This document shows, piece by piece, positions 1 to 64,000 of a stretch of 64,000 nt of DNA (position 1 is its first letter; every line of letters starts with the position of its first letter). Below the pieces are notes generated by a model. The model was not told the DNA's origin. It did not search any database and saw only the letters and a program-made list of their open reading frames with translations. Location of the stretch: contig JABMRT010000064.1 in NCBI GenBank assembly GCA_013202295.1, positions 3,362 to 67,361 of the forward strand. The letters are read 5' to 3'. Source of the stretch: Candidatus Zhuqueibacterota bacterium (GTDB taxonomy: Bacteria > Zhuqueibacterota > QNDG01 > JABMRT01). A program made the translations under genes and the position numbers.

Positions 1-442
1 AGTCAGTAGAAATACCGAGGCCGTCAAGTAGTTTGCCCGCATCGGATTCTGCTTCATATCCATCAAGATCGTCCAGCTCACCATAGATTTCTGACAGCCG
101 GATGCCCTCTTCATCGGTCATCTCGGATTTGTCCTCGAGTAGCGTTTTTTCAGTCAGGACTTTGAATAATTCCGGATGACCCATTAGGGCTGTTTGCATG
201 ACAGTAAATTCATCGAATGCAAAATGATCCTGACTGAGTGTGGCGATTCGTTTTCTTCGTGGAAGGTGAATTTCTCCGGAACTGATATCGACTTCACCTG
301 AAAGTGCTTTTAGAAAAGTCGACTTTCCGGAGCCATTTGCCCCGATCAGTCCGTAGCAGTTTTCTTCCATAAATTTGATTGATACATCCTTAAATAGAAT
401 TTGTTCACCAAATATAATTGATAGTTCGGTCGTTGATATCAT
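1..442 (-). CDS. ABC-F family ATPase (EttA/Uup-like), N-terminal part; gene continues beyond window start
   Basis: Reverse-strand translation from ATG (RC of 440-442) reads MISTTELSIIFGEQILFKDVSIKFMEENCYGLIGANGSGKSTFLKALSG... (Walker A GANGSGKST), open to position 1. It is absent from the ORF track because it runs off the edge. Confidence 0.6.
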   Translation of the reverse strand, partial: MISTTELSIIFGEQILFKDVSIKFMEENCYGLIGANGSGKSTFLKALSGEVDISSGEIHLPRRKRIATLSQDHFAFDEFTVMQTALMGHPELFKVLTEKTLLEDKSEMTDEEGIRLSEIYGELDDLDGYEAESDAGKLLDGLGISTD

Positions 443-814
443 TCTTGTTCTTTCAATTAGTACTTAATTTTAATTTATCTCAATCGTTTCAAGTTACATT
501 TATTATTTATCCTGATTCGCATCCATATGCGATGGAGCCGGACAAACTACGTCTTTGTAAGCAATTAACCAAGTATTTAATTTTATTTCTACAAAAGTTC
601 TTTTTTTTCAAAGTTACTTTATTTATGAGGCAATGCGTGGTGAATTTGAACGCATGTTAACTATAAAATTGTTTGCATACAACGATTCTCCTCGATATAT
701 TCTTATGTTCATACCCAAATTGAATTTTTAAATGATAATTCCGCGGAAGATGTCGTTTTCACACTTCGTCTCCAGACCAACCAGGTACGGAGAAATAATC
801 GAGGAGGGTTAAAC

Positions 815-2959
815 ATGTTATCTCGACTTCTAATCCTTACAATTTCATTTTTCATTACAGGCACCTCTTATTCTCAGATAGTCGCTGATTTTATCGGATC
901 TCCACGGTTCGGATATGCACCTATGAATGTGGTGTTCACCGATCAATCGACCAATGCCACGTCGTGGACATGGAGCTTCCCTGGAGGATCACCAAACAGT
1001 GCCACAGGACAGGGCCCTCATATCATCGCTTATAATTCTGCGGGTTCTTTTAATGTGTCATTAATGGTTCAGGGCATGACCACCCATATGATCATCGACA
1101 TTGAAACCAAACAGAATTATATCACAATGAATGTGCCTGAACTGGATTTCGGAGATGCACCGTCTCCTTACCCCACCATAGCAGCAGATCCCGGTGTGAT
1201 GATTCGGACTATACTGCCATCATGTAAATTGGGGGCTTTAATTGATGGGGAAACAGACGGGCAGCCTGATCCAAATGCTGTGGGTGACGACAACACAGGA
1301 CTTGATGATGAAGACGGTGTCACCTTCCATTGGCTCATTCAGGGAAAGGGACAGACATTTGTTACGGTCGATTTCTCTGACCCCGGTTTGTCTGCACACA
1401 ATGGATTGCTGAATGCCTGGATTGATTTTGATGGAGACAGCATCTGGGAGGCTGAGGAAAAGATATTTAACTCTGTCATCTTAACACGGGGTGAAGTCCA
1501 TGAATTGTATTTTTCTGTCCCAGATTCCGCTGTCCTTGGAAAGACATTTGCTCGGTTTGTTTTAACCTCAGCAAGACCTTGGGTGCCGATATCAGGCATC
1601 CCTGTGGGGGAGGTCGAGGATTATGAAATTGAAATTCTCAGCCCCTATGATTATGGAGACGCACCCTCTCCTTATCCGACACGGCTCAGTGATCCGGGTT
1701 CTGTGCACCGTACCTGGTCCTATCAATTTAGAATGGGGTGGGGGCAAACGGATGGAGAACCGGATGGTCAGCCTGATATTCATGCTCTGGGAGACGATAA
1801 TACAGATACTGATGATGAAGACGGTGTAGTGCTTGAAACGCCCTGGTCGGGATTGTTGCCCTTGTTTGATGCTGATGCTATTATTGACTTTACCACATCC
1901 TCGTGGGATGGCTTGATCGATGGCTGGATCGATTATGATCAGAACGGCATCTGGGAAAATGAGGAACAGATACTTAATTCCGAAGTACTGGCACCAGGTG
2001 ATATTCATACATTCACCTTTGAAGTGCCTGCGGATGCCGAACCGGGGACAACATTTGCACGATTTATACTCACGGCTCAGGATCCGGCTGATACAAATTT
2101 TGCTGGTATTCCTGCTGGCGAAGTGGAAGACTATGAGGTGTTCATTGAACCCAATCTTGATTTTGGGGATGCGCCTGCACCTTATCCTACTTTGCGTGCC
2201 GATCCCGGTGTGACATTCCGAGCCAGCTATCCAAACATGACTCTGGGATTTACAGTAGATTCAGAGCTGGATGGTCAACCTGATGTGGATGCTTTAGGGG
2301 ATGACAATGATGGTTCTGATGATGAGGATGGAGTGACCATCAACTGGCTCAATGCAGGTGAAGAGGGTACGGCCTATATCAGTCATCCAATCATTGACGG
2401 TGATACACTCTATGATGGACTACTTGATGCCTGGATTGACTTTGATCAGAATGGTGCATGGGAAGAGGATGAGCACGTGATCGATTCATATCTGGTGGAG
2501 CCGTTTACCGGAACCCTTGGTGTAACATTTGATGTGCCTGCCACAGCAATTACAGGCTACACATATGGTCGGTTTGTATTGACAGATGCAGATTCAGCTG
2601 AACATCACGAAGGAGTCTTTTGGGGTGAAGTGGAAGATCATCAGATTCAGGTTCTGCCCTCAACAGGTGTCAATGATGAGGAGAAGAATATCCCTTCAGA
2701 GTTCTATCTTGATCAGAACTATCCCAATCCATTCAATTCAAAAACCAAGATTCGATTTGGTGTAAAAGAGCAATGTCATGTGCTCCTTAAGGTTTTCAAC
2801 GTGTTGGGAGAAGAAGTCGGGACACTGGTTGATGAAGAATTCACCGCTGGAAGCTATGATGTTGATTTTATTACCATTAATCTAACATCCGGGATTTATT
2901 TCTATACTATTCAGATGAATGATTTCACAGATATTCAAAAGATGGTTGTTTTAGAATAA
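815..2959 (+). CDS. Secreted Asp-rich repeat protein with T9SS C-terminal sorting domain (type A CTD)
   Basis: GGAGG RBS 9 nt upstream and an N-terminal signal peptide. There are three ~170-aa tandem modules (LDFGDAPSPYPT...DGQPD...GDDNTGLDDEDGV...GEVEDYEI). The last ~85 aa (NYPNPFNSKTKIRF...GIYFYTIQ...KMVVLE) match the T9SS CTD pattern. Confidence 0.75.
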   Translation: MLSRLLILTISFFITGTSYSQIVADFIGSPRFGYAPMNVVFTDQSTNATSWTWSFPGGSPNSATGQGPHIIAYNSAGSFNVSLMVQGMTTHMIIDIETKQNYITMNVPELDFGDAPSPYPTIAADPGVMIRTILPSCKLGALIDGETDGQPDPNAVGDDNTGLDDEDGVTFHWLIQGKGQTFVTVDFSDPGLSAHNGLLNAWIDFDGDSIWEAEEKIFNSVILTRGEVHELYFSVPDSAVLGKTFARFVLTSARPWVPISGIPVGEVEDYEIEILSPYDYGDAPSPYPTRLSDPGSVHRTWSYQFRMGWGQTDGEPDGQPDIHALGDDNTDTDDEDGVVLETPWSGLLPLFDADAIIDFTTSSWDGLIDGWIDYDQNGIWENEEQILNSEVLAPGDIHTFTFEVPADAEPGTTFARFILTAQDPADTNFAGIPAGEVEDYEVFIEPNLDFGDAPAPYPTLRADPGVTFRASYPNMTLGFTVDSELDGQPDVDALGDDNDGSDDEDGVTINWLNAGEEGTAYISHPIIDGDTLYDGLLDAWIDFDQNGAWEEDEHVIDSYLVEPFTGTLGVTFDVPATAITGYTYGRFVLTDADSAEHHEGVFWGEVEDHQIQVLPSTGVNDEEKNIPSEFYLDQNYPNPFNSKTKIRFGVKEQCHVLLKVFNVLGEEVGTLVDEEFTAGSYDVDFITINLTSGIYFYTIQMNDFTDIQKMVVLE
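1139..2657 (+). repeat. Three in-frame tandem coding repeats (~507-510 bp each) inside the T9SS-protein gene
   Basis: Repeat starts at the ELDFGDAPSPYPT / YDYGDAPSPYPT / NLDFGDAPAPYPT motifs. Each unit contains a DGQPD...LGDDN(T/D)G.DDEDGV acidic, calcium-site-like stretch. Confidence 0.7.
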
Positions 2960-3001
2960 TTCATGTAGTATCCCAGTCATCAGGAATAAGGAGTCTGGAT
3001 A

Positions 3002-4162
3002 ATGAGTGCTAAAAAATTAAATAGAAGAGATTTTATTAAAACCTCCGCGGCGATTGGGGCTGTAGCTTTGACACCTGCTGTTTTTGGGGCTTTTTCCAGT
3101 TCTCCCGAAAAAACAGATGAATATTATAATACCCTTGCAGATGCATTGAACAAACTCCCCAATGCATTTCCCAGAACGGAATCCAATATCGAACTCCAGG
3201 TACTAAAAAAGATCTTTACTCCCGAGGAAGCCTGGCTATGTGGACAGCTCACCATTGAGTTTGAATCCATTGACAGTATTGCAGAACGTATCGGGCTCTC
3301 GGTTGAGGAAACCAGGGCACGTTTGGAGGAGGTGTCAAAGAAAGGATGCCTCTGGGGCAGTGTTCAACGGGGAGCTGTCAGACTGGCTCCTTTTATTGTC
3401 GGGATTTATGAGGCACAATTGTGGGAGATGGACCATGAACTTGCACATCTGGTGGAAGAGTATTTTGATGAGGGCGGTGTGGAGTTCATGCGGCCGCAAC
3501 CTGCCATTCATCGTGTGGTTCCCGCACAGAGTTCAACAAAATCAGAATGGATCCTTCCCCAGGATGATATTAAAGCGCTTCTGAAGACAATGGTATCCTT
3601 TCGTGTGCGTGATTGTATCTGTCGCGTCCAGCAGGAGCTAATTGGTGAGAGAAAATGTGATTATCCAAAGAATGTTTGTCTCAATTTCTCCCCGGTTGAA
3701 CGACCTCCGTCAGAGCGGGATCTCTCATTGGAAGAAGCGCTCGCTCTCATCGATGAAACGGAAAAAGTCGGATTGGTACACTCAGTCAGTAATGTCGCGG
3801 AAGGATTTTACTATGTCTGCAATTGCTGCGGGTGCTGCTGCGGGATTCTTCGTGGCATTACTGAGTATGGTATCGAAAAATCGGTTGCAGCTGCTAATTA
3901 TATTGCGAGTATTGATCCTGAAAAATGTGAGGGATGTGGCACCTGTGCCCAGAGATGTCATGTTGATGCAATATCGCCAGTTGATGGGAAATCCGTGGTC
4001 GATAAAGATAAGTGTATCGGGTGCGGGCTTTGTGTCACAGGTTGTCCACATGGGGTTGCACAATTGGAACGTAAACCCGACAATGAAATCATCCAGCCAC
4101 CCAAGGATTTCGGGACATGGGAGCATGAACGGCTGGTGAATCGGGGACTGAAGTCCATATAA
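3002..4162 (+). CDS. Tat-signal Fe-S protein (C-terminal 2x CxxCxxCxxxC ferredoxin-like motifs plus unusual CNCCGCCCG cysteine cluster), function unknown
   Basis: Twin-arginine signal (NRRDFIKTSAAIGAVALTPAVFGA). Cysteine motifs: YYVCNCCGCCCGILRG, CEGCGTCAQRC, CIGCGLCVTGCP. GGA RBS upstream. Confidence 0.6.
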   Translation: MSAKKLNRRDFIKTSAAIGAVALTPAVFGAFSSSPEKTDEYYNTLADALNKLPNAFPRTESNIELQVLKKIFTPEEAWLCGQLTIEFESIDSIAERIGLSVEETRARLEEVSKKGCLWGSVQRGAVRLAPFIVGIYEAQLWEMDHELAHLVEEYFDEGGVEFMRPQPAIHRVVPAQSSTKSEWILPQDDIKALLKTMVSFRVRDCICRVQQELIGERKCDYPKNVCLNFSPVERPPSERDLSLEEALALIDETEKVGLVHSVSNVAEGFYYVCNCCGCCCGILRGITEYGIEKSVAAANYIASIDPEKCEGCGTCAQRCHVDAISPVDGKSVVDKDKCIGCGLCVTGCPHGVAQLERKPDNEIIQPPKDFGTWEHERLVNRGLKSI

Positions 4163-4181
4163 TGTAGAAGGGATGTTTTAT

Positions 4182-4219
4182 CTCGTTCCCACGCAGAGCA
4201 TTGGAACGAGTGATTTTTG
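4182..4219 (+). terminator. Rho-independent terminator for 3002..4162
   Basis: Stem CTCGTTCC (4182-4189) pairs with GGAACGAG (4203-4210), followed by TGATTTTTG. Confidence 0.5.
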
Positions 4220-4261
4220 CCCCGGCATTTCGGTTCCGGGATTTTATTTATATTATTTCCA

Positions 4262-4345
4262 CATACCTGTCATTCCGGTAATCTTTTAAGCCGGAATCCA
4301 CCCATACCCTTCACCCTGGATTCCCGCGTTCGCGGGAATGACAAT
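4262..4345. repeat. Nested inverted-repeat element between convergent genes (two hairpins inside outer IR GTCATTCC...GGAATGAC)
   Basis: Hairpin 1 stem is ATTCCGG/CCGGAAT. Hairpin 2 is TGGATTCCCGCG-TT-CGCGGGAATGAC (9-bp GC-rich stem). There is no U-tract on either strand. Confidence 0.35.
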
Positions 4346-4417
4346 TAGAGAGCATCATTTTCCGACAAACAGGAATAGGTTTTCCAAACGATGATTGTAT
4401 CGATTTTAATTTATGAT

Positions 4418-7400
4418 TTAACGCCAGTCGAAGAGGTCTTCGCTGAATTTCATGCGGAATGTCATGTAGAAGTTGGAGTAGTTGTATTCTGAATAGCTGA
4501 AGTCCGGATCATCAAAATTCTTGACAATGTATCCGAGACCGAGCTGCATGTTTTTGCGGAGCAGATAATTAACATCCACGCCGAGTCCTGTTTTCATCTG
4601 ATTGATGGGTTGAAGCTGAACCACGCGGGTATCAATGCCGAGGCTCCAGCGTTTGAGCATTTCAATTTCCGTCCTTAACAAATAAAGCAACGTTGTAGTC
4701 TTGCTGCTGAATAAACCCTGTTCCTCATCCAATAATTGCCGCATGGCGAAACGCCCGCCGAATTCGAGCCATGAAAGTGGCTGGAAATATCCATGCATCG
4801 AAACAATGATGCGATCCAGCCGGGTTTGTGGTTGGACATGTGTGTTCTGATCCGTGAGATACTGAACCTTGGCCACGGTGTTAAAGACATCCTGTAATTC
4901 GGGTCGGTATGCGACACCGAGTTGATAATTGCCGCGAATCCATTTGTCCGTTGTTTTTCCGATAAAACGGGAATCGGAATGTTCCAGCTTGGTAATGACG
5001 CTGAGTCCATTCAGAATCTTGAACTGATTGCCCTGTGTGATAATGATTTTTCGTACGGTTTTATCCTTAAATAACTCAAATTTGCCCGTTGATTTCAATG
5101 GCATGGCAGGCAGGTATTCATAGGACATGGAGATTGCATTATGATCGGGTGTGGGAATTTCGAGTGAGTCGATGGTTGCCCGGCTTTCGAGCGCGACATT
5201 GAGTGTCAGGTCTTCACGTACTTTCCAAAGGTTTCTCAAACCAATACTTGCTCGATTTAGCTGTTCACCGGCCGCGCCGCCAATCTCATACTTGCCGTCC
5301 AGCTGTGTGTTGTCGAAGAGTTGGGAATCAAATCCAAGCACGGTCTGTGACTTGTTCAATCCCGATGTCAGGAACTTCTGTTTCACAAACAGGTTTAATT
5401 GCTCCGTTAATTTATATGACAAACCAATCGAAGTGCCCGTGGGTTTGGATTGATCCGTAGATCCCAGGTTCTGCTCATGTTCCACCAGGGTTGAAAGCCT
5501 GCTGCCCAATTCGTACGTTACTTGTCCACGAATCAGATTTGATTGATAGGAACGGGTCTGTGTAGAATCAGATCCTACTTGCTTGCGAAGCGCGTTTTCA
5601 TAGCCAAGCCGAAGCTTGGTTTTTTCATTGAGGCTGTATTGATAATGCGTATTGGCCACGCGGACATGGCTTTCGTTGACTGAACCTATCTGATTGAATT
5701 GACGGTAATACTCAGATTCTACTGTTCCGTACTTATCCAGTTTGAATGTGCCAGACGCGCCATATTTCTCTGCGCCCTGGTCGAAGCGGCTTCCGGTTTG
5801 GGAAGCATTCAGGAAGGTGTTGTCCATACTGCGATAGTAGCCTTCAAGATTGACCATGCGATGCGGTGCCAGTTTCAATTCGGTTTTCCAGGCCTGTCCG
5901 GATTGCTCGCCGCTTGAGAAATCCGAATTTCTCGAGTGTGCAAGTTCTCCATTTACAGTGATCCACGAGAAAATGGGCAAGGATAAATCCGTACCGTACA
6001 GCATGTAATTGGAGGGTTCTTTCTCCTCGATAATCAGTGAGGATCCCACTTTCAAACGACCCAGGAATTGTCCATCATATCGCACACCGCCGATTGCTGA
6101 TTTGTCTTCGTTTGACTCATACTCATACGCACATACGATATAGACCGGATTGCCTCTGCTGTCTACACTGGGTACAGGCTGTTTGAACATGAGTGTGCCG
6201 TCCACGAAATTGATGTCGTAATCCTGGTAACGGATTTTTTCTGTTGATTTCAACACTTTTTCCGGATGATAGCGATCACGAACTTCAATGCGGATTTTGT
6301 CTGAATTAATCGTGATTCGTCCGACATTCAGGTAATAATAGCCGGATATGCCTTCACCCCGGACCTCATCCAGTTTCATCTTGCGGTTATTGAGTGTGGC
6401 GAATCCAGTTAAAGTATGATCCCAGGCCTTTACATGTCCCTGGAATCCGGTGAACGATCGATCATACGCGGTAAATTCCGTGCCCCGCATTTCGGTGTTG
6501 AAATCTCCGAGAACCATGTAGGATTCATTCCGCTCAATCTTGCCGTAGAATTTGGACTGGGTCTGTGCATCGTAGCTGATTTGACTGGCATCTCCGTAAA
6601 GCGCGTATTGCTCGTTCGGGTCCAAATCGCGGAAGAGCTGGTCTTTCATTTCACGCTTGCTGTCATACGAGGCCGTGACATTGTATTGGTTAAATACACT
6701 GCCCTTGGCGTAGAATGCAGCATGTCTTGAAACCGGAACCTCTTTGATTTTGCCTTCTTCGTTGGTGTAATCGGCCATCGAGAACTTTGGTTCATGCATC
6801 TCGTCGCCGTTCGTTTGATAGAGGGATGCAGAAGCATCCGCCGACCCGACCAGAATGAACGATGCCAGTGCGGTTGTATACTGCACCGGGATTTCCAGGG
6901 TCGTGCCTTCCGCGTACACATCCAATGTGGCTGTGCCCACTTGGTCATCGGCCTGGATTGTGAACTCCAGTTTGCCGTCCGTCACAAGCAGTTGAATTCC
7001 CGCCATGTTGGTGTCCAAGTCGGTCTCAATTAGAGATCCTTCCGTCAGAGAGACTTTGGCTACCTTTATCCAAGGCACATTGTATCCCCATTCGTCCTGG
7101 AATTGTACACTCACCGATTGAAGCGATCTGCCATCCGCAGCGAGCGAGATTTTCTCAGGATTCACCTTGATTTGCTCAGGCGGGCCCACGACATGAATCT
7201 TGCGTGCATTTTGATAGATTTTATTTCCTGCACCCATGGCTTCCGTTCTCAATTCAATCGGGCCATACGGCACCGGAACATTGAGGAAGTCATAAATGCC
7301 GTCAATTCGGATTGTTCCTGAATCTGCCAATACTTCATTGACGTAAAGCCATGCAGGATTTCCGGCTTTGCCATAGATCGTGACAGCAATATGATGCAGT

Positions 7401-7510
7401 CCTTCCACAGCATCTTTCTTGGGATTCAGAATGACTACCTGTCCCTGAGCTGCCGTCATTGCTGTCAGGCAAATCCAAAAAACGAGCTTATGTAATTTAC
7501 GCCATTTCAT
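4418..7510 (-). CDS. Large secreted/outer-membrane-associated protein (signal peptide, N-terminal Ig-like region, long beta-rich C-terminal region); putative anchor/usher-like partner of the DUF11 proteins
   Basis: 1030-aa ORF with signal peptide MKWRKLHKLVFWICLTAMTAAQGQ. Its start codon overlaps the stop of the upstream DUF11 gene at 7510 (ATGA). The composition is beta-strand-rich with alternating hydrophobic residues. Confidence 0.5.
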   Translation of the reverse strand: MKWRKLHKLVFWICLTAMTAAQGQVVILNPKKDAVEGLHHIAVTIYGKAGNPAWLYVNEVLADSGTIRIDGIYDFLNVPVPYGPIELRTEAMGAGNKIYQNARKIHVVGPPEQIKVNPEKISLAADGRSLQSVSVQFQDEWGYNVPWIKVAKVSLTEGSLIETDLDTNMAGIQLLVTDGKLEFTIQADDQVGTATLDVYAEGTTLEIPVQYTTALASFILVGSADASASLYQTNGDEMHEPKFSMADYTNEEGKIKEVPVSRHAAFYAKGSVFNQYNVTASYDSKREMKDQLFRDLDPNEQYALYGDASQISYDAQTQSKFYGKIERNESYMVLGDFNTEMRGTEFTAYDRSFTGFQGHVKAWDHTLTGFATLNNRKMKLDEVRGEGISGYYYLNVGRITINSDKIRIEVRDRYHPEKVLKSTEKIRYQDYDINFVDGTLMFKQPVPSVDSRGNPVYIVCAYEYESNEDKSAIGGVRYDGQFLGRLKVGSSLIIEEKEPSNYMLYGTDLSLPIFSWITVNGELAHSRNSDFSSGEQSGQAWKTELKLAPHRMVNLEGYYRSMDNTFLNASQTGSRFDQGAEKYGASGTFKLDKYGTVESEYYRQFNQIGSVNESHVRVANTHYQYSLNEKTKLRLGYENALRKQVGSDSTQTRSYQSNLIRGQVTYELGSRLSTLVEHEQNLGSTDQSKPTGTSIGLSYKLTEQLNLFVKQKFLTSGLNKSQTVLGFDSQLFDNTQLDGKYEIGGAAGEQLNRASIGLRNLWKVREDLTLNVALESRATIDSLEIPTPDHNAISMSYEYLPAMPLKSTGKFELFKDKTVRKIIITQGNQFKILNGLSVITKLEHSDSRFIGKTTDKWIRGNYQLGVAYRPELQDVFNTVAKVQYLTDQNTHVQPQTRLDRIIVSMHGYFQPLSWLEFGGRFAMRQLLDEEQGLFSSKTTTLLYLLRTEIEMLKRWSLGIDTRVVQLQPINQMKTGLGVDVNYLLRKNMQLGLGYIVKNFDDPDFSYSEYNYSNFYMTFRMKFSEDLFDWR

Positions 7511-10272
7511 CAGAGTATATTAATCCGTTTTACTGCAAAATTGGCCTTTGCTACACCGGCCGGACTCAGCCGGATCAGCCGTGATTTTGGATCATTCAGA
7601 AAATCCATCGAATTACAGAAGAGATCCACTTCCTTTGGCAAAGTCCGTTCATTGAGCCGCAATACATGCTGTCCGGGATCCACATTGGGAATGGAAAATT
7701 TGCCGAACTCATCAGTAATGACACGGGTGCCATCCTCCATAATCAATTCGATCTGTCCGAATGTGGTTTCGTTGTCATCATGCATGCCGTTTTCGTTCTC
7801 ATCTTGATAAACCTTGCCGAAGATGAAGCCCCGATCATCAAACGCGCCTCGACGAATCATTATCGCTGCGATGGCTTCGTCTGAATAAATCCAGTCTCCG
7901 AACTCACATTGCCCGGCTGCGATCACACGGTTTTCGTGCTCACCCAATCCCACAGAAAGGCCTACAATCACCCGGTACTTTAACTGAAAACTCTTACCCG
8001 GTTGAAGTGTGTCTGTCACCATCCAGGTCATTGTTGAACCATTAATCCCTGGATCCATGAAGGGCTTGGATTCGAGACGACTTGTTCCGGTCTCATAGCG
8101 GAATCCTTCGGGCATCCGGTCCTTCACCTCAATGGGGGTCAACCAGCTCTCCTGACTTTTATTCTCCAAAGTCACTGTGTACGTCAGAATGTCTCCAACT
8201 TCGGATACCTTGCGATTGACCGTCTTTTTCACAGAGAGGAAGGGTTGAAGTAATTTGGTTCTTGCTTCAGACCGTTCATCATCCATCGTTTTTACTGTGT
8301 CCTGACTGAAATGGATTTCAGCACGGTTTTCGATTTCGCGAATACCCGGGCCAATATCCTCAACAACAATCGCACGTAGAATGATGGAATCAGGTTCAGA
8401 TGTCAACAGTCCGATGCGGCGCATTCGCAACTGATTTGTCACCGGATCATACGATTCCATTTCCAGAACGGGTTTCTGAACAATTTCATCCGGAAGGAGT
8501 CGTATTTCTCTGGGAAGATAATCCACGATATAAACTGTATCCATTACATTGTGTTCTGTCGTGCCATACCAGATGGTGTATGTGAGGGTGTCACCGACCT
8601 CAGCACGTTTCAGATCAACCTTCTTGTAGGCGAATACGGATCCTGAAATATCCACTGGCTCTGTGTTTGTGGCACATGAAGAGACGGCCACGGATGAGGT
8701 GTGGCTGTCAGAGAGCCATGCAGTATTCTCGATCAGAGTACCGAGTTCAACCGATTCACTGATTCGCGTCATCAAGGTGAGCGTATCCGTCAATCCGGGA
8801 ACCAGACTGGTTGCCGTCCAGATCACGATGTGTGACTCCGGATCGTAGACATGATCTCCTGACGCGTCGATAAATTCCAGAAATTCAGGAAGTGTATCTC
8901 GCAATACCGATTCATGTGCAATCGCAGTGCCGTGATTGACGCATGTGATGGTATAAATCAGAGTATCACCGGGTGAGGCAGTTGCTTGCGATTCCTTGAC
9001 CACAACCAGAACAGGTTGCGATGAAACCGTGATCGACCACAATGAAGTATCTTGCAGACCTTCAGAACAGGTGATTTTTGCAATGTTGTCAATCACCGTC
9101 TGATCATCAATAGGCATTTGGATGACCGTTTCGAGTTCGAGTGTATCGATGAACCCGGGCTGCATTTCCCCGAGATGCCAGACCACGGTATCGGCATTTG
9201 CGACCGGATCATGGGTGGCACTCAAATAAGACAGCCAACTCGACAGAGTATCCCGCACAATGACATTATGTACGGATCTGACACCGGAATTACCCACTGC
9301 GATTTTATACAGTATGGTATCTCCAGCTGTAAAGAGTGAATCATCCGCGAACTTTTCGATGAAGAGATTGCCGCCGTATCCCAAACAGGCAGAGGCTGTA
9401 TCCGCAGTATCAACTGCACCCTCCGCGCATTTCAAATAGGCGAAATTGAAGATCGAGTCTGTTCCTGCCTCAGCCAGAATTTCAACTTCCAGATCGATTT
9501 CGGATTCTTCTCCCGCAGCCAATGTGGGTACGATCCAATGAAACACGCCATTGGATGTATCCGCCGGTTCGGAGGAAGTAATAAAACGGGTCCCATGGGG
9601 AAGGGTATCGTTCACAACGAGCTGTGTCAGGGTCATGGGACCCGTATTTTTTATCCGTAAGCCATAGGTCAGGGTATCGCCGATGAAAGCAGATTCCTGA
9701 TCTACGGTTTTATCGATCTTTACTGCCGGCCAAGGCTGCCAAACCGTAGCAAGTGCTTTGGAATGGCCTCTGTAGCCGTCCTGGGTTTCGTAATACGCTG
9801 TATTGATTACAGAATCCTGGTAGACGGCCTCGATAATTTTACAATGTAATTGGATATTTACTACGCCACCGACTCTGATTTCCGGGATCAGCCATTCAAT
9901 GACATTTCCCGTGACCTGGCCGGTGGGATTTGACTGTACGTAAGACAGCATATGATCAAGCGAGTCCCGGATGGTCACATTGGTTAATGTGGATTCATCC
10001 ATATTTCTCACCTTGATATGATACTCGATTGTATCGCCCAATGCAACCAGCTGGGCATCGGTGGTTTTCTCGATGCTCACCAATCCCTCCCGGACCCGTG
10101 TCACGACCGTGTCGCTCGGCACTTCCATCACCACACCGCCACCGCCATCATAAGCGGCGTGAGCAACGTTGGTGATCTCCGTCCCTGGCGGAGTCTGGGC
10201 CCAACCTGAACCAAAGGCCAGGATGGACAGGAGCCCTAAGAGAAAGAGAGGTTTTTGGACGAAACGTTTCAT
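7510..10272 (-). CDS. DUF11 (conserved repeat domain) surface protein, 920 aa
   Basis: Signal peptide MKRFVQKPLFLLGLLSILAFGSGWA. Multiple DUF11-like modules (GDTLTYxI...N.G...). Conserved post-signal motif TPPGTEITNVAHAAYDGGGG...TRV shared with 10304..11965. Confidence 0.7.
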   Translation of the reverse strand: MKRFVQKPLFLLGLLSILAFGSGWAQTPPGTEITNVAHAAYDGGGGVVMEVPSDTVVTRVREGLVSIEKTTDAQLVALGDTIEYHIKVRNMDESTLTNVTIRDSLDHMLSYVQSNPTGQVTGNVIEWLIPEIRVGGVVNIQLHCKIIEAVYQDSVINTAYYETQDGYRGHSKALATVWQPWPAVKIDKTVDQESAFIGDTLTYGLRIKNTGPMTLTQLVVNDTLPHGTRFITSSEPADTSNGVFHWIVPTLAAGEESEIDLEVEILAEAGTDSIFNFAYLKCAEGAVDTADTASACLGYGGNLFIEKFADDSLFTAGDTILYKIAVGNSGVRSVHNVIVRDTLSSWLSYLSATHDPVANADTVVWHLGEMQPGFIDTLELETVIQMPIDDQTVIDNIAKITCSEGLQDTSLWSITVSSQPVLVVVKESQATASPGDTLIYTITCVNHGTAIAHESVLRDTLPEFLEFIDASGDHVYDPESHIVIWTATSLVPGLTDTLTLMTRISESVELGTLIENTAWLSDSHTSSVAVSSCATNTEPVDISGSVFAYKKVDLKRAEVGDTLTYTIWYGTTEHNVMDTVYIVDYLPREIRLLPDEIVQKPVLEMESYDPVTNQLRMRRIGLLTSEPDSIILRAIVVEDIGPGIREIENRAEIHFSQDTVKTMDDERSEARTKLLQPFLSVKKTVNRKVSEVGDILTYTVTLENKSQESWLTPIEVKDRMPEGFRYETGTSRLESKPFMDPGINGSTMTWMVTDTLQPGKSFQLKYRVIVGLSVGLGEHENRVIAAGQCEFGDWIYSDEAIAAIMIRRGAFDDRGFIFGKVYQDENENGMHDDNETTFGQIELIMEDGTRVITDEFGKFSIPNVDPGQHVLRLNERTLPKEVDLFCNSMDFLNDPKSRLIRLSPAGVAKANFAVKRINIL

Positions 10273-10303
10273 GCTTTGTTATTGCTATCCCGCATCAAGT
10301 CAA

Positions 10304-11965
10304 TTAGTTAATGGTGACTGTAAATGAAACAGAAACCGGTGTGGAGGTCGTTACAGTACCCAGATTAAAAGTGGCTGTGCCTGCAACACAGGACGCCTCA
10401 TCCGCATCTGCAAGATCGGTTTTACCCGCTGCACCGATTTTGAGACTGCCGGCTTTGTACGATGTATTCCCAGGAATGGGATCAGTGATCACCACAGTAC
10501 CTGCATCAGCAGAGCCGCTGTTGGTTACAGTCACCGTGTAGACCAGGTCGGTTCCAGGAGGCTGATCACCAGCCGGAAGGACTGATTTCACTAGGGCAAG
10601 GAAGGGTGCCTCCACATCCGTAGTCAAGGCCTCATCATCACTCGTTGTGCCGTTATCCGAAGTAAATGTGACTGTGGTGACGTCTTGCGTACCATCAGCC
10701 GTGCCACCGGGAATAGTTGCGATGGCGATAATCTGGACATTTTCACCTGAAAGAATATCGTCAGTATCCACTGTGCCATCCGCATCAGTATCTGCAAGCA
10801 CGCTGTCGTCGCTTTCGTCATCATTTTTCTGAGTGTCAAGATAAAACACCCAGGTCCAACCCTCACCCACATCTTTTGACCAGTTGTAATTGTCTGTACC
10901 ATTTCCAGTGTTTGTAACTACAAGGAGGTATTTTACGGTAGAGCCGGAGTCACCCACTTTATCAGGATCGACGCTGGTTACGGTCACGTCATAGGTGCGG
11001 GTGACATCGACGTCTTCACTCAGATCAACCTGAGTATAGGCTGTGCCCGCGCTGTTCTTGTAATTGATTTCAGCTGCATCTGAGATGGTACCCGTCGCAT
11101 CGTTATTCACAGTCACCTGAAATGTGATGATCACATTGCCACTTGCTGCCACTGTGCCCACATTGATTGTACCTGTGCCACTACTCCAGATGCCGTCACC
11201 CGGATTCACTGCGGCACCGGCACCACTGCCATCAGCATCGTATGTTGTAGTACCTGCATTGTATGTGGTATTTGCCGGGATATGAAGTGTCGCCACTGTG
11301 GTTAATGCGGATTCATTACCATCATTGTCAAAATCCACTGTATAGGTGATGGTTTCACCCGGGTTGTAAGTGGGCTGATCTGCAACGAGTGAACCGGTGA
11401 TTGTAGCCAGGGTTGCGGTTGTCACTACCACATCAGAGGTACTGACAGCACCAACATATTGTGATGTGGCTGTTATCTCGGATGTGGTCTGATCGTTTTG
11501 GCTGGCACTGACGTTGGTCACTCTTAGGAGTACATTCATAGCCTCATCCGCGTCAAGTTCGTAGGTGCCGGAAATGAGCAAATCAGTACCGTCATCATAG
11601 ACTCCCACAGTGCCCAAATCCTGATACAGAACGACTGTAAATTTAGTGTCATCTGTATTGGTCATGGCGATCGCGAAATCGTCTGTGAAGTTACCGGTAT
11701 TGGTGACCACATGCGAGTAAACCACGGAACTTTCGTTGGCTACAAACTGATCTGCAGGTAAAGTAATGGTCACTCCCGGGTCTTCTTTCACTCGGGTTTG
11801 AATGATGTTTGAAGACACGCCTGGCATCGGATTGCCGCCACCATCATTATATGTACCAGTGGCCTGGTTGGAAATCATTGTGCCGGCCGGCGTACCCGCT
11901 GCAAAAGACTGTGCCGCAAATCCGAGGATAAGCAGCACTGCGAGCAGTAAAGATGTACGTTTCAT
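10304..11965 (-). CDS. DUF11 (conserved repeat domain) surface protein, 554 aa (start reassigned to internal ATG with AAGGAGA RBS)
   Basis: The ORF-track start lies upstream in an A-rich leader. MKRTSLLLAVLLILGFAAQSFA signal peptide begins at RC of 11963-11965, 6 nt after AAGGAGA. Ends ...VSFTVTIN. Confidence 0.7.
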   Translation of the reverse strand: MKRTSLLLAVLLILGFAAQSFAAGTPAGTMISNQATGTYNDGGGNPMPGVSSNIIQTRVKEDPGVTITLPADQFVANESSVVYSHVVTNTGNFTDDFAIAMTNTDDTKFTVVLYQDLGTVGVYDDGTDLLISGTYELDADEAMNVLLRVTNVSASQNDQTTSEITATSQYVGAVSTSDVVVTTATLATITGSLVADQPTYNPGETITYTVDFDNDGNESALTTVATLHIPANTTYNAGTTTYDADGSGAGAAVNPGDGIWSSGTGTINVGTVAASGNVIITFQVTVNNDATGTISDAAEINYKNSAGTAYTQVDLSEDVDVTRTYDVTVTSVDPDKVGDSGSTVKYLLVVTNTGNGTDNYNWSKDVGEGWTWVFYLDTQKNDDESDDSVLADTDADGTVDTDDILSGENVQIIAIATIPGGTADGTQDVTTVTFTSDNGTTSDDEALTTDVEAPFLALVKSVLPAGDQPPGTDLVYTVTVTNSGSADAGTVVITDPIPGNTSYKAGSLKIGAAGKTDLADADEASCVAGTATFNLGTVTTSTPVSVSFTVTIN

Positions 11966-12162
11966 TTTGATTCTCCTTTGATCAATATTATTTGTTCTGT
12001 TATTTTGTTTTCTTCCTGTTTCTGATAAAACTTGATGAGCCATTGTTTTTTTTAGGGTGGATCGTGGCCCGGCGATCCGCGAGTTGTTACCTTTCGGGAT
12101 ACCATAAGCATCCTCCTTTCTTTTCTTTATATATATATTGCCTGTATTATTCATTTTTTGCT

Positions 12163-12633
12163 TTACTCAACTACAACTTTGAATGAGAGAGTTTTTTGAC
12201 TGTCAGCAGGAATGGATTCCCGTATCATCCATTTGATATGTGTGATTTCACCAGGTCGGGTGTCGCGAGCGTTTTGATCTCCGGATGCGGGCAGCCTGAC
12301 GGGCCATTCTGAATAGCGTATTCCCTGATTTACAGAGAAGAGGATCCTGCAATTCTCACCTGCGGCTGATTCTGCGATGTACTGCACGCCTTGCGGGATG
12401 GGATCCACAATTTCCGGATCGGTCATTACGCCATCGCCTGTGTTTTTGGCGAGGATGACGTACTCGATTGTGTCGGATGGGGCGTAAACCACATCCGCAC
12501 CGCTTGTTTCTTCAGCGGTCATGTTCACTTTGCGATCCTGGATTTCGATTTCCAGTTTTGGCTGGCCTTGCGCATACAGACTTGCTGAAATGAGCAGCAG
12601 TCCAATGATCCAGATGTTCCTAAGGCTTTTCAT
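12163..12633 (-). CDS. Small secreted single-DUF11-domain protein
   Basis: Signal peptide MKSLRNIWIIGLLLISASLYAQGQ, followed by DTIEYVILAKNTGDGVMTDPEIVDPIPQGVQYI. Lies 14 nt downstream of the giant gene. Confidence 0.6.
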   Translation of the reverse strand: MKSLRNIWIIGLLLISASLYAQGQPKLEIEIQDRKVNMTAEETSGADVVYAPSDTIEYVILAKNTGDGVMTDPEIVDPIPQGVQYIAESAAGENCRILFSVNQGIRYSEWPVRLPASGDQNARDTRPGEITHIKWMIRESIPADSQKTLSFKVVVE

Positions 12634-12647
12634 GGTATTCTCCTTGA

Positions 12648-15600
12648 TTAGTTGATCGTCACTTCAAATGAAATTGAGCCGCTGCCACCCGGAGCGAGTA
12701 ACGCTCCACGCTGGAACTGAAGGTGGGTGACTGGAGCCGTTTGAGAGGCGTTGTAACTGCCTCCGCCATCATGGCTGAATAAAATGGTCGTGCCACTGCC
12801 TGTGGCCGAATTTTCGACATATGTTGTGTTCGGTGGAACTTGATCTAAAATGATAATTGTGGTCGCGTCCGCGTCCCCTGCGTTGGAATAATCCACAGTG
12901 TAGGTGAGCGTGTCGCCGGGTGCCGCGTTGGCCTTGTCCACGCCCTTCACGAGTACGAGAAGCGGCGCGGGATCAGGATCACCTGTGCCCTGAATTGCGA
13001 AGGTATAGGGATTTTCATCCGTATCGTCATTTGCGATGGAAATGGTTGCACTGCGTACACCGGTCGCGCTTGGATCAAAAGTGATTTGGAATGTGGTGCT
13101 GTCTCCGTATTCGATCATGTTCGATGGAGTAATGGTCACGCTAAAGTCGGCTGCATGTGTGCCGCCAATGGTTACATAGGGCGAAGCGTCCGTCAGATTC
13201 AATGTATCGCTGCCGATGCTGTGGATTTTGAATATCCTCGTGATCGCTGGGCCTGAAAGTTCTGTGTTCCCAAAGTCAGTGAAATCCGATGCATCGGGTG
13301 TGACATCTCCACTTGTGATGGAAATCTTGTTGCCCTGAACATCCATTTCTGGAACAGCTGTACCTGTGCCCTGAATTGCGAAGGTGTAGGGATTCTCATC
13401 CGAGTCATCATTGGAAATCGAGATGGTAGCCTGCCGCAATCCCTCAAGGGTTGGATTGAAAGTGACCTCAAACGTGACAGATCCGCCGCCCGAACTTACT
13501 GTGCTGGATGCAGGCTGCTGGCTGACAAGGTAATCACCTGCATTGGCTCCGCCGATTTCGATGATGGGTATGCCAGTCAGATTGAGATCATCGCTGCCTG
13601 TATTATAGATAGTAAACGTATGAACCGCTGTTCCGGTTAAAATGTCCTGACTGCCAAATTCTGTGTCGTCACTGACGCCGGGTGTGGCATCGCCATCCAC
13701 AATCGAATTACCCAGTCCCTGAACATCCATCTCAGCAGCTGCGGTACCCGTGCCCTGAATCGAGAAGTTGTATGGATTTTCATCCAGATCTGTATTGGCA
13801 ATAGAGATTGCCGCAGAGCGCAATCCGGTAGCAGATGGATCAAATGTAACCTGAAATGTAACGGTTCCACCACCGGAAGTTACTGTTGAAGAAGCAGGCT
13901 GTACATTCACAGTAAAATCACCGGCGTGCGCGCCGCTAATTTGGACGATGGGATTATCGGTCAGATCGAGATCTGAACCACCCGTGTTCTCTATAGTATA
14001 GGTGCGAATAACCGAACCGATGGCCAAATCCGTATTTCCAAAATCAGAGTGATCCAAAACATCTGGTGTGTTATCGCCATCCGCAATAGAAACACTGTTG
14101 CCCTGAACATCCATTTCGGGAGCGAGTCCGGTTCCCTGAATGTCAAAGTTGTAGGGATTTTCATCCGGATCGTTGTTGATAATGCTAATCGATGCCTGTC
14201 GTGTCCCGCCCGCACTCGGATCAAAGGTGACCTGGAATGTCGTACTCGAAGCCGGTGTCACTGTACCGGCAGGCTGTACATTCACGGTAAAGTCACTTGC
14301 ATGTGTTCCTGAGATTGCTACAGTTGGAGTTCCATTTAAGGTCAGATTGGCTGCACCTATATTAAATATAGTAAAGGTGTGCACCACGGTTCCTGATGAG
14401 ACGAGTATACTTCCAAAATCAGTGTCATCCGTAACATCGGGTGTAACATCGCCATCTGTAATGGAATTGCCCAGGCCCTGAACATCCATTTCAGGTGAGG
14501 TAAGCTGATACATACCCGCATCCACAGAGGGATTAAAGTTGTTGAGCGTCAGGGTGTAATAGTTGGTATAGATCTGTCCGTTGTTGACATCGCTGTCCAG
14601 AGCATCATTGCCACCCAGATTTGCCGGGCTGAATACATATCCGCCCGGCAGATTGGTAAATTCTGCTCTGTAATTTCCGGGTGGTGTCACTCCTGCGAAG
14701 AAGTAAACACCGTAAGCATCTGTGGTTGTGGTTTGGACAATAGTGCCATTGGCCTGAGAACGGAGATTGACTGTAACACCCGGTACACCGGTTTCACCTG
14801 TATCCTGAATGCCGTCCTGATTTGTGTCATCCCATACATAATCACCGATACCGGTTGTTATTACGCCGGCATCCCAGGAGTCTTCGATTACTCCCACACT
14901 TATGGTGATGTTTGCTGTTCGTCCCATGGCCGCATTGGCATCACTGTCAATTGCATCATTGCCGCCTACATCTTGTGTTGTAAATGCGAATCCAGCAGGC
15001 AGATTGCTGAATATGAGATAGTATTCTGATGGCGAAAGATTCTGAAATTTATAGGAGCCATCCGCAGCCGTTGTGGTTGAATTAAGAAAAGTGTCATCAC
15101 TTTCATAAATCGAGACAGTGACACCAGACAGCCCCAATTCACCTGCGTCTTGAAGACCATTGTTGTTATAATCGATCCAGACAAAATCACTGATCGTACC
15201 TGAATTGGGCATAGGCGCTGCGGCAAGTGGACAGGAGGCGCCATCGTTCACACTTAAATTGCCTGTACCTGTACCGATGTAAACACTTGCACCTGTAGTG
15301 CGATTGACCTTGTAAAGCCGTCCGCTCAGATTGTTGCCGACATATACATACCCATCATTGGCTGTCCAGGTTGCGCCCCAGGAACCGTTATTGAGTGCAG
15401 CATCGTAATCGTCGGCCAATTTGCCGGTTACGGCCCGTGTTCCGGCATTGCCGGTAGTCGGATCGAACCAATGCAGGTCCTTGTTGCTTACACCGTAGAA
15501 GATCCCATCGGCGGCCATATATGCGATATCTAAGGCGGCATAAGCAGTTCCAGAAATCGGCATGGCCGCAGACATCACATCTGTACTGATATCGTAAACA

Positions 15601-18600
15601 GCGTATTGCGTACCGGGACCACTAACGAAATACAGGTTCCCCGAAAGGTCACAGTCGCCTTTCCATGAGGCGATAGGTGAGGTCGCGGAAAGAACGACAA
15701 CTGTTCCGGTCGCGTCAATACGAACGACATGATCTCCAACGATTCCTGCGTCACGTTCCTGTCCATAGAGCAATCCGTCTTCAATGTTATAGCCGACTGC
15801 GTTCAGCCGATATCCGGCTGAGTTAATGATCGTATAGGTATAAGGATTGGTGCTGGCATCGAGATAGGTGATCTTGCCGTCTGTATCCATGATGTGGAAG
15901 AAATTAGGTACACAGGCGAGGGGAGCGCCGGGTCCGATGCCATTGCCCATGATTGCGAATGAGTAGGGGCTTTCATCAGAGTCGTCGCTTGTAATTGAAA
16001 GGGATGCGGTGCGCAATCCAATCATCGAAGGATCGAATGTGATTTCAAAGGTCACTCTGCTGCTGGATGCAATCGGAGAACTCGGCTGTATTGCTACAGA
16101 GAAGTCTGCCGCATCTGCGCCAAGAATCGAAACAAAAGGTGATCCAGTCAATGTGAGACTGGAACTGCCAAGGTTTTCAATGGTGTAAGTGACAGTAACG
16201 GTCGTACTATTTACATCGACGTCGCCGAAATAGGTGCTGTCTGTTGGGCTCGGTGTGTTGTCACCGTTCGCAATGCTGAGGCTGTTGCCCTGCACATCGA
16301 TTTCAGGGGCCATGGTGCCGGTACCCTGAATGTCGAAGTTATAGGGATTCTCATCTCCGTCATCGTTGTCAATACTGATCGAAGCAGACCTGAGACCCGT
16401 TGCAGAGGGATCAAATTCCACGGTAAATTCAACGGAACTTCCGGGAGAGAGGGGGGAGCTGGGCTGTAATGTGACGGTAAAGTCCGCTGCATGCGTGCCG
16501 GATATAACCACTTTCGGTGATCCGGTCAGGTTGAGATCGCCGGTGCCGTTGTTCTCAATCCAGAAGCTCTGGCTGGCTGTGCTGCCACCGATATCCACAC
16601 TGCCGAAATCCGTTCCATCCGCAGCGGCAGGTGTGTTGTCCCCATCCACGATTTCGATGGTGTTGCCTGTGACTGCCATTTCACCCAATCCAGAACCTGT
16701 ACCCTGAATATCAAAGTTGTACGGATCTTCATCTGAATCGGTGTTTGCGATGCTTATGGTTGCGGTTCTGAGACCGGAATCAGATGGATCGAATTTTACT
16801 ATAAATGTCGTACTGCCTCCACCTGAGGCAACCGGACTGGTTGGTTGTGCAGTCACAGTGAAGTCCGCTGCATGCGCACCACTGATTACTACTGCCGGGA
16901 CATCCGAAAGTGTCAGGCTTGCAGAGCCGTTGTTGATTATGGTGAATGTGTGTGAATCTGAACCTGATGCGACTGTGATGCCACCAAAATCTGTATCATC
17001 CGAAACATCGGGGGTGGCGTCCCCATCCACAATCGAACTGCCATTGCCCTGCACATCCATTTCAGCGGCAGCAGTTCCGGTTCCCTGAATGCTGAAGTTG
17101 TATGGATTTTCATCCGAATCATCATTTGCTATGCTGATGGTCGCTGACCGAAGCCCCGCCACGGTGGGGTTGAATTCCAAAGTAAACGTGGTAGTGCCGC
17201 CGCCCATGGCAATGGGTGTGGACGGATTGGCTGTTAATGAGAAGTCTGCGGCATGGGTGCCACCAATGATCACATAAGGTGATGCATCGGTTAGATTCAG
17301 ATTGAGTGAGCCCGAATTTTCGATGGTGAATGTATGTGAGACAGTTCCAGTCGTGATATCTGCATTGCCGAATTCTGTGTCATCAGAAGCATCCGGAGTT
17401 GCATCTCCATCCGAGATCGAACTGCCATTGCCCTGTACGTCCATTTCGGCGATTGCAGTTCCGGTTCCCTGAATGCTGAAGTTGTATGGATTTTCATCCG
17501 AATCATCATTTGCGATACTTATGGTTGCTGATCGAAGTCCCACAGCCGAGGGATTGAATTCCAGGTTAAATGTAGTAGTGCCGCCACCCGAAGCGACTGG
17601 CGTCGAAGGATTGGCTGTGAGTGTAAAGTCCGCCGCATGGGTTCCGCCGATGGTCACATAGGGAGATGCATCCGTTAGATTCAGATCGGCATTCCCGGTA
17701 TTTTGAATTGTGAAGGTATGTGAAACAGTTCCAGTCGTGATGTCCACATTGCCATATTCTGTGTCATCAGAATCATCCGGAGTTGCATCTCCATCCGTGA
17801 TCGAACTGCCATTGCCTTGTATATCCATTTCTGGAAATGCTGTGCCTGTGCCTTGAATGCTGAAGTTATAAGGATCTTCATCCGAGTCATCATTGGCGAT
17901 ACTGATTGTGGCTGTGCGCAGCCCTGCTACAGAAGGATCGAATTCCACAGTAAATGTGGTTGTGCCGCCACCCAAAGCAATGGGTGTGGATGGATTGGCT
18001 GTTAATGAAAAGTCTGCGGCATGGGCTCCGCCGATGGTCACATAGGGAGATGCATCCGTCAAGTTTAGATCAGCATTTCCGGTATTCTGAATTGTGAATG
18101 TGTGTGAAACGGTTTCAGTGGTAATATCTGCATTTCCAAATTCCGTATCATCTGCTGCATCGGGTGTGGCGTCTCCATCTGCGATGGAAGCACCATTGCC
18201 CTGCACGTTCATCTCAGGTGCGGTAATACCCGTACCCTGAATGCTGAAATTGTAGGGATTTTCATCCAAATCATTGTTGGCGATGCTGATTGTCGCGGTT
18301 CGCAAACCCGTAGCAGAGGGATCGAATTCCACCGTTAATGTGGTCGTGCCGCCACCTGAGGTGATGGGTGTGGATGGATTGGCTGTCAAAGAAAAGTCAG
18401 CAGCATGTGTACCGCCGATGGTCACATAGGGAGATGGATCGGTTAACGATAGGTCTAGTGAACCAGTATTTTCGATGGTGAATGTATGAGAGACGGTTTC
18501 GGTCGTAATGTCCGCGCTGCCAAATTCAGTATCATCCGCGACATCGGGGGTTGCATCGCCATCCGCGATAGATGCTCCGTTGCCCTGTACATCAATTTCA

Positions 18601-19670
18601 GGCTCAAGTACTTGATTGAGTGTGAAGGTATCGTAATCATACCAGGTTCCGGCGCTTCGCGGATCTTCAACGACGATGGTGTAGGTCCCGGAAACTGCAG
18701 AGGCATCAATTGTCCATGTGCTTGCTGATGAGAGATTACCACTTGCGTCAGTTGTGACTGTACCGGTCCACATGACTGTACTGGAAGCATTCTCGACACG
18801 GATATTCCGTACACCGCTGGCGTAATAGCTTGAACTTGAAGGCGGCCATCCTTCGCCGCTTACAGTTAAGGTTTCACCAGTGTTCCAGGTGCCACTTGTT
18901 GAGTAGGGCGCACTGTCGCGTGTGTCATATACAAAACCGCGACCGCCGCTTGTGCCCGGTGTGGTCGTACCTGATAAACTGAATGCAGTCGCCATAGAGG
19001 TTGTAGCTACAGAGGCATCGTATATCGTGAGGTTGTCACCGGTTGAGGTGAAGGCAAACATGCGCAGTGGCGTGTCTGCAGAAATGTCATTGGCAATACC
19101 TGCCTGAAGTGCGGTGAATGGAACCTGCACCTCAAGATCATTGCCATTCTCACGGACATATCCTACACCTTCCGGATCAGTTATGCTGAAATCCTGAGTT
19201 TCGCCGGGATTGTAGTAGTAGGTGCGAAGTGTTTCAGTACCTACGCCATCTACCCGAATATCCCAGTCAATGCTGCCGTCTCCATCCACATCAAAAGCGA
19301 TGTGCCAGTAACCGTCTCTGAGTTGGCCCCCACCCACTGGGCCACGGTCCAATTCAATCCTGAAAAAAAGACTTGTACTGGTTGAATTGAAAAAGGCGTT
19401 GCCATCTACATCGAGTTCTCTTGTGAGGCCGTCATCGGCATCCCATTGATCATCCCAGTTATTTGTGTACATTGTGTACCAGCTGCCGGGCCATGCTTCC
19501 TGTGCTTGAAGCGTGACTACTGAGGCTAAAAAGAAGAATAGTATAAATAAAATTCTCAGGAGAGAAAGTGCAGAATTAGATAGAAGCTTTGTTGCTGGGG
19601 AGATGAGACCGGCTAAAGTCTGTTTTTGATTTGTTGCTTGCAGTGTAAGGATCCTTTTGTTTTTAAACAT
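12648..19670 (-). CDS. Giant (2340 aa) repeat adhesin: 11 ~115-aa Ig-like repeats (E(M/I)DVQGNGxSIxDGDATPD...NPYNFxIQGTG, choice-of-anchor-D-like by recollection), central beta-propeller-like and Cna-B/SdrD-B-like segments, C-terminal DUF11 domain
   Basis: Single ORF running 19670->12648 with ATG at RC 19668-19670. Repeated motifs are visible in the translation, with an AT-rich promoter region upstream (19671-20060). Ends ...[12 protein letters not shown]. Confidence 0.75.
13010..14395 (-). repeat. Second block of 4 tandem Ig-like coding repeats in the giant adhesin gene
   Basis: [19 protein letters not shown]..., [19 protein letters not shown]..., [19 protein letters not shown]..., [19 protein letters not shown]... 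units precede the C-terminal DUF11 domain. Confidence 0.65.
16190..18610 (-). repeat. Block of 7 tandem ~340-385-bp coding repeats (first Ig-like repeat array) in the giant adhesin gene
   Basis: Seven consecutive E(M/I)(D/N/A)VQGN...[13 protein letters not shown] units. The DNA-level similarity is high enough that spurious opposite-strand ORFs recur with near-identical sequences at 16937, 17297 and 17681 ([18 protein letters not shown]...). Confidence 0.7.
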
Positions 19671-20061
19671 GTTTACTGCTGTTACTGAGCTCGAGCATTA
19701 CTCAGGCAAAGGGTGTGCCATATTTCTGACTATAAAATGAATAAAGAATACATTGCTGATGTGATTTATTCGTGCAATAAAAACAAAAGGTTATGTATGG
19801 CTGCTATTTTAAAGTATATTATTAATTATAGAAGGATTTCAATGTGAAATTTCAAGGTGTGGCAAAGTGTGAATAATGAAATGATAAAGCCAGTTTTATA
19901 TTACAGTTGTGTCACAAATATGTTAAAAAATTCATTGAACCATCCGAATTTTCACATTTTGTATAAAAAATATTTTGAGATTTATGAAAAAAATTGTGAT
20001 GAATTATGGCATGATGCATCGAGGTACATATCATACTATAGGAAAGCTGAAATTCAGTTGC

Positions 20062-20099
20062 TAAAAAATAATAAAGTGCCGGGATAATTTCCGGCACTT
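20062..20099 (-). terminator. Rho-independent terminator ending the minus-strand ABC-permease operon
   Basis: Stem AAGTGCCGG (20074-20082) pairs with CCGGCACTT (20091-20099). On the minus strand the hairpin is followed by TTATTATTTTTT. Confidence 0.55.
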
Positions 20100-20201
20100 T
20101 GTTCCCAATGCAGGTGAGGGAGGGAGAGGAAGTTTTATTGTTTAGTTAAACATGGTGCATTGAATATTTAAACATTGAACATCCAATATGGATGTTAGAA
20201 T

Positions 20202-20561
20202 TTATTCGAATATCTCATCTGATTCATCTTGCAACAGCACCCAGAATGTATATATCCCAACAGCCGTTCCAAGGGGCATATTCGGCAGATTGATAAAACC
20301 CATGATCACGGCCATGAGACGGGCCCAGTTTTTTCGGGCAAGCAGACCGAATCCAACGATTAATCCCGGCACCGAGATAATCACAAGGAAGTAAGAGATC
20401 ATACTGCCAACTGTATTTAAAATTGCCATCGCTTCAGGATCACCACTAAGTATGCCACTTCCAACAAAAACGGTGGATACGATTAAAGCAGCAAAGATAT
20501 TAGGAACGCTGAGTGCGATGTAAAGCGCACCAAGTATTTTAACATGTTTTTCCATGTTCAT
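20202..20561 (-). CDS. Small integral membrane protein (3-4 TM), last gene of the permease operon
   Basis: 119-aa hydrophobic ORF lying 58 nt downstream of the second FtsX-like permease gene. Confidence 0.5.
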   Translation of the reverse strand: MNMEKHVKILGALYIALSVPNIFAALIVSTVFVGSGILSGDPEAMAILNTVGSMISYFLVIISVPGLIVGFGLLARKNWARLMAVIMGFINLPNMPLGTAVGIYTFWVLLQDESDEIFE

Positions 20562-20618
20562 TCAGCTCTCCTTCGTTCTTGTTTCCATCCTTCGATTTCG
20601 CTCAGGATGGAGTGCATA

Positions 20619-21863
20619 TTATTCATATCTTAATGCATCAATCGGATCGATAGTCGCGGCTTTGCGCGCAGGAAAGAATCCGGCTAAAAGGCCGATCAGC
20701 GCGAGCACACCGAACGCGACTCCCATGACAGTGGTTGAAATCACAGGTCTTCCCAGGAATTGCATGACACCCTCTTCAGCTGGCATCAACCACATCATTT
20801 TAACAAGACTCACAGAGATAAGCACACCGACCAGCCCACCCATACCAGCGATTGCCAGAGATTCAAAGATGATCTGAAATATAATGTGACGCCGTTTGGC
20901 GCCCACAGCCCGCTTGATTCCGATTTCGCGCGTGCGTTCCTTCACGACCACATACATGATATTCGCCACGCCCACGCCGGCCACGATCAGAGACATGGCA
21001 CCCAGTACACCGAGAAAGATATTGATGCCCAGAAACATTTTCATCATGACTTGTTCGTTTTCGAGATGGTCCCACATGCCAAGGGCGTCTTCGTCCTTGG
21101 GATCAAACCGATACTTGTTGGCCATCATCTCTCTGATTTGACGAATCACACCCGGATAGACCTGCACGTTTTTGGGTTTGACAATGATGGATCGGACAGT
21201 ACGGTAATTGTAGATGGACTGAAACGTGCTGAACGGGATGATTGCCCGACGTGTATCCGGGCCGTTATTCATTCCCATCTGCATCTTGTTCGGCATGATT
21301 CCTATTACCAAGAATGGGACTCCATCGATATCAAATGTTTTTCCAATCGGCTCTTCGCTTCCGAATAATTCCCCGGCAATCTCAACGCCTAAAAAGACCA
21401 CACGTCGCCGTTCCTCTACATCCTTGTCATTGATAAAGCGCCCACCGGGTCTCGCGTGTGTACTTCGCAAATGTTCAAAATCCGGATATACTCCTTCCAT
21501 CCACGTTGAAGCAATTTTATCGCCATTTCGCATGCGGATCCATGTACCATTTTGCGGGCTGATATATTCAAGATCCGGGATGCTTTCTTTGAGCATGTTA
21601 TAATCATCCATCATGAGATTGATGTCTCGTCCGATAGGCAGGCCTTTGTACCGAATCCGGGTCTGACCACCAAACACGCGGATACTTTGATTACCGGCGC
21701 CGCGGACTCCGATCTTAACCTGTCGTCCCAATCCGGTGCCAAAGGCCATAAGCAGGATGACAGCCAGAGTACCCCAGGTGATGGCCATCATGGTCAGAAT
21801 GGCCCGGGTTTTCTGAGTTTTAATATCCTGAAAAAATTCGCGTAATAAATGAAAGAGTTGCAT
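20619..21863 (-). CDS. ABC transporter permease, MacB/FtsX family (periplasmic domain + C-terminal 4-TM FtsX domain)
   Basis: N-terminal TM segment (ILTMMAITWGTLAVILLMAFGTGLG), a large periplasmic domain and C-terminal FtsX-like helices. Paralogous to 21873..23111. Confidence 0.7.
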   Translation of the reverse strand: MQLFHLLREFFQDIKTQKTRAILTMMAITWGTLAVILLMAFGTGLGRQVKIGVRGAGNQSIRVFGGQTRIRYKGLPIGRDINLMMDDYNMLKESIPDLEYISPQNGTWIRMRNGDKIASTWMEGVYPDFEHLRSTHARPGGRFINDKDVEERRRVVFLGVEIAGELFGSEEPIGKTFDIDGVPFLVIGIMPNKMQMGMNNGPDTRRAIIPFSTFQSIYNYRTVRSIIVKPKNVQVYPGVIRQIREMMANKYRFDPKDEDALGMWDHLENEQVMMKMFLGINIFLGVLGAMSLIVAGVGVANIMYVVVKERTREIGIKRAVGAKRRHIIFQIIFESLAIAGMGGLVGVLISVSLVKMMWLMPAEEGVMQFLGRPVISTTVMGVAFGVLALIGLLAGFFPARKAATIDPIDALRYE

Positions 21864-21872
21864 ATTCTGGCC

Positions 21873-23111
21873 TCAATATCTTAAGCATTCAACGGGATCA
21901 AGCTGGGCCGCTTTTCGTGCGGGAAAAAATCCGGCCAAAAAACCAATACTGCTTAAAATCAGAACGGTAGTAAGCGCCACGGAGAATGAGAGTACAGGTT
22001 GACCGACATATTCTTCAATCGGAAACATGTTGATTAATTTAACCATTCCGATTGATATGCAGAATCCGATCAGAGCGCTGGTGCCGACGATGAGAAAAGT
22101 TTCGAGAAAGAATTCGCCCATGATATGACGGGCCTTTGCGCCCACAGAGCGGCGAATGCCAATTTCCTTTGTGCGTTCCTGGACCACGACATACATGATA
22201 TTGGCCAGACCGATGCCGCCCACGAGCAGGGAAATGCCCCCGATCACTCCGAGAAATATCGTAAACGAGGCAGCAAAATCATACATGAATTTTTCACTGT
22301 CATAAGTATCCCAGATTCCCAGCGTCTCGGTGTCGTCAGGATGGAATGTATACTTCTTAGCCAGAACCGCATACACCTTTTTTTCATTCTGTTTTCCCAT
22401 CATTGGATCTTGATGCTTATAAACCAAGTTCTCAAGGTAACGGTTACCAAACATGGATTTGAATGTACTCGCGGGGATAAAACAACGATCCTGATCACGC
22501 TGATTGTAGGAGGAATCCTGTGTTTTAGGCCGTAATATTCCTATGATCGTGAAAGGAGTATCTCCGATTAAAACCTTTTTACCAATGACATCTACATTCT
22601 CGCCATAAAGAAAGTCCTTCAAACGATCGCCCAAAAAAACCACGCGGCGACGGTTTTTCAGATCATTGTCATTGATCCAACGGCCTCCGGATTGCGGATA
22701 GATATTGCGCATGGGCCCGTATTCAGGAATGATACCTGTAATGCAGGGTTTGTTCATTTTATCTTCGTACCGAACCGGCATACCCCAGCGAGCATATTCC
22801 GGGCTCAAGGAAGCCAATTCCGGGATCTCACGTCTCAAGATCTCGACATCTTCTTCCATGAGTCGAATGGGTCTGTTCCGCCCATATCCTTTATGGGGAA
22901 TGCTGGTGCTTCCGGGCCAGACAATGGCGATGCCTTCGCCCATGCCATGCATGTCCTTAATCAGCTTGCGTCCTAGACCCGTACCAAAAGCCATCAGGAG
23001 AATCACTGTGATGGTGCCCCACATCAATCCGAACATGGTCATAAACGTGCGGCTCTTATATTGCTTGAGATGGTGAAATATCTCTCGTATTGTATCGAAA
23101 AAACGGTTCAT
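21873..23111 (-). CDS. ABC transporter permease, MacB/FtsX family
   Basis: Same architecture as its paralogue (MFGLMWGTITVILLMAFGTGLG ... GIRRSVGAKARHI). Confidence 0.7.
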   Translation of the reverse strand: MNRFFDTIREIFHHLKQYKSRTFMTMFGLMWGTITVILLMAFGTGLGRKLIKDMHGMGEGIAIVWPGSTSIPHKGYGRNRPIRLMEEDVEILRREIPELASLSPEYARWGMPVRYEDKMNKPCITGIIPEYGPMRNIYPQSGGRWINDNDLKNRRRVVFLGDRLKDFLYGENVDVIGKKVLIGDTPFTIIGILRPKTQDSSYNQRDQDRCFIPASTFKSMFGNRYLENLVYKHQDPMMGKQNEKKVYAVLAKKYTFHPDDTETLGIWDTYDSEKFMYDFAASFTIFLGVIGGISLLVGGIGLANIMYVVVQERTKEIGIRRSVGAKARHIMGEFFLETFLIVGTSALIGFCISIGMVKLINMFPIEEYVGQPVLSFSVALTTVLILSSIGFLAGFFPARKAAQLDPVECLRY

Positions 23112-23145
23112 AAAATCATCCAGAAATTAAATTGAAATAGAAAGA

Positions 23146-24243
23146 TCAGGTGATTTCCTCAAATTTTTTCTCAAGCACTTCTTCGCCCTCTTCCAATCCG
23201 GAAATCACCTCAATGAGAATGGCATCACTTAGACCGGTTTCGATTGACCGTTCTTCGGGCGTTTCTCCGTCCGGATTGGGCAATTGAACAAAAGCCGAAT
23301 CATTCCGAAACGTGATCACCCGCTCGGGAAGGGTCAGCACGCTATCTTTTTGAGAAATGATAATATTGGCATTGGCTGAAAATCCGGCACGGAGGACTGC
23401 ATCTCCGGCGTCTGTGATTTTAATTTCCACAGGAAACACTGTGGCATTGTCTACTTTTAATGCTTTTAGTGAAATCAGGCTGACCTGGGCTTCAACGGTT
23501 TTTCCAGGCAGGGCACCGATAATCAACTGGGCATTCATACCTTCTTTAATTTTGCCCACATCGATCTCGTCTACTGTACCCTTAAAGAGGAGATTGTCCA
23601 TATTGGCCATTTTCATTAGTTCTGTGCCGGCCTGATAGCTTGTCAATGGCACAACCGGGTCACCCACATTGATGCTCTTCTCAAGGATGTATCCGGTAAT
23701 TGGCGATTTAATGACTGTCTCAATGTCTGTGCCTTCGATGTTGATTTTGCCTTTTTCAATCAGGTCGAGTCGTTCTTCAGCCATCTTTTTATTGAGTGCC
23801 GCCTGATCGTGTAACTGTTTCATCTGCTCATACTCATAATCCGAGATCAAGCCTTCGGTTTGGAGCTGACGGCTTCTTACAAGCTCTGCTGCAAGTGTTT
23901 TGTATGCGATATCCATTCTTTCAACATTGCGTGTCGTTTCGGCCAGCTCAAGCGGAGTCGGGTCAGGTTTGACTTCAAGGAGAGGATCACCCGCATTTAC
24001 AAAATCGCCGACGCCGACAAACAGATTCTTAACCACGCCTGATACTTTTGATTTAACAGCGATCTCATTGAAAGGCTCAATCGAACCTACAGCAAGCGCT
24101 TTGTCGATGATATTGTTTTTCTCTACTTTTACGGTGCTTACTTCACTGTTCCCTTTATTCCCTCTGGAAGCCACAACCACGGCGATGATCACGACCAAGA
24201 TCACGATGATACCGATCCAGAGTACGGGTTTTTTCATTTTCAT
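23146..24243 (-). CDS. HlyD/MacA-family periplasmic adaptor subunit
   Basis: N-terminal signal-anchor MKMKKPVLWIGIIVILVVIIAVVVA, coiled-coil central region and beta-barrel/lipoyl-like motifs typical of membrane-fusion proteins. Confidence 0.65.
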   Translation of the reverse strand: MKMKKPVLWIGIIVILVVIIAVVVASRGNKGNSEVSTVKVEKNNIIDKALAVGSIEPFNEIAVKSKVSGVVKNLFVGVGDFVNAGDPLLEVKPDPTPLELAETTRNVERMDIAYKTLAAELVRSRQLQTEGLISDYEYEQMKQLHDQAALNKKMAEERLDLIEKGKINIEGTDIETVIKSPITGYILEKSINVGDPVVPLTSYQAGTELMKMANMDNLLFKGTVDEIDVGKIKEGMNAQLIIGALPGKTVEAQVSLISLKALKVDNATVFPVEIKITDAGDAVLRAGFSANANIIISQKDSVLTLPERVITFRNDSAFVQLPNPDGETPEERSIETGLSDAILIEVISGLEEGEEVLEKKFEEIT

Positions 24244-24412
24244 CTGGGTTTCTCCTAGTTGTTTAATTATTAACTGTATTTTAATATAGGATAATACATA
24301 TTCAATTCTATAGCATATACGGCTGGCTTGAGTGGATTGTTACATGGAAAGACTGCGGGCTATTACATGAATTATTGTTAAGGAGATATTGGATTCGATT
24401 TGATGAAGATGG

Positions 24413-24444
24413 ATATAAAAAAAGCGGCTTGGCAGCCGCTTTTT
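24413..24444. terminator. Bidirectional Rho-independent terminator
   Basis: AAAAAAAGCGGCT-TGGC-AGCCGCTTTTT, with an A-run on one side and a T-run on the other. It serves the minus-strand gene 24464..24907. Confidence 0.55.
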
Positions 24445-24463
24445 CAAGTGCATCTTATTCATT

Positions 24464-24907
24464 TTATTTAAGTCTGAAATCAATCGGGATGGCTATCCAT
24501 ACGTCAACTGGATTTTCATCTTTCAGTGCGGGATCCCATTTTGTTGCTTTGATGGCTTTTACAGCCGCAGCATCGCATTCTACCGAGACTGATTCAGAGA
24601 TTTTCGTTTCAACCACATCGCCGTCTGTATTTACCTTTGCATAAACAACCGTACGTCCTTCGATGCCTGTTTTGCGAGCAATTTCAGGATACTCAAGATT
24701 TTGTTGAATTGCAATAAATCCTCCAACTGGTTTTGGATGCACGTCGTACTCAACGAATTCCACACCTTCCGGGGGATCGGCAGGTTTTTCAACTTCCTTT
24801 TGAGTCATTTCGGTCTGCACTGGATCTTCCATTTTTTCACTGCATGCGGCGACCAGGATCAGGATTGCCAAGATCCCAATCAACAGTTTAAAACCTTTAG
24901 TAACCAT
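24464..24907 (-). CDS. Lipoprotein with TonB C-terminal-type domain
   Basis: Lipobox LVAAC. C-terminal ~90 aa (DVHPKPVGGFIAIQQNLEYPEIARKTGIEGRTVVYAKV...VWIAIPIDFRLK) resemble the TonB-C fold and are paralogous to the C-terminus of 24928..25977. Confidence 0.55.
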   Translation of the reverse strand: MVTKGFKLLIGILAILILVAACSEKMEDPVQTEMTQKEVEKPADPPEGVEFVEYDVHPKPVGGFIAIQQNLEYPEIARKTGIEGRTVVYAKVNTDGDVVETKISESVSVECDAAAVKAIKATKWDPALKDENPVDVWIAIPIDFRLK

Positions 24908-24927
24908 TCAGCACCTCCTTTAGTGGT

Positions 24928-25977
24928 TTATTGTAATCTGAAATCAACCGGAATGGCAATCCACACGGAAACCGGCCGTGTTTCCTTTTTCGCAGGCTGC
25001 CAGGCGGTTTTTTCGAGGGCCGCCAATGCGGCCTGGTCGAGTGATTCATCCGGTGAATTCACCACACGCGCAGTGGTCATTCGACCGGATGTATCAATCC
25101 GCACATACACCAGAACCCGACCCTCAAGGCCTGCTTTCCGAGCCGGTTCGGGGTAGATCAGATTTTTTGAGATGGCTCCAAATCCACCAACCGGCATGGG
25201 TGGTGCATCATATTCAACAAAATCGATGTCACCATCATCACCTGTTTCGAGTTTGATATCCGGTGAAAGAGAATCAGGATTTGCGGGATCTTTAATTTTC
25301 AATGATTCAATTGCTAAATCATTCAACCAGTTGATGAGAAAACGATGCGATGCACGTGGCTGGCCCGGGGCCATGGCAGTGGCTTCTTCATATATCTCAA
25401 TAAAATGTTGATAATCCGATTGGGATCGAATGGACTGGAACAAGGGTGTCACAGTAATAAACAGCGCTTTTCGCTCCGTGCCGTTTTCCTCCAGTGGTGT
25501 GCCGATGACCGTGGTTTCACCCGATTGACCCGCAACGCGCACGGTGTGCTGTTTCTCAAGCATATCTCCGTGAATCTTAACGATGTAGGATAATCGCCCG
25601 TCCAGCAATCCGCCTGCAGGTTGAATTTCGATCCAGTTGCTTTTGTATTCTGACTGCCATCCGTCTTTATCACTAAACCATGAATAGCAGAGCACGCGGC
25701 GAAGTTTATAGGTCTGGTAATTGTAAATGGATTTTAACCGGTCCTTGACTTCCTCGGCATTCTGCACGACCTCATCCCAGGTCCAGATTGCGGTTTCACC
25801 CGGCAGGATAGGGTACTCCACCGCCTCTTCTGTTGTTTGTGCTTCAAAGGCGTGAACAATAAAAAGAGCTGCAATAGGCTCCTCTCCTTTGACGGATTTT
25901 GGCTTCTCTGTGCAGGAGAGTAGTATTAATATTAGAATTGTAGCGATGATCCAAACAGCCTTTATTTGATGTTTCAT
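24928..25977 (-). CDS. Lipoprotein with unknown central domain and TonB C-terminal-type domain (start reassigned to MKHQIK...)
   Basis: AAAGGA RBS 7 nt upstream of ATG (RC 25975-25977). Lipobox LLSC. C-terminal DAPPMPVGGFGAISKNLIYPEPARKAGLEGRVLVYVRI...VWIAIPVDFRLQ. Confidence 0.55.
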   Translation of the reverse strand: MKHQIKAVWIIATILILILLSCTEKPKSVKGEEPIAALFIVHAFEAQTTEEAVEYPILPGETAIWTWDEVVQNAEEVKDRLKSIYNYQTYKLRRVLCYSWFSDKDGWQSEYKSNWIEIQPAGGLLDGRLSYIVKIHGDMLEKQHTVRVAGQSGETTVIGTPLEENGTERKALFITVTPLFQSIRSQSDYQHFIEIYEEATAMAPGQPRASHRFLINWLNDLAIESLKIKDPANPDSLSPDIKLETGDDGDIDFVEYDAPPMPVGGFGAISKNLIYPEPARKAGLEGRVLVYVRIDTSGRMTTARVVNSPDESLDQAALAALEKTAWQPAKKETRPVSVWIAIPVDFRLQ

Positions 25978-25991
25978 GGCAAATCCTTTGT

Positions 25992-26456
25992 TTATTCCAT
26001 CCAAATAACAGATAATTTTGGTTCATCGAACTGAAATGTCATGACTTGTGCATCACGTCCGTTGATGGTGGCCCCGTCCACAATGAGGTCGAGTTCTGGT
26101 CCCATATCCTGTTTTATAGATGGATTGCCTATCAGCATCCAAAGCACAAGTACAGCAGCGACCGTTGAAAAACTCCACGCGAGTACTAGCCTGAATCGAG
26201 GTTTGAATATCCATTTTCTTTTTACGGGTGACTTGGTCATTTGGGCGAATACATCCGGCCAGAGATCCGCATTCACCGATTCGGGGATGGACAGATTGCG
26301 GCATTCTTTGATTGTGTCCTCGAAGTCCTGCATGTGATCCCACAATATCCTGCATGACTCACAGGTACGCTGATGCTCCTCGAGTGCTTGCCTGACATCC
26401 ACATACCATGCGGAAGGATCTTTTTCCATCCATCTCTTAAATTGGCGGCAGTTCAT
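25992..26456 (-). CDS. Anti-sigma factor, zinc-finger (ZAS-like HxxxCxxC) with one TM segment
   Basis: EEHQRTCESC motif and a TM segment LVLAWSFSTVAAVLVLWMLIG. Lies immediately downstream of the ECF sigma gene. Confidence 0.6.
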   Translation of the reverse strand: MNCRQFKRWMEKDPSAWYVDVRQALEEHQRTCESCRILWDHMQDFEDTIKECRNLSIPESVNADLWPDVFAQMTKSPVKRKWIFKPRFRLVLAWSFSTVAAVLVLWMLIGNPSIKQDMGPELDLIVDGATINGRDAQVMTFQFDEPKLSVIWME

Positions 26457-26465
26457 GATTTAATC

Positions 26466-26990
26466 CTATATTAATTTCACAATAATTTTTCGAAGCTGCT
26501 CCTTCGCTTTCATCCGGTGCACCCGCACAGTGGACTCGTTTATGTTCAGAATTTTCGCCACTTCCTTGCCTCTGCGTCCTTCAAGATCCATCAAGATGAA
26601 CACCTGTCTGCGTTTGATTGGCAGCTGGTTCAGCGCCTTTTCCATCAGATCGCGATATTCCAGAATTGCATCCGGGCCAGGATTGCCTGAAGTCAATGGT
26701 CGAACGGGAAGCGGGACGGATTTACGAAACCGGCTCGACCGAACACGATCGGTACAGAGATTGACGAGAATGCGATAGAACCAGGTTGAGAATTTGCTTC
26801 CAGCTCGAAATGATTCGAGAGCCTGATAGGCGCGTATAAAAGCTTCCTGGGAGGCGTCACGGGCTTCATCCCAATCGCGGAGAAATCGATAGGCGGTCTT
26901 GATGGCCATCTCTTCATACGATTCGACCAGATGCCGGTAAGCATGTGTGTTACCCGAAAGGCAATCCTTGATGGCCTGTTGATCAGTCAA
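26466..26990 (-). CDS. ECF-subfamily RNA polymerase sigma-70 factor (TTG start)
   Basis: Sigma region 2 and region 4 signatures (YRHLVESYEEMAIKTAYRFL..., ...GKEVAKILNINESTVRVHRMKAKEQL). Confidence 0.7.
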   Translation of the reverse strand: MTDQQAIKDCLSGNTHAYRHLVESYEEMAIKTAYRFLRDWDEARDASQEAFIRAYQALESFRAGSKFSTWFYRILVNLCTDRVRSSRFRKSVPLPVRPLTSGNPGPDAILEYRDLMEKALNQLPIKRRQVFILMDLEGRRGKEVAKILNINESTVRVHRMKAKEQLRKIIVKLI

Positions 26991-27083
26991 ATGCTCTCTC
27001 CAAGAAGCGATTTAAATATGATACGATCCATGCATGACTTTCGTTTATTCATATTTAATGATTTGAGATTAAAATCCAAGACA

Positions 27084-27111
27084 AATAAAAAAGCCGGGAC
27101 AGAGCCCGGCC
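27084..27111 (-). terminator. Rho-independent terminator for TPR lipoprotein gene
   Basis: GCCGGG-ACAGAG-CCCGGC hairpin. On the minus strand it is followed by TTTTTTATTT. Confidence 0.6.
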
Positions 27112-27140
27112 GTAGTAAAATTAGATGCTTTTTTTGATAT

Positions 27141-28364
27141 TTATTTAATAGGTGTAAACGTTTCCTTACTATCTAATTTTCCGTTTAAGAAGTTAAAAAT
27201 AATACCTTTTGAATAATATTTTAAGCTAGTGTATTTAAAACCTTCTCTTTCTAATGTATAAAATTCATCTGGTTCGCCATATTCTTCTTTAATCTCACTA
27301 ACTTCACCAGAATTAATTGATTCTGCCATATCAAACGCGGCCTGGCCTTTTTTCATGTTGCCGGTCCGCACATAGCAGACGCCCAGATTGTTCCAGGCAA
27401 GCTGGTTTAGAGGATTCAGATCTACAGCTTTTTCATAATAGGGGATGCCTTCTTCCCATCTTTCCGTTTCAAGATAGGCCTGTGCCGCATTCAGGTTGGA
27501 GTCGAAATCATCCGGTGCGATTCGAATAACTTCCAAAAAGGCATCGATGGCTTTCTCAAAAATTCCTGCTTTTTCTGGATCATCCTTCTCCAGATTCTGT
27601 GCCTGCATATAATAGAGACGGCCCAGATTGAACCAAGTATCCGCGTTGTCCGGATTGATTTTCAGCACATCCGTATAAATTTCAATGGCTTTGTCTTTTT
27701 CATCCTTCAGATCATAACTGTAGGCGATATTTTGGATGGCTTTGTTATAGAGATCTGATCCAGGTTCGGATTTATCCACAACACCCTGCAGAACTTCAAT
27801 GGCTTCATCATACATTTTATTGCGATAATAAACAATACCAAGCGTAGATTGCACTTCAAGGTTGCTGGGATCTTTCTCGATGGCTTGTTTGTATGTTAAA
27901 ATGGCGAGAGAGTCTTCTTTCATTAACGAGTATACCAATGCTAGATTTGTGAAGGCTTCGCTTTTTTCAGGCACCATTTCTGTACAAAGTGTGAAGTTTT
28001 CTTTGGCTTTTTCGAATTCATTGTTTTTAATCGCGCTTGCACCAATATTGAAGAGATCTACATAATATTTATTGCGCTGCTGTGAGATTTCAGCCGCGTG
28101 AAGAGCTGAGATATTGAGTGACTTGGTGAATGCATCATTCATTTCCCGATAATTACCAAGGAGACCCTGGGTCTGGCCCATTATAAACCAGGCAGCCGGA
28201 TCTTTAGAATTAGTATTTACTGCCAACTGGCATTGCTCCAGTGCTTTCTCATACTGACCCTGCTGGATGTAGACTTTGGCTGATGTGACTGCGGTTTGCT
28301 GACAACCGGCGCCGATTAAAGCGAGAATGATGACGGCAGTAAAAATGGTGAAAAAACGTTTCAT
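27141..28364 (-). CDS. TPR-repeat lipoprotein
   Basis: Lipobox ALIGAGC. Multiple TPR-like helical repeats (AWFIMGQ..., YYRNKMYDEAIE...). Confidence 0.65.
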   Translation of the reverse strand: MKRFFTIFTAVIILALIGAGCQQTAVTSAKVYIQQGQYEKALEQCQLAVNTNSKDPAAWFIMGQTQGLLGNYREMNDAFTKSLNISALHAAEISQQRNKYYVDLFNIGASAIKNNEFEKAKENFTLCTEMVPEKSEAFTNLALVYSLMKEDSLAILTYKQAIEKDPSNLEVQSTLGIVYYRNKMYDEAIEVLQGVVDKSEPGSDLYNKAIQNIAYSYDLKDEKDKAIEIYTDVLKINPDNADTWFNLGRLYYMQAQNLEKDDPEKAGIFEKAIDAFLEVIRIAPDDFDSNLNAAQAYLETERWEEGIPYYEKAVDLNPLNQLAWNNLGVCYVRTGNMKKGQAAFDMAESINSGEVSEIKEEYGEPDEFYTLEREGFKYTSLKYYSKGIIFNFLNGKLDSKETFTPIK

Positions 28365-28678
28365 TTCTTTATCCTCCTTCAGAATTTTTTAACGTGCCTA
28401 AAAAATCGTACCAATTTACACCATTTGAGGTCGAGAGTCAAGGCCTTTTTAATGAATTGCTGATCTTTATCAGATTCCGCTTGTATGAATATGAATCATC
28501 AACACACAAGAATCATCTTGTAATCATAGCTGGATTTGAATATTTTATTTTTACAGCAACAAGATCCCGGTTTATCACTCGGAGATTTTAATCATAAAAA
28601 TCTTGGGAAATCGCAAGCGTTCCTGCAATATTCATTCAGGCGGGAACCCATCCAGCCAGTTTCACCGTAAAAGTATGA

Positions 28679-29359
28679 ATGATGCTAAAATCCTTTTCTG
28701 AAAAACGCATTCGATTTGCGCCGATTCGCAATACACTTCACGGTCCTTCCAGCAATGAAGTGCGGCAATACCGCGTTCGGGTTGAGATCGGTTTGATGAC
28801 GATTCTGAGTTGTCTGATTATATTGTTTGTTATATCAAAGCGGCTGCCGGAAAAATCCATCCGTCTACCCGAACTGTCGGATCACATTTCAATTTTAATC
28901 GATGAAATTCCTATCACACGGCAGGGCAGACCCAAAACCGCACCTTCCCGTCCTGTGATTCCCATCCCGGATGAATCAGAGATACTCCCTGACGATATCA
29001 CGATTGAACCGGAACAATTTGCACTTGATGCAGGCGTTCCTCTGTTAGGAAATGGCGGGTTTGGAGATTTTGGTGAGGGTGGAAGCGGTTTTATGCCCAG
29101 ACCAATCCGGGAGGCTGTGCCTGAGTTTCCGGAAGCGGATCGAAAAAAAGGCATACATGGTGTCGTGGAATTGAGTATCCTTGTGAATGCCAGAGGGCGG
29201 GTGGACAGTGTGCGTGTCATTCAAAATACCACCGGTAGCAAGCGGCTGGCTCAGGCTGCCAAGAACGCGGCATACCGAAGTTTGTACCGTCCGCCAAGCG
29301 GCAAGCTGAAGGGGCAGTCTTGCTGGATTACGCGGCCCTACCGGTTCGAGAGCGATTGA
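28679..29359 (+). CDS. TonB-family energy transducer-like protein (TM anchor, Pro-rich spacer, TonB-C domain)
   Basis: TM segment IGLMTILSCLIILFVI, spacer RPKTAPSRPVIPIPDESE, and C-terminal GVVELSILVNARGRVDSVRVIQ... Confidence 0.6.
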   Translation: MMLKSFSEKRIRFAPIRNTLHGPSSNEVRQYRVRVEIGLMTILSCLIILFVISKRLPEKSIRLPELSDHISILIDEIPITRQGRPKTAPSRPVIPIPDESEILPDDITIEPEQFALDAGVPLLGNGGFGDFGEGGSGFMPRPIREAVPEFPEADRKKGIHGVVELSILVNARGRVDSVRVIQNTTGSKRLAQAAKNAAYRSLYRPPSGKLKGQSCWITRPYRFESD

Positions 29360-29395
29360 ATCAGGGAATCCATTTTCATATTTAAGGAAACAGAG

Positions 29396-31699
29396 ATGAG
29401 AGATAAAGGGATTCAAAAGCAAAGCATCCTTCTGGGATTATGTGTTCTGTTACTATTTTCCGATGGCACTGCGCGGGATCGACTGCTCAGATCCGAAGCA
29501 GACAGTTTAATTGCCCGGGGCAACGAGCTTCTCAGCTGGGGACGATCCGAGCAAGCACTGCATCCATTTAAAAAGGTATTGGATACCTTTCCAAATGATG
29601 TCGATGCCCGTTTCGGACGGGCAGAGGCCCACTTTGCGTTGCATCAATGGGGTGATGCTTCGGACTGGTATGGCAACGTGCTCGATAAAGATCCAAACCG
29701 GATCGAAGCGCATTATGGCAAGGCTGTGGCCAAGCGCGAGATCGGAAAACACTCGGTACTTGTGCAGCGCTATCTGATTTGGCGGTCCTCCCGCATACAC
29801 TTTGAAAAAGCAGCCGCACTGGACTCCACTTTTCGTGACTTGCTTTTTCAATGGGCGCTGCTTGAACGATATGGTGGACAATATAAAAAAGCCATTCTGC
29901 TGACCCATCGTCAAACACGCATCCTTTTGAATGAGAAAATCAAGCTGGGTCTTCTGATGATGTATGACTTTTATGTCGAGCATACGGATAAGGATGAGGC
30001 CGAGACCTGGCTGGAATCTAGACATACGCCCTATGACCGATTGGCGCTGGGTGAGTTCTATCGGCGCGAGGAGATGTTTCTAAAAGCAGATTCCATGTTT
30101 CAATCTCTACTCGATTCGCCCGGATGGATTCCACTTGAGGCAGTACATCTCTCCATGGTTCGGCTTGCAGTACAGACCGATCAGCCTGAACTGGCCGAAT
30201 TTCATTACTGGCAGGCTGTGGATCGTGTGCGCAACCTGGTGGGTGTAGAGCTAATCCTTCAAGATTTCATGACCATCATCAATGAAAATGAATATCATGC
30301 ATTTGCCAATCAGGTGACATTGAGCAATTTTACCAGCACAATCCGGTCTTTCTGGAATACCCGTAATCCCCTGCCCGCTTCGGAGACCAACTTGCGCCTG
30401 GTCGAGCATTTCCGGCGCACCCTGTATGCCGAGAAATATTATAGATATGATGGCTTTCGACACAAGGTGTACACCACGGATATGTCCGTCACTTTTGATT
30501 TTCCTGTCTGGAGGACCGAAAATTACAAATTCAATGATATGGGATTGATTTACATTCGATACGGCAAACCGGATGAGCAATCCTTTGCAGTGTCGGAGAA
30601 TGTCACAGAAAATATGTCGTGGCTCTATTATTCACGCGGCAATCAGCCAAAAATGATTTTTCATTTTGCTGTGCAAAACAATGCGCCGCCGGGATTGTGG
30701 ACCCTTGTTTCCGGATTTGACCAACCTGAAATTCTTGAGGGATTGTTGCATTGGGACCGTCTTTATCAGGAGATGTTGTTCTCGACAGGTACTGAACGTT
30801 TGGCCCGCTGGCACGAATTGACCACGCAGCGCGCTGAAATGGTGCGTATCGGAATGCGTTCGGATCGTCATACCTGGATTGATGAGACGGAAGTCCTTGA
30901 AATGTATCAGACGGCATCCCGATTTCGACAATCCAAGTCTGAGGATGTACTTCAGATCGCATACGCTGTTCCAGTGATGTTCAATTTGAATGATGATTCC
31001 GGGCATCATGCCATTCATCTTGAATCAGGATTGGCAGTATTTGATCAAGGAATGTCACCGATTTTTAAGCGTGTTCAGAACGATACGATCAGTGATTCCA
31101 CAGATATCCGGATTTTTCACGGATATTTTATTGAAGAGTATGAAGTGCCCGTTCAATTGCAGATGGTTAATGTAGCGATCCATGCGCGTATTCCTGATCA
31201 AAACAAAGTGAACGCATGGAAATATCAATATGCCCTTTCATCCGAAAACCGGGATGCGCTTTCCTTAAGTAGTCTGATACTGGCTTATGATATCGCTCCC
31301 AAATCCAATCCGGCTGCACGACATCGCAATGACTTGAAAATGATTCCGAATCCATCGGGAAAGTTCAAGTCGAATGATCCTGTTTACGCCTATTATGAGT
31401 TGTATAATCTCGCCTATGACAAGGATGGGAAAACACGTTATGAGGTGGATTTCGCTCTTTGCCGCGATCCCCGAAATAAAAGTGTATTCAGAAAATTATT
31501 TGGCTGGATTGGCGGGGGTGGCGGTTACAAGATCAGTTTACAAAGCGAGCAGCGCAGTGAGTTCCGTACCGTGTCGGATTATCTGAGTTTTGATCTGACT
31601 CAGGCAGATCCGGGTGAGTATGAACTCAAATTGATTGTGAAAGATCTTGTCCTTAATGAGAAGGTCGAAGCGATTGCCTTGTTTGAACTGGTGGAATAG
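29396..31699 (+). CDS. Secreted TPR-containing protein of unknown function (767 aa)
   Basis: Signal peptide, N-terminal TPR-like repeats, no recognisable catalytic motif. Confidence 0.5.
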   Translation: MRDKGIQKQSILLGLCVLLLFSDGTARDRLLRSEADSLIARGNELLSWGRSEQALHPFKKVLDTFPNDVDARFGRAEAHFALHQWGDASDWYGNVLDKDPNRIEAHYGKAVAKREIGKHSVLVQRYLIWRSSRIHFEKAAALDSTFRDLLFQWALLERYGGQYKKAILLTHRQTRILLNEKIKLGLLMMYDFYVEHTDKDEAETWLESRHTPYDRLALGEFYRREEMFLKADSMFQSLLDSPGWIPLEAVHLSMVRLAVQTDQPELAEFHYWQAVDRVRNLVGVELILQDFMTIINENEYHAFANQVTLSNFTSTIRSFWNTRNPLPASETNLRLVEHFRRTLYAEKYYRYDGFRHKVYTTDMSVTFDFPVWRTENYKFNDMGLIYIRYGKPDEQSFAVSENVTENMSWLYYSRGNQPKMIFHFAVQNNAPPGLWTLVSGFDQPEILEGLLHWDRLYQEMLFSTGTERLARWHELTTQRAEMVRIGMRSDRHTWIDETEVLEMYQTASRFRQSKSEDVLQIAYAVPVMFNLNDDSGHHAIHLESGLAVFDQGMSPIFKRVQNDTISDSTDIRIFHGYFIEEYEVPVQLQMVNVAIHARIPDQNKVNAWKYQYALSSENRDALSLSSLILAYDIAPKSNPAARHRNDLKMIPNPSGKFKSNDPVYAYYELYNLAYDKDGKTRYEVDFALCRDPRNKSVFRKLFGWIGGGGGYKISLQSEQRSEFRTVSDYLSFDLTQADPGEYELKLIVKDLVLNEKVEAIALFELVE

Positions 31700-31716
31700 A
31701 AACAAAATGCTATATG

Positions 31717-32835
31717 CTAAATGCTAAATGCTCCCTTTGTTGTTTTTAATAATTTCATTACTGTAGAATACACATCGTCAATTGAAATGCTGGTTGTTTG
31801 ATGATTCGAATTCCTAATGGCGACGAATTGGTCCCCCACAGGCTTCCAATATCTTGGATCAGTGGGGCCGAAGATCGCAGCGAGGGGTGTGCCGACTGAG
31901 GCGCAGAGATGCATCACTCCGGTATCATTACAGACTGCGACATCACATAATGAGAAATGGATGATTTGATTCCTTAATGAAGATGGGGGAATTCGAGTTA
32001 ATTTAAAATCCAACTGCGAAAAAAAGGAATCGGCCAAATTGTTCTCTTGTGGTCCCCAATAAACGGCCAGATTATCCAGTCCATTTTCTTTCAAGCGTTT
32101 GGCAAGTTCCACAAATTTCTCAATCGGCCAGCGATTCTCAGGTTTGTTCGCGCCGATGTGCAAGCCGATGACAGGGCTGTCCTTTTTATAAATATCGGGA
32201 TAGATCTTCTGAAGCGCAGATTTCTCCTCCCCGGCCACATTTATAATTTCAGACAGATTGTTTGTGTCCACGCCAATATATTGGACAATATCCAGATTGC
32301 GGTCGCTCTGATGTCGATCTTTTGGGCTGTCTGGTGCGAGTAAATCGTACATGAAATTGCGGGTACATCCACCAAAAATGTCACGTTCTGATCCCAGAAT
32401 AATTTTTGCACCGGAGAGCAGGGCAATAATATCAGCAGTCAATGAGTGGCTCTCCGAGCTCAAGACGACCGCGAAATCCCATTTTTTATAGAGCTGTCTC
32501 CACAGCGTCCAAATTTTCTTTAACGTCCAGTCCTTGCCATTGCGACAGAAGATGAGAATGTTATCCACACACTCGCTGTGAATCATGGTGTCCGCGAAAT
32601 AGTCCTTGACCACAATGCCCATCCGGGATTCGGGGAAACGATTTTTCAGCGCGCGAATGGCGGGAGTGGACAGAAGAAAGTCGCCCATCTGATCCTGTGG
32701 GCGAATGATGAGAATCCGTTCGATGGAATTCCACTCCACTTCTTCAGGTTGCGTTACGGATCGCCCGATCCGATTCTCTAGAAACCGCATGATTTTGTGC
32801 TTGAAGAATTGCTCGATTTTACGCCAGCGGATCAA
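31717..32835 (-). CDS. Glycosyltransferase family 9 (LPS heptosyltransferase-like)
   Basis: GT9 signatures: ...LHIGANKPENRWP..., ...VCNDTGVMHLCASVGTPLAAIFGPTDPRYWKP. Confidence 0.65.
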   Translation of the reverse strand: MIRWRKIEQFFKHKIMRFLENRIGRSVTQPEEVEWNSIERILIIRPQDQMGDFLLSTPAIRALKNRFPESRMGIVVKDYFADTMIHSECVDNILIFCRNGKDWTLKKIWTLWRQLYKKWDFAVVLSSESHSLTADIIALLSGAKIILGSERDIFGGCTRNFMYDLLAPDSPKDRHQSDRNLDIVQYIGVDTNNLSEIINVAGEEKSALQKIYPDIYKKDSPVIGLHIGANKPENRWPIEKFVELAKRLKENGLDNLAVYWGPQENNLADSFFSQLDFKLTRIPPSSLRNQIIHFSLCDVAVCNDTGVMHLCASVGTPLAAIFGPTDPRYWKPVGDQFVAIRNSNHQTTSISIDDVYSTVMKLLKTTKGAFSI

Positions 32836-32965
32836 AAACTTCTCCTTGTCATTTGCTTCAAGATTTGGTAATTTATCAATTCAAGATCGGAAAAGCAACT
32901 GTTCAAAAAAATATGAAAGGAAAATTCCGGAGGTTAAAGAAACCTCCAGAATTTGATATCATCCA

Positions 32966-34057
32966 ATGGAATTAAGACAATATGGAAAAACTGACGCGAA
33001 AGTCTCGGTACTGGGTTTTGGTGCGATGCGGTTCGAACATCCTGATGATTTTGATGAGTCGGCGGCCACTGTACTTCACGCATTTGAAAAGGGCGTGAAT
33101 TATTTTGATACGGCGCCTCTTTATTTTGAGGATAAATCCGAAAAGATTGTCGGGAAGGCCGTGCTTGAAATGAAAAAACAGAATCGTCCCTTTTACATCT
33201 CCACAAAATCGGCTGGCCAAACCGCGAGCGATGTGCGCAAGGATTTGGAAGAATCACTCCGGAGGCTCAATCTCGACACCATTGATTTCTTTCATTGCTG
33301 GTGTGTGATGACGCTGGATGACTGGCAGAACCGGCTCAAAGGCGGAGTTGTGCAGGAAATCCTGAAAGCCAAGGAGGAGGGGCTGATTCGCTATCCCGCA
33401 GTCTCAACCCATTTGCCAGGTTCAGACATCCACCATATTTTAAAGGATGGCTATTTCGAGGGTGTGACGCTGGGGTATTCCGCAGTTAACTTTACTTATC
33501 GTGAAGCGGGGATTCAGGCCGCAGCAGAGCGAAATCTCGGCGTGGTGACCATGAATCCTCTGGGCGGGGGATTGATCCCGCAAAATGAAGAGACATTTTC
33601 CTTTATCAAAATGGATCCAGAGCAATCCCTGGTTGAAGCTGGATTACAGTTTTTGAAAGCACAACCCGAAATATCCACAATGATCGTAGGGTTTCGGAAT
33701 AAATCCGATGTGGATTCTGCTGTGCAAGCGATTGAGGATGGAACACCCTTTTCATCCGAACATTTGAAAAATATGCGCCAGGCGCTCAAAGAGAATTTTA
33801 ATGAACTCTGCACCACCTGTACCTATTGCAAGGATTGTCCTGAAAACATCGAGGTCTGGAAGTTTATGGAAGCCTCGAATTATTTTGAGATGAAGGGCGG
33901 GGACACACCGTATGACCGACTGAAATGGCATTGGGACAAACAACTTGATGAGTTGGACCGATGCACGCAATGCCGTTTGTGCGAAGAGGTCTGTACACAG
34001 CATCTTCCGATCCTTGACCGCTTTGAGCAATTAAAATCCAAGAAACCGTCAAAATGA
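32966..34057 (+). CDS. Aldo/keto reductase with C-terminal 2x[4Fe-4S]-type cysteine motifs
   Basis: AKR N-terminus MELRQYGKTDAKVSVLGFGAMRF. C-terminal CTTCTYCKDCP and CTQCRLCEEVC. Confidence 0.65.
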   Translation: MELRQYGKTDAKVSVLGFGAMRFEHPDDFDESAATVLHAFEKGVNYFDTAPLYFEDKSEKIVGKAVLEMKKQNRPFYISTKSAGQTASDVRKDLEESLRRLNLDTIDFFHCWCVMTLDDWQNRLKGGVVQEILKAKEEGLIRYPAVSTHLPGSDIHHILKDGYFEGVTLGYSAVNFTYREAGIQAAAERNLGVVTMNPLGGGLIPQNEETFSFIKMDPEQSLVEAGLQFLKAQPEISTMIVGFRNKSDVDSAVQAIEDGTPFSSEHLKNMRQALKENFNELCTTCTYCKDCPENIEVWKFMEASNYFEMKGGDTPYDRLKWHWDKQLDELDRCTQCRLCEEVCTQHLPILDRFEQLKSKKPSK

Positions 34058-34064
34058 GGATATC

Positions 34065-35615
34065 ATGGAGCGACGTCAATTTCTAAAGTCCCTGACTCAG
34101 AGCAGTGCCATTCTCGGATCTGGCGCCGCTCTGTCCATACTTGGAACCCAATGTGGTTTAAGCTCCACCCCCCTGAAAAATGTGATTGTCATTATCGGAG
34201 ATGATCATGCGGCTGGTGTGTTAGGATGCTATGGCAATCCACTCATCCAGACTCCTAATCTTGACAGAATGGCAAAAAAGGGCATCCGATTCACGCATGC
34301 CTATGCACAGGCGCCGGTGTGTTCGGCTTCCAGGCAGTCGTTGCTCACAGGCAAGTATCCGCATGCCACTGGTGTGACTCTGTTGACCACCTCCTTTCCG
34401 GATGAATCCAACGTCACCATTCCCGAACATCTGAAGCAATTCGGATTCAAAACGGCTGTGATTGGTAAAACCCATTTCAACAATGGTGGTTCGCATGGAT
34501 TCGATGTTAATATCAACAGACATCATCATCGCGAGTATTTGAATAACCACCCACCCAAACAAATTCCGGATGGAAAAAAAGTACGTCCAAAGTGGAGGCC
34601 GTTTCGCGATCCTGCCCCGATCTGGCTCAATGCAGATATGCTGCCATCACCCGAGTATGACGCTGATACAGAAACCACGTTCCTGACCGAACAGGCTGTT
34701 CAGTTCATCCAGAAAAATAAAGAGAATCGATTCTGTATGTTTGTTGGATATCATGAGCCGCATTCGCCATTTTACTTCCCAATCGAATGGGAAGGCAAGT
34801 ACAAACCGGAAGATGTGTCGCTTCCCAAGGGCAGCCCTGACGATGATCGGTGGGTGCCCGAAATCTTTCGTAATTTATCTGAACAGGATCGGAGAGGAAT
34901 TATTGCTTCGTATTATACTTCCGTGGACTATTTGGATTCCAAGGTGGGGCAAATCCTTGATGCCGTCCGTCACAATAAACTGGAAGAGAACACTCTGGTC
35001 ATCTATATCGGCGATCAGGGATATCTGCTAAATGATCATAAAAGATTTGAGAAACATTCGATGTGGGAAGAGTCGGTTCGAGCGCCTTTAATCTTGCAGG
35101 CTGGCGGGCGATGGGGCAAGGATCGAGTCGTAGGCGGTTTGACCGAGTTTGTTGATTTGGCTCCAACTATATGTGCTGTTTTAGGAGTTTCCGCCATGGA
35201 TGAGGCGCAGGGGCAGAGCCTGATGCCAATGCTGGAAGGGAGGACTCCAGCAAATAAAGATTCTGTTTTTTCTGAATTTCTGTGCGATAATAAGGCCATG
35301 GTCCGAACCAAACGATGGAAATATATATTTACATCTGGGAAGCGGGATTTAGGGCAGGGATATGCAACAGGCGAGGGACCGTCCGGCATTTTGCACAAAT
35401 TGTATGATTTGATGAGTGATCCCAACGAGACCAAGAATGTTGCAGGAGATCTGGCGAATTCATCCATCCTGCAGATGATGCAAGAACGAATGTTAAAGCT
35501 GTTTAGACGGACGGATGCTCGTGCGCAGGATATCCCTTCCGATATCTCAATTGAAAAACAGCTGACTTTGTTTTGTGAACCTCCTGATGTGGGTGCAGAT
35601 TTGTATGCGAAATGA
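34065..35615 (+). CDS. Sulfatase (Tat signal), variant active-site motif C-S-A-S-R
   Basis: RRQFLK twin-arginine signal. PVCSASRQSLLTGKYPHATG; sulfatase fold motifs GDDH..., GKTHFN. Confidence 0.65.
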   Translation: MERRQFLKSLTQSSAILGSGAALSILGTQCGLSSTPLKNVIVIIGDDHAAGVLGCYGNPLIQTPNLDRMAKKGIRFTHAYAQAPVCSASRQSLLTGKYPHATGVTLLTTSFPDESNVTIPEHLKQFGFKTAVIGKTHFNNGGSHGFDVNINRHHHREYLNNHPPKQIPDGKKVRPKWRPFRDPAPIWLNADMLPSPEYDADTETTFLTEQAVQFIQKNKENRFCMFVGYHEPHSPFYFPIEWEGKYKPEDVSLPKGSPDDDRWVPEIFRNLSEQDRRGIIASYYTSVDYLDSKVGQILDAVRHNKLEENTLVIYIGDQGYLLNDHKRFEKHSMWEESVRAPLILQAGGRWGKDRVVGGLTEFVDLAPTICAVLGVSAMDEAQGQSLMPMLEGRTPANKDSVFSEFLCDNKAMVRTKRWKYIFTSGKRDLGQGYATGEGPSGILHKLYDLMSDPNETKNVAGDLANSSILQMMQERMLKLFRRTDARAQDIPSDISIEKQLTLFCEPPDVGADLYAK

Positions 35616-35693
35616 TACCCCACTAACGACTCTGTTGGATCTCCCCTCAAAGGGAGATTTCCTCAATTTTTATTGCTTTTATAGGAAAAAACT

Positions 35694-37109
35694 GTGATGA
35701 ATCGAAGACAATTCATTCGAGCAACCAGTACAGCGGCTGGGTCTGCAATCCTTGGCAGTTGTGCCAGACAAAGACTTTATGAAACACCGAAAAAGCCGAA
35801 TATCATCTACATCCTGGCTGATGACTTGGGGTATGGCGACTTGGGCTGTTACGGTCAGACTAAAATCCGAACGCCTCATCTCGATCAGATGGCTGCAGAG
35901 GGCATGCGTTTCACGAACCATTATTCAGGAAGTACGGTTTGTGCTCCTTCCCGTTGCTGCCTCATGACCGGTTTACATACCGGGCACACTCGTGTCCGTG
36001 GTAATTATGAATCCGGCCCACATGGTTTTGGCGCTTGTCTTGAGTTGCGGCCCGAAGATGTGACCGTTGCCGAGTTACTTCAGCAAGGCGGATACAAAAC
36101 CGGCGCATTCGGCAAATGGAGCCTGGGTATTGAGAAGACGACGGGCGCGCCCTGGAAGCAGGGATTTGATCAGTTCTTCGGATATTTAAATCAGGGAAAT
36201 GCACATCGGTATTACCCGGATTTTCTCTGGGAGAATGATCAGAAAGTAGAACTGCCCGAGAATCTGGATGGTCAGCAAAGTACTTATTCCCATGATTTAA
36301 TCATAGATCGAGCTTTGGATTTTATCCAACAAAACAAGACTCAGCCCTTTTTTCTCTATCTTGCGATTGCGATTCCTCATGCCGATCTTCTTGTGCCAGA
36401 TGATTCCTTGCAGGAATATCTGGGGCAATTTGAAGAGACGCCCTATAAAGAAAAATTTTATAAAGGACAATCCACACCTAAAGCGGCTTTCGCGGGCATG
36501 ATCACTCGCATGGATCGGGATGTGGGACGATTGTTCGCGTTGTTAAAATCCTTGTCAATTGACGAGGATACGATTGTAATTTTTTCCAGTGACAACGGGC
36601 CGCATAAAGAGGGTGGGGCTGATCCTGATTTCTTTCAGAGTGCAGGATCTTTTCGCGGTTATAAGAGGGATCTGTATGAAGGCGGCATTCGGGTGCCAAT
36701 GATTGCACGATGGCCGGGACGTATCCAGCCCGGTCAAACATCAGATCATCCATCTGCATTCTGGGATTTCTTGCCCATGGCATGTGAACTGGCCAATCAG
36801 TCCATCCCGGATGGAATAGATGGGATTTCCATACTTCCCTCAATGACCGGGAAATCCCAGAAAAAACACGATTACTTATACTGGGAGTTTCATGAAAATT
36901 CGACCACCTCGCAAGCTATCCGATATCAGAATTGGAAAGGTGTGCGGCATGCGCCGAATGGACCTCTGGAACTTTATGATCTGAAAACGGATCATGGCGA
37001 GGAACGGAATGTGGTCGATAAACATCCAGAAGTCTACAAACAATTAACCGCAATTTTTGATTCAGCACGAACCGATCATGAACTCTGGCCGCTCAAATAT
37101 TATAAGTAA
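35694..37109 (+). CDS. Arylsulfatase-family sulfatase (Tat signal), canonical C-A-P-S-R fGly motif
   Basis: NRRQFIRATSTAAGSAILGSCA signal. TVCAPSRCCLMTGLHTGH; GKWSLG. Confidence 0.7.
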   Translation: MMNRRQFIRATSTAAGSAILGSCARQRLYETPKKPNIIYILADDLGYGDLGCYGQTKIRTPHLDQMAAEGMRFTNHYSGSTVCAPSRCCLMTGLHTGHTRVRGNYESGPHGFGACLELRPEDVTVAELLQQGGYKTGAFGKWSLGIEKTTGAPWKQGFDQFFGYLNQGNAHRYYPDFLWENDQKVELPENLDGQQSTYSHDLIIDRALDFIQQNKTQPFFLYLAIAIPHADLLVPDDSLQEYLGQFEETPYKEKFYKGQSTPKAAFAGMITRMDRDVGRLFALLKSLSIDEDTIVIFSSDNGPHKEGGADPDFFQSAGSFRGYKRDLYEGGIRVPMIARWPGRIQPGQTSDHPSAFWDFLPMACELANQSIPDGIDGISILPSMTGKSQKKHDYLYWEFHENSTTSQAIRYQNWKGVRHAPNGPLELYDLKTDHGEERNVVDKHPEVYKQLTAIFDSARTDHELWPLKYYK

Positions 37110-37282
37110 TATTGACTCATTTACTTTTTACTTGAACTTAGGTTATCATTTTTGTATTATTCAAAGAATTTCAATAGCAGGTTTTACTTGTATTCTTTTT
37201 GTTTGCAGTCAGGTCCGAAGGGCATGTGAATTGCTATATTCTAATTCGGTTTATTAATAACGGTTCCAAGGGGGTATCCAGA

Positions 37283-38167
37283 ATGAAATTAATGAGTCAT
37301 ATTGTTATTTTACTACTAATCGGTTGTTTGGTGGTTCCCTCAGTAATGGGTCAAAGTTTGGAGGAACGACTTGAAGAATTAGCGGGAGATATTGGTACTG
37401 GATATCTTCAACCGCTGGCTGATGCAGTTGGTGCCAACTTAAACAGTGGTCTCTACCATACTGCAAAGGTGAAAAAAGGCGGGCTTCATTTCTATGTCGG
37501 AATTGATGGTGTTGGCGCGTTGATCTCAGAAGATCAGAGGGTATTTACAGCAGTAAATGATTTGGGTGAGGAATATGAAAACGTGCCCACCATTTTTGGT
37601 CGAGATGAGGATGAAACTATCACATTCAACGGAGCCGATGTCAATCTTAAAGGATTTAATTTAAAAATGTTTCCTATTGTAGCACCGCGACTCACCATTG
37701 GTAATATTATGGGTACGGAATTAATGCTACGTGTTGTCGAACTGAATATCGGAGCAGATTTTGGTAAATTTTCAATGCAAGGATACGGAATTCGGCACAG
37801 CATCAGCCAGTATTTTCCTCTGTCGCCAATTGATATGAGTTTTACACTTTTCGTTCAGGACATCAAGATCGGAGATATCGTCAGTATTTCGACTCATTAT
37901 TTTGGGATTCAGGCCAGTAAAAAATTTCTGGCACTTGAATTATATGGTGGTGTGGGTATAGAAGGCGCCAGCTTAAAAGCAGAATATACTTTAGGCGAGG
38001 AATTTCAAAGTTTTCCAAATGAAACAGTTTCTTTTTCACTCGATTCTAAGAACAGAACCCGTCTGAATGTGGGTGTGACCTTTCACCTGCTGTTGTTGAA
38101 GATTCATGCAGATTATAATCTTGCCTCACAGAAGACGTTTGTTGTGGGCGCGGGAATCGGATTATAG
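37283..38167 (+). CDS. Outer-membrane beta-barrel protein (porin-like)
   Basis: Start reassigned to MKLMSHIVILLLIGCLVVPSVMG after an AAGGGGG RBS. Alternating amphipathic beta-strands. C-terminal ...VVGAGIGL. Confidence 0.55.
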   Translation: MKLMSHIVILLLIGCLVVPSVMGQSLEERLEELAGDIGTGYLQPLADAVGANLNSGLYHTAKVKKGGLHFYVGIDGVGALISEDQRVFTAVNDLGEEYENVPTIFGRDEDETITFNGADVNLKGFNLKMFPIVAPRLTIGNIMGTELMLRVVELNIGADFGKFSMQGYGIRHSISQYFPLSPIDMSFTLFVQDIKIGDIVSISTHYFGIQASKKFLALELYGGVGIEGASLKAEYTLGEEFQSFPNETVSFSLDSKNRTRLNVGVTFHLLLLKIHADYNLASQKTFVVGAGIGL

Positions 38168-38312
38168 ATAGAATTCCATCGGGGTCGCTTTAGGGGGATG
38201 AAAAAGTTACGGATCTGACTTTTCATTAAGAGCGATCTCATCACATCATTCGCTTATTTTTCAGACCGGGCTTTTTCGGCACAGGAGAAGTCTGGTCTTT
38301 TTTTGAATACGA

Positions 38313-38630
38313 ATGAAACGTTTACAAGAAAATATAAGAATCCAGGCCTGTTTCTGCCACCATGAGGTAGTAAAAGGATTTTCTCTGTTCAGCGTGAATC
38401 GTTACCTTTGCAGCAGATGTTTGGGTATCTGTTTGGGCAGTATCCTCGCGATATTCTTTTATTATTTGGGAATTCAGGTTGGACTGCTTGCCGCTTTTTT
38501 TCTGATAATGCCTCTTGTCATTGATGGAATATTTCAGACTCTGCGAATCTATCAGAGCCGAAATGATATCCGAATGATATCAGGCGCATTGTTCGGATTG
38601 GGTTTGAATGTATTGGGATTGATCAGATGA
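38313..38630 (+). CDS. Small membrane protein, DUF2085-like (CxCHH...CxRCxG)
   Basis: ACFCHHEVVKGFSLFSVNRYLCSRCLGICLG, followed by TM helices. Confidence 0.45.
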   Translation: MKRLQENIRIQACFCHHEVVKGFSLFSVNRYLCSRCLGICLGSILAIFFYYLGIQVGLLAAFFLIMPLVIDGIFQTLRIYQSRNDIRMISGALFGLGLNVLGLIR

Positions 38631-38929
38631 CAGATGATACCAAAATCTGCATTGGCATGCCTATGCTTGCAATAATCTTGGTCTGGTGCTTCATGGACTA
38701 TCGTTTCCTTTTAGCCAGTCTCATTTTTGGCGCCAGCCTGGCAGCTGGTTATTTCATAAGAAAACTGATTCGTAGAAAAAAAAGACACAAGAGAAAAAAA
38801 CGGCGAACTTCGCAAAGAGAGGATGTTCATATACCCGCAGAAGGATATGATCAATCCAATCAGTCTCATTATCAATCGGCTCAGCAGACCTATCATTATC
38901 ATTCAGGATCACATAGGTCTAAACTTTAA
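38627..38929 (+). CDS. Small membrane protein with Lys/Arg-rich tail
   Basis: Two hydrophobic helices followed by RRKKRHKRKKRR. Overlaps the previous gene by 4 nt. Confidence 0.4.
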   Translation: MTDDTKICIGMPMLAIILVWCFMDYRFLLASLIFGASLAAGYFIRKLIRRKKRHKRKKRRTSQREDVHIPAEGYDQSNQSHYQSAQQTYHYHSGSHRSKL

Positions 38930-39001
38930 ACCTATGTTTCCCACAAAAACATCTATTTGTTTCTCGCCCTGCTATTTTACTTTTTATAAACAGGAGCACA
39001 G

Positions 39002-40312
39002 ATGAGTCTGGTTCATAAACTCAAATCACTTGATATGCAATGGAAAATCTTGATCGCGATTGTTTTGGGATTGACACTCGGTCTTACCTTAAATCAAACA
39101 GTTGGGCCCAATGTTCAGGAAGGCCCCTTTTTTATTCTGAAGACGCTGTTTCAATACGGTGGTGATATATTCATCCGGCTGCTTCGCATGACCATCATCC
39201 CGCTGGTGTTCGCCTCCATTTTTATGTCCATCGTAAATCTGGGCAACATACGAAAGCTCAAGCGTATCGGATCGGTTACTGTGGTCTATTATCTTACCAC
39301 AACTGCTTTAGCGGTTTTGGTTGGGATGCTGCTTGTCAATTGGATTCATCCCGGGCGGGGAATTGACCCTGCGGCGATTGAGGCGATGCAGATTGAATCT
39401 GTGGTGCCAGAATCCGTGGCTGCCCAGGGTGTGGGTGAGCGCAGTTCCCTGTTGATCATTCTGGATCAACTGGTCGATATGATCCCTAAAAATCCGATAC
39501 AAGCCATGGCAAAGGGTAACATTCTTCAACTGATTTTCTACACGATATTTTTTGCGCTCATCGCCGCAACACTCGGGAAGGAGGTTGAGCCTGTTGTGCG
39601 GGTCATTGAAGGCATTGACCGGATTATGCACAAATTCATTCTGGTGATTATGAAGATTGCGCCTTACTGTATCTTCTTTCTTGTCACTGTACTGATCATG
39701 GATCTGGGATTCAGCGTGCTTGGTGCATTGGGTAAATATGCGCTGACTGTGCTTCTGGGCCTGATTATTCATGCGGGGATCACATTGCCGATCCTGGTTC
39801 TTGTATTCGGTAAATATAATCCAATTAAGCTTTTTAAGGCAGTTCTCCCAGCTGTTCTTACGGCTTGGTCCACAGCATCAAGTGCGGCCACCTTGCCGAT
39901 TACGATGGATTGTATCGAGAAGAAAGCCGGCGTGGATCGTAAAATCGGTACATTTGTCCTACCGCTTGGCGCGACCGTGAACATGGATGGCACCGCGCTC
40001 TATGAATCTGTGGCTGTGATTTTTATAGCTGAGCTTCTGGGATTTGATCTCACAATCGGTACACAGATGATCATTTTTGTGACTGCGACGTTGGCAGCGA
40101 TTGGGGCGGCAGCTATTCCCTCCGCTGGACTAGTTACGATGGGTATTGTGCTCACCGCTGCCGGGTTACCTTTGGAGGGTATCGGTCTTATTTTAGCGAT
40201 TGACCGTATTTTAGATCAATTCCGTACGGCAGTGAATGTGTGGGGTGATTCAACTGCGGCTGTGGTTGTCGGGCGGATTGAGGGGGCGATAACGGAACTA
40301 AAACAAGATTAG
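39002..40312 (+). CDS. Dicarboxylate/amino acid:cation (Na+/H+) symporter, GltP/DctA (SDF) family
   Basis: Eight-TM hairpin architecture with conserved ...NMDGTALYE... and ...VNVWGD... motifs. AGGAG RBS. Confidence 0.75.
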   Translation: MSLVHKLKSLDMQWKILIAIVLGLTLGLTLNQTVGPNVQEGPFFILKTLFQYGGDIFIRLLRMTIIPLVFASIFMSIVNLGNIRKLKRIGSVTVVYYLTTTALAVLVGMLLVNWIHPGRGIDPAAIEAMQIESVVPESVAAQGVGERSSLLIILDQLVDMIPKNPIQAMAKGNILQLIFYTIFFALIAATLGKEVEPVVRVIEGIDRIMHKFILVIMKIAPYCIFFLVTVLIMDLGFSVLGALGKYALTVLLGLIIHAGITLPILVLVFGKYNPIKLFKAVLPAVLTAWSTASSAATLPITMDCIEKKAGVDRKIGTFVLPLGATVNMDGTALYESVAVIFIAELLGFDLTIGTQMIIFVTATLAAIGAAAIPSAGLVTMGIVLTAAGLPLEGIGLILAIDRILDQFRTAVNVWGDSTAAVVVGRIEGAITELKQD

Positions 40313-40410
40313 TCATATTTATTTTCAAAACATGTTGCAATTACGTTTTCAATTATTTATATTGATCACTCTGTAAGTAATATAAATATAATTAACTAGG
40401 CCTTTCAAAT

Positions 40411-41553
40411 ATGGGTTCATTTCCTGTTCACAAAGAGATGACATTTAAATCTGGAAAATTTACATTTAGTGCAAAATTTTCGGATGAAAAACTAACATCA
40501 AATTTAATCGAAAGTGAAATATTATTTAAAACAATCAATGACTTGCCAATATTGCCTAGTATTTCAGCTCAAATGCAAGAGGAGATAGTAAAACGATCAA
40601 TATTCAGTACCGCTGCACTTGAGGGAAACCCATTACCTGAAAAAGCAGTAATTGAAATTTTAAATCAAGATAATTATAATGAGAATTCCGAGAGAGCAAA
40701 GAAAGAAATCCAAAACTTAAAGGAGGCATATAAATATTTAAGGGCAATCTATCCTCCAGACAATTACCATAAGATAGGTGAAGAATTGATAAGAAATATC
40801 CATAAATCTATTACCAGTGGGATAAATTATAATGATAATAGCCCTGGAAAATTTCGTAATTTTATGGTTAAAGTTGGAGATGCCAACCATGGTGGCATAT
40901 ATACACCGCCTAAAATCCTTAAGGATATTTCAAATCTTATAAAGATTTTTATTGAATGGATCAATTGTGATGAGATGATGAAAATCAATCCTATTATAAG
41001 AGCTGCGTTGTCTCATTATCATTTGGGGCTCATTCATCCTTTTGGAGATGGAAACGGCCGAACAGCGAGGCTTGTTGAAGCGATAATACTTCAGACATCT
41101 GGATTTAGATATGTACCTGTGATGCTTTCAAATTTCTATTACAGAAATATAGATGATTATTATTGGGCTTTTTCTAAATCTATTAGAAATAAAGAGGATG
41201 ATGTCACAGATTTTCTTGAGTTTGTACTTAGAGGAATGATTGAATCATTAAATGAAATAAAAGAAACAATTACCTTCCATATCAGGGTATTAACCTTAAA
41301 AGACTACTTCTTATTTTTATACTCTGAGAAGAAAATTACTAATAGGCAGTATGATCTATTGTTAATATTGATAGAAAACATACATTACCAATTTACATTA
41401 AATGAAATACATAAGTCACACCCACTCAATATTTTATATCGAAATGTGAGCCCAAGTACAATCAGAAGAGATATTAAAAAACTGCTTGGTTTAGGGTTGT
41501 TGAAGGCTGTTAATGAACAAGGTTTTCAAATTAATCTCAATGCTTTGGAATAG
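40411..41553 (+). CDS. Fic-family AMPylase, class II (N-terminal inhibitory TAALEGN motif, HPFGDGNGRTAR Fic motif, C-terminal wHTH-like domain)
   Basis: Fic motif HxFx(D/E)GNGRxxR is present as HPFGDGNGRTARL. The inhibitory motif (S/T)xxxE(G/N) appears as STAALEGN. The gene is AT-rich relative to its flanks. Confidence 0.75.
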   Translation: MGSFPVHKEMTFKSGKFTFSAKFSDEKLTSNLIESEILFKTINDLPILPSISAQMQEEIVKRSIFSTAALEGNPLPEKAVIEILNQDNYNENSERAKKEIQNLKEAYKYLRAIYPPDNYHKIGEELIRNIHKSITSGINYNDNSPGKFRNFMVKVGDANHGGIYTPPKILKDISNLIKIFIEWINCDEMMKINPIIRAALSHYHLGLIHPFGDGNGRTARLVEAIILQTSGFRYVPVMLSNFYYRNIDDYYWAFSKSIRNKEDDVTDFLEFVLRGMIESLNEIKETITFHIRVLTLKDYFLFLYSEKKITNRQYDLLLILIENIHYQFTLNEIHKSHPLNILYRNVSPSTIRRDIKKLLGLGLLKAVNEQGFQINLNALE

Positions 41554-41596
41554 TCTCTTTCTTGTTCTATTTACATATTCTTAATATATTTAAAGA

Positions 41597-41851
41597 ATGA
41601 CACCCAAACAAAAAGCAATAAATGCCATACAGGAAATGCCTGATTCAATAGATTGGGCAGATATTGAAGAGCGCATCAGCTTCTTGGCTGCGATCGATCA
41701 TGGTTTAGAAGATGTCAACGCAGGGTGCGTTGTAACTCATCAACAGGTGAAAGAAAGAATTCTTGATGGTTTCAAAAAAATTCGAGCAAAGCAAAAGGTA
41801 GCTCAACCAGGTGAAATCAAAGAGATGATTATACAAGACCGAAAGAGATAA
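41597..41851 (+). CDS. Small (84 aa) protein, possible addiction-module/antitoxin-like component
   Basis: The C-terminal half DHGLEDVNAGCVVTHQQVKERI resembles the ...G..G..........EEV...L pattern of small 'putative addiction module component' proteins, from recollection only. Lies 43 nt downstream of Fic. Confidence 0.35.
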   Translation: MTPKQKAINAIQEMPDSIDWADIEERISFLAAIDHGLEDVNAGCVVTHQQVKERILDGFKKIRAKQKVAQPGEIKEMIIQDRKR

Positions 41852-41889
41852 GACACATCTCATTTAAAATTATCAATAGCAATTCAATC

Positions 41890-41970
41890 TTATAAGCGAA
41901 CGTGTGGGGTGATTCTACTGCCATTTTGTTTGTGGGGTGGATTGAGGGGGCGATAACAGAGGTTAAATAA
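41890..41970 (+). other. Diverged (~75-80% identical) duplicate of the last ~70 bp of the gltP-like gene, with its own stop codon; right boundary of the Fic islet
   Basis: 40240-40312 GTGTGGGGTGATTCAACTGC...GGATTGAGGGGGCGATAACGGAACTAAAACAAGATTAG versus 41893-41970 GTGTGGGGTGATTCTACTGC...GGATTGAGGGGGCGATAACAGAGGTTAAATAA. These encode VWGDSTAAVVVGRIEGAITELKQD* and VWGDSTAILFVGWIEGAITEVK* respectively. Confidence 0.7.
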
Positions 41971-41976
41971 ATATCA

Positions 41977-42008
41977 AGTCCCCGGCACTTGCGAAGTGCC
42001 GGGGACTT
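41977..42008. terminator. Perfect 14-bp stem / GCGA tetraloop hairpin (likely the gltP-type terminator; no clean U-tract)
   Basis: AGTCCCCGGCACTT-GCGA-AGTGCCGGGGACTT. Confidence 0.45.
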
Positions 42009-42068
42009 CCACTTGATAAACCATCCCCTAAGAAATCTTCATATTGTACTTTTTTTCACAAAAAACTA

Positions 42069-42097
42069 TTGACAAGAATAATTCTATTCTGTATATT
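42069..42097 (+). promoter_or_regulatory. Sigma-70-type promoter of the hydrogenase operon (TTGACA-17-TATATT)
   Basis: TTGACA 42069-42074, a 17-nt spacer, TATATT 42092-42097, with TG immediately upstream. It sits ~300 nt upstream of the first start codon. Confidence 0.5.
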
Positions 42098-42400
42098 CGA
42101 GAAGTATTGTGAAACAAAGTACAATAAGTCTAGAATCACATTTTTTTTGTTGAAGATATTTTCGTGTTCTTTGGCAATATCTCTTGAATGCACCCAACGC
42201 TGATTCCGATTGATAAATCGTCCTCAGATTTTTAAAATTGCGTCCTCCTTTCTGACAAGAATCCAAATTGTAATTCCAACACCATCCTCACTTATCAGCA
42301 TCTAATTCATTTAAGCATTCCCTTTACTCCAGAAACACTCTGATGGTATGCATTCAAGCTATTGCATGAATGGTATTCAATTCACAATAGGAGTACGCCG

Positions 42401-43438
42401 ATGCTGATAAAAGAACAGGCCTTGCTTTCATTTTTTGAAAAATGTGCAGATGGAAGTGTTGGAGCGTATTCAGAAGTTATTGTCCCTATCCTGACAGAAG
42501 GGCAGGATGGGCAAACTCGACTGGCTCCCTTCTCAAAAGAAAAAACATGCATTCTCGATGGATTCCGCTCAGTAGATCCCACAAAAATTCTCTATTACAT
42601 GCCTCGGGAAAAAGTGCTTCCCGTTGAAACATCCAACAAAAAACGTATTGTAGCTGGCGTGAAAGCCTGCGATGTCAAGGCCATGCAGGTGCTTGATACG
42701 GCCCTGGCCGGTGAGGATTTTGTGGATCCTGTGTATCAGGCGTGGCGTGAAGATACAGTGCTCATCAGCACGGATTGTTCCTCAACAGCGCCGACTTGTC
42801 ATTGCACGATTCTGGGCGGCACTCCCTATGCTGAATCCGGATTTGATCTGAATTTATCCAAACTGGGTGATTCCTACATTATCCAGACCGGATCGGAAAA
42901 AGGAGAGGCATTCCTCAAATTCCTCGAAAAGAACGCGGATGTTCAAAAATCAAACGACGCGGATGTGAAGGCCGTGCAGGACAACCGCAAGAAGATGGCC
43001 GATCAAGTGGCCGCGCAGAACAAGGATCTGGAACGGTCCGACAATTATCCCAATCTTCGAAAAGATATGGATAAAGAGTGGCCCGTGGCATCCGAGACCT
43101 GCGTGGGGTGTGGAGCATGTACAAATATTTGCCCGACCTGTTACTGTCTGATCCTGAATGATGAAACCAAGGCGCAACAGTTTGTGAAAGTGCGCGGTTA
43201 CGATTCCTGCCAGTGGCACGGATACGCGCGAGTCGCCGGCGGGGATTCACCCAGACCGAAGATGTCCCAGCGCTTCCGCAATCGTTATTTGTGTAAATTC
43301 CTCTTTATGCAGAGTAATTTCAATCAGCTGGGCTGCACAGGATGCGGCCGTTGCACAGAGGCTTGCGCGGGGAATATTGACTTCCGCAAAGTCGTGAAGC
43401 GGATTGTGGACGGCGTTGAAATGGCAGTGGTTGATTAA
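42401..43438 (+). CDS. AsrA / sulfhydrogenase-beta (HydB)-like 2x[4Fe-4S] subunit
   Basis: AGGAG RBS 7 nt upstream of ATG at 42401. Cys motifs CVGCGACTNICPTCYC and GCTGCGRCTEACAGNIDF. Confidence 0.65.
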   Translation: MLIKEQALLSFFEKCADGSVGAYSEVIVPILTEGQDGQTRLAPFSKEKTCILDGFRSVDPTKILYYMPREKVLPVETSNKKRIVAGVKACDVKAMQVLDTALAGEDFVDPVYQAWREDTVLISTDCSSTAPTCHCTILGGTPYAESGFDLNLSKLGDSYIIQTGSEKGEAFLKFLEKNADVQKSNDADVKAVQDNRKKMADQVAAQNKDLERSDNYPNLRKDMDKEWPVASETCVGCGACTNICPTCYCLILNDETKAQQFVKVRGYDSCQWHGYARVAGGDSPRPKMSQRFRNRYLCKFLFMQSNFNQLGCTGCGRCTEACAGNIDFRKVVKRIVDGVEMAVVD

Positions 43439-43473
43439 AGATTACAACCAACTATTTAAGTTGGAGGAGATAG

Positions 43474-44295
43474 ATGCAAAATCCATTTGAAGTGATTCCG
43501 GCTGAAATTTATGATGTGAAACAGGAGTCACCGCTGATCCGGACATTGAGCCTGAAACCGGAGAAACCGATCGAGTTCCAGACAGGTCAATTCATGGAAC
43601 TCACAATTCCAGGAGTCGGCGAGGCGCCTTTCACACCCTCCACCTCTCACTTTGTGAAAGACAAGATGGACATTACAATCATGAAAACAGGATTCATGAC
43701 CGAGTATGTGCATCAGGCCAAGGTGGGGGATAAGGTCGGACTGCGTGGACCGTTCGGTACGAATTATCCACTCGACAAATTCGAGGGCAAGGATTTGCTC
43801 ATCCTCGGCGGTGGATGTGGACTGGCGCCATTACGTTCGCTTTTCCTAACCCTGCTCGATGAAGTGGATCGATACAGGAGTATCACATTCCTGGCCGGCT
43901 CAAAAAGTCCCAAAGACTGCATTTACAAAGATGCGGCAGCCGGATGGAAAAAACATCCCACAGTAAAATTCCATCGTGCTGTCGATGTCGTCCCGGAAGG
44001 TGAAAAATGGGATGAGGATGTGGGTGTGGTCACAGTCCTTTTGAAAAAGAGTGAGATTGATCCGGCGAACAATCCGGCCGTGGTATGTGGACCGCCGGTC
44101 ATGATGAAATTCGGAACGATGGATCTGCTGAAAATGGGATATAAAGAAGAGAACATATATTTATCCATGGAAAAAAAGATGTATTGTGGGCATGGGCAGT
44201 GCCGTCATTGCGTAATGGGTGAATATTACGCGTGCAAGCACGGACCTGTGTTTCCTTACGCACAAATCAAGGATGAGGAGGCGATCTGGGAATGA
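43474..44295 (+). CDS. AsrB / sulfhydrogenase-gamma (HydG) / PyrK-like FAD-NAD(P)-binding subunit with C-terminal [2Fe-2S]
   Basis: GGAGG RBS. Ferredoxin-reductase-type FAD/NAD fold (...LAGGCGLAPLRS...). C-terminal CGHGQCRHCVMGEYYACKHGPVF. Confidence 0.65.
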   Translation: MQNPFEVIPAEIYDVKQESPLIRTLSLKPEKPIEFQTGQFMELTIPGVGEAPFTPSTSHFVKDKMDITIMKTGFMTEYVHQAKVGDKVGLRGPFGTNYPLDKFEGKDLLILGGGCGLAPLRSLFLTLLDEVDRYRSITFLAGSKSPKDCIYKDAAAGWKKHPTVKFHRAVDVVPEGEKWDEDVGVVTVLLKKSEIDPANNPAVVCGPPVMMKFGTMDLLKMGYKEENIYLSMEKKMYCGHGQCRHCVMGEYYACKHGPVFPYAQIKDEEAIWE

Positions 44296-44795
44296 AACGA
44301 CTAGTCATCGATGTCCCGGCCCTCATGGAATCCGATGTGCCGGCCGAAAAGATCAAATGCGAATATCTGTTTCACCGCAAGAATCCGGGCCCCTTCTCGG
44401 TGCTTGAAGTAGCAGAGTTCGCATCGTATTGCCGTCAATGCCGTGACGCCTTCTGCGTATCGGCCTGTCCGAAAGAGGCGCTTGAACGACAGGATGATGG
44501 TATGATCAAACGGTACAACATGCGCTGTGTGGGATGCAAGAGCTGTGTTCTGGCTTGCCCCTTCGGATGCATTTTTCCTGAGGTAATCAATTATATTACG
44601 GCCAAATGCGATAATTGTCTGAATCAACTCTCCGAAAATCCCGATTACCAGCCAGCCTGTGTCAAATCCGCACCTGCGGAAAGCTTCAGCATGCAGGATG
44701 TGGCCAAGGAAGATCCTGAAAATCATCTCTATTTTGTCGGAGATCATATCGCGGTCAAGAGCCCCGGATGGCGGCAGAAGGAGGGGAAAGCATGA
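44292..44795 (+). CDS. HycB/HydN-like 4Fe-4S polyferredoxin electron-transfer subunit
   Basis: CRQCRDAFCVSACP, CVGCKSCVLACP, CDNC...C. Overlaps the upstream gene by 4 nt. Confidence 0.65.
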   Translation: MKRLVIDVPALMESDVPAEKIKCEYLFHRKNPGPFSVLEVAEFASYCRQCRDAFCVSACPKEALERQDDGMIKRYNMRCVGCKSCVLACPFGCIFPEVINYITAKCDNCLNQLSENPDYQPACVKSAPAESFSMQDVAKEDPENHLYFVGDHIAVKSPGWRQKEGKA

Positions 44796-45715
44796 TAGGA
44801 CTCAAACTGCTTCTTCTCCTCGGCTTCATGCTGGGAACGGCCGTGTTCGGCCTGATCGTCGGATGGGTGGATCGCAAAGTGTCCGCGCGCGTGCAGTTCC
44901 GTGTGGGCCCGCCACTGCTTCAGAATTTTAATGACTTTTTTAAACTCATGGGCAAAGAGACTATCCTTGTCAAAGAGGGAATTCACTGGCTCTTCATTGC
45001 CGCACCGCTTGCAGCGTTCAGCATGCTGGCTGTGATCTCGACCATGATTTGGGTGGCTTTAATCCTGAATCAGGGATTCGGAGGCGATCTGATTGTCGTG
45101 ATGTATCTCATGATGATTTACTCTGTGATGATCGTGATTGGTGGATCCAGCACAGGGAATGTGTACTCCTCCATCGGTGCGGGGCGCGAAATCAAGCTCC
45201 TCCTGGGAGACGAACTGGTCTTTATTCTTGTTTGTCTGGTGCCGATTATTCAAACCAATTACGCGCTGCAGCTCGATCAAATCATTGCAAAACAAGCGGA
45301 AAACGGCATGGTGATCGGGTCCGTATCTGGTACGATCGCTTTTATTCTCGGGCTTCTCTGCATTCAGGCGAAAATAGCGATGCCGCCATTCCACATTGCC
45401 GAAGCTGAGACCGAACTGGTTGAGGGTCCGCTCATGGAGTACAGCGGTCCGCTGCTTGCCTTCTGGAAGCTTAACCATCACATGATGATTGTAGCCTATC
45501 CACTGCTTCTCGTTCTTCTCTTTTTCGGCGGATTCAATCTGCAGGGCATCGGCATTCTCTGGGCCGTTCTGAAATATCTTGTGATTGTGGTTTTAATGAT
45601 TCTGATTAAAAATACAAATCCCCGTATACGCATCGATACCGCGCTCCATTTCTTCTGGCGCATCGCTGCACCGCTGGGACTCATTGCTGTCATCTTAGCC
45701 GTTCTGGGAGTTTAA
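44792..45715 (+). CDS. Group-4 hydrogenase membrane subunit, NuoH/HycD/MbhM-like
   Basis: Start MIGLKLLLLLGF after a GGAGGGG RBS. Conserved GPPLLQNFNDFFKLMGKE. Confidence 0.7.
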   Translation: MIGLKLLLLLGFMLGTAVFGLIVGWVDRKVSARVQFRVGPPLLQNFNDFFKLMGKETILVKEGIHWLFIAAPLAAFSMLAVISTMIWVALILNQGFGGDLIVVMYLMMIYSVMIVIGGSSTGNVYSSIGAGREIKLLLGDELVFILVCLVPIIQTNYALQLDQIIAKQAENGMVIGSVSGTIAFILGLLCIQAKIAMPPFHIAEAETELVEGPLMEYSGPLLAFWKLNHHMMIVAYPLLLVLLFFGGFNLQGIGILWAVLKYLVIVVLMILIKNTNPRIRIDTALHFFWRIAAPLGLIAVILAVLGV

Positions 45716-45716
45716 T

Positions 45717-46136
45717 ATGGGATGGTATAACAAACGATTGGCCAAATCAATCTGGGTGTTTCATGTGAGTGCATCGCCGTGTAATAATTGCGATATCGAA
45801 ATCCTGGATTTGCTCACACCCAAATATGACGTTGAACGACTCGGCATCAAGCTGGTCGGCTCGGTCCGCCACGCAGATGTGCTTCTCGTATCCGGAGTGA
45901 TCAATCAGAAGGTTGCTCCAATGGTCAAAAAAATATACGAGCAGGCGCCGAAGCCGATTTTTGTGATGGGTGTCGGCACCTGTCCCTCAGGCGGATGCTG
46001 TTTCAACGACAGTTATAATATCGTGGAGAACCGGGAGGATGTTATTCCGTTCGACATCTACGTACCAGGATGTCCACCCAAACCTGAGGCCATGATTGCC
46101 GGAGCCGCAAAATTGATGGAGGTGCTGAATGGATAG
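45717..46136 (+). CDS. Group-4 [NiFe] hydrogenase small subunit, NuoB/HycG/MbhJ-like
   Basis: Proximal-cluster cysteines: CNNCDIE, GVGTCPSGGCC, PGCPP. Confidence 0.75.
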   Translation: MGWYNKRLAKSIWVFHVSASPCNNCDIEILDLLTPKYDVERLGIKLVGSVRHADVLLVSGVINQKVAPMVKKIYEQAPKPIFVMGVGTCPSGGCCFNDSYNIVENREDVIPFDIYVPGCPPKPEAMIAGAAKLMEVLNG

Positions 46137-46569
46137 AACTGACCGCACCGACGATTTCCTCAAGAAATTTGAAGGCAAATTAACGAATGTCATTCGCAAA
46201 CCGAAACGCCTCTATTTTGTGGTGGATGACAAGGATATCCGTGAAGTTGCACAGTATATCTTTCGCGACATGGCTTGCCGGCTCTCCACGGCCACAGCCA
46301 CCGAAGTGTATGACGCGATTGAAGTCCTTTATCAATTTTCTCATGATCCCTCAGGGTGTTATTTCTGCCCTCGTGTCCGGATCAAAGATAAAAAGAATCC
46401 AACTATGAATTCCATAACGCCCGTTGTGAAGGGCGCAAATTGGATCGAACGTGAAATGTTTGACTTCTGGGGCGTGACGTTTAAAGATCACCCCCGGCCT
46501 GAACCGCTTCTTTCCAGGAATCATCCGAACAAGCTCGATAAACCGCTCCGGTTCGGGAGGGTCTCATGA
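46129..46569 (+). CDS. NuoC-like (30-kDa) hydrogenase subunit, MbhK-like
   Basis: EREMFDFWGVTFKDHPRPEPLL motif. Confidence 0.7.
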   Translation: MDRTDRTDDFLKKFEGKLTNVIRKPKRLYFVVDDKDIREVAQYIFRDMACRLSTATATEVYDAIEVLYQFSHDPSGCYFCPRVRIKDKKNPTMNSITPVVKGANWIEREMFDFWGVTFKDHPRPEPLLSRNHPNKLDKPLRFGRVS

Positions 46570-47759
46570 AACTGAGTGAAAACATGAATCAAGTGCCGGT
46601 CGGTCCGTTTCATCCCTTACTCGAAGAAGCCGAATATTTCAATTTGACGGTCGAAGGTGAGACTGTTGTCGATATCGATCTTGACATCGGCTGGATGCAT
46701 CGGGGCCATGAATTTATTTCTGAACAGAAAACATTTACGCAATCCATATTTCTTGTCGAACGCATTTGCGGGATCTGTTCTACTTCGCATCCATTAGCCT
46801 GCGTACACGCGATTGAGGATGTGGACAATATTGAGATTCCCGAACGCGCGGCCTATATCCGCACTCTCGTGGGCGAGCTAGAACGGATTCACAGCCATTT
46901 GCTCTGGCTAGGCTTGGCAGGCCATTTCATCGGGTATGACACACTTTGGATGTGGGCGTGGAAGTACCGCGAACCGGTGCTTCAGATGTTCGAAATCATT
47001 TCCGGCAACCGGAATCACTATGGGGTCATGCGTGTGGGTGGTGTGTCACGCGATATTGATTTGGATCGTGTGAAGGAACTCCACAAAATCCTCGACACGG
47101 TGGATGCCAAAATCAAGATGATCGCCGCAGCTGCGCCGGATGATCCTGTCCTTAAATCCCGTCTTGTGGGTGTGGGCGTGCTCACCAATCAGGATGCGAT
47201 TGACATGTGTGCGGTTGGGCCCACATCCCGTGCTTCTGGTGTTCCGTGGGACGTCCGAAAAGACGAACCCACCGATGCCTATGGCTTGGTTGATTTTGAT
47301 GTCATCGTCCTTCAAAATGGAGATGTGTGGGACAAACTGGTTGTCAGGCTGCTCGAGACTTTGGAATCCACAAAGATATGCCGTCAATGCCTCGACAAAC
47401 TGAAAACCGTGAAGGGGCCCATCCTGAATAACGTGAAAGAGATTTCCGCGGGCGAGGGAATTGGCCGGTATGAAGCTCCCCGCGGTGAAGTGTTTCATTA
47501 TGTGCGAACTGATGGTTCCAACCGGGCGATTCGTCACAAAATCCGAGCACCGAGTTATGTGAATATTCCGACCTATTCGGCCTCTTGTAAGGGTATCCCC
47601 ATTGCCGACGCACTGATCACGTTGGCCGCGGTAGATCCCTGCTATTGTTGCACGGAGCGGGCGCTCAGGGTGAAGGGCGAAGATCCCGACGCCATTGATT
47701 TTGTCAAGCTGTCGCGTGAGAAGACCGAGCGAATCAGGAGGGAAATCCATGGCCACTAA
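46566..47759 (+). CDS. Group-4 [NiFe] hydrogenase large (catalytic) subunit, NuoD/MbhL-like, both Ni-Fe cysteine pairs present
   Basis: L1 motif RICGICSTSH near the N-terminus. L2 motif DPCYCCTER (DPCxxCxxR) ~20 aa from the C-terminus. Confidence 0.8.
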   Translation: MKLSENMNQVPVGPFHPLLEEAEYFNLTVEGETVVDIDLDIGWMHRGHEFISEQKTFTQSIFLVERICGICSTSHPLACVHAIEDVDNIEIPERAAYIRTLVGELERIHSHLLWLGLAGHFIGYDTLWMWAWKYREPVLQMFEIISGNRNHYGVMRVGGVSRDIDLDRVKELHKILDTVDAKIKMIAAAAPDDPVLKSRLVGVGVLTNQDAIDMCAVGPTSRASGVPWDVRKDEPTDAYGLVDFDVIVLQNGDVWDKLVVRLLETLESTKICRQCLDKLKTVKGPILNNVKEISAGEGIGRYEAPRGEVFHYVRTDGSNRAIRHKIRAPSYVNIPTYSASCKGIPIADALITLAAVDPCYCCTERALRVKGEDPDAIDFVKLSREKTERIRREIHGH

Positions 47760-49563
47760 TCCTTATATCGCATTGATTCTAATTCCGATTGTTGTCGGTC
47801 TGGTCAATCTAATCTTACCGAGATTGCTGCAAAAAATCCTGACATTAATCGGAATTGGTCTCACCGGATTTCTGACATTGAAGCTTGCCCTCGATCCCGA
47901 ATTTTTTGAGTGGATCTATGAGATCCAATATCTCGGATTAGACAAACTGGGAATTTTCGCACTGGTGGGTATGCAGGTCCTGGCCTTGATTATCCTACTT
48001 TTTGCGCTCAAAGGAGTCAACTCCGACATAGAAAGATCCTTCTTTATACTCTATCCCCTGACCGTGGGATTTTGCAATGGCGTGATTCTGTCTGACCACG
48101 CAATCGTATTCATGGTTTTCTGGGGTCTGTCCGGAGTGACACTGTATCTGTTCAACCTTCTTGGCCGGGGAAAAGAAGCCTCAGAATCCGCTCGAAAAAC
48201 CTTCATGCTCATCGGTGGAAGCGACGCGTGTCTCATCCTTGGATTCGTCATGCTGGGACTTGCCATGCCGCAGGCATCCTGGTCCATTACGGCCATGCAG
48301 ATGCCGCTCTCTGGAAGTATCGCAATCATCGCGTTTGTCTGCCTGCTGATCGCTGCGCTTGCCAAAGCTGGCGGATTTCCATTCCATACATGGGTGCCAT
48401 CCTATTCAAAAGAGGCTCCTGTTGAAAGCGTGGCATTTCTTCCTGCTTCTCTGGACAAGATTCTGGGTATCTATCTACTGGCCCGTATGGTGATGCAGAT
48501 TTTTCAATGTGCCATACTGGTTCACATGATTCTGATCAGCATCGGCGCGATCACGGTCATTGCCGCTGTGATGATGGCGCTCATTCAGCACAATGGGCGC
48601 AAATTGCTTGGATACCATGCCGTCAGTCAGGTGGGGTACATGATCATGGGCGTGGGCAGCGGTTCACCGATCGCTTTCGCTGGTGGACTTTTTCATATGC
48701 TCAACCATACCATTTACAAATCCAACCTGTTTCTGGCGTTGGGATCTGTAGAAAAGCAAACCGGAACGAATGAACTTGATGATCTTGGCGGGCTTGGCAA
48801 GAAGATGCCGATCACGCTGATCATGGCCATGGTTGGCGCATTCTCTATTTCGGGACTTCCACCGTTTAATGGATTCTTCTCTAAGTGGATGATCTATCAG
48901 GGGCTGCTGGATTTGGCCAAAGAGGTTTCGCCCGGATATGAAATATGGCTCCTGGTCTGTTTCGTCCTGGCCATTTTCGGAAGCGCGCTGACATTGGCCA
49001 GTTTCCTGAAATATCTGCATGCCATTTTCCTGGGCAAACTTCCGAAAAAGTATGACAAGATCAAGGAAGCGCCGATCAACCAATGGCTGTCCACCGGACT
49101 GTTGTCAGCTCTTTGCGTTGTACTCGGATTATTTGCTATGGAGCTTCCGTTAAAAATGCTCATCCTTCCTATTCTTGAAGAGAACGGCATGGCCGGATTT
49201 GAGTATGCGGGCCTCTATAAATCCAAATTTACTTTGGTCATGATGGGGCTGGTTTTCCTCATCGGGCTAATTACTTACATTCTGACACGAAAAGTCCGGT
49301 TCGATGCGATATATCTTGGCGGCATGGATGCACTTGAAAAGTTCCGTGTCACAGGCACCGAGTTCTATCAAGAAATTCGCCGGATGAAACCGCTCTGTAC
49401 GATTTATGACTGGGCCGAGAAAAAGTGGCTGGATCTGTACGCGCTGTTGGGCGGCTGTTCCAATTCCCTCGGTGGATTGTTCCAGAAGGCACATCCGGGA
49501 TTGTTATCCCTGTACCTGCTTTATATAGTGTTGGGGATGTTGGTATTTATGCTATTAAAATAG
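47750..49563 (+). CDS. NuoL/MrpA-N-terminal-like antiporter subunit (MbhH-like family)
   Basis: Start reassigned to MATNPYIALILIP, overlapping the large-subunit stop. Conserved ...GYHAVSQVGYM...FHMLNHTIYKSNLFL... Confidence 0.7.
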
Positions 49564-49569
49564 CACACG

Positions 49570-49589
49570 GTATACGCTACAACGTATAC
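49570..49589. promoter_or_regulatory. GTATAC-N8-GTATAC palindromic site in the only sizeable intergenic gap of the hydrogenase operon
   Basis: GTATACGCTACAACGTATAC. The arms GTATACG/CGTATAC form a 7-bp inverted repeat. The same architecture occurs at 62152-62171. Confidence 0.4.
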
Positions 49590-49661
49590 GGATGATCCGA
49601 TTCTGTTTGCTGTGTACTGAGAGCTGAATACTCGATCTAGCTGATCGATGAGGAGGAATAT

Positions 49662-50210
49662 ATGCCGGTTGAAACATGGTTGTACTTTACACTGGGATTC
49701 ATGATACTCGGCTCCATTATCGCACTGGAGATCAAAGACATTCTCTCTTCCATTGTCGCGATCGGGGTTGTGGGGCTGGGTGTTTCTGTGGCGTTCCTAT
49801 TTTTGCAGGCACCGGATCTGGCAATTGTTCAGTTCCTTTTTGAAATTTTCGCAATGATCATTCTCGTCCGGGCTTTTGTGAAGAAGGACTATCATGCCGA
49901 GACACCAGCGCGAGTCAACGGATTTCTTGTGGCGATCTCGATGCTTGTCATTATCGCGATATTCGTTTCTAGTATCTCCGTTTTCAAATTACTGCCTCCT
50001 TTTGGTCAGCCTCTCTTTGAAACGGCTCAGCATTATGTGGATCATGGTGTGCGGGAGACCGGTGCTGTGAATCTAGTGACTGCAATCATTCTTGACTACA
50101 GGGCCTATGATACGTTGGGTGAAGTCACCGTTCTATTTACAGCCATTCTCGGTACAATTACAATTTTACGCATACGAAACGGGAAAAATGCGGGGAGGAA
50201 GGGCGCATGA
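49662..50210 (+). CDS. MrpA-C-terminal-domain-like (DUF4040 + MnhB-like) antiporter subunit
   Basis: GAGGAGG RBS. C-terminal ...GAVNLVTAIILDYRAYDTLGEVTVLFTAILG, typical of the MnhB-like region. Confidence 0.6.
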   Translation: MPVETWLYFTLGFMILGSIIALEIKDILSSIVAIGVVGLGVSVAFLFLQAPDLAIVQFLFEIFAMIILVRAFVKKDYHAETPARVNGFLVAISMLVIIAIFVSSISVFKLLPPFGQPLFETAQHYVDHGVRETGAVNLVTAIILDYRAYDTLGEVTVLFTAILGTITILRIRNGKNAGRKGA

Positions 50211-50659
50211 ATGATCCGAAAAATGGTATGACCCTGATTGTAAAAACCGTAACCCGGGTGACGGTCTGGCTCATTGTGCTGTACGGGATTTATCTGATCC
50301 TGCACGGCCATCTCACACCCGGTGGTGGATTTGGGGGCGGAGTGATCCTTGCGCTGGCGTTTCTAAATATTATGCTGGCCTACGGGCGAGATGCCACACA
50401 GAAATGGCTCAATATTAAATTCCTTGAAGACATAGAAGCCGTGAGTGCGACACTCTTTCTGTTTATGGGTATACTCGGTATCGCTCTGGGCGGACGTTTT
50501 CTGATGAATTTCCTACCTAAAGGAACCCCGCACGCTTTGTTTAGTGCCGGAACCATTCCCATATTAAATATTCTGATCGGCATCAAAGTGGCGATGTCCC
50601 TTTTCCTTGTGGTCTGGGTACTTGCCGGTTTGCATGAAGAGGAAGGAGGCAAAAAATGA
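50207..50659 (+). CDS. MrpB/MnhB-like antiporter subunit
   Basis: HGHLTPGGGFGGG signature. Confidence 0.65.
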   Translation: MNDPKNGMTLIVKTVTRVTVWLIVLYGIYLILHGHLTPGGGFGGGVILALAFLNIMLAYGRDATQKWLNIKFLEDIEAVSATLFLFMGILGIALGGRFLMNFLPKGTPHALFSAGTIPILNILIGIKVAMSLFLVVWVLAGLHEEEGGKK

Positions 50660-50994
50660 TCCTCTATCTGATGTGTTTTGCGCTTTTCCTCGTCGGCGTT
50701 TATGGATTGCTCACCAAGCGGGATCTGATCAAACTGATCCTTTCCATTGCGGTTATGGGTTACGCGGTGAATCTGTTTCTTATCCTCTTTGCTTATAAGA
50801 AGGATGCAGGGATTCCGATTCTTCTTGAGGGGGTAGTGCAGGGTTCCATGGTGGATCCATTGCCACAAGCACTCGTTCTCACCTCTATCGTTATTGAACT
50901 GGGAACAACGGCATTGCTCGTGGCGCTGGCCATCCGGCTGGTTCAGAAATATAAAACCTTTGATATTACCAAAATCAGGAGGCTTTTCGGATGA
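50656..50994 (+). CDS. MrpC/NuoK-like antiporter subunit
   Basis: ~110-aa 3-TM protein, MILYLMCFALFLVGVYGLLTKRDLIKLILSIAV. Confidence 0.65.
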   Translation: MILYLMCFALFLVGVYGLLTKRDLIKLILSIAVMGYAVNLFLILFAYKKDAGIPILLEGVVQGSMVDPLPQALVLTSIVIELGTTALLVALAIRLVQKYKTFDITKIRRLFG

Positions 50995-52466
50995 TCCTCC
51001 CGTACTTTATTGCCATCCCGCTGCTGTCGGCTTTTCTGATTTCACTGATCGCCGGGAAAAAAGATTACTGGGCCATTTTGCTTTCCACAGTTGCCGGAGC
51101 CTCATTGCTGATCCTGTCCATCTACAGTATGATTGTGCAGAATGGTGAGACCCTGGTTTATGAGATGGGATTCTGGAAAGTGCCCATCGGTATTGTGCTT
51201 GTGCAGGACGCACTTACCTGTCTGATGCTGGTCCTCGTGAGTTTAATCTCCTTTACTTCCCTTCTCTATTCAGTGCAATATATCCAGCACATGGATCGGA
51301 ATTGGAAATACTACGCCCTGTTTATGCTGCTCGTCACTGGGATGAACGGCGTCATCATTACGGGCGATCTGTTCAATCTGTTCGTGTTTATGGAAATCGC
51401 ACTGCTGTCTGCTTTCGCACTTGTCGCGTATGGCGGCAAGGCAGAAGAGTATGAGGCAGCCTTTAAATATGCGGTTATGGGTGCATTGTCCTCAATCCTC
51501 GTACTTGTGGGTATAGCAATCCTGTACAGCGCCACGTCCACATTGACCATGGCGAAAATCGCTGAGAAGGTGCCTTCGCTTGATCCCAAACTGCTTTTTT
51601 GGGTCGGCGGGATATTCCTCGCTGGTCTGGGACTGAAAGCGGCCATTATGCCGTTCCACGCCTGGCTGCCTGATGCTCACTCCTCAGCACCTGCACCGAT
51701 TTCAGCCATGCTTTCTGGAGTATTAATCAAAGTGCTCGGCATTTATGCCATGATTCGTCTTTACTTCAATGTGTTTGGCGCACCGGAACTTTACATGAAT
51801 ATCTTTCTCGTACTCGGCGCGATTTCCATCATTCTTGGCGGACTGCTCTCCGTCGTGCAATGGGATATGAAGCGATTACTGGCCTATTCCAGTGTCAGCC
51901 AGATCGGGTATATCCTCGTCGGTTTGGGCATTGGGACAGAGCTTGGAATACTGGGTGCGATTTTCCATCTGTTTAGCCATGCCATTTTCAAATCACTTCT
52001 CTTTTATAATGCCGGTGCGGTCGAGATGGCGCTTGGTACACGCGACCTGCGCAAGATGGGATTTCTCGGCAAGGTGATGCCGGTTACATCAGCGACCTCT
52101 CTTGTGGGCGGCTTGGCGATTTCTGGGATCCCGCCGTTTAATGGATTTATCAGCAAGCTGATCATTATCATTGCACTCATCAAAGCGGATGCTCCGGTTT
52201 ACGCGATCCTTGCTATCATTGGCAGCATTTTGACTCTCGGCGCGATCATGAAGATGCAGCGATATGGATTCCGCGGTGAAACAGAGATCACAAAAATCAC
52301 AGAGAAAATCGGATGGCGCATGCAATCCGCTATGATCCTTTTGGCGGTGTTGTGTTTGTTGTCCGGCTTGTTGCTGCTGCCGGGGATTCGTGAAGCCGCA
52401 CTTGATCCGGTCGTGGCCGTACTCGCTGATCCAGGTCAATACATGCAGCTGGTTCTTGGGAGATAA
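50991..52466 (+). CDS. MrpD/NuoM/NuoN-like antiporter subunit
   Basis: 14-TM protein with ...FHAWLPDAHS... and ...YSSVSQIGYIL... motifs. Confidence 0.7.
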   Translation: MILPYFIAIPLLSAFLISLIAGKKDYWAILLSTVAGASLLILSIYSMIVQNGETLVYEMGFWKVPIGIVLVQDALTCLMLVLVSLISFTSLLYSVQYIQHMDRNWKYYALFMLLVTGMNGVIITGDLFNLFVFMEIALLSAFALVAYGGKAEEYEAAFKYAVMGALSSILVLVGIAILYSATSTLTMAKIAEKVPSLDPKLLFWVGGIFLAGLGLKAAIMPFHAWLPDAHSSAPAPISAMLSGVLIKVLGIYAMIRLYFNVFGAPELYMNIFLVLGAISIILGGLLSVVQWDMKRLLAYSSVSQIGYILVGLGIGTELGILGAIFHLFSHAIFKSLLFYNAGAVEMALGTRDLRKMGFLGKVMPVTSATSLVGGLAISGIPPFNGFISKLIIIIALIKADAPVYAILAIIGSILTLGAIMKMQRYGFRGETEITKITEKIGWRMQSAMILLAVLCLLSGLLLLPGIREAALDPVVAVLADPGQYMQLVLGR

Positions 52467-52468
52467 TC

Positions 52469-52974
52469 ATGCAAATTAAAACGCGAAGTCGAATTACTGT
52501 GTTTGTTTTATCCCTTCTGGTCTGGATTGCCTTGACCAGTATTCGGGACCCACAGGAATTGATCGCCGGACTCATTGTATCCGCTCTTGTGGCTATGATT
52601 GCCGGTCAATTTTTGATTACGACTGAAAAGCAGAAGCATCCTGTGCACCGGATTCTGGCAGCAATTCTGTATTTCTTTAATTTCCTTTGGGAAATGATCA
52701 AAGCAAACATTCAGGTCGCTTATCTGGTACTTCATCCAATCTGCCAATCAAACCCGGAATTGTAAAAATCAAAACCAATTTAACCAAAGATGCGGCAATT
52801 ACGGTATTGACCAATTCCATTACCCTGACACCGGGCACATTGACTGTAGATGTCAATCCCAAGAGCAAAGAGATCTATGTGCACTGGATCAATGTGAAAT
52901 CTCAGGACGTGAAGGAGGCCACTGAAATGATCGGCGGTAAATTTGAGAGCAGACTCATGGAGGTGTTCGAATGA
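52469..52974 (+). pseudogene. mrpE-like gene interrupted by an apparent -1 frameshift (1-bp deletion) near 52750
   Basis: Two overlapping ORFs: 52469..52765 ends ...AYLVLHPICQSNPEL*. The conserved MrpE continuation ...NLPIKPGIVKIKTNL...ITLTPGTLTVDV... is in the +2 frame (52687..52974). An extra A in CCAA|TCTG would give HPNLPIKPGIV. Confidence 0.5.
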
Positions 52975-53309
52975 AGATTCTGCGATGGCTGATCGGACTG
53001 ATCCTGATAGGTCTGTTCGCTTATTATAATTTTATCGTGTATCAGGGACCCATCCTGTTCAAGCTCATTCAGGTGAGTTTGTTCTGCTCGGTCTTTGTGC
53101 TTTTCCGTGTGCTTTTCGGTCCTTCACCTGCTGATCGGATCGTGGCCGTGGATATCCTTGGCATTCTGATTATCGGACTGCTCGCCCTTTTGGGGCTTCA
53201 TTACCAAGCTGATTTCTACATGGATATCGCTCTGATCTGGGCGCTGCTGAGTTTTATCGCCTCTCTGGCGTTTGCCAAAATTCTTGAAGGGAGGTCTCTC
53301 GATGATTAG
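52971..53309 (+). CDS. MrpF-like antiporter subunit
   Basis: ~110-aa 3-TM protein in the conserved position after mrpE. Confidence 0.55.
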   Translation: MKILRWLIGLILIGLFAYYNFIVYQGPILFKLIQVSLFCSVFVLFRVLFGPSPADRIVAVDILGILIIGLLALLGLHYQADFYMDIALIWALLSFIASLAFAKILEGRSLDD

Positions 53310-53640
53310 AGAAATTGCAGGGATGACATTTATCATAGTCGGAATCGCGTTCGATTTTTTTGGCGTGCTCGGACTGGTCCGCCTGCCTGATGTGTATAAC
53401 CGGCTACAGGCAGCAACCAAATGTGTGACCTTTGGTACAGCCGGATTGCTCTTTGGTGTATTCATCCTTCAGGGATTTAATGCATTTGGATTCAAGGCGC
53501 TGATCGGGATTGTTTTCATCTTTCTCGCGGCCCCGGTTGCAGCCCATGCCATTGCCCGATCGGCCCATCGAAGCGGAATTCCACTTACATCAGAAACTGT
53601 CGTGGATGCCTATGAAGAAGACCATGAGATGAAGGAGTAA
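53302..53640 (+). CDS. MrpG/MnhG-like antiporter subunit
   Basis: GGAGGT RBS. MIREIAGMTFIIVGIAFDFFGVLGLVRLPDVYNRLQAATKCVTFG, an MnhG signature. Confidence 0.65.
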   Translation: MIREIAGMTFIIVGIAFDFFGVLGLVRLPDVYNRLQAATKCVTFGTAGLLFGVFILQGFNAFGFKALIGIVFIFLAAPVAAHAIARSAHRSGIPLTSETVVDAYEEDHEMKE

Positions 53641-53645
53641 GTGTT

Positions 53646-54254
53646 ATGTGGCTCCCAAAAATACGTGAATTGAAAGAGGCAATCGGTTCTCTTTTTTCAG
53701 CGCCTTATACCACAAAATTCCCTGCGGATATGAGCGCGGTTGACCTGCCTGATGGATTTCGCGGCAAACCCAAATATGATACGGATGCCTGCATCGGATG
53801 TGGTACATGCGCACAAGTCTGCCCGCCCGGTGCCATAGATATCATTGATGATAAAAATAAGATGACGCGCACGCTTCGCGTGGATTATAACCGGTGCATG
53901 AATTGTGGACAGTGCGAAGAAAAATGCATCACAGAAACCGGAATCACCATGACCAAAGATTTCGTCCTGGTGTTGACCGACAGATCCGATCCATCGGCAT
54001 TTGAATCGGTCGAAAAAGAATTGGTTGTTTGCGAAAGCTGTGGCGCGATTATCGGGTGTAAAGACCATCTTGCATGGATTAAAGACCGCTTGGGCGCCAA
54101 GGCGTATGCGCATCCCAATTTGCTCTTATGGACTCAAGAACAATTTGCCGAGCCAGGCCCCGCTGAAGTCAAGAGTCGCATCCGGCGCGAGGATCAGATG
54201 AAGCAGGTCTGCGCGAAATGTCGGTACCAGATTGTCACAGCTGATGAATTCTAA
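53646..54254 (+). CDS. NuoI/HycF/MbhN-like 2x[4Fe-4S] subunit with extra C-terminal Cys pairs
   Basis: CIGCGTCAQVCPPGAI, CMNCGQCEEKC, plus CESCGAI and CAKCRYQ. Confidence 0.7.
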   Translation: MWLPKIRELKEAIGSLFSAPYTTKFPADMSAVDLPDGFRGKPKYDTDACIGCGTCAQVCPPGAIDIIDDKNKMTRTLRVDYNRCMNCGQCEEKCITETGITMTKDFVLVLTDRSDPSAFESVEKELVVCESCGAIIGCKDHLAWIKDRLGAKAYAHPNLLLWTQEQFAEPGPAEVKSRIRREDQMKQVCAKCRYQIVTADEF

Positions 54255-54729
54255 TTCATTTCAAGATGTGCTTTCTGCCTATCCCATAGAATCCATAGTG
54301 TTTATCGGATTGGGAAATCCGATGCGATCTGATGACGGTGCAGGACTCATCTTGCTGCAACATTTAAAACAATCCAAATCTTTTCAAAACGCCCGATTCA
54401 TTGAAGCGGGCACCAATCCCGAAAATTATCTTCAAGCCATTCTTGATCTAAATCCGCAAGCCGTGGTTTTTATTGATGCGGCTCGGTTCGGTCAGCCTTC
54501 CGGCACAATTCAGTGGCTAACCCAACAGGATCTGGATCAGATTCAAATTAGCACACATGCCTTTTCTATGACATTGGTTGAAGATTATATTCGGGCCCAT
54601 CAGAAAGTGGATTTTCATTATCTGGGGATACAGCCTGAAACGACAGCACTGGGAACAGGACTCACAACCCATGTACAAGAGAATCTGGATGGATTCCTGG
54701 TGCAACCTGAGATGAATACGGCATCCTGA
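54232..54729 (+). CDS. Hydrogenase maturation endopeptidase (HycI/HyaD family)
   Basis: FIGLGNPMRSDDGAG motif. Consistent with the large-subunit C-terminal extension after DPCxxCxxR. Confidence 0.7.
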   Translation: MSQLMNSNSFQDVLSAYPIESIVFIGLGNPMRSDDGAGLILLQHLKQSKSFQNARFIEAGTNPENYLQAILDLNPQAVVFIDAARFGQPSGTIQWLTQQDLDQIQISTHAFSMTLVEDYIRAHQKVDFHYLGIQPETTALGTGLTTHVQENLDGFLVQPEMNTAS

Positions 54730-54750
54730 AGAGCTGCAACGAGACCGACC

Positions 54751-56106
54751 ATGCGCATTCGCCCGGCCACATTACATCTGCCTTTTTATACAATACAAAC
54801 GTTAAAGAACCGTCTTGAGTGGGTGATTAACCTTCGCTGGCTGGCTGTATTTGGCATCCTCATTTCTGTGCCGATCGGGCAGCAGATGCTGGGTTTTTCT
54901 CTGGCCTATCCTCAAATCGTAATCACTGCTTCTATCCTCTTGTTGGTCAATATTCTCTACTTCTTTCTGCTTCATTTCACAATCTTTCGATCAGAATTTC
55001 AGGAACTTATTTTCGCAGAAATCCAGGTGCTGACGGATTTGATTTTGATTTCCTGCCTGGTTCATTTCGCGGGAGGTGTTGAAAATCCATTTTATTTCTT
55101 TTACATGATTGTCGTCATCCTGGCCGGATTTCTCTTTCCCGGCGTACTGATTTCGATGCTCAATGCTCTGTTTGCCGCAATCCTTCTTACTGGATGGACG
55201 CTTCTTGAATATCACGGATCTGTTCCCAGCTATCAGTTGGGGCAGGATATATTTTCTTCGGCGCACATCGTGACTGCGCTTCTTGCGTTTTATGTAACGA
55301 CTTTTGCCGGAATTTATATAATCAGTAATTTAGTGCAGAGTTATCGTGGTCTCAAAGATATCATTGACGAAAAAAACGTTCAGCTTGAGAAATCGATGCA
55401 GGCGCGGCGTGAAATATTCAGGTATGCCGCGCATGAACTTAAGTCGCCAATCACAACCATTCAGAGTACGCTTGCCGTGGTCGATCATACTTACGCCAAG
55501 GATCTCACACCCGAAGTAAAGGACATGGTTGAACGGGCCGAGCGCCGATCATCACAATTGCTGGATATGATCAATGAGATGATTGAGATCACGAAATATA
55601 AAGAGGGAATCATTGTTTCCGATTATCAATGCGTGATGTTCTGTGCCTGGCTGAAACAGATCACTGAATCGCAACGGTCGTATGCCATGCAGAAAAAAAT
55701 TCAATTAGATGTAGGCACACTCGCTGAAGAAGTTACAATTTGTTTTGATCGATCCGAGATGGATAAAGTGGTTGTGAATCTGCTAAGCAATGCGCTTCGT
55801 TATACACCGCAAGGAGGTCGGGTTTCGATTGAACCCTTCCAGGATCGCAAACATTATGGATTTTGTATCGCAGATACCGGGATTGGGATTTCCAAGAAGG
55901 ATCAGGATAAAGTTTTTGATGAATTCTACCGGACTCCCGACGCGAAAACAATGGAACGCACGGGTACTGGATTGGGACTCAATCTGGTACGCGAAATCAT
56001 AAAGAAACACGAGGGCAGTATCCAACTGAAGAGTGAGGTGGGGAAGGGGAGTCAGTTTACGGTGCGGTTGCCGAGAACGGATAAGTCAACATTAAAATCT
56101 TCCTAA
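54751..56106 (+). CDS. Sensor histidine kinase with polytopic N-terminal membrane domain; no cognate response regulator adjacent
   Basis: ~6 TM helices, H-box HELKSPITTIQS, and G-boxes DTGIGI / GTGLGLNLV. Confidence 0.65.
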   Translation: MRIRPATLHLPFYTIQTLKNRLEWVINLRWLAVFGILISVPIGQQMLGFSLAYPQIVITASILLLVNILYFFLLHFTIFRSEFQELIFAEIQVLTDLILISCLVHFAGGVENPFYFFYMIVVILAGFLFPGVLISMLNALFAAILLTGWTLLEYHGSVPSYQLGQDIFSSAHIVTALLAFYVTTFAGIYIISNLVQSYRGLKDIIDEKNVQLEKSMQARREIFRYAAHELKSPITTIQSTLAVVDHTYAKDLTPEVKDMVERAERRSSQLLDMINEMIEITKYKEGIIVSDYQCVMFCAWLKQITESQRSYAMQKKIQLDVGTLAEEVTICFDRSEMDKVVVNLLSNALRYTPQGGRVSIEPFQDRKHYGFCIADTGIGISKKDQDKVFDEFYRTPDAKTMERTGTGLGLNLVREIIKKHEGSIQLKSEVGKGSQFTVRLPRTDKSTLKSS

Positions 56107-56237
56107 TATTATTAATATTCAATTTGTATTTACATAATCAATAGACATAGGAGCATTGATTATTTGTTTCGTGCTCTTCAGATCAGTGATCTTCTATTAA
56201 AGAAATCTCCCAATTTATCAGTTTTATAAATTAATTC

Positions 56238-56266
56238 TTGACAATCCGGAAAAATTTAATTATTGT
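56238..56266 (+). promoter_or_regulatory. Sigma-70-type promoter of the ABC/GntR islet operon (TTGACA-17-TATTGT)
   Basis: TTGACA 56238-56243, a 17-nt spacer, TATTGT 56261-56266. Confidence 0.45.
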
Positions 56267-56297
56267 TTTAGTGTATTAGTAAGATAGAACACTAAAA
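56266..56297 (+). promoter_or_regulatory. 9-bp inverted repeat (TTTTAGTGT-N14-ACACTAAAA) overlapping the transcription start region; candidate operator of the downstream YtrA-like GntR
   Basis: Seen directly between the -10 element and the GGAGG RBS of 56308. Confidence 0.4.
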
Positions 56298-56307
56298 CGG
56301 AGGAAAT

Positions 56308-57165
56308 ATGATAACCTTGAAACATGTTGAGTTTGGGTACAGAAATGACCAACTCCTGTTTAAGGATCTGAATCTTAATATAGAGTCAGGAAATATATAC
56401 GGTCTTTTAGGCCCAAATGGTGCAGGAAAGACAAGTCTGCTGAAACTGCTTTGTGGACTGAGATTTCAAAAATCAGGAAGATGCGAGGTTTTAAAGTTAT
56501 CACCCAAAAGTCGTCCAAAAGTCCTATTTGAGAACCTCTTTTATTTGCCGGAACGTACTTCTTCTCTCTCTGGGTCAGTGAGCATGTATTTAAAAATATA
56601 CAGCCCTTTTTATCCAAAATTCGATCGAGATAAATTTAATGATTATTTAGAATTGTATAAAATTAATACAAATGTGAATCTATCAACTTTTTCTACCGGA
56701 CAAACACGGAAGTTCTTATTGGCATTCGCAATTGCGACAAACTGTCAAATCATATTACTGGATGAGCCGACAAATGGACTTGATATCCCTGGTAAAAGTC
56801 AATTCAGGAAAATCGTAGCTTCAGCACTCGATCAGAATAAACTTTTCCTCATTGCAACCCATCAAGTCAAAGACATTGAAACACTTGTCGATCATTATAT
56901 CATGATCGACAATGGAAAGATCGTGTTTGACCACTCCTCTGATGAAATTCAAAATAATTTAAAATTTGCACGAGTCACGAAAGAACCAGAACGGGATATT
57001 CTTTATTTTGAGAGATTCCCCGGCGGGTATCGAATAGTGTCATCAAATGAGGATGATGTGGAATCAGAAATTGATATTGAATTGTTGTTCAATGCGGTGA
57101 TGAAGGATGCTGGTAAAATCGATATCCATATGAAAGAGGAGGTGACCGTTGAAAATGAAAGTTGA
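56308..57165 (+). CDS. ABC transporter ATP-binding protein
   Basis: Walker A GPNGAGKTSLLK, a signature-like LSTGQTRK, and Walker B ILLDEPTNGLD. Confidence 0.75.
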   Translation: MITLKHVEFGYRNDQLLFKDLNLNIESGNIYGLLGPNGAGKTSLLKLLCGLRFQKSGRCEVLKLSPKSRPKVLFENLFYLPERTSSLSGSVSMYLKIYSPFYPKFDRDKFNDYLELYKINTNVNLSTFSTGQTRKFLLAFAIATNCQIILLDEPTNGLDIPGKSQFRKIVASALDQNKLFLIATHQVKDIETLVDHYIMIDNGKIVFDHSSDEIQNNLKFARVTKEPERDILYFERFPGGYRIVSSNEDDVESEIDIELLFNAVMKDAGKIDIHMKEEVTVENES

Positions 57166-57922
57166 TTTTTCAGTAAGGCGCTGTTGTTTACTCATTCGTG
57201 CAGATCTTGTGAATTATAGAAAAGAAATCGCCGTGTGCGCGGCCGCTTTAATTTTATTTTTTGCTGTAGGATTCTGGCTAAACAAGACGACGTTTGAGAA
57301 TGATCAGGTACCAGCCTTTATGTATCACTTCTTCTTAGTAGTTGGAGGAGCTTTGCTCGCCAGTGTTTCTTTAAGAGATATGGATCAAAATAGGTCGGGA
57401 TTAAATTATTTGACATTACCCGCATCACAGAATGAGAAAATCATTTCTAGATTATCCTTGACCTCTGTGGGATACATGCTTGCATTAACTTTCATGTTTA
57501 TTCCAGTTCAGGTCATTGCTCTGCAGTTTTATGAATTGAATGCAATAAAATACTCTGACTTGCTGATCAATCGACAAACCCTGAACTTCTTTATTCTGTA
57601 TGTGATCTTTTTTTATGGTTCAACACGATTCAGGACAATGGCACTATTTAAAACACTGGTTACAGGTACGATTGTCTACACCCTATTCTACTTTGTTGTC
57701 CGGATCATGGTAAATATTCTTTTTTGGGATATAATATATTTTGAGGATCATATGATTTTGTTGAGAATTATTTTCTCTGATCCAATCATGGAAAAGATGA
57801 TTTGGATACCGACCGGCGCCCATTATCTCAATCCATTAGTTTTATTGGCCGCCGTATTTATAACAATGCCATTCGCTTTCTTGCCGGCAGCATTCTTAAG
57901 ATTCAAAGAAAGCGAGATTTGA
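57149..57922 (+). CDS. Polytopic membrane protein of unknown function (putative permease partner of the ABC ATPase)
   Basis: 6-7 hydrophobic helices. Overlaps the ATPase gene by 17 nt. Confidence 0.5.
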   Translation: MKMKVDFSVRRCCLLIRADLVNYRKEIAVCAAALILFFAVGFWLNKTTFENDQVPAFMYHFFLVVGGALLASVSLRDMDQNRSGLNYLTLPASQNEKIISRLSLTSVGYMLALTFMFIPVQVIALQFYELNAIKYSDLLINRQTLNFFILYVIFFYGSTRFRTMALFKTLVTGTIVYTLFYFVVRIMVNILFWDIIYFEDHMILLRIIFSDPIMEKMIWIPTGAHYLNPLVLLAAVFITMPFAFLPAAFLRFKESEI

Positions 57923-57923
57923 T

Positions 57924-58295
57924 ATGGAATTTATCGGTACACAACCCATTTATTTACAGATTGTTGACCTCATTGCTGAAAATATCCTGTCAAGGAAGTG
58001 GGTGGAGGGAGAAAGGCTTGCCTCTGTGCGTGAACTTGCCATACAGATTGAAGTTAATCCGAACACAGTCTTGCGATCGTTTACCTATTTGCAGAACAGA
58101 AACGTCATTTTCAATAAAAGGGGCATTGGTTATTTTGTGGCAGAGAGCGCTTACGAAGTTCTATTGAATATCAAAAGAACAGAGTTTATTAAAAAAAATG
58201 CACCTCAATTTTTCAGGACTATGGACTTGTTGGATATAAAGATATCTGAATTGAATCGGTTATATACTTTATATAAAAAGGAGCATCACTCATGA
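57924..58295 (+). CDS. Short GntR-family (YtrA-like) transcriptional regulator
   Basis: HTH LASVRELAIQIEVNPNTVLRSFTYLQNRNVIFNKRGIGYFV. 123 aa with no effector-binding domain. Confidence 0.65.
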   Translation: MEFIGTQPIYLQIVDLIAENILSRKWVEGERLASVRELAIQIEVNPNTVLRSFTYLQNRNVIFNKRGIGYFVAESAYEVLLNIKRTEFIKKNAPQFFRTMDLLDIKISELNRLYTLYKKEHHS

Positions 58296-59065
58296 AACCC
58301 AGCAATAAACTGCTACTATTATATTTATTAATACTTTTATTGTTTATAATATTTCAACTACTGCGGTTCAAGAATAGGCTGGACCTTAATGTTGATAGTA
58401 CAGACAATATAGGTAGGAATATAGCCGACACTTTAAAAAATGATTATAACTTGACAGTCTTTGCTCCTCCAGCAGAGACAAAAGCATACTTGGTTCATTT
58501 TGGGGTGACCCGTGGATTTTGGGGACGGCTTGCTAAAGGTAATCTTTTCCAAGATTTGGGTTTGAAAACTGCTTGGGTGAATTCAGAATTTGGTTACATT
58601 GATTTTAAATTTAAGCCCACTCGTTACGCGCTCTTTAATAAACCTTCTAAGGGTCATAATAAGCCTGTTGTGGCCACTCGTTATTTTTTTGAAACAGATC
58701 CCGAGCAGATGATCCAAAATATATATGAGGAAACAGTTAATGTGATGGTCGTGAAATATCAGAATCCTGAGCATGCTTCATTTTGGTTCAACAGCTATTT
58801 CGAAAGAATTAGGATTGCTTTAGTAGAAAGGAGGACCAGGGAAAACCTTGTGAATTATGATGAAAAGAACGAATCTGGCTCCGATGCAGCAGTATGTCAG
58901 TGGATCAGTGGTCCTTGGGAAACGGCGATTATGGTTCCATTCAGTCAATGTGATGGAGACAGCCTCAAAGCACGACAGCTTTGTGATGCAATTCGAGATC
59001 GAGTGTTTGAGTATTATCAAGGTTTTAAGAATCCTCCCGAAGGCTCGGAGCCTTCGGGAGGATGA
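58292..59065 (+). CDS. Secreted/exported protein of unknown function; 3' end and stop codon supplied by a REP palindrome
   Basis: Signal-anchor MKPSNKLLLLYLLILLLFIIFQLL. The last residues ...NPPEGSEPSGG* are encoded by the 59031-59063 palindrome. Confidence 0.5.
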   Translation: MKPSNKLLLLYLLILLLFIIFQLLRFKNRLDLNVDSTDNIGRNIADTLKNDYNLTVFAPPAETKAYLVHFGVTRGFWGRLAKGNLFQDLGLKTAWVNSEFGYIDFKFKPTRYALFNKPSKGHNKPVVATRYFFETDPEQMIQNIYEETVNVMVVKYQNPEHASFWFNSYFERIRIALVERRTRENLVNYDEKNESGSDAAVCQWISGPWETAIMVPFSQCDGDSLKARQLCDAIRDRVFEYYQGFKNPPEGSEPSGG

Positions 59066-59704
59066 GGATAGAAATACATCAATCTATGGTAAATATGTCT
59101 AAATTCCCGGGTGTTACTAAATCAAGATCTTCAACAAAAAATTTATATTCTATCGCAGAAGAAAAGTACATATCTCTCACAGACAAATCAACTAGACTGC
59201 CCTTTCGTTCTTCAATAAATTCCAGATAATTTGAGAAAATCCATTTATCAGGTGATTCTACAAGCCCGGCTTCCACGGGATTTCGATGGATATACCGTAT
59301 CAAATGCATGAGGTCTTCATCTTTATCCACGAGTACGTGTTTAAAACGCCCTTCAAAGAGTGGGCCTTTGCGGTCAAGTTGTTTGTTCAAGGCCTGAACA
59401 TAGCTATTGAATGTCGATTGAATAAAGCGAGAGATTGAATGTTCGTCTTCTGGCCTGACAAGAAAATGATAATGGTTCGGCATGAGGCAGTAGGCAATAA
59501 TTTTGATTTGGTGCCTTTCGGCATTCTTTTTCACCAAATGAAGGCAATAGGTGTAATTGTCTTCTGAGAAGAAGATTTGTTGTTTATTGACACCCCGGTT
59601 GTACAGATGATAGTACTGGTTTTGAGAGATGTTTTTATAACGAGTTGGCATTATTGATAATTCTTTTATGCATCCTCCCGAAGGCTTCGAGCCTTCGGGA
59701 GGAT
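59031..59704. mobile_element. REP-RAYT-REP unit: tyrosine HUH transposase gene flanked by two inverted copies of a 33-bp palindromic element
   Basis: 59031-59063 ATCCTCCCGAAGG-CTCGGAG-CCTTCGGGAGGAT and 59672-59704 ATCCTCCCGAAGG-CTTCGAG-CCTTCGGGAGGAT. The loops are near reverse complements of each other. Confidence 0.65.
59079..59651 (-). CDS. REP-associated tyrosine transposase (RAYT; IS200/IS605-like TnpA HUH family)
   Basis: HUH motif PNHYHFLV; catalytic Tyr region IRYIHRNPVEAGL. 190 aa. Confidence 0.7.
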   Translation of the reverse strand: MPTRYKNISQNQYYHLYNRGVNKQQIFFSEDNYTYCLHLVKKNAERHQIKIIAYCLMPNHYHFLVRPEDEHSISRFIQSTFNSYVQALNKQLDRKGPLFEGRFKHVLVDKDEDLMHLIRYIHRNPVEAGLVESPDKWIFSNYLEFIEERKGSLVDLSVRDMYFSSAIEYKFFVEDLDLVTPGNLDIFTID

Positions 59705-59715
59705 TTCTATTGAGT

Positions 59716-60774
59716 TTAGCAAATCCTTGGCAATTGATCGCCGGTCAGCAGATCGAGGATACGTCGTCCTCCGTATGCATTTGCCGCAGTCACTGATCCT
59801 TTCGGCTTTTCCTTTACGCTTCCAATCACTATTGCTTCTTTTCCCTCAGAATGGGAATGAATCAACTCCAACGCTTTATCGGCTGATGATTCCGGTACAA
59901 AAAGTACAAATCGACCCTCATTGGCGACGTAGAATGGATCCAGTCCGAAGAGTTCGCACGCACCTTGCACGGTTTCATTGACTGGCACGACATCTTCCCG
60001 TAACTCAAAATGGGTTTGACTTTGATCAGCCAGTTCCACCAAAGCCGTAGCCATTCCGCCGCGTGTGCAGTCGCGCATGCAGTGAATGGGAATGTCATTT
60101 TCCAGCAATTGTAGAACGATCCTGTGTAGAGGGGCACAATCACTCATGATTTCTGTTTCAAAGGATAGACCTTCACGTGAAGACAAAACCGCGATACCGT
60201 GGCGGCCTATGTCCCCGCTCAATATGATTTTATCTCCTGGGCGGATTTCAGAAGGCCCAACGGATTGGGTATGATCCAGTGTGCCGACTCCGGTTGTATT
60301 GATCAGGAGTTCGCCATCCCCTTTGCGATCAATGACTTTTGTGTCGCCGGTTACGATTTGTATGTTCGATTCCTTTGCCGCTTCGCCAATACTCTGAATG
60401 ACTTTCCACAACGTTTCCATTTCCAGACCCTCCTCCATGATCAGGGAGAGGCTGAGCCATCTGGGTGTGGCGCCGCACATGGCAAGATCATTGACTGTTC
60501 CAAATACAGAGAGTTTCCCGATATCACTTCCCGGGAAAAATAGGGGCTGAATCACATGGCTGTCCGTGGTCATCACAATCCGCGCATCAGGATTTTCCAG
60601 CACTGCACCATCATGTCCTTGATCCAGATACTGATTCTTGAGTATTGGCTCAAACATGCGATGAATGAGATCTCGAGTCAGCTTTCCGCCGCTGCCGTGG
60701 GCCATGATGATTTTCGGATACTGACTCAGGGGGATGGGACATTGCTGTCCCTTCCATTCGAGATTATCAGGCAT
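59716..60774 (-). CDS. hypE: Hydrogenase maturation carbamoyl dehydratase HypE (start reassigned to MPDNLEW..., overlapping hypD stop)
   Basis: AGGAGA RBS. ...[11 protein letters not shown]... AIR-synthase-like fold. Conserved C-terminal ...QLPRIC. Confidence 0.75.
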
Positions 60775-61858
60775 TGGATCTCCTGTATTTGTAATAGGCT
60801 GCGCATGCTCCCTCGGAGGAAACCATGGTCGCGCCGAGCGGGGATTCTGGTGTGCACTCTTTTCCGAAAGCGGGGCATTCATCCGGCTTTTTTAGTCCTT
60901 GCAACACCTGGCCGCTGATGCAGATTTCCGGTTCGGCAATGTCTTCATCTATCAGATAGAATTTTCGTTCCGCGTCGAAATCCAGATAAGAATCTCTTAA
61001 TCCCAAACCGCTATTGGGGATGTTGCCGATGCCGCGCCATTGTCGGTCCACAACCTTAAATACTTTTTTCATCCACTTCTGAGCGGGGATATTACCCTCG
61101 CGACGAACAGACCGGATGTATTGATTCTCGACTTCCGCGCGACCTTCTTCCAGTTGTTTGATGCAGAGATAGACTCCTTGAACAAGATCCAAAGGTTCGA
61201 ATCCAGTAACGACGATAGGGATGTTGAACTTCTCCGCGATGGGAAAATATTCCTCGTATCCCATGACTGTACAGACATGACCGGCGGCGAGGAATCCATC
61301 AATCTTGGTGTGAGGCGACGAAAGAATGGCCTCCATCGCCGGGGGGACGAGCACGTGGGTGACGAGCATGGAGAAATTTGTGAGTTCATTTTCTTTGGCA
61401 TGCTGGACTGCCATTGCCGTCGCCGGGGCCGTGGTTTCAAATCCAATGGCGAAGAAAACAACTTCCTTTGCCGGATTATCCTGAGCAATTTTCAAGGCAT
61501 CCATGGGGGAGTAGACCATGCGGATATCCCTGCCTTCGGCTTTGACAGAGAGCAGATCTCTGTCCTTTCCCGGTACGCGCAGCATATCCCCAAAAGAACA
61601 GAATATGACTTCGGGCCCCGATGCCAGCTTGATTGCTTTTTCGATCATGTTTAGGGGCGTCACACAGACGGGGCATCCGGGACCATGAAGCAAGGTGATT
61701 TTTTTAGGGAGCAGATCCTGCAATCCATGTTTCATGATGGCGTGGGTCTGGCCGCCGCAAATTTCCATGATTTGCCAGTCGCGTACGGTGATCCGATGAA
61801 TGGCATCCAGCACGGTTTGGATTGAGTTGGCATCCCGGAATTCGGAGAGGTATTTCAT
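60767..61858 (-). CDS. hypD: Hydrogenase maturation protein HypD
   Basis: Motifs [17 protein letters not shown] and FAIGFETT. Confidence 0.8.
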
Positions 61859-62106
61859 TTATTCCGATGCTCCTGCTCTTTTTCTGCGATTTCATGCCAG
61901 ATGGCCAAGGTTTCCGCGGCCTCTTTCGGATCGATCACACTGAGCGCAAATCCGACATGCACATTCACGTAATCTCCCACCTTCGCGTCAGGTACGTATC
62001 CAAGATGGATTTCACGGACCACACCGCCGAATTGGACCTTGCCTTTTCGTTTAATGGGTTCGGCTTCTTTGATTTCAATGATTTGTCCGGGGATTGCGAG
62101 ACACAT
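61855..62106 (-). CDS. hypC: Hydrogenase assembly chaperone HypC
   Basis: N-terminal [10 protein letters not shown], 83 aa, GAGGAA RBS. Confidence 0.8.
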
Positions 62107-62114
62107 TTTGTTCC

Positions 62115-62156
62115 TCGTATTTCGTATGTAGTATGTAGTATGTTGTATATTGTATA
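62115..62156. repeat. Six tandem heptads (T-N-GTAT-N) in the hypF-hypC intergenic spacer
   Basis: TCGTATT TCGTATG TAGTATG TAGTATG TTGTATA TTGTATA, seen directly. Confidence 0.55.
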
Positions 62157-62171
62157 CGGTACACAGTATAC
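62152..62171. promoter_or_regulatory. GTATAC-N8-GTATAC site immediately upstream of hypC (second copy of the motif at 49570-49589)
   Basis: GTATACGGTACACAGTATAC. The spacer GGTACACA is similar to the first site's spacer GCTACAAC. Confidence 0.4.
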
Positions 62172-62176
62172 CATGA

Positions 62177-64000
62177 TTACTTGATCAAGTCAAATTTTAA
62201 GGCTCCGATTTGGCCAAGGCTGATGCCGCCGTCATTGGGCGGGACGCGTTGATGCCAGTAAACTTTGAATCCTTCATCTATGAGTTTTTGAATGGATCTC
62301 TCCGTGAGTAGTTTATTTTGAAAACAGCCGCCGCTGAGAACGATTTGTTCCTGATTGGATTTCTGAGCAATCTTGAGGATGATCTCCGCACAGGTCCAAT
62401 GAAAGCGATCTGCAATGGTTTCAGTGGGGACACGGGATTTGCCATCATTCAGGATTTCCCGGATCATGGGCTTCCAATCGATTTGAGCCATTCCATCATG
62501 GTCCTTCACTTCAAATGGATAGGATTGATCTTGTTTGTTCGACTGCCATGCCGCGTACTCAAGGAGCATGGCGGCCTGGCCTTCGTACTGATTGATCTGA
62601 CAGAGTCCGGTTATGGAGGCAATCGCGTCGAACAGTCGTCCGGCACTGGTTGTGGAAGTTGTCGCTTGTTGATTTGAAAGCAGTTTATTGAGGTTGCTCC
62701 ATTCCAGTTCATTAAATGCCTGGAATACAGTCGTGCAGACTGATTCGTCCAGATTTTCTCCAAAGATGGACTTCAAAAGACCCAGCGCGGATCGGCGAGG
62801 TTCTCTGATTGCAGTATCTCCTCCTACAAGGGGGAAGGAACGAAGTGATGCGAACCGTTTCCACTTTCCAGAATCCACGGTAATGAATTCACCACCCCAG
62901 ATGGTGCCATCAGTTCCATATCCCGTGCCGTCCCAGCTTACACCAAGTATCGGCGGCTCGAGTTCGTTTTCTAACATACAGCTGAGAATATGGGCCAGAT
63001 GGTGCTGAACGGGTCGGTGATCCAATCCGATATTCTGCGCTTCATTTGTTGACACATAGTCAGGATGCAAATCATGCAGAATGATCGCAGGCTGTTTGTC
63101 TGTCAATTTCTGCAGATCCTCCTGGATGCGTCGAAAGTGATGCAGTGCTGGTTCCGTCTCCAGGTCGCCGATGTGCTGGCTGATGATCGCTTGATTTTGT
63201 CCAGCAATTGTAATCGTATTTTTTAAATGCCCACCGAATGCGAGTGCGGGTTTGATTTCCTCATTCAACATGATGGGAAGGGGGGCATAGCCGCGTGAGC
63301 GGCGAAGGATCAGTTCGCGTCCGGCCACAATCCGCCCTATGGAGTCATCAACAGGCCGGACGATGGGGCGGTCGTGCATCAGAAAGAAATCCGCAATATA
63401 CCTCAGCCTATCCAAAGCTTCCTGATTGTCAATACAAATGGGCTCTTCTGTGAGATTGCCGCTGGTAGCTACGACCGATCTATCCAGCTGCTGCATCAGA
63501 ACGTGATGCAAAGGTGTATATGGCAGCATGGCTCCGAGACAGGGATTGTTGGGAGCGACTTCGGGCGAAATATGGGAATTGGTATCTGGTTTTTTCCATA
63601 GCAAAAGAATAGGCGCTTCGGGTGAAGTGAGCCAGCGTTTTTCAAGATCTGATACTTCGCATACAGATTCGATAGAAGCAAGATTCGGGAACATGAGGGC
63701 GAAAGGTTTCTCCCCGCGTCGTTTTCGATCCCTTAATCGTTGGACGGCCGCAGAATTGGTCGCGTCCGCCATCAAGTGAAAACCGCCGAGTCCTTTGACG
63801 GCTACGATCTTTCCATCCACAATAGCCTGAGCGGTTTGTTCCATCGCGTCCTGCCGAGATGAGAGCGGTTTGCCATCCTTATCACAAAATTCGAGTTGTG
63901 GGCCGCAAGCTGGACATGCATTGGGTTGGGCGTGAAAACGGCGGTCCCTCTGATTTCCATATTCAGCCTGACATTCCGGACACATATAGAAATCTTTCAT
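62177..64000 (-). CDS. hypF: Carbamoyltransferase HypF, C-terminal ~607 aa (zinc-finger, YrdC-like and Kae1-like domains); N-terminal acylphosphatase/first zinc finger lie beyond the window end
   Basis: CPECQAEY...CPACGP zinc finger at the ORF start, and the YrdC-like segment ...GLGGFHLMADATN.... The ORF is open to position 64000. Confidence 0.75.
   Translation of the reverse strand: MKDFYMCPECQAEYGNQRDRRFHAQPNACPACGPQLEFCDKDGKPLSSRQDAMEQTAQAIVDGKIVAVKGLGGFHLMADATNSAAVQRLRDRKRRGEKPFALMFPNLASIESVCEVSDLEKRWLTSPEAPILLLWKKPDTNSHISPEVAPNNPCLGAMLPYTPLHHVLMQQLDRSVVATSGNLTEEPICIDNQEALDRLRYIADFFLMHDRPIVRPVDDSIGRIVAGRELILRRSRGYAPLPIMLNEEIKPALAFGGHLKNTITIAGQNQAIISQHIGDLETEPALHHFRRIQEDLQKLTDKQPAIILHDLHPDYVSTNEAQNIGLDHRPVQHHLAHILSCMLENELEPPILGVSWDGTGYGTDGTIWGGEFITVDSGKWKRFASLRSFPLVGGDTAIREPRRSALGLLKSIFGENLDESVCTTVFQAFNELEWSNLNKLLSNQQATTSTTSAGRLFDAIASITGLCQINQYEGQAAMLLEYAAWQSNKQDQSYPFEVKDHDGMAQIDWKPMIREILNDGKSRVPTETIADRFHWTCAEIILKIAQKSNQEQIVLSGGCFQNKLLTERSIQKLIDEGFKVYWHQRVPPNDGGISLGQIGALKFDLIK

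Follow-up and report, generated by a model that had tools for sequence, protein, structure and literature searches.

Five co-oriented minus-strand open reading frames at 4418..19670 of the window (the whole stretch of 64,000 nucleotides that was analyzed) together form one operon. We consider, with moderate confidence, that it encodes a donor-strand-joined and probably isopeptide-locked pilus-like fibrillar adhesin that has its own usher-like barrel, and that a split CLIPPER (DUF11) domain is completed in trans. All the evidence for this fiber reading is computational. An earlier, sequence-only reading had proposed an undescribed surface-fiber or envelope assembly system for DUF11 proteins, which is supported by the barrel model, the synteny and the gene fusions in relatives; the fiber itself is presumably extracellular. 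The same reading knew of no characterized route by which DUF11 proteins are exported or assembled. This view is outdated for the domain, which is now CLIPPER, a stalk domain that forms a Lys/Asp/Asn isopeptide bond (PMC12617251), and still supported for the assembly system, of which a literature search found no published description.

The operon and its flanking signals are as follows:
12648..19670, minus strand: tip gene, encoding the giant adhesin (2340 aa)
12163..12633, minus strand: gene of the 156-aa protein
10304..11965, minus strand: shaft gene (553 aa, NCBI protein and ATG preceded by a ribosome-binding site)
7510..10272, minus strand: base gene (920 aa)
4418..7510, minus strand: barrel gene, encoding the outer-membrane protein (1030 aa)
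20073..20100, minus strand: intrinsic-terminator-like hairpin, a 10-bp stem followed by a T run
19813..19842, minus strand: promoter-like site TTGAAA-18-TATACT upstream of the tip gene, a consensus match only

The hairpin closes the gene upstream of the operon and marks its 5´ boundary, and a convergent gene forms the downstream boundary. All five reading frames lie where they were first placed; as also first reported, 14 nt separate the giant gene from the 156-aa gene, and the base gene ends in a stop codon that overlaps the ATG of the barrel gene at 7510. The shaft gene exists as proposed, with a corrected product length of 553 aa in place of 554 aa: the long reading frame (10304..12154) would encode 616 aa, but the true start codon is the ATG at 11965, as a good ribosome-binding site indicates and an identical NCBI protein of 553 aa confirms. 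The N-termini of all five translations look by eye like Sec type-I signal peptides, in agreement with the earlier judgment. A profile search bore out that the T9SS CTD is absent from all five proteins and present in the product of the gene at 815..2959.

The giant adhesin, the 156-aa protein and the shaft protein stop at the same point inside a CLIPPER domain, so that the last two strands, which include the isopeptide Asn, are missing. The mature N-termini of the shaft and base proteins are exactly these two missing strands. The matching parts map to the following positions:
12651..12959, minus strand: tip acceptor domain, CLIPPER/DUF11 (residues 2238-2340)
10307..10621, minus strand: shaft acceptor domain (residues about 449-553)
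11789..11896, minus strand: shaft donor peptide, the last two CLIPPER strands (mature residues 24-59, GTPAGTMISNQATGTYNDGGGNPMPGVSSNIIQTRV, with Asn33)
10093..10197, minus strand: base donor peptide, which by itself aligns to model positions 93-117 (residues 26-60, QTPPGTEITNVAHAAYDGGGGVVMEVPSDTVVTRV, with Asn35)

The tip acceptor carries its Lys in LVLVK and its Asp in IILDQ, and the shaft acceptor carries them in LALVK and VITDP. The sequence-only reading had noticed near-identical C-terminal strands in these proteins, which holds for the giant adhesin (ISFEVTIN) and the shaft protein (VSFTVTIN); the 156-aa protein (LSFKVVVE) is merely similar, and the end of the 920-aa protein differs. These shared strands mark a CLIPPER domain that is cut before its last two strands, and they are the key to the system. 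In an HMM built from 65 complete CLIPPER domains, all three acceptors end at position 88; in this model of about 123 positions, the tip acceptor stops short of the two Asn-carrying strands. Adding the donor peptides to the acceptors extends the alignment to positions 108-119 and raises the score by 6.7 and 11 bits, a gain that is modest in absolute terms (7-11 bits), and 50 shuffled control peptides add 0.6 ± 1.4 bits. The Pfam profile gives the same trend. The concatenated acceptor and donor align over their full length with complete domains, with coinciding Lys, Asp and Asn columns, and the interior of the shaft protein holds an unsplit paralogous domain in which the arrangement is contiguous. 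Only one PDB sequence match crosses the acceptor-donor junction, and it is weak (4HSQ, E = 0.05).

The subunits differ in which halves they carry. In the tip protein, the signal peptide is followed by 11 choice-of-anchor D (HYDIN/ASH-type Ig) domains, a central region devoid of domain annotation, two SdrD_B domains and the truncated C-terminal domain; it has an acceptor and no donor peptide. The shaft protein, with two DUF11 domains in the profile search, has an N-terminal donor peptide and a C-terminal acceptor domain and could therefore polymerize in principle. In the base protein, the signal peptide and the donor peptide are followed by six CLIPPER domains, all complete, and by an SdrD_B-like domain at the C-terminus, and there is no acceptor end; the profile search matched five to six DUF11 domains, the isopeptide domain TIGR04226 and, weakly, a C-terminal SdrD_B. 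In its AlphaFold monomer, residues 16-62, which span the donor peptide, are unplaced with pLDDT below 50, and the six domains reach 80-93. The 156-aa protein is a signal peptide followed by a single CLIPPER-like domain with the common truncation point and no donor peptide. Its DUF11 match is weak (TIGR01451 31 bits against a cut-off of 24; Pfam 21.8 bits, just below cut-off), and it is a conserved core component, with counterparts of about 158-165 aa in Marinimicrobia, Moraxella and Gallionella. It may serve as an alternative cap, an initiator or a periplasmic chaperone for donor strands.

Among 120 shaft homologues, which are 30-40% identical overall, the termini are nearly invariant and conserved far above the rest of the protein, with a start of the form ...FAA|GTPAGTxIxNxA and an end of the form ...FxVTI(N/D/K)-stop. 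The triad is retained at the donor Asn in 111 of 116, the acceptor Asp in 119 of 120 and the acceptor Lys in 97 of 120, with C-T-P-T replacing the Lys in one subclade. The few homologues without the donor Asn still have the Lys, so no covariation is seen. The truncation-point ending occurs in 89 of 169 DUF11 reading frames in barrel loci and in none of the 27 multi-DUF11 proteins taken from outside such loci.

In the AlphaFold model of the 1030-aa protein (mean pLDDT 80.5), a signal peptide precedes two Ig domains, and a giant outer-membrane β-barrel follows:
6875..7438, minus strand: two N-terminal Ig-like domains (residues 25-212)
4442..6856, minus strand: β-barrel region with about 40 predicted strands (residues 219-1023)

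The Ig domains resemble the GH2 C-terminal domain, invasin D3 and intimin D0-D1. In the predicted barrel, 32 strands between residues 455 and 1023 are long and regular, a small and highly conserved β insert lies at about residues 345-470, and the C-terminal strand is OMP-like (...YMTFRMKF). The protein matches no Pfam family; its best PDB matches in Foldseek are other giant outer-membrane barrels (SlpA, MtrB, SprA, FimD and LptD), all with low TM-scores. The family comprises 5,629 representative clusters, 2,633 of them at E <= 1e-30. Among the best 150 relatives, about 100 are proteins of 1,400-4,000 aa in which DUF11/SdrD_B domains precede a C-terminal barrel module; in about two thirds of these 150 representatives a protein like the 920-aa base and the barrel are one polypeptide. 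In all 50 species-level genomes with enough flanking sequence, a DUF11 or donor reading frame lies directly upstream of the barrel gene. This, together with the fusion in relatives and the overlapping genes in the window, indicates that the DUF11 protein and the barrel act as a functional unit.

The gene set is present in thousands of bacteria, among them culturable Moraxella and Acinetobacter, and its recurrence is seen in dozens of genomes. From Marinimicrobia to Moraxella its content is a tip (acceptor only), a protein of about 160 aa, a shaft (donor and acceptor), a base (donor only) and the barrel; the tip/shaft/base asymmetry recurs in Marinimicrobia, Moraxella osloensis and Gallionella. 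HMM detection of each part is incomplete (25-33 of the 50 loci per part). The sequence-only reading had named as its own refutation a 1030-aa protein that is a soluble multi-Ig protein in an unconserved neighborhood; the model is instead a large barrel, and the synteny is conserved.

In the assembly that we propose, separate Sec-exported proteins would be joined by trans-completion of the split domain: the N-terminal hairpin of one protein would enter the truncated domain at the C-terminus of its predecessor in the chain, the order of which would be tip <- shaft(n) <- base. The pairing may yield either a shaft polymer or a 1:1:1 chain. A spontaneous Lys-Asn isopeptide bond, with the conserved Asp as the catalyst, would lock each joint, probably as a natural tag/catcher-like pair. 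The base would be coupled to the 1030-aa barrel, which would anchor the fiber and most likely be an usher-like pore that passes folded Ig-type domains to the surface. Some base proteins of relatives have an OmpA peptidoglycan-binding domain beside the barrel module, which shows that part of the assembly is periplasmic.

The logic is that of the chaperone-usher pili (type 1 and P; FimD/PapC, FimC/PapD), where Sec-exported subunits with an incomplete Ig-type fold are filled by the N-terminal extension of the next subunit. In both, the tip adhesin is only an acceptor, the shaft is both, the terminator or anchor is only a donor, and the operon encodes a large outer-membrane barrel with accessory soluble Ig-like domains and a conserved insert in the barrel sequence. 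However, the two are not homologous: usher and PapD families are unmatched in the profile search, and the FimD Foldseek match is generic (TM 0.22). The usher barrel has 24 strands versus about 40 predicted here, the fold is completed by one donated strand versus two, and the acceptor is a whole small pilin rather than a CnaA-type CLIPPER domain at the C-terminal end of a long multi-domain protein. The isopeptide triad at the joint and the fusion of the last subunit to the barrel in most relatives also set the present system apart.

CLIPPER fibrillar adhesins such as B9T28_05395 of Acinetobacter silvestris (PDB 9IFR) have the same domain family, intramolecular Lys/Asp/Asn isopeptide and stalk role, and share an OmpA-like anchor domain with some base proteins, but their CLIPPER domains are complete within single chains, and a text search of that report (PMC12617251) found no mention of an outer-membrane barrel partner or of a split domain. 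Donor-strand exchange with a subsequent isopeptide lock has been shown for BsaA of Clostridium perfringens (TasA family; bioRxiv 10.1101/2024.11.04.621531) and the Sulfolobus threads (PMC9715654), in which an N-terminal donor strand enters the neighbor and the Asn/acidic/Lys triad is split between subunits as in the window proteins. In contrast to the present chain, these are homopolymers of small subunits with a TasA/camelysin or thread fold, made by monoderm bacteria or archaea that have no outer membrane, and they have no barrel partner.

The sortase-assembled Gram-positive pili (SpaA/SpaD, RrgB) likewise combine CnaA/CnaB domains, internal Lys-Asn isopeptides and covalent subunit joins. 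The 920-aa protein matches TIGR04226 (the RrgB D2 isopeptide domain), and for the joined domain the best match among PDB sequences, although weak, is a pilin-type 'putative fimbrial subunit' (4HSQ/4HSS). However, sortase, LPXTG and the pilin-motif lysine are all absent from the operon; joining in this diderm host would be autocatalytic via the split domain. In isopeptag/pilin-C, SpyTag/SpyCatcher and SnoopTag/SnoopCatcher, a terminal Asn- or Asp-bearing strand supplied as a separate peptide ligates spontaneously and covalently. These engineered split pilin domains (reviewed in PMC6539128) have the same cut, which is natural in the window proteins; they were built in the laboratory from CnaB-type or pilin domains of Gram-positive bacteria, whereas the two-strand split of a CnaA-type CLIPPER domain here would serve fiber assembly.

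Type V secretion (classical and inverse; intimin, invasin) also places an Ig-type passenger N-terminal to a barrel, as the fused relatives do. The intimin LysM is comparable to the peptidoglycan-binding domain beside the barrel in some of them, and there are weak Big_1 and Invasin_D3 matches. Yet autotransporter barrels have 12-16 strands, the barrel here being about three times larger; no autotransporter family is matched in the profile search, and extra separate subunits are present. An autotransporter-like display without inter-protein joints is unlikely, if the strongest of the alternatives. The barrel would export and anchor only its fused or adjacent DUF11 protein, the others being independent secreted adhesins; the N-terminal motif would be a TPS-like export or targeting signal recognized by the barrel, and the truncated domains would be stable as such. 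Most family members have the passenger and then the barrel in one chain, much as in type V secretion, and the motif is common to exactly the proteins that would need the barrel. This account leaves unexplained why three proteins end at the identical internal position of a domain, why the motif shares homology with exactly the two strands that are missing, isopeptide Asn included, why Lys and Asp are kept in domains to which no Asn would be available, and why the tip is devoid of the supposed export motif. A CnaA-type sandwich minus two strands, as in split pilin domains, is unlikely to be stable alone.

It is rather improbable that the proteins form an envelope tether, either an outer membrane-peptidoglycan link or an SlpA-like S-layer scaffold, with rods that are periplasmic or lie along the inner face of the outer membrane. 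SlpA of Deinococcus is the best structural match of the barrel, relatives occur on seventeen Deinococcus plasmids, and the OmpA domains adjoining the barrel module in some base proteins would suit a tether; but the barrel matches SlpA with a TM-score of only 0.20, and the profile search found neither an SLH domain nor a coiled coil. The 2340-aa tip with its choice-of-anchor D domains, a class otherwise found on surface anchors (T9SS CTD, PEP-CTERM, LPXTG; NCBIfam naming), and the hypervariability of tips among loci (250-3300 aa), as expected of exposed adhesins, speak against a tether. Completion in cis, in which the N-terminal strands of the shaft protein fold into its own C-terminal domain to give closed monomers and no chain, is very unlikely. 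Both halves do occur in one shaft chain, and donor-strand pilins are often self-complemented by AlphaFold; however, the multi-Ig-domain rod would have to bend back on itself, and the orphan acceptors of the tip and 156-aa proteins and the orphan donor of the base need partners in trans. That unrelated surface proteins are adjacent by chance, for which the bare annotations (hypothetical or DUF11 only) might speak, is hardly credible and already contradicted by the gene fusion, the overlapping start and stop codons, the strong upstream terminator, the convergent downstream gene and the recurrence of the set, with content and order conserved across phyla.

The gene cluster lies on the minus strand and encodes a giant adhesin, a 156-aa protein, a 553-aa protein, a 920-aa protein and a 1030-aa barrel protein; the adhesin, the 553-aa and the 920-aa proteins are termed tip, shaft and base after their proposed positions in a fibre.

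20073..20100, upstream of the tip gene: strong terminator-like hairpin
19813..19842, upstream of the tip gene: promoter-like site
12648..19670, minus strand: tip gene (ORF, giant, 2340 aa)
12163..12633, minus strand: 156-aa gene (ORF)
10304..12154, minus strand: shaft gene, as the listed ORF of 616 aa
7510..10272, minus strand: base gene (ORF, 920 aa)
4418..7510, minus strand: barrel gene (ORF, 1030 aa)

The sequence-only reading described five co-oriented minus-strand genes, with the ATG of the 1030-aa gene overlapping the stop of the 920-aa gene; all five ORFs are found in the window and the overlap is present. The 554 aa that it gave for the shaft is one residue too long because the start codon, the ATG at 11965, follows a good ribosome-binding site and yields 553 aa, and this product is identical to an NCBI protein named 'DUF11 domain-containing protein [candidate division KSB1 bacterium]'. 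An unusually long, A-rich spacer of 197 nt (11966..12162, minus strand) separates the 156-aa and shaft genes; the remaining junctions are 14 nt, 31 nt and one overlap. The cluster is bounded by the hairpin upstream and, past 4418, by a gene convergent with the barrel gene; therefore, the five genes form a single transcription unit, apart from the upstream MacB/HlyD/TonB genes. The operon itself lacks genes for an ATPase, a sortase or a protease.

Domain annotation revealed DUF11 domains in four proteins and choice-of-anchor D domains in the tip. DUF11 has been renamed CLIPPER, a CnaA-like stalk domain (crystal structure PDB 9IFR) with an Asp-catalysed intramolecular Lys-Asn isopeptide bond, whose triad comprises a Lys in the first strand, an Asp/Glu, and an Asn in the penultimate strand (PMC12617251). 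Membership of this family (PF01345, TIGR01451) is given by significant profile matches. In the tip, 11 choice-of-anchor D/HYDIN-type Ig domains (NCBIfam, 807 bits) are accompanied by two SdrD_B domains and, at the C-terminus, a single DUF11 domain (E = 2.8e-8 against the family profile). The shaft has two DUF11 domains (E = 9.2e-8), and the 156-aa protein has a single weak one, with 31 bits for TIGR01451 (cut-off 24) and a score slightly below the cut-off of Pfam PF01345. The base (E = 1.2e-71) also matches TIGR04226, an 'isopeptide-forming fimbrial' domain, and a custom HMM, built on 65 complete domains of base proteins, resolves six complete CLIPPER domains followed by a weak C-terminal SdrD_B-like domain. 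The signal peptides, which were assigned by eye, lack a lipobox Cys, and the C-termini, which end ...TVTIN, carry neither LPXTG nor a hydrophobic tail; no sortase domain was found in the operon or its flanks. A search with PF18962 and its relatives bears out the earlier view that the T9SS C-terminal sorting domain (CTD) is absent from all five proteins and present in the neighbor at 815..2959.

The custom HMM points to a CLIPPER domain split between proteins. Complete domains cover positions 3–123 of the HMM, and the C-terminal domains of the tip, the shaft and the 156-aa protein all stop at position 88 of about 123. The near-identical C-terminal strands noted in the sequence-only reading thus mark the point at which a CLIPPER domain breaks off early. 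These acceptor domains do not form a complete β-sandwich within one polypeptide, as the six base domains do; two strands are missing, and the isopeptide Asn is on the first of them. The mature N-termini of the shaft (GTPAGTMISNQATGTYNDGGG...IIQTRV) and the base (TPPGTEITNVAHAAYDGGGG...VVTRV) resemble the missing strands, and the base N-terminal peptide alone aligns to HMM positions 93–117. When such a donor peptide is appended to an acceptor, the alignment reaches positions 108–119 and gains 6.7 or 11 bits; 50 shuffled peptides give +0.6 ± 1.4 bits, and no gain comes from the N-terminus of the barrel protein. The Pfam DUF11 and DUF7619 profiles behave in the same way. In a multiple alignment, the acceptor-donor concatenate spans complete domains over their full length, with coincident Lys, Asp and Asn columns, and an unsplit paralogous domain within the shaft (...ITFQVTVN-NDATGTISDAAEINYKNSAG...) mirrors the junction of ...VSFTVTIN with GTPAGTMISNQATGTYNDGGG.... 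A profile of the joined acceptor and donor, searched against the PDB, did not retrieve the CLIPPER crystal structure 9IFR and gave only a weak pilin match.

The base carries a donor and no acceptor. If its N-terminal strands belonged to its own first domain, a confident placement would be expected in a model of the monomer; strands destined for another protein should be orphaned. AlphaFold places the six CLIPPER domains with pLDDT of 80–93, and residues 16–62, although among the best-conserved stretches of the family, have pLDDT below 50, which fits the donor reading. Foldseek matched the base model to generic multi-Ig rods only.

Both ends of the shaft are nearly invariant among 120 homologues from Marinimicrobia, Syntrophales, Deltaproteobacteria and Acidobacteriota, which share 30–40% identity overall. 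They start with a signal peptide followed by ...FAA/GTPAGTxIxNxAxxxYxDANGN and end exactly at ...FxVT(I/V) plus N (56), D (48) or K (10). The donor Asn is retained in 111/116 homologues; on the acceptor side, 119/120 keep the Asp and 97/120 the Lys. No covariation of Lys and Asn is seen in this set, and the few homologues without Asn still have Lys. One subclade of shaft homologues from Syntrophales/Deltaproteobacteria (P0192-P0239) has a conserved C-T-P-T at the acceptor Lys site and keeps both the donor Asn and the acceptor Asp, which may reflect misalignment or a different cross-link chemistry. Base proteins share WAQ/TPxGTxITNTAxxxYDGG. Complete domains in the barrel loci contain the Lys in 167/199, the Asp in 194/199 and the Asn in 194/199, as residues in sequence, and all 95 acceptor domains lack the Asn strand; as read from sequence, the terminal domain carries Lys and Asp and the Asn sits on another protein. 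As to specificity, 89 of 169 DUF11 ORFs inside the barrel loci end at the truncation point, versus none of 27 multi-DUF11 proteins outside them, only one of which has the donor motif.

The sequence-only reading regarded the 1030-aa protein as of outer-membrane type. It is covered by no Pfam or NCBIfam model, and a PDB sequence search gave only a weak Ig-domain match. An AlphaFold2 model based on a 35-sequence alignment (mean pLDDT 80.5, pTM 0.67) consists of a signal peptide, two Ig-like domains (residues 25–212) and about 40 β-strands over residues 219–1023, of which 32 are long and regular from residue 455 onward, so that a giant β-barrel is predicted behind the two Ig-like domains. The motifs most strongly conserved in the family lie in a small β insert (residues ~345–470). 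PDB matches obtained with Foldseek were Deinococcus SlpA, MtrB, the T9SS protein SprA, the usher FimD (9fw9_D, TM 0.22) and LptD; that the TM-scores are all near 0.2 argues that the modelled barrel is of its own kind. Neither the usher family FimD/PapC (PF00577) matches the 1030-aa protein, nor do the autotransporter/intimin translocator barrels in Pfam match it or its fused relatives.

A profile search of 1.84 billion representatives yielded 5,629 clusters of this barrel family at 50% identity, 2,633 of them at E <= 1e-30. Members share the motifs GxG[IV]SG[YF]Y[YF]L and [FL][TAS][AKT]Y[ND]R[TS]F[NT]G, and the 1030-aa protein shows the family architecture: a ~1000-aa module with two Ig-like domains and a predicted giant barrel, with a DUF11 protein fused or adjacent. 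Among the best 150 of the 5,629 representatives, ~100 are 1,400–4,000 aa long with the barrel module at the C-terminus, preceded by DUF11 and SdrD_B/CarboxypepD_reg domains in the order found in the base, so the base and the barrel correspond to the two halves of a protein that is usually a single chain. All members carry the label hypothetical or, wrongly, TonB-dependent receptor, including those on plasmids of Acinetobacter haemolyticus, Sinorhizobium meliloti, other rhizobia ('TonB-dependent receptor') and Deinococcus.

The gene neighborhood is conserved. In 50/50 species-level genomes with at least 9 kb upstream of the barrel gene, a DUF11 or donor ORF abuts that gene. With strict HMM thresholds, at least 33 of the 50 encode a donor-only base, at least 33 a large acceptor-only tip, at least 25 a shaft and at least 20 the small protein. 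The order in Marinimicrobia is tip, ~165-aa protein, shaft, base and barrel: the tip has only an acceptor and varies from 250 to 2,300 aa, the ~165-aa protein is acceptor-like only, the shaft has donor and acceptor, and the base has a donor and 4–10 complete domains. Moraxella osloensis encodes a 1593-aa tip, a 158-aa protein, a 908-aa shaft (termini AQAA/APTAGSNISNIATASY ... KFVVKIDN) and a 2010-aa fused base-barrel, and Gallionella has the same four parts; the fusion is also found in Agitococcus lubricus, and the M. osloensis strain is a cultured one. The order differs in Bacteroidota and Ignavibacteria (L047-L085), which have base, barrel, tip, a ~375-aa acceptor protein and the next gene; their base is donor-bearing and ~640 aa long, and the downstream tip (2,300–3,300 aa) and the ~375-aa protein both end in acceptors.

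The same operon occurs in culturable bacteria: on the chromosome of M. osloensis at 794–810 kb of CP083409.1, on a plasmid of A. haemolyticus and on an accessory plasmid of S. meliloti. The mobilizable A. haemolyticus plasmid p4 (L088; CP085288.1, 190–204 kb) carries a fused base-barrel gene with 49% identity to the Moraxella protein and, after it, an OmpA-family gene and a further DUF11 gene; the shaft region of the plasmid is annotated as four short CDS, which suggests a disrupted gene or sequencing errors. The conjugative S. meliloti plasmid NZ_CP021807.1 (L089) encodes a DUF11 protein of >3,300 aa and a 1,261-aa 'hypothetical' barrel protein, whose genes overlap, stop over start codon.

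The polarity of the parts, with an acceptor only in the tip, both elements in the shaft and a donor only in the base, leads us to propose, on computational grounds, that the proteins chain into a fibre (tip ← shaft(n) ← base) in which every joint completes the split CLIPPER domain in trans. Chaperone-usher pili have the same polarity; there, assembly begins with the tip, and every incoming subunit supplies its N-terminal extension to the one before. The elements of this donor logic observed here, in sequences and a monomer model, are the truncated acceptor, the homologous donor and the orphan donor of the AlphaFold model. Each joint would probably be locked by a spontaneous isopeptide bond because Lys and Asp stay on the acceptor and Asn on the donor. 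Such locking has been shown experimentally with engineered split pilin domains (reviewed in PMC6539128). The principle has also been demonstrated in natural BsaA fibres (bioRxiv 10.1101/2024.11.04.621531) and archaeal threads (PMC9715654).

The barrel would anchor the base. With ~32–40 strands its lumen should exceed that of the 24-strand usher, which makes the modelled barrel a likely conduit through which folded Ig-type domains would pass, with folding and bond formation supplying the driving force. Some relatives, such as P0248 (OmpA at residues 1146–1245, barrel module 1451–2433), have a peptidoglycan-binding OmpA domain inserted between rod and barrel module, or else at the C-terminus of the separate base protein; this places the C-terminal end of the base in the periplasm, so that the rod would have to traverse the outer membrane. 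The fibre would be surface-exposed, either with a polymerised shaft or as a 1:1:1 chain.

These OmpA domains and the structural match to SlpA also suggest a periplasmic or S-layer-like tether, but that match is weak and the tips are variable and adhesin-like. If only the base were displayed, in autotransporter fashion, with its N-terminal motif as an export signal, three observations would go unexplained: the shared stopping point of the truncated domains, the homology of that motif to the strands they lack, and the retained Lys and Asp. Autotransporters (type Va-e) have translocator barrels of 12–16 strands; about 40 are predicted here. Self-completion of the shaft in cis is ruled out by orphan acceptors and donors, and adjacency by chance is ruled out by fusion and synteny.

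The proposed donor-strand fibre can be set apart from the known systems. Unlike chaperone-usher pili, it has no usher and no PapD homologue, as the PapD-family chaperone has no match in the five proteins or their neighbors. Sortase-dependent pili differ in their sortase gene and LPXTG signal, and T9SS cargo in its sorting domain. The Type V pili of Bacteroidota (FimA/Mfa) are built from lipoprotein precursors with a FimA-type fold that are matured by proteolysis; the five proteins lack a lipobox Cys and match no FimA/Mfa family. Only the split-triad principle is common to the BsaA/TasA exchange-and-lock fibres; the TasA/camelysin fold with its N-E-K triad is absent, and TasA/Peptidase_M73 gave no match. 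Judged from its sequences, the system would unite the workings of a chaperone-usher pilus and of a donor-strand 'exchange and lock' fibre and belong to neither family: donor-strand pili built with unrelated parts, from a CLIPPER building block that is already known.

The small protein of ~160 aa is a conserved core part, with the motifs PKLEL..KVNMT.AE...PGD.I.Y...DP(I/V)P...THIRW...LEF.V.VK-stop. It stops at the common truncation point of the acceptors and lacks a donor. Possible roles are those of an initiator, an alternative cap at the distal end or a chaperone that binds donor strands in the periplasm. A MAFFT alignment had left the 156-aa protein without the isopeptide Lys; this reading was dropped, since marinimicrobial homologues have an invariant Lys in 'xKVN', which may be the equivalent residue. 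hmmalign leaves the Lys column of the 156-aa protein unaligned, and the Asp is clearly absent only in the Moraxella and Gallionella versions.

A full-text literature search, in which few subscription journals were covered, found no description of the split CLIPPER arrangement, the barrel family or the operon, and the CLIPPER survey mentions none of the three (PMC12617251). We tentatively consider it a real possibility, somewhat short of probable, that these loci encode a separate, widespread class of diderm pilus. Its subunits would self-ligate covalently via a naturally split CLIPPER domain (a natural tag/catcher pair) and be secreted and anchored by a dedicated giant barrel usher unrelated to the chaperone-usher, type IV, type V and curli systems, with the ~160-aa acceptor-only protein as initiator, cap or periplasmic donor-strand chaperone. 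There is a substantial chance that experiments would establish a distinct pilus class. The proposed fibre would explain how a very large set of DUF11/CLIPPER and choice-of-anchor proteins with no known anchor are displayed on diderm bacteria, and would add to the short list of pilus assembly routes in Gram-negative bacteria a non-homologous one that pairs donor-strand completion with a probable covalent lock. For protein engineering, each locus would also provide natural peptide-protein ligation pairs that are orthogonal to one another.

Close homologues of the 1030-aa protein are mostly from Marinimicrobia; nearly all the named ones are labelled Marinimicrobia/Neomarinimicrobiota, and the NCBI label of the 553-aa protein is candidate division KSB1. 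The source bin may be taxonomically mislabelled. The T9SS CTD is carried by a 714-aa protein (815..2959, plus strand) with three GEVED domains and a PKD domain; therefore, T9SS cargo adjoins a cluster that does not use T9SS. The 386-aa product of the gene convergent with the barrel gene (3002..4162, plus strand) has 4Fe-4S dicluster domains and a twin-arginine signal. On the other side, 20619..26990 (minus strand) encodes an ECF sigma factor along with a 154-aa ORF that lacks a Pfam match and may be its anti-sigma factor; two MacB/FtsX-type permeases, an HlyD adaptor and two TonB_C proteins are encoded there as well. A link of the MacB/HlyD/TonB genes to the cluster was rejected because a strong terminator lies between them and they are not conserved beside it in other loci. 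Two low-GC patches, 40001..42000 (0.35) and 56001..58000 (0.36), versus about 0.46–0.50 elsewhere in the window, may be acquired islands. The former contains a Fic/DOC gene (40411..41553) and the latter an ABC ATPase (56308..57165) followed by an ORF (57149..57922) without a Pfam match; another such ORF (58292..59065) lies just past the second patch.

Follow-up and report, generated by a model that had tools for sequence, protein, structure and literature searches.

Between an intact gltP gene and a decayed second copy of that gene's last 76 bp lies an AT-rich islet of 1,582 nt (positions 40313–41894 of the window, the 64,000-nt stretch of KSB1 DNA analysed here), which carries a class II Fic gene and one small ORF. 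The reading we favour, with roughly even confidence, is that the islet is DNA acquired at the gltP 3′ end and since stranded there, a scar of the integrase-less, att-type kind comparable to CIMEs and to e14 in icd, in which a putative defence gene persists. Integration at the end of this protein gene, whether site-specific (attL/attR) or of the Campbell type, would have duplicated the last ~76 bp of gltP, with e14 in icd as the precedent. One gene end would have stayed fused to gltP, still under selection, and the other, displaced to a position beside the native hairpin and operon promoter, would have degenerated into a pseudo-fragment. Apart from the cargo, the original element, recombinase included, would since have been lost, or the recombinase may have acted in trans. 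That cargo would be a self-contained unit, in which Fic is preceded by a leader bearing a promoter, and an antitoxin-like helical protein without a toxin partner. The recombination mechanism and the loss of the integrase are the parts of this account that we infer.

Layout and composition of the islet

The islet follows directly on a gene for an SDF/gltP-type dicarboxylate/amino acid:cation symporter (39002–40312, + strand), intact at 436 aa (PF00375 SDF, E = 5.5e-121), whose product is identical to a database protein listed as dicarboxylate/amino acid:cation symporter of a candidate division KSB1 bacterium. As the first-pass annotation had described, the sequence becomes AT-rich straight after the symporter stop at 40312: GC content drops at 40313 from 0.47–0.50 in the flanks to 0.26–0.36, and remains low to ~41850, so that the islet as a whole stands at 31% (0.314, vs 0.461 across the whole window). 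It opens with an AT-rich junction of 19 nt (40313–40331, GC 0.158) that has no homology to any other Fic locus. Then come the conserved leader of the Fic unit (40332–40410, +), the gene for a class II Fic (SoFic-type) AMPylase (40411–41553, +; 380 aa, PF02661) and a small, all-helical ORF of 84 aa, here called ORF84 (41597–41851, +). Beyond these lies the distal, degenerate copy of the gltP 3′ end (41895–41971, +), a pseudo-fragment encoding ANVWGDSTAILFVGWIEGAITEVK up to its stop; it takes the attR-like side, the attL-like side being the resident gene end (40231–40312, +), which comprises the last 25 gltP codons, tail and stop. Fic and ORF84 are the sole genes inside, which confirms the earlier statement that the 1.6-kb islet holds no integrase or recombinase, and no recombinase gene was present among the ORFs scanned from ~27 to 59 kb. 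Rfam and tRNA scans of the islet region gave nothing meaningful.

A perfect, GC-rich hairpin (41976–42008) starts 5 nt past the distal copy's stop. Its presence had been recognised correctly, although the stem measures 15 bp and not the 14 bp first given (arms 41976–41990 and 41994–42008, 3-nt loop; 33 nt, AAGTCCCCGGCACTTGCGAAGTGCCGGGGACTT; folding z = −4.9). It occurs once in the window, has no T-run on the + strand, and is a probable terminator, or else a REP-like element. Two hairpins flanking a Y1_Tnp gene at 59 kb have the same geometry (15 bp with a 3-nt loop). Their sequence is different from that of the one at 41976, with agreement by eye at ~6/15 stem positions, which is not what is expected of a REP/RAYT or IS200/IS605-type element of that Y1 transposase's family. 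Farther on, a promoter-like TTGACA-N17-TATATTCG box (42069–42099, +; 11/12 consensus matches) precedes the Fer4_22/hydrogenase operon, of which the first gene, for a Fer4_22 protein (42401–43438, +; PF17179), is the conserved right-hand neighbour. This box is conserved in the islet-free relative L087, 84 nt past the gltP stop there and 98 nt past the distal copy's stop here, and it therefore marks native DNA.

The arrangement is shared by three independent metagenome contigs (L001, L096 and L097), the two of which that were aligned to the window (L001 and L096) are 99.98–100% identical to it, and an assembly artefact is thereby ruled out. An islet-free configuration, as the first-pass annotation had proposed looking for, exists in a related genome: at L087/L088, where GltP is 75% identical, gltP is followed by a 498-nt spacer and then by the same Fer4_22/AsrB-like/hydrogenase operon, with no islet between. 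This supports the insertion of a Fic/ORF84 segment at the gltP 3′ end, leaving a duplicated gene end behind. Because GltP identity to the closest relative without the islet is no more than 75%, the polarity of the event rests on the duplication footprint. Among the sampled contigs of the same population there was no empty allele or excision product, and when GltP, Fic, ORF84 and the Fer4_22 protein of the window were looked up by exact match, occupied contigs of this population were all that came back.

The duplicated gltP 3′ end

The direct repeat (40231–40306 vs 41895–41970) extends over 76 nt at 80% identity without gaps. Its local alignment scores 46, whereas 300 shuffles averaged 10.6 and never exceeded 15, and chance similarity is ruled out; the diverged duplicate placed near 41893–41970 in the first-pass annotation is real, and its translations are exactly those given. 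An in-frame TAA stands directly 5′ of the distal copy, and no further gltP homology remains 5′ of 41895. The longest identical block between the copies, at 19 nt, was considered as a recombination core and rejected: it is statistically ordinary under chance placement of the 15 differences (P = 0.12) and, not being unusually long, allows no core site to be named. A metagenome scan with the same block returned six chance matches in unrelated genes.

The history of the two ends can be read from their differences. When the 15 sites were polarised with three outgroups, 8 changes proved to have arisen in the copy and 1 in the resident end; the derived changes of the copy include non-conservative ones, among them W in place of a near-invariant Arg, and at sites where the distal copy differs the resident end agrees with L087 and L085. 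Several states, including a rare Ile codon in GRIEG, are found in resident and copy alone. These polarised differences and jointly unique states indicate that the distal copy is a decaying sister of its own lineage's gltP end, rather than a functional end brought in from a different host. A dN/dS of 0.38 between the copies agrees with one of them being constrained and the other free. The free copy has accumulated roughly 0.15 substitutions per site, which makes the scar an old one, and among the contigs sampled it is fixed. Sliding identity of gltP to L085, L087 and L089 has no discontinuity, the 3′ segment being the gene's best-conserved part, and a foreign origin of the resident 3′ end is unsupported by this test, which is in itself uninformative. 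By the precedent of e14 in icd, the displaced host end would more likely be the distal copy, which adjoins native downstream DNA.

A different origin was proposed in the first-pass annotation, namely that a mobile Fic cassette targets the 3′ end of gltP and carries with it the gltP end of a previous host, its recombinase being encoded elsewhere. The direct repeat that brackets the islet and the lack of an integrase within it agree with such an element, as do the variable contexts of Fic, which make it mobile on evolutionary time scales. However, a gene end still at work in a foreign host would be expected to diverge conservatively, whereas the differences of the copy are those of decay, and with 8 derived changes to 1 and lineage-specific states common to the copy and the resident end, a previous host is not supported. 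Nor did the targeting of gltP ends hold up in a survey of 85 other gltP loci, most of them from other phyla, with flanks of only 5–6 kb and close relatives poorly sampled. No second gltP end was found at any of the 85 (tblastn with the C-terminal peptide against 80 genome loci and the other fetched loci), the duplicate being confined to the window and its own population contigs, and within the same flanks none carried an intact, integrase-bearing element at the gltP 3′ end. As set out below, other Fic loci lack both gltP fragments and flanking repeats, and ORF84 and the gltP fragment fall outside the homology limits of the Fic unit. We regard this origin as very unlikely.

The distal copy might instead be what is left of a tandem gltP paralogue, Fic and ORF84 DNA having replaced a second gltP except for its last 76 bp and terminator hairpin. 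Such a history needs no recombinase. A copy that is sister to the resident end, as this one is, would be expected of a recent tandem duplication, a dN/dS below 1 is compatible with a period of two functional copies, and tandem or nearby gltP paralogues are known elsewhere, for example at L027. Yet the three nearest relatives (L085, L087/L088 and L089) each have a single gltP, gltP homology is absent 5′ of 41895, and two events would be needed, a duplication and a replacement, with a boundary that happened to leave exactly the gene end. A paralogue remnant is therefore, in our judgement, unlikely, and we retain acquisition at the gltP 3′ end as the preferred reading.

The Fic unit and ORF84

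Both the class II Fic gene and the 84-aa ORF are present as first annotated. The Fic domain (PF02661, E = 2.2e-15) of the ORF at 40411–41553 contains the active-site motif HPFGDGNGRTAR (aa 209–220, 41035–41070), which matches HxFx(D/E)GNGRxxR, and the inhibitory motif TAALEGN (aa 67–73, 40609–40629) precedes the Fic core within the one polypeptide. Class II is defined by an inhibitory (S/T)xxxE(G/N) motif in this N-terminal position (PMC12249575). The PADLOC SoFic model matches residues 24–370 of 380 (E = 3.8e-47), the NCBIfam SoFic equivalog scores 71.9 bits vs a cut-off of 550, and the PDB relatives are FICD and SoFic, the SoFic match having E ~3e-9 over 95 residues; by these matches the islet protein is classed as a member of a SoFic-like subfamily and not as an equivalog. 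A defence role for SoFic and class II autoinhibition have been described (PMC12249575). For the islet protein we infer a function as a single-gene defence acting by abortive infection, which the inhibitory helix at its N-terminus would hold back.

The leader carries a promoter-like TTGCAA-N17-TATATT (40335–40363) and is conserved in four loci. Leader and coding sequence together (40332–41553, 1.22 kb) recur as a unit, always AT-rich, at L002, L003, L004, L098 and L099. Nucleotide homology among Fic loci, including the nearest, L098, begins at 40332 and ends at the Fic stop codon, past which nothing is conserved; ORF84 and the gltP fragment thus lie outside the unit. Among the closest Fic homologues four unrelated contexts are seen, and at none of the five nearest loci (L002, L003, L004, L098 and L099/L100) is there a gltP fragment, so that a search for Fic cassettes flanked by gltP 3′ fragments, as had been suggested, came back empty. 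Flanking repeats were likewise absent from the other Fic loci checked, which implies that the Fic unit may have arrived apart from the event that made the scar. Judged by its variable contexts, Fic appears clearly to be evolutionarily mobile; viral collections held no relatives of it or of ORF84. The structure is not that of an integron cassette array, for which an imperfect inverted repeat of at least 55 nt is required at each cassette's 3′ end: no attC was found, and the 43-nt spacers that follow Fic and ORF84 are AT-rich and free of inverted repeats. A separate observation at L002 is that a duplicated gene end and a hairpin bracket a frameshifted cas2, not Fic.

ORF84 belongs to a family with 211 relatives at E ≤ 1e-3, proteins of ~61 aa whose cluster names give 'predicted transcriptional regulator' alone. 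It has no match in Pfam, NCBIfam or PADLOC, and a word-indexed homologue search returned only ORF84 itself. Weak similarity to the C-termini of RelB/CopG antitoxins (E ~0.002) was found, and the family member P0270 matches the Phd-type antitoxin that adjoins ParE in L099. The AlphaFold model (pLDDT 90) has four helices and no match among PDB folds. As a candidate type II antitoxin, ORF84 has no recognised domain and no toxin ORF after it, and it would be antitoxin-like at best, without a partner toxin gene. It is also missing from the closest Fic loci, which makes it unlikely to be a dedicated partner of the AS1 type.

These features allow the preferred reading to be refined rather than replaced. 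An older, small insertion carrying ORF84, perhaps once a toxin–antitoxin pair, may have made the scar; the Fic unit would then have landed later in the disrupted intergenic site, through recombination that was illegitimate or mediated by flanks, much as defence genes often gather at hotspots. The boundaries of the Fic unit are sharp and separate (40332–41553), its GC is 0.31 vs 0.40 in ORF84, ORF84 has the look of an orphan antitoxin, Fic adjoins a Phd/ParE pair in L099/L100, and E. coli is documented to have defence hotspots in which no mobile-element genes can be detected (PMC10121019). ORF84 and the scar without Fic were, however, found in no genome, both being present in all population contigs, and we consider this two-step origin unlikely. 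Highly doubtful, in our estimate, is the more far-reaching idea of a mobile defence cassette: the 1.22-kb promoter-plus-Fic unit would move as a discrete entity among unrelated KSB1-type chromosomal sites, without terminal repeats or a cis recombinase, and would have been captured here, together with a small helical protein of a new kind (anti-Fic or antitoxin-like), at a gltP end on which a recombinase acts in trans.

Comparison with known systems

The islet would be a fairly ordinary fossil integration scar that reveals no new mechanism. Its value lies in being a clean, dated example, from the poorly studied, uncultured phylum KSB1, of the route by which a single-gene defence system may come to lie between core genes: the scar keeps the host gene intact while mobility genes vanish, and this Fic subfamily seems to travel as a compact, persistently AT-rich promoter-plus-gene unit. 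It also advises caution, for a diverged flanking repeat can reflect decay in place and need not mean import.

The Fic protein resembles SoFic of Shewanella and E. coli in its Fic domain, its active-site and inhibitory motifs, its length of ~380 aa and a C-terminal HTH-like region, although it is only distantly related to SoFic itself. A small gene stands just downstream, as AS1 does in E. coli (PMC12249575), a likeness of gene position. The locus also recalls E. coli hotspots of the #37 type (PMC10121019), with a defence gene between conserved genes and no identifiable means of mobilisation; unlike such a hotspot, it is a single occupied site in one lineage, and use of the site by other genomes was not found.

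CIMEs are integrase-less, att-flanked remnants (PMC5704250). With these the islet shares its flanking by direct repeats at a target gene's end, small size, accessory cargo, absence from a relative that keeps the flanking genes, and a lack of integration or transfer genes inside. It differs in that its repeats are diverged and its att sites putative, and in that no related ICE or IME is known at a gltP-end site, the 85 other gltP loci included; moreover, CIMEs have been defined in Firmicutes, whereas the host here is KSB1.

The e14 element of E. coli K-12 inserts at the 3′ end of icd, keeps the reading frame and leaves a slightly diverged C-terminal pseudo-fragment, icdC, at its far end (PMC13626634). 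It is 15 kb in length, has its own integrase and excises, whereas the islet is 1.6 kb and without a recombinase, and decay of its distal fragment has gone much further (80% identity, R to W). What the two have in common is a flanking duplication of a gene's 3′ end, 76 bp here, with the reading frame of that gene preserved.

The islet behind gltP and its two genes

Directly past the stop of the sodium:dicarboxylate symporter gene gltP (39002–40312; PF00375, E 5.5e-121), GC falls from ~0.47–0.50 to 0.26–0.36, and the resulting islet (40313–41894) has a GC content of 0.314, against 0.461 window-wide. It holds a Fic gene (40411–41553; PF02661) and, 3′ of this, an 84-aa ORF (ORF84, 41597–41851), and is closed by an ungapped repeat of gltP's own 3′ end: the distal copy (41895–41970) is 80% identical to the resident copy (40231–40306), with a local alignment scoring 46, whereas none of 300 shuffles scored above 15. 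Five bases further on lies a perfect hairpin (41976–42008; 3-nt loop) that occurs only once in the window. All these elements are present as the first-pass annotation described them, save that the hairpin stem is 15 bp long, not 14 bp; its observation is thus confirmed, and its interpretation partly supported. Three independent contigs from metagenomes have the same arrangement, which rules out an assembly artefact; two of them were aligned to the window and are 99.98–100% identical to it. Across all sampled contigs the islet is fixed. The window itself comes from a MAG of candidate division KSB1.

The Fic protein carries TAALEGN at residues 67–73 and HPFGDGNGRTAR at residues 209–220, shows a near-full-length match to the PADLOC SoFic defence model (residues 24–370, E 3.8e-47) and has FICD and SoFic as PDB relatives, in keeping with its first-pass assignment to class II. 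Scoring 72 bits against the NCBIfam SoFic equivalog, below the 550-bit cut-off, it counts as a SoFic-like Fic protein of class II and not as a SoFic orthologue. Class II SoFic-type Fic proteins are reported to be single-gene abortive-infection defences, and AS1, a small gene downstream of an E. coli SoFic-type Fic, counteracts toxicity (PMC12249575).

ORF84 has 211 relatives, typically ~61 aa long, and no assignment in Pfam, NCBIfam or PADLOC. The family profile weakly matches (E ~0.002) the C-terminal toxin-binding segment of RelB/CopG antitoxins, one member matches a Phd-type antitoxin adjoining ParE in a Fic homologue locus (L099), and JGI labels members ‘predicted transcriptional regulator’. 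AlphaFold confidently models a four-helix protein (pLDDT 90), for which a PDB fold search gave no match; no toxin ORF lies 3′ of ORF84.

Relatives lacking the islet, and the age of the repeat

The nearest sampled relatives for the gltP locus are distant, with GltP 81% (L085) and 75% (L087/L088) identical, yet still informative. In L087/L088, gltP is followed by a 498-nt spacer and then by the window's Fer4_22/AsrB-like/Fer4/hydrogenase operon, with neither Fic nor ORF84 between them; L085 keeps the upstream synteny (sulfatase-DUF6588-SDF) and has different DNA 3′ of gltP. In L087 the gltP stop is followed after 84 nt by a TTGACA-N17-TATATTCG box (7380–7410); in the window this box (42069–42099) comes 98 nt past the distal fragment's stop, and these similar distances put the distal fragment where the gene ended ancestrally. 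This promoter-like box upstream of the operon is conserved despite GltP being just 75% identical, the surrounding spacer being unconserved. Upstream of gltP, a DUF2085 membrane protein gene and an overlapping 100-aa ORF (38313–38929) follow DUF6588; in L085 just 94 nt separate DUF6588 from gltP, which makes this pair, too, specific to the lineage. The window has two adjacent sulfatase genes (34065–35615, 35694–37109), syntenic L085 one.

The distal copy encodes ANVWGDSTAILFVGWIEGAITEVK*, the resident copy VNVWGDSTAAVVVGRIEGAITELKQD*. With L087, L085 and L089 (a further gltP locus) as outgroups, eight of the 15 differences polarise as derived in the distal copy and one as derived in the resident, the remainder being ambiguous synonymous sites. 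Several states are exclusive to the two copies, such as the ATT codon for Ile in GRIEG, a position that is Ile in just two others of 120 listed homologues, and the distal changes are non-conservative (AVV to ILF; a near-invariant Arg to Trp). The dN/dS ratio of 0.38 (dN = 8/56.3, dS = 7/18.7) is what these sequences would be expected to give if one copy were constrained and the other not. The distal copy is therefore a decaying sister of the lineage's own gltP end; at roughly 0.15 substitutions per site accumulated, the duplication is old.

The remains of a second, tandem gltP paralogue would likewise yield a sister copy, with no recombinase required, but that model needs two events and gltP is single in the three nearest relatives, making it an unlikely source. 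Still more doubtful is the first-pass model of a gltP-targeting cassette bearing a previous host's gene end. The distal copy is a sister, not a working import; moreover, a second gltP end was found in 0 of the other 85 gltP loci, and a metagenome scan with the 19-nt block common to both copies returned chance hits only, giving no sign of a recurrent target.

The Fic unit in other genomes

The closest Fic homologues (64–74% aa identity) sit in unrelated surroundings. In L002 the neighbour is a frameshifted cas2; in L003 the gene lies between those for MFS and TauE, in L004 between those for SSF and DUF5009; L098 is a short contig whose flanks are unrelated, and L099/L100 have a Phd/ParE pair beside it. 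On an evolutionary scale the Fic gene itself is mobile. At the three loci with a GC profile (L003, L004, L098) it has 25–36% GC between flanks of 44–54%; its lasting AT-richness characterises the gene family in these genomes and does not prove recent arrival. At the nucleotide level the window and L098 are homologous only over 40332–41551, which spans the CDS and a 79-nt leader containing a conserved TTGCAA-N17-TATATT. This delimits the Fic unit as a compact 1.22-kb module, outside which ORF84 and the gltP fragment lie, a further point against a gltP-targeting Fic cassette. These separate boundaries, together with differing GC, lend plausibility to a two-step origin in which an ORF84-bearing scar came first and the Fic unit later, a refinement if a somewhat unlikely one.

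Two of these loci have features of their own. In L099/L100 a Phd/YefM-ParE pair follows the 64%-identical Fic homologue, with a second pair 3 kb off (6406–6977 and 9216–9694), a small toxin-antitoxin-rich neighbourhood. In L002, a different KSB1 MAG, a partial gene's end with its 15-bp hairpin (226–276) recurs 360 nt downstream (586–636) at 82% identity. The two copies enclose the frameshifted cas2 (PF09827, E 4e-7), immediately 5′ of the Fic gene there, which makes this a second case of a small insert between copies of a gene end plus hairpin.

A duplicated gene end without a recombinase

An element-borne copy of the gltP end would have recombined with the chromosomal one, integrating foreign DNA and keeping the gene intact; foreign DNA enclosed by a direct 76-bp duplication of the 3′ end of an intact gene bears the signature of such integration. 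Target duplications from transposition are much shorter, and replacement by flanking homology leaves none. No crossover core could be named, as the longest identical stretch of the repeat, at 19 nt, is statistically unremarkable (P = 0.12). The islet's ORFs include no integrase or recombinase gene, as the first-pass annotation had stated, and none was found among ORFs scanned at ~27–59 kb. The duplication signature and the missing recombinase gene therefore make a stranded, integrase-less CIME-type remnant (defined in PMC5704250) the best description, one into which the Fic unit may have come afterwards.

The sole transposase-like gene, at 59 kb, encodes an IS200-like Y1_Tnp (59079–59651, minus strand; PF01797) within 59031–59704, flanked by two near-identical perfect 33-nt hairpins (ATCCTCCCGAAGGCT...AGCCTTCGGGAGGAT; 59031–59063 and 59672–59704) in a RAYT/REP-like arrangement. 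These share the geometry of the 41976 hairpin (15 bp plus 3-nt loop) but differ from it in sequence. Adjoining this gene, a second AT-rich block (56000–59000, GC 0.35–0.38) contains an ABC ATPase with an AAA_21/AbiEii-like match, a GntR regulator and two ORFs of 257 aa that lack a Pfam match, and may be another accessory islet.

The textbook example of such integration is e14, which sits in icd and has the icdC pseudo-fragment at its far end (PMC13626634), and the gltP fragment resembles icdC as a C-terminal pseudo-fragment at the insert's far end. By that precedent the distal fragment, which adjoins native DNA, may be the displaced host end. The locus joins two types already known, a SoFic-like defence gene and, around it, an att-type scar that lacks an integrase and lies where a protein gene ends, here in an uncultured phylum.

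What the first reader, a model, noticed from the sequence alone, without database searches (positions are those of the whole stretch)
42069..54729. One operon joins an AsrA/AsrB-like NAD(P)H module to an Mbh-type group-4 [NiFe] hydrogenase carrying a complete Mrp antiporter module
Seventeen co-oriented genes have overlapping or <=36-nt junctions. The single exception is the 99-nt gap at 49564-49661, which carries the GTATAC site. The gene order is:
- a sulfhydrogenase-beta/AsrA-like 2x[4Fe-4S] protein;
- a gamma/AsrB/PyrK-like FAD-NAD(P) protein with a C-terminal [2Fe-2S] motif;
- a HycB-like polyferredoxin;
- NuoH-like, NuoB-like small and NuoC-like subunits;
- a large subunit retaining both Ni-Fe ligand motifs (RICGICSTSH and DPCYCCTER), so it is a real hydrogenase and not an Mbx/complex-I-like derivative;
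- NuoL/MrpA-N, MrpA-C-like, MrpB (PGGGFGGG), MrpC, MrpD, MrpE, MrpF and MrpG;
- a NuoI-like subunit and a HycI protease.

Described Mrp-Mbh complexes take electrons from ferredoxin, formate or CO modules. A pyridine-nucleotide-type beta/gamma entry module wired through a HycB-like subunit into an ion-translocating hydrogenase is not an arrangement I can place in a named subgroup. It would imply NAD(P)H/H2 interconversion coupled to an ion gradient, an energetically unusual direction.
Basis: partly seen in the sequence, partly recalled or inferred. Interest (0 to 1): 0.7.

Follow-up and report, generated by a model that had tools for sequence, protein, structure and literature searches.

The report
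Mbh hydrogenase operon with NAD(P)H module
This is a real 17-gene operon for a membrane-bound, ion-pumping nickel-iron hydrogenase that carries a built-in NAD(P)H-type electron entry module in place of the usual ferredoxin, formate or CO input; the design is conserved in many sediment bacteria and has been noticed in genomes before, but it has never been tested biochemically.

Summary
Window 42401-54729 (+) encodes 17 tightly packed genes:
- sulfhydrogenase beta- and gamma-like subunits and a HycB-like subunit;
- MbhM/J/K/L-like core subunits, with both Ni-Fe CxxC motifs intact;
- a full MrpA-G set;
- a HycF-like subunit and a HycI protease.

hypDEF lies nearby.

The beta-gamma-HycB trio is an integral part of the enzyme:
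- It sits immediately upstream of the hydrogenase genes in 60 of 61 related genomes (KSB1, Ignavibacteria, Calditrichota, Marinimicrobia, Aminicenantes).
- It does so in 26 of 26 loci of the nearest sister clade.
- All cofactor cysteines are invariant.
- In cultured Kosmotoga olearia (66% identical large subunit) the three genes share a predicted transcription unit with the catalytic genes and covary with them in expression (r 0.94-0.99).

The NuoI-like subunit carries the HycF-type four-cysteine extension, which contacts HycB in E. coli formate hydrogenlyase.

My reading is an "NAD(P)H hydrogenlyase". NAD(P)H would pass electrons through FAD and an Fe-S wire to [NiFe], coupled to ion translocation. 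Direction depends on H2 pressure. This function is inferred, not shown.

The arrangement is not unprecedented. It has been catalogued in Kosmotoga and called "enigmatic" in Saganbacteria and Elusimicrobia. mrpE carries a frameshift in this genome.

The parts
42042..42126 (+). Putative promoter/operator region. A sigma-70-like site, TTGACA-17-TATATT, lies at 42069-42097. It is bracketed by a 20-nt inverted repeat (42042-42061 and 42107-42126, 95% complementary).
   Evidence: function not tested
42401..43438 (+). Beta subunit: sulfhydrogenase-beta/AsrA-like Fe-S protein with 16 invariant Cys.
   Evidence: Pfam Fer4_22 3.6e-26. Best PDB hit is P. furiosus sulfhydrogenase I beta, 9nez_B, 1.8e-40. 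NCBIfam ShyB 158 bits, HydB 141 and AsrA 116, all below their cut-offs. Cys conservation in 62 sequences.
43474..44295 (+). Gamma subunit: FAD/NAD(P)-binding protein with a C-terminal [2Fe-2S] motif (C238, C243, C246, C254).
   Evidence: Pfam FAD_binding_6, NAD_binding_1 and DHODB_Fe-S_bind. Best PDB hit 9nez_C, 2.6e-49. The GGGxGxxPxRS motif and the four Cys are invariant in 69 sequences.
44292..44795 (+). HycB/CooF-like connecting ferredoxin. Twelve invariant Cys, so about three [4Fe-4S] clusters.
   Evidence: Pfam Fer4_11. PDB hits HDCR HycB4 7qv7_B and FHL HycB 7z0s_B. Cys conservation. ATGA overlap with the gamma gene.
44768..45715 (+). NuoH/MbhM-like membrane subunit.
   Evidence: Pfam NADHdh 1.8e-61
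45717..46136 (+). NuoB/MbhJ-like small subunit carrying the proximal [4Fe-4S] cluster.
   Evidence: Pfam Oxidored_q6. C22, C25, C89 and C119 are invariant.
46129..46569 (+). NuoC/MbhK-like subunit.
   Evidence: Pfam Complex1_30kDa
46566..47759 (+). [NiFe] large subunit, MbhL-like. It has a HycE-like 32-aa C-terminal extension after DPCYCCTER.
   Evidence: Best PDB hit 6cfw_L at 1.7e-82, 41.9% identity. C68, C71, C359 and C362 are invariant in 82 sequences.
47749..49563 (+). MrpA N-terminal/NuoL-like antiporter-type subunit.
   Evidence: Pfam Proton_antipo_M. Best PDB hit MrpA 7qru_A at 4e-42.
49662..50210 (+). Fused MbhD+MbhE (MrpA C-terminal-like) subunit.
   Evidence: Pfam MbhD and MbhE
50207..50659 (+). 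MrpB/MnhB
   Evidence: Pfam MnhB 6e-28
50656..50994 (+). MrpC/NuoK-like
   Evidence: Pfam Oxidored_q2
50991..52466 (+). MrpD antiporter-type subunit.
   Evidence: Pfam Proton_antipo_M 6e-69
52469..52974 (+). MrpE, interrupted by a 1-nt deletion near 52736. It reads as two ORFs, 52469-52765 and 52687-52974.
   Evidence: Pfam MNHE positions 2-77 and 72-145 fall in two frames. DNA alignment with L004 and L005. The same lesion is in the separately assembled contig L164.
52971..53309 (+). MrpF
   Evidence: Pfam MrpF_PhaF
53302..53640 (+). MrpG
   Evidence: Pfam PhaG_MnhG_YufB
53646..54254 (+). NuoI-type subunit of the HycF kind. It has two [4Fe-4S] motifs plus a C-terminal extension with a Cys quartet (C129, C132, C189, C192).
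   Evidence: Pfam and NCBIfam PRK12387. A profile of orthologues hits E. coli HycF 7z0s_F best, at 3.5e-28. The quartet aligns to HycF C117, C120, C155 and C158. The role of that extension in FHL is described in PMC9474812.
54244..54729 (+). HycI-type maturation endopeptidase.
   Evidence: Pfam HycI; NCBIfam TIGR00072 at 98.7 bits, above its cut-off
54751..56106 (+). Membrane histidine kinase (PilS-like 6TM, HisKA, HATPase_c), 21 nt downstream of hycI. It may be co-transcribed.
   Evidence: Pfam. An orthologue lies downstream of the operon in 33 of 49 loci.
59716..64000 (-). hypE (59716-60882), hypD (60767-61858) and hypF (62177 to the window end): [NiFe] maturation genes near the operon.
   Evidence: Pfam AIRS/AIRS_C, HypD 1.1e-156, and the HypF domains

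Best explanation
The operon encodes a single membrane complex. It is an Mbh-type group-4 [NiFe] hydrogenase with a complete Mrp ion-translocation module. Its peripheral arm is built like that of formate hydrogenlyase (HycB-like plus HycF-like), but it ends in a sulfhydrogenase-type beta/gamma diaphorase instead of a formate dehydrogenase.

Proposed electron path, inferred from homology:
1. NAD(P)H
2. FAD (gamma)
3. [2Fe-2S] (gamma)
4. [4Fe-4S] clusters (beta)
5. about three [4Fe-4S] clusters (HycB-like)
6. two [4Fe-4S] clusters (HycF-like)
7. the proximal [4Fe-4S] cluster (MbhJ-like)
8. [NiFe], where 2H+ becomes H2

Turnover would be coupled through the MbhM-like subunit and the Mrp subunits to H+/Na+ movement.

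The reaction is close to equilibrium. The direction should therefore depend on H2 pressure and on the NAD(P)H/NAD(P)+ ratio:
- At the very low H2 of sediments, NAD(P)H-driven H2 evolution could proceed and perhaps pump ions.
- At high H2 it would need the ion gradient, or it would run as an H2:NAD(P)+ reductase.

Shown here: gene content, cofactor motifs, conserved linkage, and co-expression in a cultured relative. Inferred: subunit contacts, NAD(P)H as the substrate, the coupling ion and the direction.
For: - Domains and motifs.
- Beta and gamma are closest to P. furiosus sulfhydrogenase I beta and gamma, the NADPH module of a group 3b hydrogenase: 9nez_B at 1.8e-40 and 9nez_C at 2.6e-49.
- The large subunit is closest to MbhL.
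- The beta-gamma-HycB trio is colinear upstream in 60 of 61 genome loci across at least five phyla, and downstream genes are complete in 49 of 49. It is also present in 26 of 26 loci of the nearest sister clade, whose large subunits are 50-60% identical.
- Every predicted Fe-S, FAD/NAD and Ni-Fe ligand is invariant in 52-82 orthologues.
- The gamma/HycB-like and HycB-like/NuoH-like genes overlap.
- The HycF-type Cys quartet in the extension that contacts HycB in E. coli FHL is conserved.
- In K. olearia, Kole_0568-0575 is one Rockhopper-predicted transcription unit. Beta, gamma and HycB-like transcripts track the large subunit at r = 0.94-0.99.
- A Rex (NADH/NAD+ sensor) homologue lies within 400 nt upstream of the beta gene in 23 of 37 sister-clade loci and 4 of 53 loci of the window's own clade.
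Against: - There is no biochemical evidence for any member.
- Beta and gamma score below the NCBIfam cut-offs for ShyB/HydB and HydG/ShyC, so substrate specificity cannot be transferred with confidence.
- NAD(P)H to H2 is endergonic under standard conditions. This is my own knowledge: E0' is -320 mV against -414 mV.
- Rex also controls ferredoxin-linked fermentation genes, so its presence is not specific.
- A quarter to a third of sister-clade loci insert a molybdopterin-like gene between gamma and HycB-like (8 of 26). That hints that beta/gamma can serve a different primary dehydrogenase.
- In this genome mrpE is frameshifted, and in K. olearia the NuoL/MnhB gene is annotated as a pseudogene. 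The complex may therefore be impaired in both.
- Expression in K. olearia on pyruvate is low (RPKM about 40-200).
Confidence: 0.55

Rival explanations
1. This is a ferredoxin-driven Mbh with an NAD(P)+ branch. Reduced ferredoxin is the main donor, as in P. furiosus Mbh. The beta/gamma-HycB arm is a second outlet or inlet. The complex would then act as an ion-pumping ferredoxin:NAD(P)+ oxidoreductase and hydrogenase in one, or would oxidise ferredoxin and NAD(P)H together to make H2.
For: - The large subunit is most similar to the ferredoxin-dependent MbhL.
- HydDB treats Mrp-linked and 4g enzymes as known or putative ferredoxin-coupled.
- The many surface Fe-S clusters in beta and HycB-like could offer a ferredoxin docking site.
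- Energetically, ferredoxin would make ion pumping easy. This point is my own knowledge.
Against: - The NuoI-type subunit is of the HycF kind, with the HycB-contacting extension, not the short MbhN kind (139 aa in 6cfw_N against 202 aa here). The usual ferredoxin site is therefore probably covered.
- No flavin-based bifurcation module is recognisable. Beta has no flavin domain in Pfam.
- The trio is retained in 86 of 87 loci, which is not expected for an optional side branch.
Confidence: 0.2
2. This is a formate-hydrogenlyase-type complex whose primary dehydrogenase is encoded elsewhere, as fdhF is in E. coli. A molybdopterin enzyme would dock on HycB-like and HycF-like, and beta/gamma would only tune or share the electron flow with NAD(P).
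For: - A HycB-like subunit and the HycF-type Cys quartet that sits near the FdhF interface in E. coli FHL are present.
- 8 of 26 sister-clade loci carry a divergent molybdopterin-like gene between gamma and HycB-like. The Saganbacteria cluster is described the same way.
Against: - There is no molybdopterin gene in the operon in 60 of 60 loci of the window's own clade, nor in 18 of 26 sister loci.
- I found none among the large ORFs of the 64-kb window that I scanned.
- The inserted proteins score poorly against Pfam molybdopterin models (1e-5 to 1e-7 on one domain only).
Confidence: 0.1
3. Beta and gamma are a sulfur or sulfite reductase module. Either they are a dispersed AsrAB with asrC elsewhere, or they form a sulfhydrogenase-like S0/polysulfide reductase that uses H2 made or taken up by the hydrogenase.
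For: - There is homology to AsrA and AsrB (TIGR02910 at 1.7e-33, TIGR02911 at 9.2e-58) and to sulfhydrogenase 'sulfur reductase' beta (source names).
Against: - Scores are far below the AsrA and AsrB equivalog cut-offs (116 against 323, and 195 against 289).
- No asrC/siroheme gene is in the operon in any of 87 loci.
- Linkage and co-expression with the hydrogenase are strict.
Confidence: 0.05

Closest known systems
Pyrococcus furiosus membrane-bound hydrogenase Mbh (PDB 6CFW; HydDB group 4d)
   Same: - MbhL is the best solved-structure match of the large subunit (1.7e-82, 41.9% identity).
- It has the same core (MbhJ/K/L/M/N-like) joined to Mrp-derived membrane subunits, including MbhD/E-, MnhB-, MnhC-, MrpE/F/G-like proteins.
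   Different: - Mbh takes electrons from ferredoxin directly at a short MbhN (139 aa) and has one antiporter-type subunit (MbhH).
- Here there are two (MrpA-N-like and MrpD-like), a HycF-type NuoI subunit, and three extra genes (beta, gamma, HycB-like).
- The gene order also differs.
Escherichia coli formate hydrogenlyase FHL-1 (PDB 7Z0S; group 4a)
   Same: - A HycB-type multi-cluster ferredoxin is present.
- So is a HycF-type subunit whose C-terminal Cys quartet aligns residue for residue.
- The large subunit has a HycE-like C-terminal extension, and a HycI protease is encoded.
- The logic of a soluble dehydrogenase wired into a group-4 hydrogenase is the same.
   Different: - FHL uses FdhH (Mo/Se) as the input, has a fused NuoC-NuoD large subunit, and has no Mrp module.
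- Here the input is a flavoprotein pair, NuoC and NuoD are separate, and a full Mrp set is present.
Pyrococcus furiosus sulfhydrogenase I beta/gamma (PDB 9NEZ; group 3b NADPH-linked hydrogenase)
   Same: - These are the best solved matches for both proteins (1.8e-40 and 2.6e-49).
- The same Cys motifs and the FAD/NAD(P) and [2Fe-2S] motifs are present.
   Different: - In group 3b, beta/gamma dock on a cytosolic alpha/delta hydrogenase dimer. Here the partner would be a HycB-like subunit of a membrane complex.
- The scores are below the NCBIfam equivalog cut-offs.
Kosmotoga olearia Kole_0560-0574 cluster
   Same: - It has the same gene set in the same order.
- Its large subunit is 66% identical and represents the nearest 50%-identity cluster.
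- It is listed as a hydrogenase cluster in Pollo et al. 2017 (PMC5674127), following Schut et al. 2012.
   Different: - It is a Thermotogae host.
- The NuoL/MnhB/MbhD gene is annotated as a pseudogene.
- No function is assigned to the beta/gamma genes in the text I could read.
'Mbh-Mrp-oxidoreductase' clusters of Saganbacteria RX5A and Elusimicrobia (PMC6349859; bioRxiv 10.1101/765248)
   Same: - asrA-like, asrB-like and cooF-like genes sit next to an Mrp-Mbh-type group-4 hydrogenase. The authors proposed them as an oxidoreductase module of unknown function.
   Different: - Those clusters also contain an unclassifiable molybdopterin protein. I found that form in 8 of 26 sister-clade loci.
- The window's form lacks it.
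Thermococcus onnurineus Mrp-linked formate/CO-respiring hydrogenases (HydDB group 4b)
   Same: - A group-4 hydrogenase, a full Mrp module and a dedicated soluble dehydrogenase are encoded in one cluster (description).
   Different: - The input enzymes are formate dehydrogenase or CO dehydrogenase, not a flavoprotein.
- I made no sequence comparison with these, because no reference sequence was available to me.

Membership tests
Group 4 (energy-converting) [NiFe] hydrogenase | Large subunit with the N-terminal RxCGxCxxxH and C-terminal DPCxxCxxR Ni-Fe ligand motifs | tested here: met
   RICGICSTSH and DPCYCCTER are present. C68, C71, C359 and C362 are invariant in 82 sequences.
Group 4 (energy-converting) [NiFe] hydrogenase | NuoB-like small subunit with one [4Fe-4S] cluster, plus NuoC-, NuoH- and NuoI-like partners | tested here: met
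   Pfam Oxidored_q6, Complex1_30kDa, NADHdh and Fer4. Four invariant Cys in the small subunit.
Group 4 (energy-converting) [NiFe] hydrogenase | Maturation: a C-terminal extension with a HycI-type endopeptidase, and Hyp proteins | tested here: met
   A 32-aa extension aligns with that of HycE. The HycI gene is at 54244-54729. hypDEF is at 59716-64000.
Group 4 (energy-converting) [NiFe] hydrogenase | H2 evolution or uptake activity coupled to ion translocation | not testable with these tools
   Needs enzyme assays.
Mrp-linked Mbh type (HydDB 4d) | Mrp antiporter subunits encoded with the hydrogenase | tested here: met
   MrpA-N, MbhD/E, MnhB, MnhC, MnhD, MnhE, MrpF and MnhG are all present. mrpE is frameshifted in this genome.
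Mrp-linked Mbh type (HydDB 4d) | Reduced ferredoxin as the direct electron donor | not testable with these tools
   The architecture argues for a different or additional donor: the HycB-like subunit, the HycF-type extension and beta/gamma.
Mrp-linked Mbh type (HydDB 4d) | Placement of the large subunit in the 4d cluster by the HydDB classifier | not tested
   HydDB is not available here. The protein is 41.9% identical to MbhL. Apart from the Kosmotoga cluster (66%), an unnamed cluster (55%) and scattered partial sequences, other 50%-identity clusters are at most 47% identical. 4g is an alternative placement.
Formate hydrogenlyase (group 4a) | A HycB-type ferredoxin and HycF with a C-terminal Cys4 metal site | tested here: met
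Formate hydrogenlyase (group 4a) | A fused NuoC-NuoD (HycE-type) large subunit | tested here: not met
   NuoC (46129-46569) and NuoD (46566-47759) are separate genes. The sister clade does have the fusion.
Formate hydrogenlyase (group 4a) | A formate dehydrogenase H partner | tested here: not met
   No molybdopterin gene is in the operon, nor among the scanned large ORFs of the window. The rest of the genome was not seen.
Sulfhydrogenase (group 3b) beta/gamma module | Membership of the ShyB/HydB and ShyC/HydG equivalog families | tested here: not met
   The proteins are homologous but below the cut-offs: 158 against 690, 141 against 750, 177 against 650 and 163 against 600 bits.
Sulfhydrogenase (group 3b) beta/gamma module | FAD- and NAD(P)-binding motifs and [2Fe-2S] in gamma; multiple [4Fe-4S] motifs in beta | tested here: met
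Sulfhydrogenase (group 3b) beta/gamma module | Encoded with cytosolic group-3 alpha and delta subunits | tested here: not met
   The partner genes are group-4 and Mrp genes in 86 of 87 loci.
Anaerobic sulfite reductase AsrABC | AsrA and AsrB equivalog scores, with an adjacent asrC (siroheme subunit) | tested here: not met
   TIGR02910 scores 116 against a cut-off of 323, and TIGR02911 scores 195 against 289. No asrC-like gene lies next to the pair in any locus.

The most novel reading that the evidence does not exclude
A large, phylogenetically coherent clade of group-4 [NiFe] hydrogenases has large subunits at least about 50% identical to this one. It is found in KSB1, Ignavibacteria, Calditrichota, Marinimicrobia, Aminicenantes, Kosmotoga and a big sister clade in sediment metagenomes.

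On the most novel reading, this clade is a distinct functional class: an ion-translocating NAD(P)H:H+ oxidoreductase, or 'NAD(P)H hydrogenlyase'. It would link the pyridine-nucleotide pool directly to H2 and to the membrane potential, without ferredoxin or flavin-based bifurcation.

Such an enzyme would let fermenters in H2-scavenged sediments conserve energy from NAD(P)H-driven H2 formation, or spend ion gradient to force it. It would also be a living analogue of a complex-I precursor that already has a nucleotide-oxidising head.
Probability: 0.4. Interest if true: 0.8.

Novelty: new variant of a known kind. Interest (0 to 1): 0.55.

Why it matters
All biochemically characterised energy-converting (group 4) hydrogenases take electrons from ferredoxin, formate or CO. 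HydDB lists no NAD(P)H-coupled subgroup.

If this widespread enzyme really couples NAD(P)H and H2 to an ion gradient, several things follow:
- It changes how H2 production and consumption are budgeted for abundant uncultured sediment and water-column phyla.
- It offers an alternative to electron bifurcation for disposing of NADH as H2.
- It provides a natural example of a complex-I-like machine with a flavin nucleotide-oxidising module and protons as the acceptor. That bears on how complex I acquired its NADH head.

The hypothesis is directly testable, because a cultured organism, Kosmotoga olearia, carries and expresses an orthologous cluster.

Tried and rejected
1. Dispersed sulfite reductase. 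Rejected on the equivalog cut-offs, the absence of asrC, and the strict linkage and co-expression.
2. Mbx/MBS-like non-hydrogenase. Rejected because the Ni-Fe Cys, HycI and hypDEF are all present.
3. Chance juxtaposition or a lineage-specific insertion of beta/gamma. Rejected by 60 of 61 and 26 of 26 colinear loci.
4. A general Rex operator upstream of the operon. Only 5 of 74 upstream regions hold a site with 3 or fewer mismatches, against a background of about 0.04 per 400 nt. That is too weak to claim.
5. Riboswitch or other RNA leader. No Rfam match was found anywhere in the window at gathering thresholds.
6. Type-strain genome papers for Ignavibacterium album, Melioribacter roseus and Caldithrix abyssi. 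They describe no group-4 hydrogenase, so they gave no prior description. The KSB1 review does not mention hydrogenases.
7. HydDB subgroup assignment. The classifier is unavailable, the stored supplement is truncated to the [FeFe] entries, and Greening 2016 and Schut 2012 are not held.
8. Reaching distant beta homologues through a second protein search. The top 120 hits were all from the same clade at about 50% identity, so it added no new context.
9. The meaning of the K65-HP and K65-LP samples in the Kosmotoga data. I could not find a definition.
10. Multimer docking of beta/gamma to HycB-like. This is not possible with the single-chain predictor offered, and I did not attempt it.

Full report
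**1. What is in the sequence**

The window comes from a candidate division KSB1 bacterium. The large-subunit and beta proteins are 100% identical to NCBI entries of that name.

Between 42401 and 54729 on the + strand there are 17 genes with overlapping or very short junctions. Pfam and NCBIfam identify them as follows:
- a sulfhydrogenase-beta/AsrA-like Fe-S protein;
- a gamma/AsrB/PyrK-like FAD-NAD(P) protein with a C-terminal [2Fe-2S] motif;
- a HycB/CooF-like ferredoxin;
- NuoH-, NuoB- and NuoC-like subunits;
- a [NiFe] large subunit;
- MrpA-N/NuoL-like, fused MbhD+MbhE, MnhB, MnhC, MnhD, MnhE, MrpF and MnhG;
- a NuoI-type subunit;
- a HycI protease.

The finding's start, 42069, coincides with the best promoter-like match in the region. 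A perfect 15-bp hairpin at 41976-42008 separates the operon from the upstream gene.

- The long gap is 98 nt and has two GTATAC copies.
- mrpE is broken by a single-base deletion.
- A histidine-kinase gene follows hycI after 21 nt.

hypE, hypD and hypF lie about 5 kb downstream on the other strand.

**2. Is the beta/gamma pair part of the hydrogenase?**

This was the crux, and the comparative evidence is strong.

*Genome loci.* A scan of one genome per species found 134 genomes with a close relative of the large subunit. The best 80 are 72-89% identical. They come from KSB1, Ignavibacteria/Melioribacteraceae, Calditrichota, Marinimicrobia and Aminicenantes/Acidobacteriota MAGs.
- Of 61 loci with enough upstream sequence, 60 have beta, gamma and HycB-like genes in the same order directly upstream of nuoH.
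- All 49 loci with enough downstream sequence have the complete Mrp-NuoI set.
- The one exception, L044, has lost beta. It carries a NuoI-like::GltD-like fusion gene a little further upstream.

*Sister clade.* In the 50%-identity cluster library the window's clade is isolated. The nearest representative is Kosmotoga olearia (66%), and the next is an unnamed fused NuoC-NuoD type (55%). Beyond a few partial sequences, the rest are at most 47% identical.

I used the 55% outgroup to scan metagenomes.
- All 26 loci with enough upstream sequence again carry beta-gamma-HycB upstream.
- Eight of them have a divergent molybdopterin-like gene inserted between gamma and HycB-like.

The trio is therefore an ancestral, retained feature of a deep clade of Mrp-linked group-4 hydrogenases.

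*Cofactor ligands.* Every predicted ligand is invariant across 52-82 orthologues:
- 16 Cys in beta;
- the GGGxGxxPxRS nucleotide loop and four [2Fe-2S] Cys in gamma;
- 12 Cys in HycB-like;
- 8 + 4 Cys in the NuoI-type subunit;
- 4 Cys in the small subunit;
- the four Ni-Fe Cys.

*Transcript evidence from a cultured relative.* In K. olearia the orthologous genes Kole_0560-0574 are listed as a hydrogenase cluster.
- The Rockhopper transcription-unit table puts Kole_0568-0575 in one unit. That unit holds the large subunit, NuoC, NuoB, NuoH, HycB-like, gamma, beta and a hypothetical protein.
- From the published RPKM table I computed log-scale correlations with the large subunit over the 11 Illumina samples. 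Beta gave 0.987, gamma 0.986 and HycB-like 0.943. Neighbouring non-operon genes ranged from -0.38 to 0.86.

**3. What kind of complex is it?**

- The large subunit is most like P. furiosus MbhL (1.7e-82, 41.9% identity). E. coli HycE comes next.
- The large subunit has a HycE-like 32-residue C-terminal extension, which fits the HycI gene.
- Beta and gamma are most like the beta and gamma subunits of P. furiosus sulfhydrogenase I, the NADPH-oxidising module of a group 3b enzyme. They fall below the NCBIfam cut-offs for ShyB/HydB, ShyC/HydG, AsrA and AsrB. They are therefore a separate subfamily.
- The NuoI-type subunit is 202 aa, against 139 aa for MbhN. A profile of its orthologues hits E. coli HycF best (3.5e-28).
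- That profile aligns the conserved quartet C129/C132/C189/C192 onto HycF Cys117/120/155/158. In the FHL structure this quartet binds a metal in the C-terminal extension that contacts HycB and lies near the FdhF interface (PMC9474812).

The peripheral arm is thus of the formate-hydrogenlyase type. The catalytic core is Mbh-like. The membrane arm is a complete Mrp set with two antiporter-type subunits.

**4. How it most likely works**

By homology, electrons would run from NAD(P)H through the following chain:
1. FAD and [2Fe-2S] in gamma;
2. the [4Fe-4S] clusters of beta;
3. about three clusters in HycB-like;
4. two clusters in the HycF-like subunit;
5. the proximal cluster of the small subunit;
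6. the [NiFe] site.

Conformational coupling to H+/Na+ translocation would go through the MbhM-like and Mrp subunits. The subunit contacts, the donor, the ion and the direction are all inferences.

The thermodynamics below are my own calculation from standard potentials.
- NADH to H2 is +18 kJ/mol at 1 bar H2.
- At 1-10 Pa H2 the H+/H2 couple rises to about -270 to -295 mV.
- A reduced NADPH pool sits near -370 mV.
- H2 evolution then yields roughly 15-20 kJ/mol, about enough for one translocated ion.
- At high H2 the enzyme would have to consume the gradient, or run as an H2:NAD(P)+ reductase.

The 'unusual direction' is therefore plausible in H2-scavenged sediments.

A supporting but non-specific hint is a Rex homologue immediately upstream of beta. 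Rex is an NADH/NAD+ sensor: the gene was identified by Pfam, and the sensor role is my own knowledge. It occurs in 23 of 37 sister-clade loci and 4 of 53 loci of the window's clade.

**5. Rival readings**

- *A ferredoxin-driven Mbh with an NAD(P) branch* is the main alternative (0.2).
- *An FHL-type enzyme whose molybdopterin partner is encoded elsewhere* is suggested by the sister-clade insertion form. The partner gene is absent from all 60 informative loci of this clade (0.1).
- *A sulfite or sulfur reductase role* is unlikely (0.05).

Independently of these, the complex may be impaired in this particular genome. The mrpE frameshift is also present in a separately assembled JGI contig that differs at 3 of 7476 positions. 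It looks real rather than a random assembly error.

**6. Comparison with what is known, and novelty**

HydDB describes group-4 subgroups coupled to formate, CO or ferredoxin, plus 4g of unknown function. None is NAD(P)H-coupled.

The gene arrangement itself has been seen before:
- the Kosmotoga cluster;
- the 'enigmatic' Saganbacteria hydrogenase with asrA-, asrB- and cooF-like genes plus a molybdopterin protein;
- the 'Mbh-Mrp-oxidoreductase type' of Elusimicrobia, with 'function unknown'.

I found no paper that proposes or tests NAD(P)H coupling. None documents how widespread and invariant the trio is in the Fibrobacteres-Chlorobi-Bacteroidetes (FCB)-group phyla. My ten literature searches covered open-access text only, and the key review (Schut et al. 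2012) could not be read.

I therefore rate it a new variant of a known kind. It is already catalogued as genes but uncharacterised as an enzyme, and this window is one more member of it. Interest is moderate (0.55). The specific locus is ordinary for its clade, but the clade poses a clear and testable bioenergetic question.

Noticed in passing
window 52730-52740 (mrpE, 52469-52974): A single-base deletion in a CCC run (CATCCAAT here, CATCCCAAT in L004 and L005) splits mrpE into two overlapping ORFs. The same lesion is in a separately assembled JGI contig (L164, 3 mismatches in 7476 nt). It could be a real inactivating mutation, a split protein, or programmed frameshifting.
   Followed up: partly
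window 42042-42126: A 20-nt inverted repeat (TATTGTACTTTTTTTCACAA / TTGTGAAACAAAGTACAATA, 95% complementary, 45 nt apart) brackets the predicted -35/-10 of the operon. Each arm resembles a TGTGA-N6-TCACA (CRP/FNR- or Rex-like) site with one good half. It is a possible operator pair.
   Followed up: partly
window 54751-56106: A membrane histidine kinase (PilS-like 6TM, HisKA, HATPase_c) starts 21 nt after hycI, with no terminator-like site in between. An orthologue follows the operon in 33 of 49 related loci. No response regulator lies next to it in the window.
   Followed up: partly
L102 5372-5995 and 26 other loci (for example L029, L007, L014, L052): A Rex-type redox-sensing repressor gene (Put_DNA-bind_N plus CoA_binding) lies 70-390 nt upstream of the beta gene. 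This is so in 23 of 37 sister-clade loci and 4 of 53 loci of the window's clade. It is not present in the window itself.
   Followed up: yes
L092 3977-5653; also L088, L090, L091, L097, L099, L100, L103, L140: In a subset of sister-clade operons a 540-570 aa protein sits between the gamma and HycB-like genes. It matches only the Molydop_binding domain weakly (1e-5 to 1e-7) and starts with a CxxCxxxC motif. It is probably the 'unclassifiable molybdopterin oxidoreductase' reported for Saganbacteria.
   Followed up: partly
L044 3440-6777: This is the only locus lacking the beta gene. About 1 kb of AT-rich non-coding DNA takes its place. Upstream lie a CBS-domain gene and a 621-aa fusion of a NuoI-like 2x[4Fe-4S] domain with a GltD/NfnB-like FAD/NAD(P) oxidoreductase. 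It may be a replacement partner for the gamma subunit.
   Followed up: partly
Kosmotoga olearia Kole_0555-0575 (PMC5674127, supplementary tables S2-S4): Kole_0567 (the NuoL/MnhB/MbhD region) is annotated as a pseudogene. The whole cluster, including the hyp genes, is 4-5 times higher in sample K65-HP than in K65-LP. I could not find what those labels mean.
   Followed up: partly
window 40001-42000 and 56001-58000: Both flanks of the operon are markedly AT-rich (GC 0.35 and 0.36, against 0.46-0.50 inside). The left flank holds a Fic-domain gene (40411-41553) and an 84-aa ORF with no Pfam match. The right flank holds an ABC-transporter ATPase and a membrane protein with no Pfam match. These may be recent insertions.
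   Followed up: no
window 59079-59651 (-): An IS200-like Y1 transposase gene lies between the ABC-transporter genes and hypE.
   Followed up: no
window 4418-19670 (-): A run of very large surface-protein genes. It includes a 2340-aa protein with HYDIN/VesB-like Ig, SdrD-B and DUF1573 repeats, DUF11-repeat proteins of 920 and 616 aa, and a 1030-aa protein with no Pfam match.
   Followed up: no
window 3002-4162 (+): A 386-aa protein with a twin-arginine signal and a C-terminal 2x[4Fe-4S] domain. Its first ~300 residues have no Pfam match.
   Followed up: no
window 49564-49661: The only long intergenic gap in the operon carries a short direct repeat, ACG(G)TATACG, with two GTATAC palindromes 14 nt apart. 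The gap length varies among orthologues (12 nt in L003, 167 nt in L001).
   Followed up: partly
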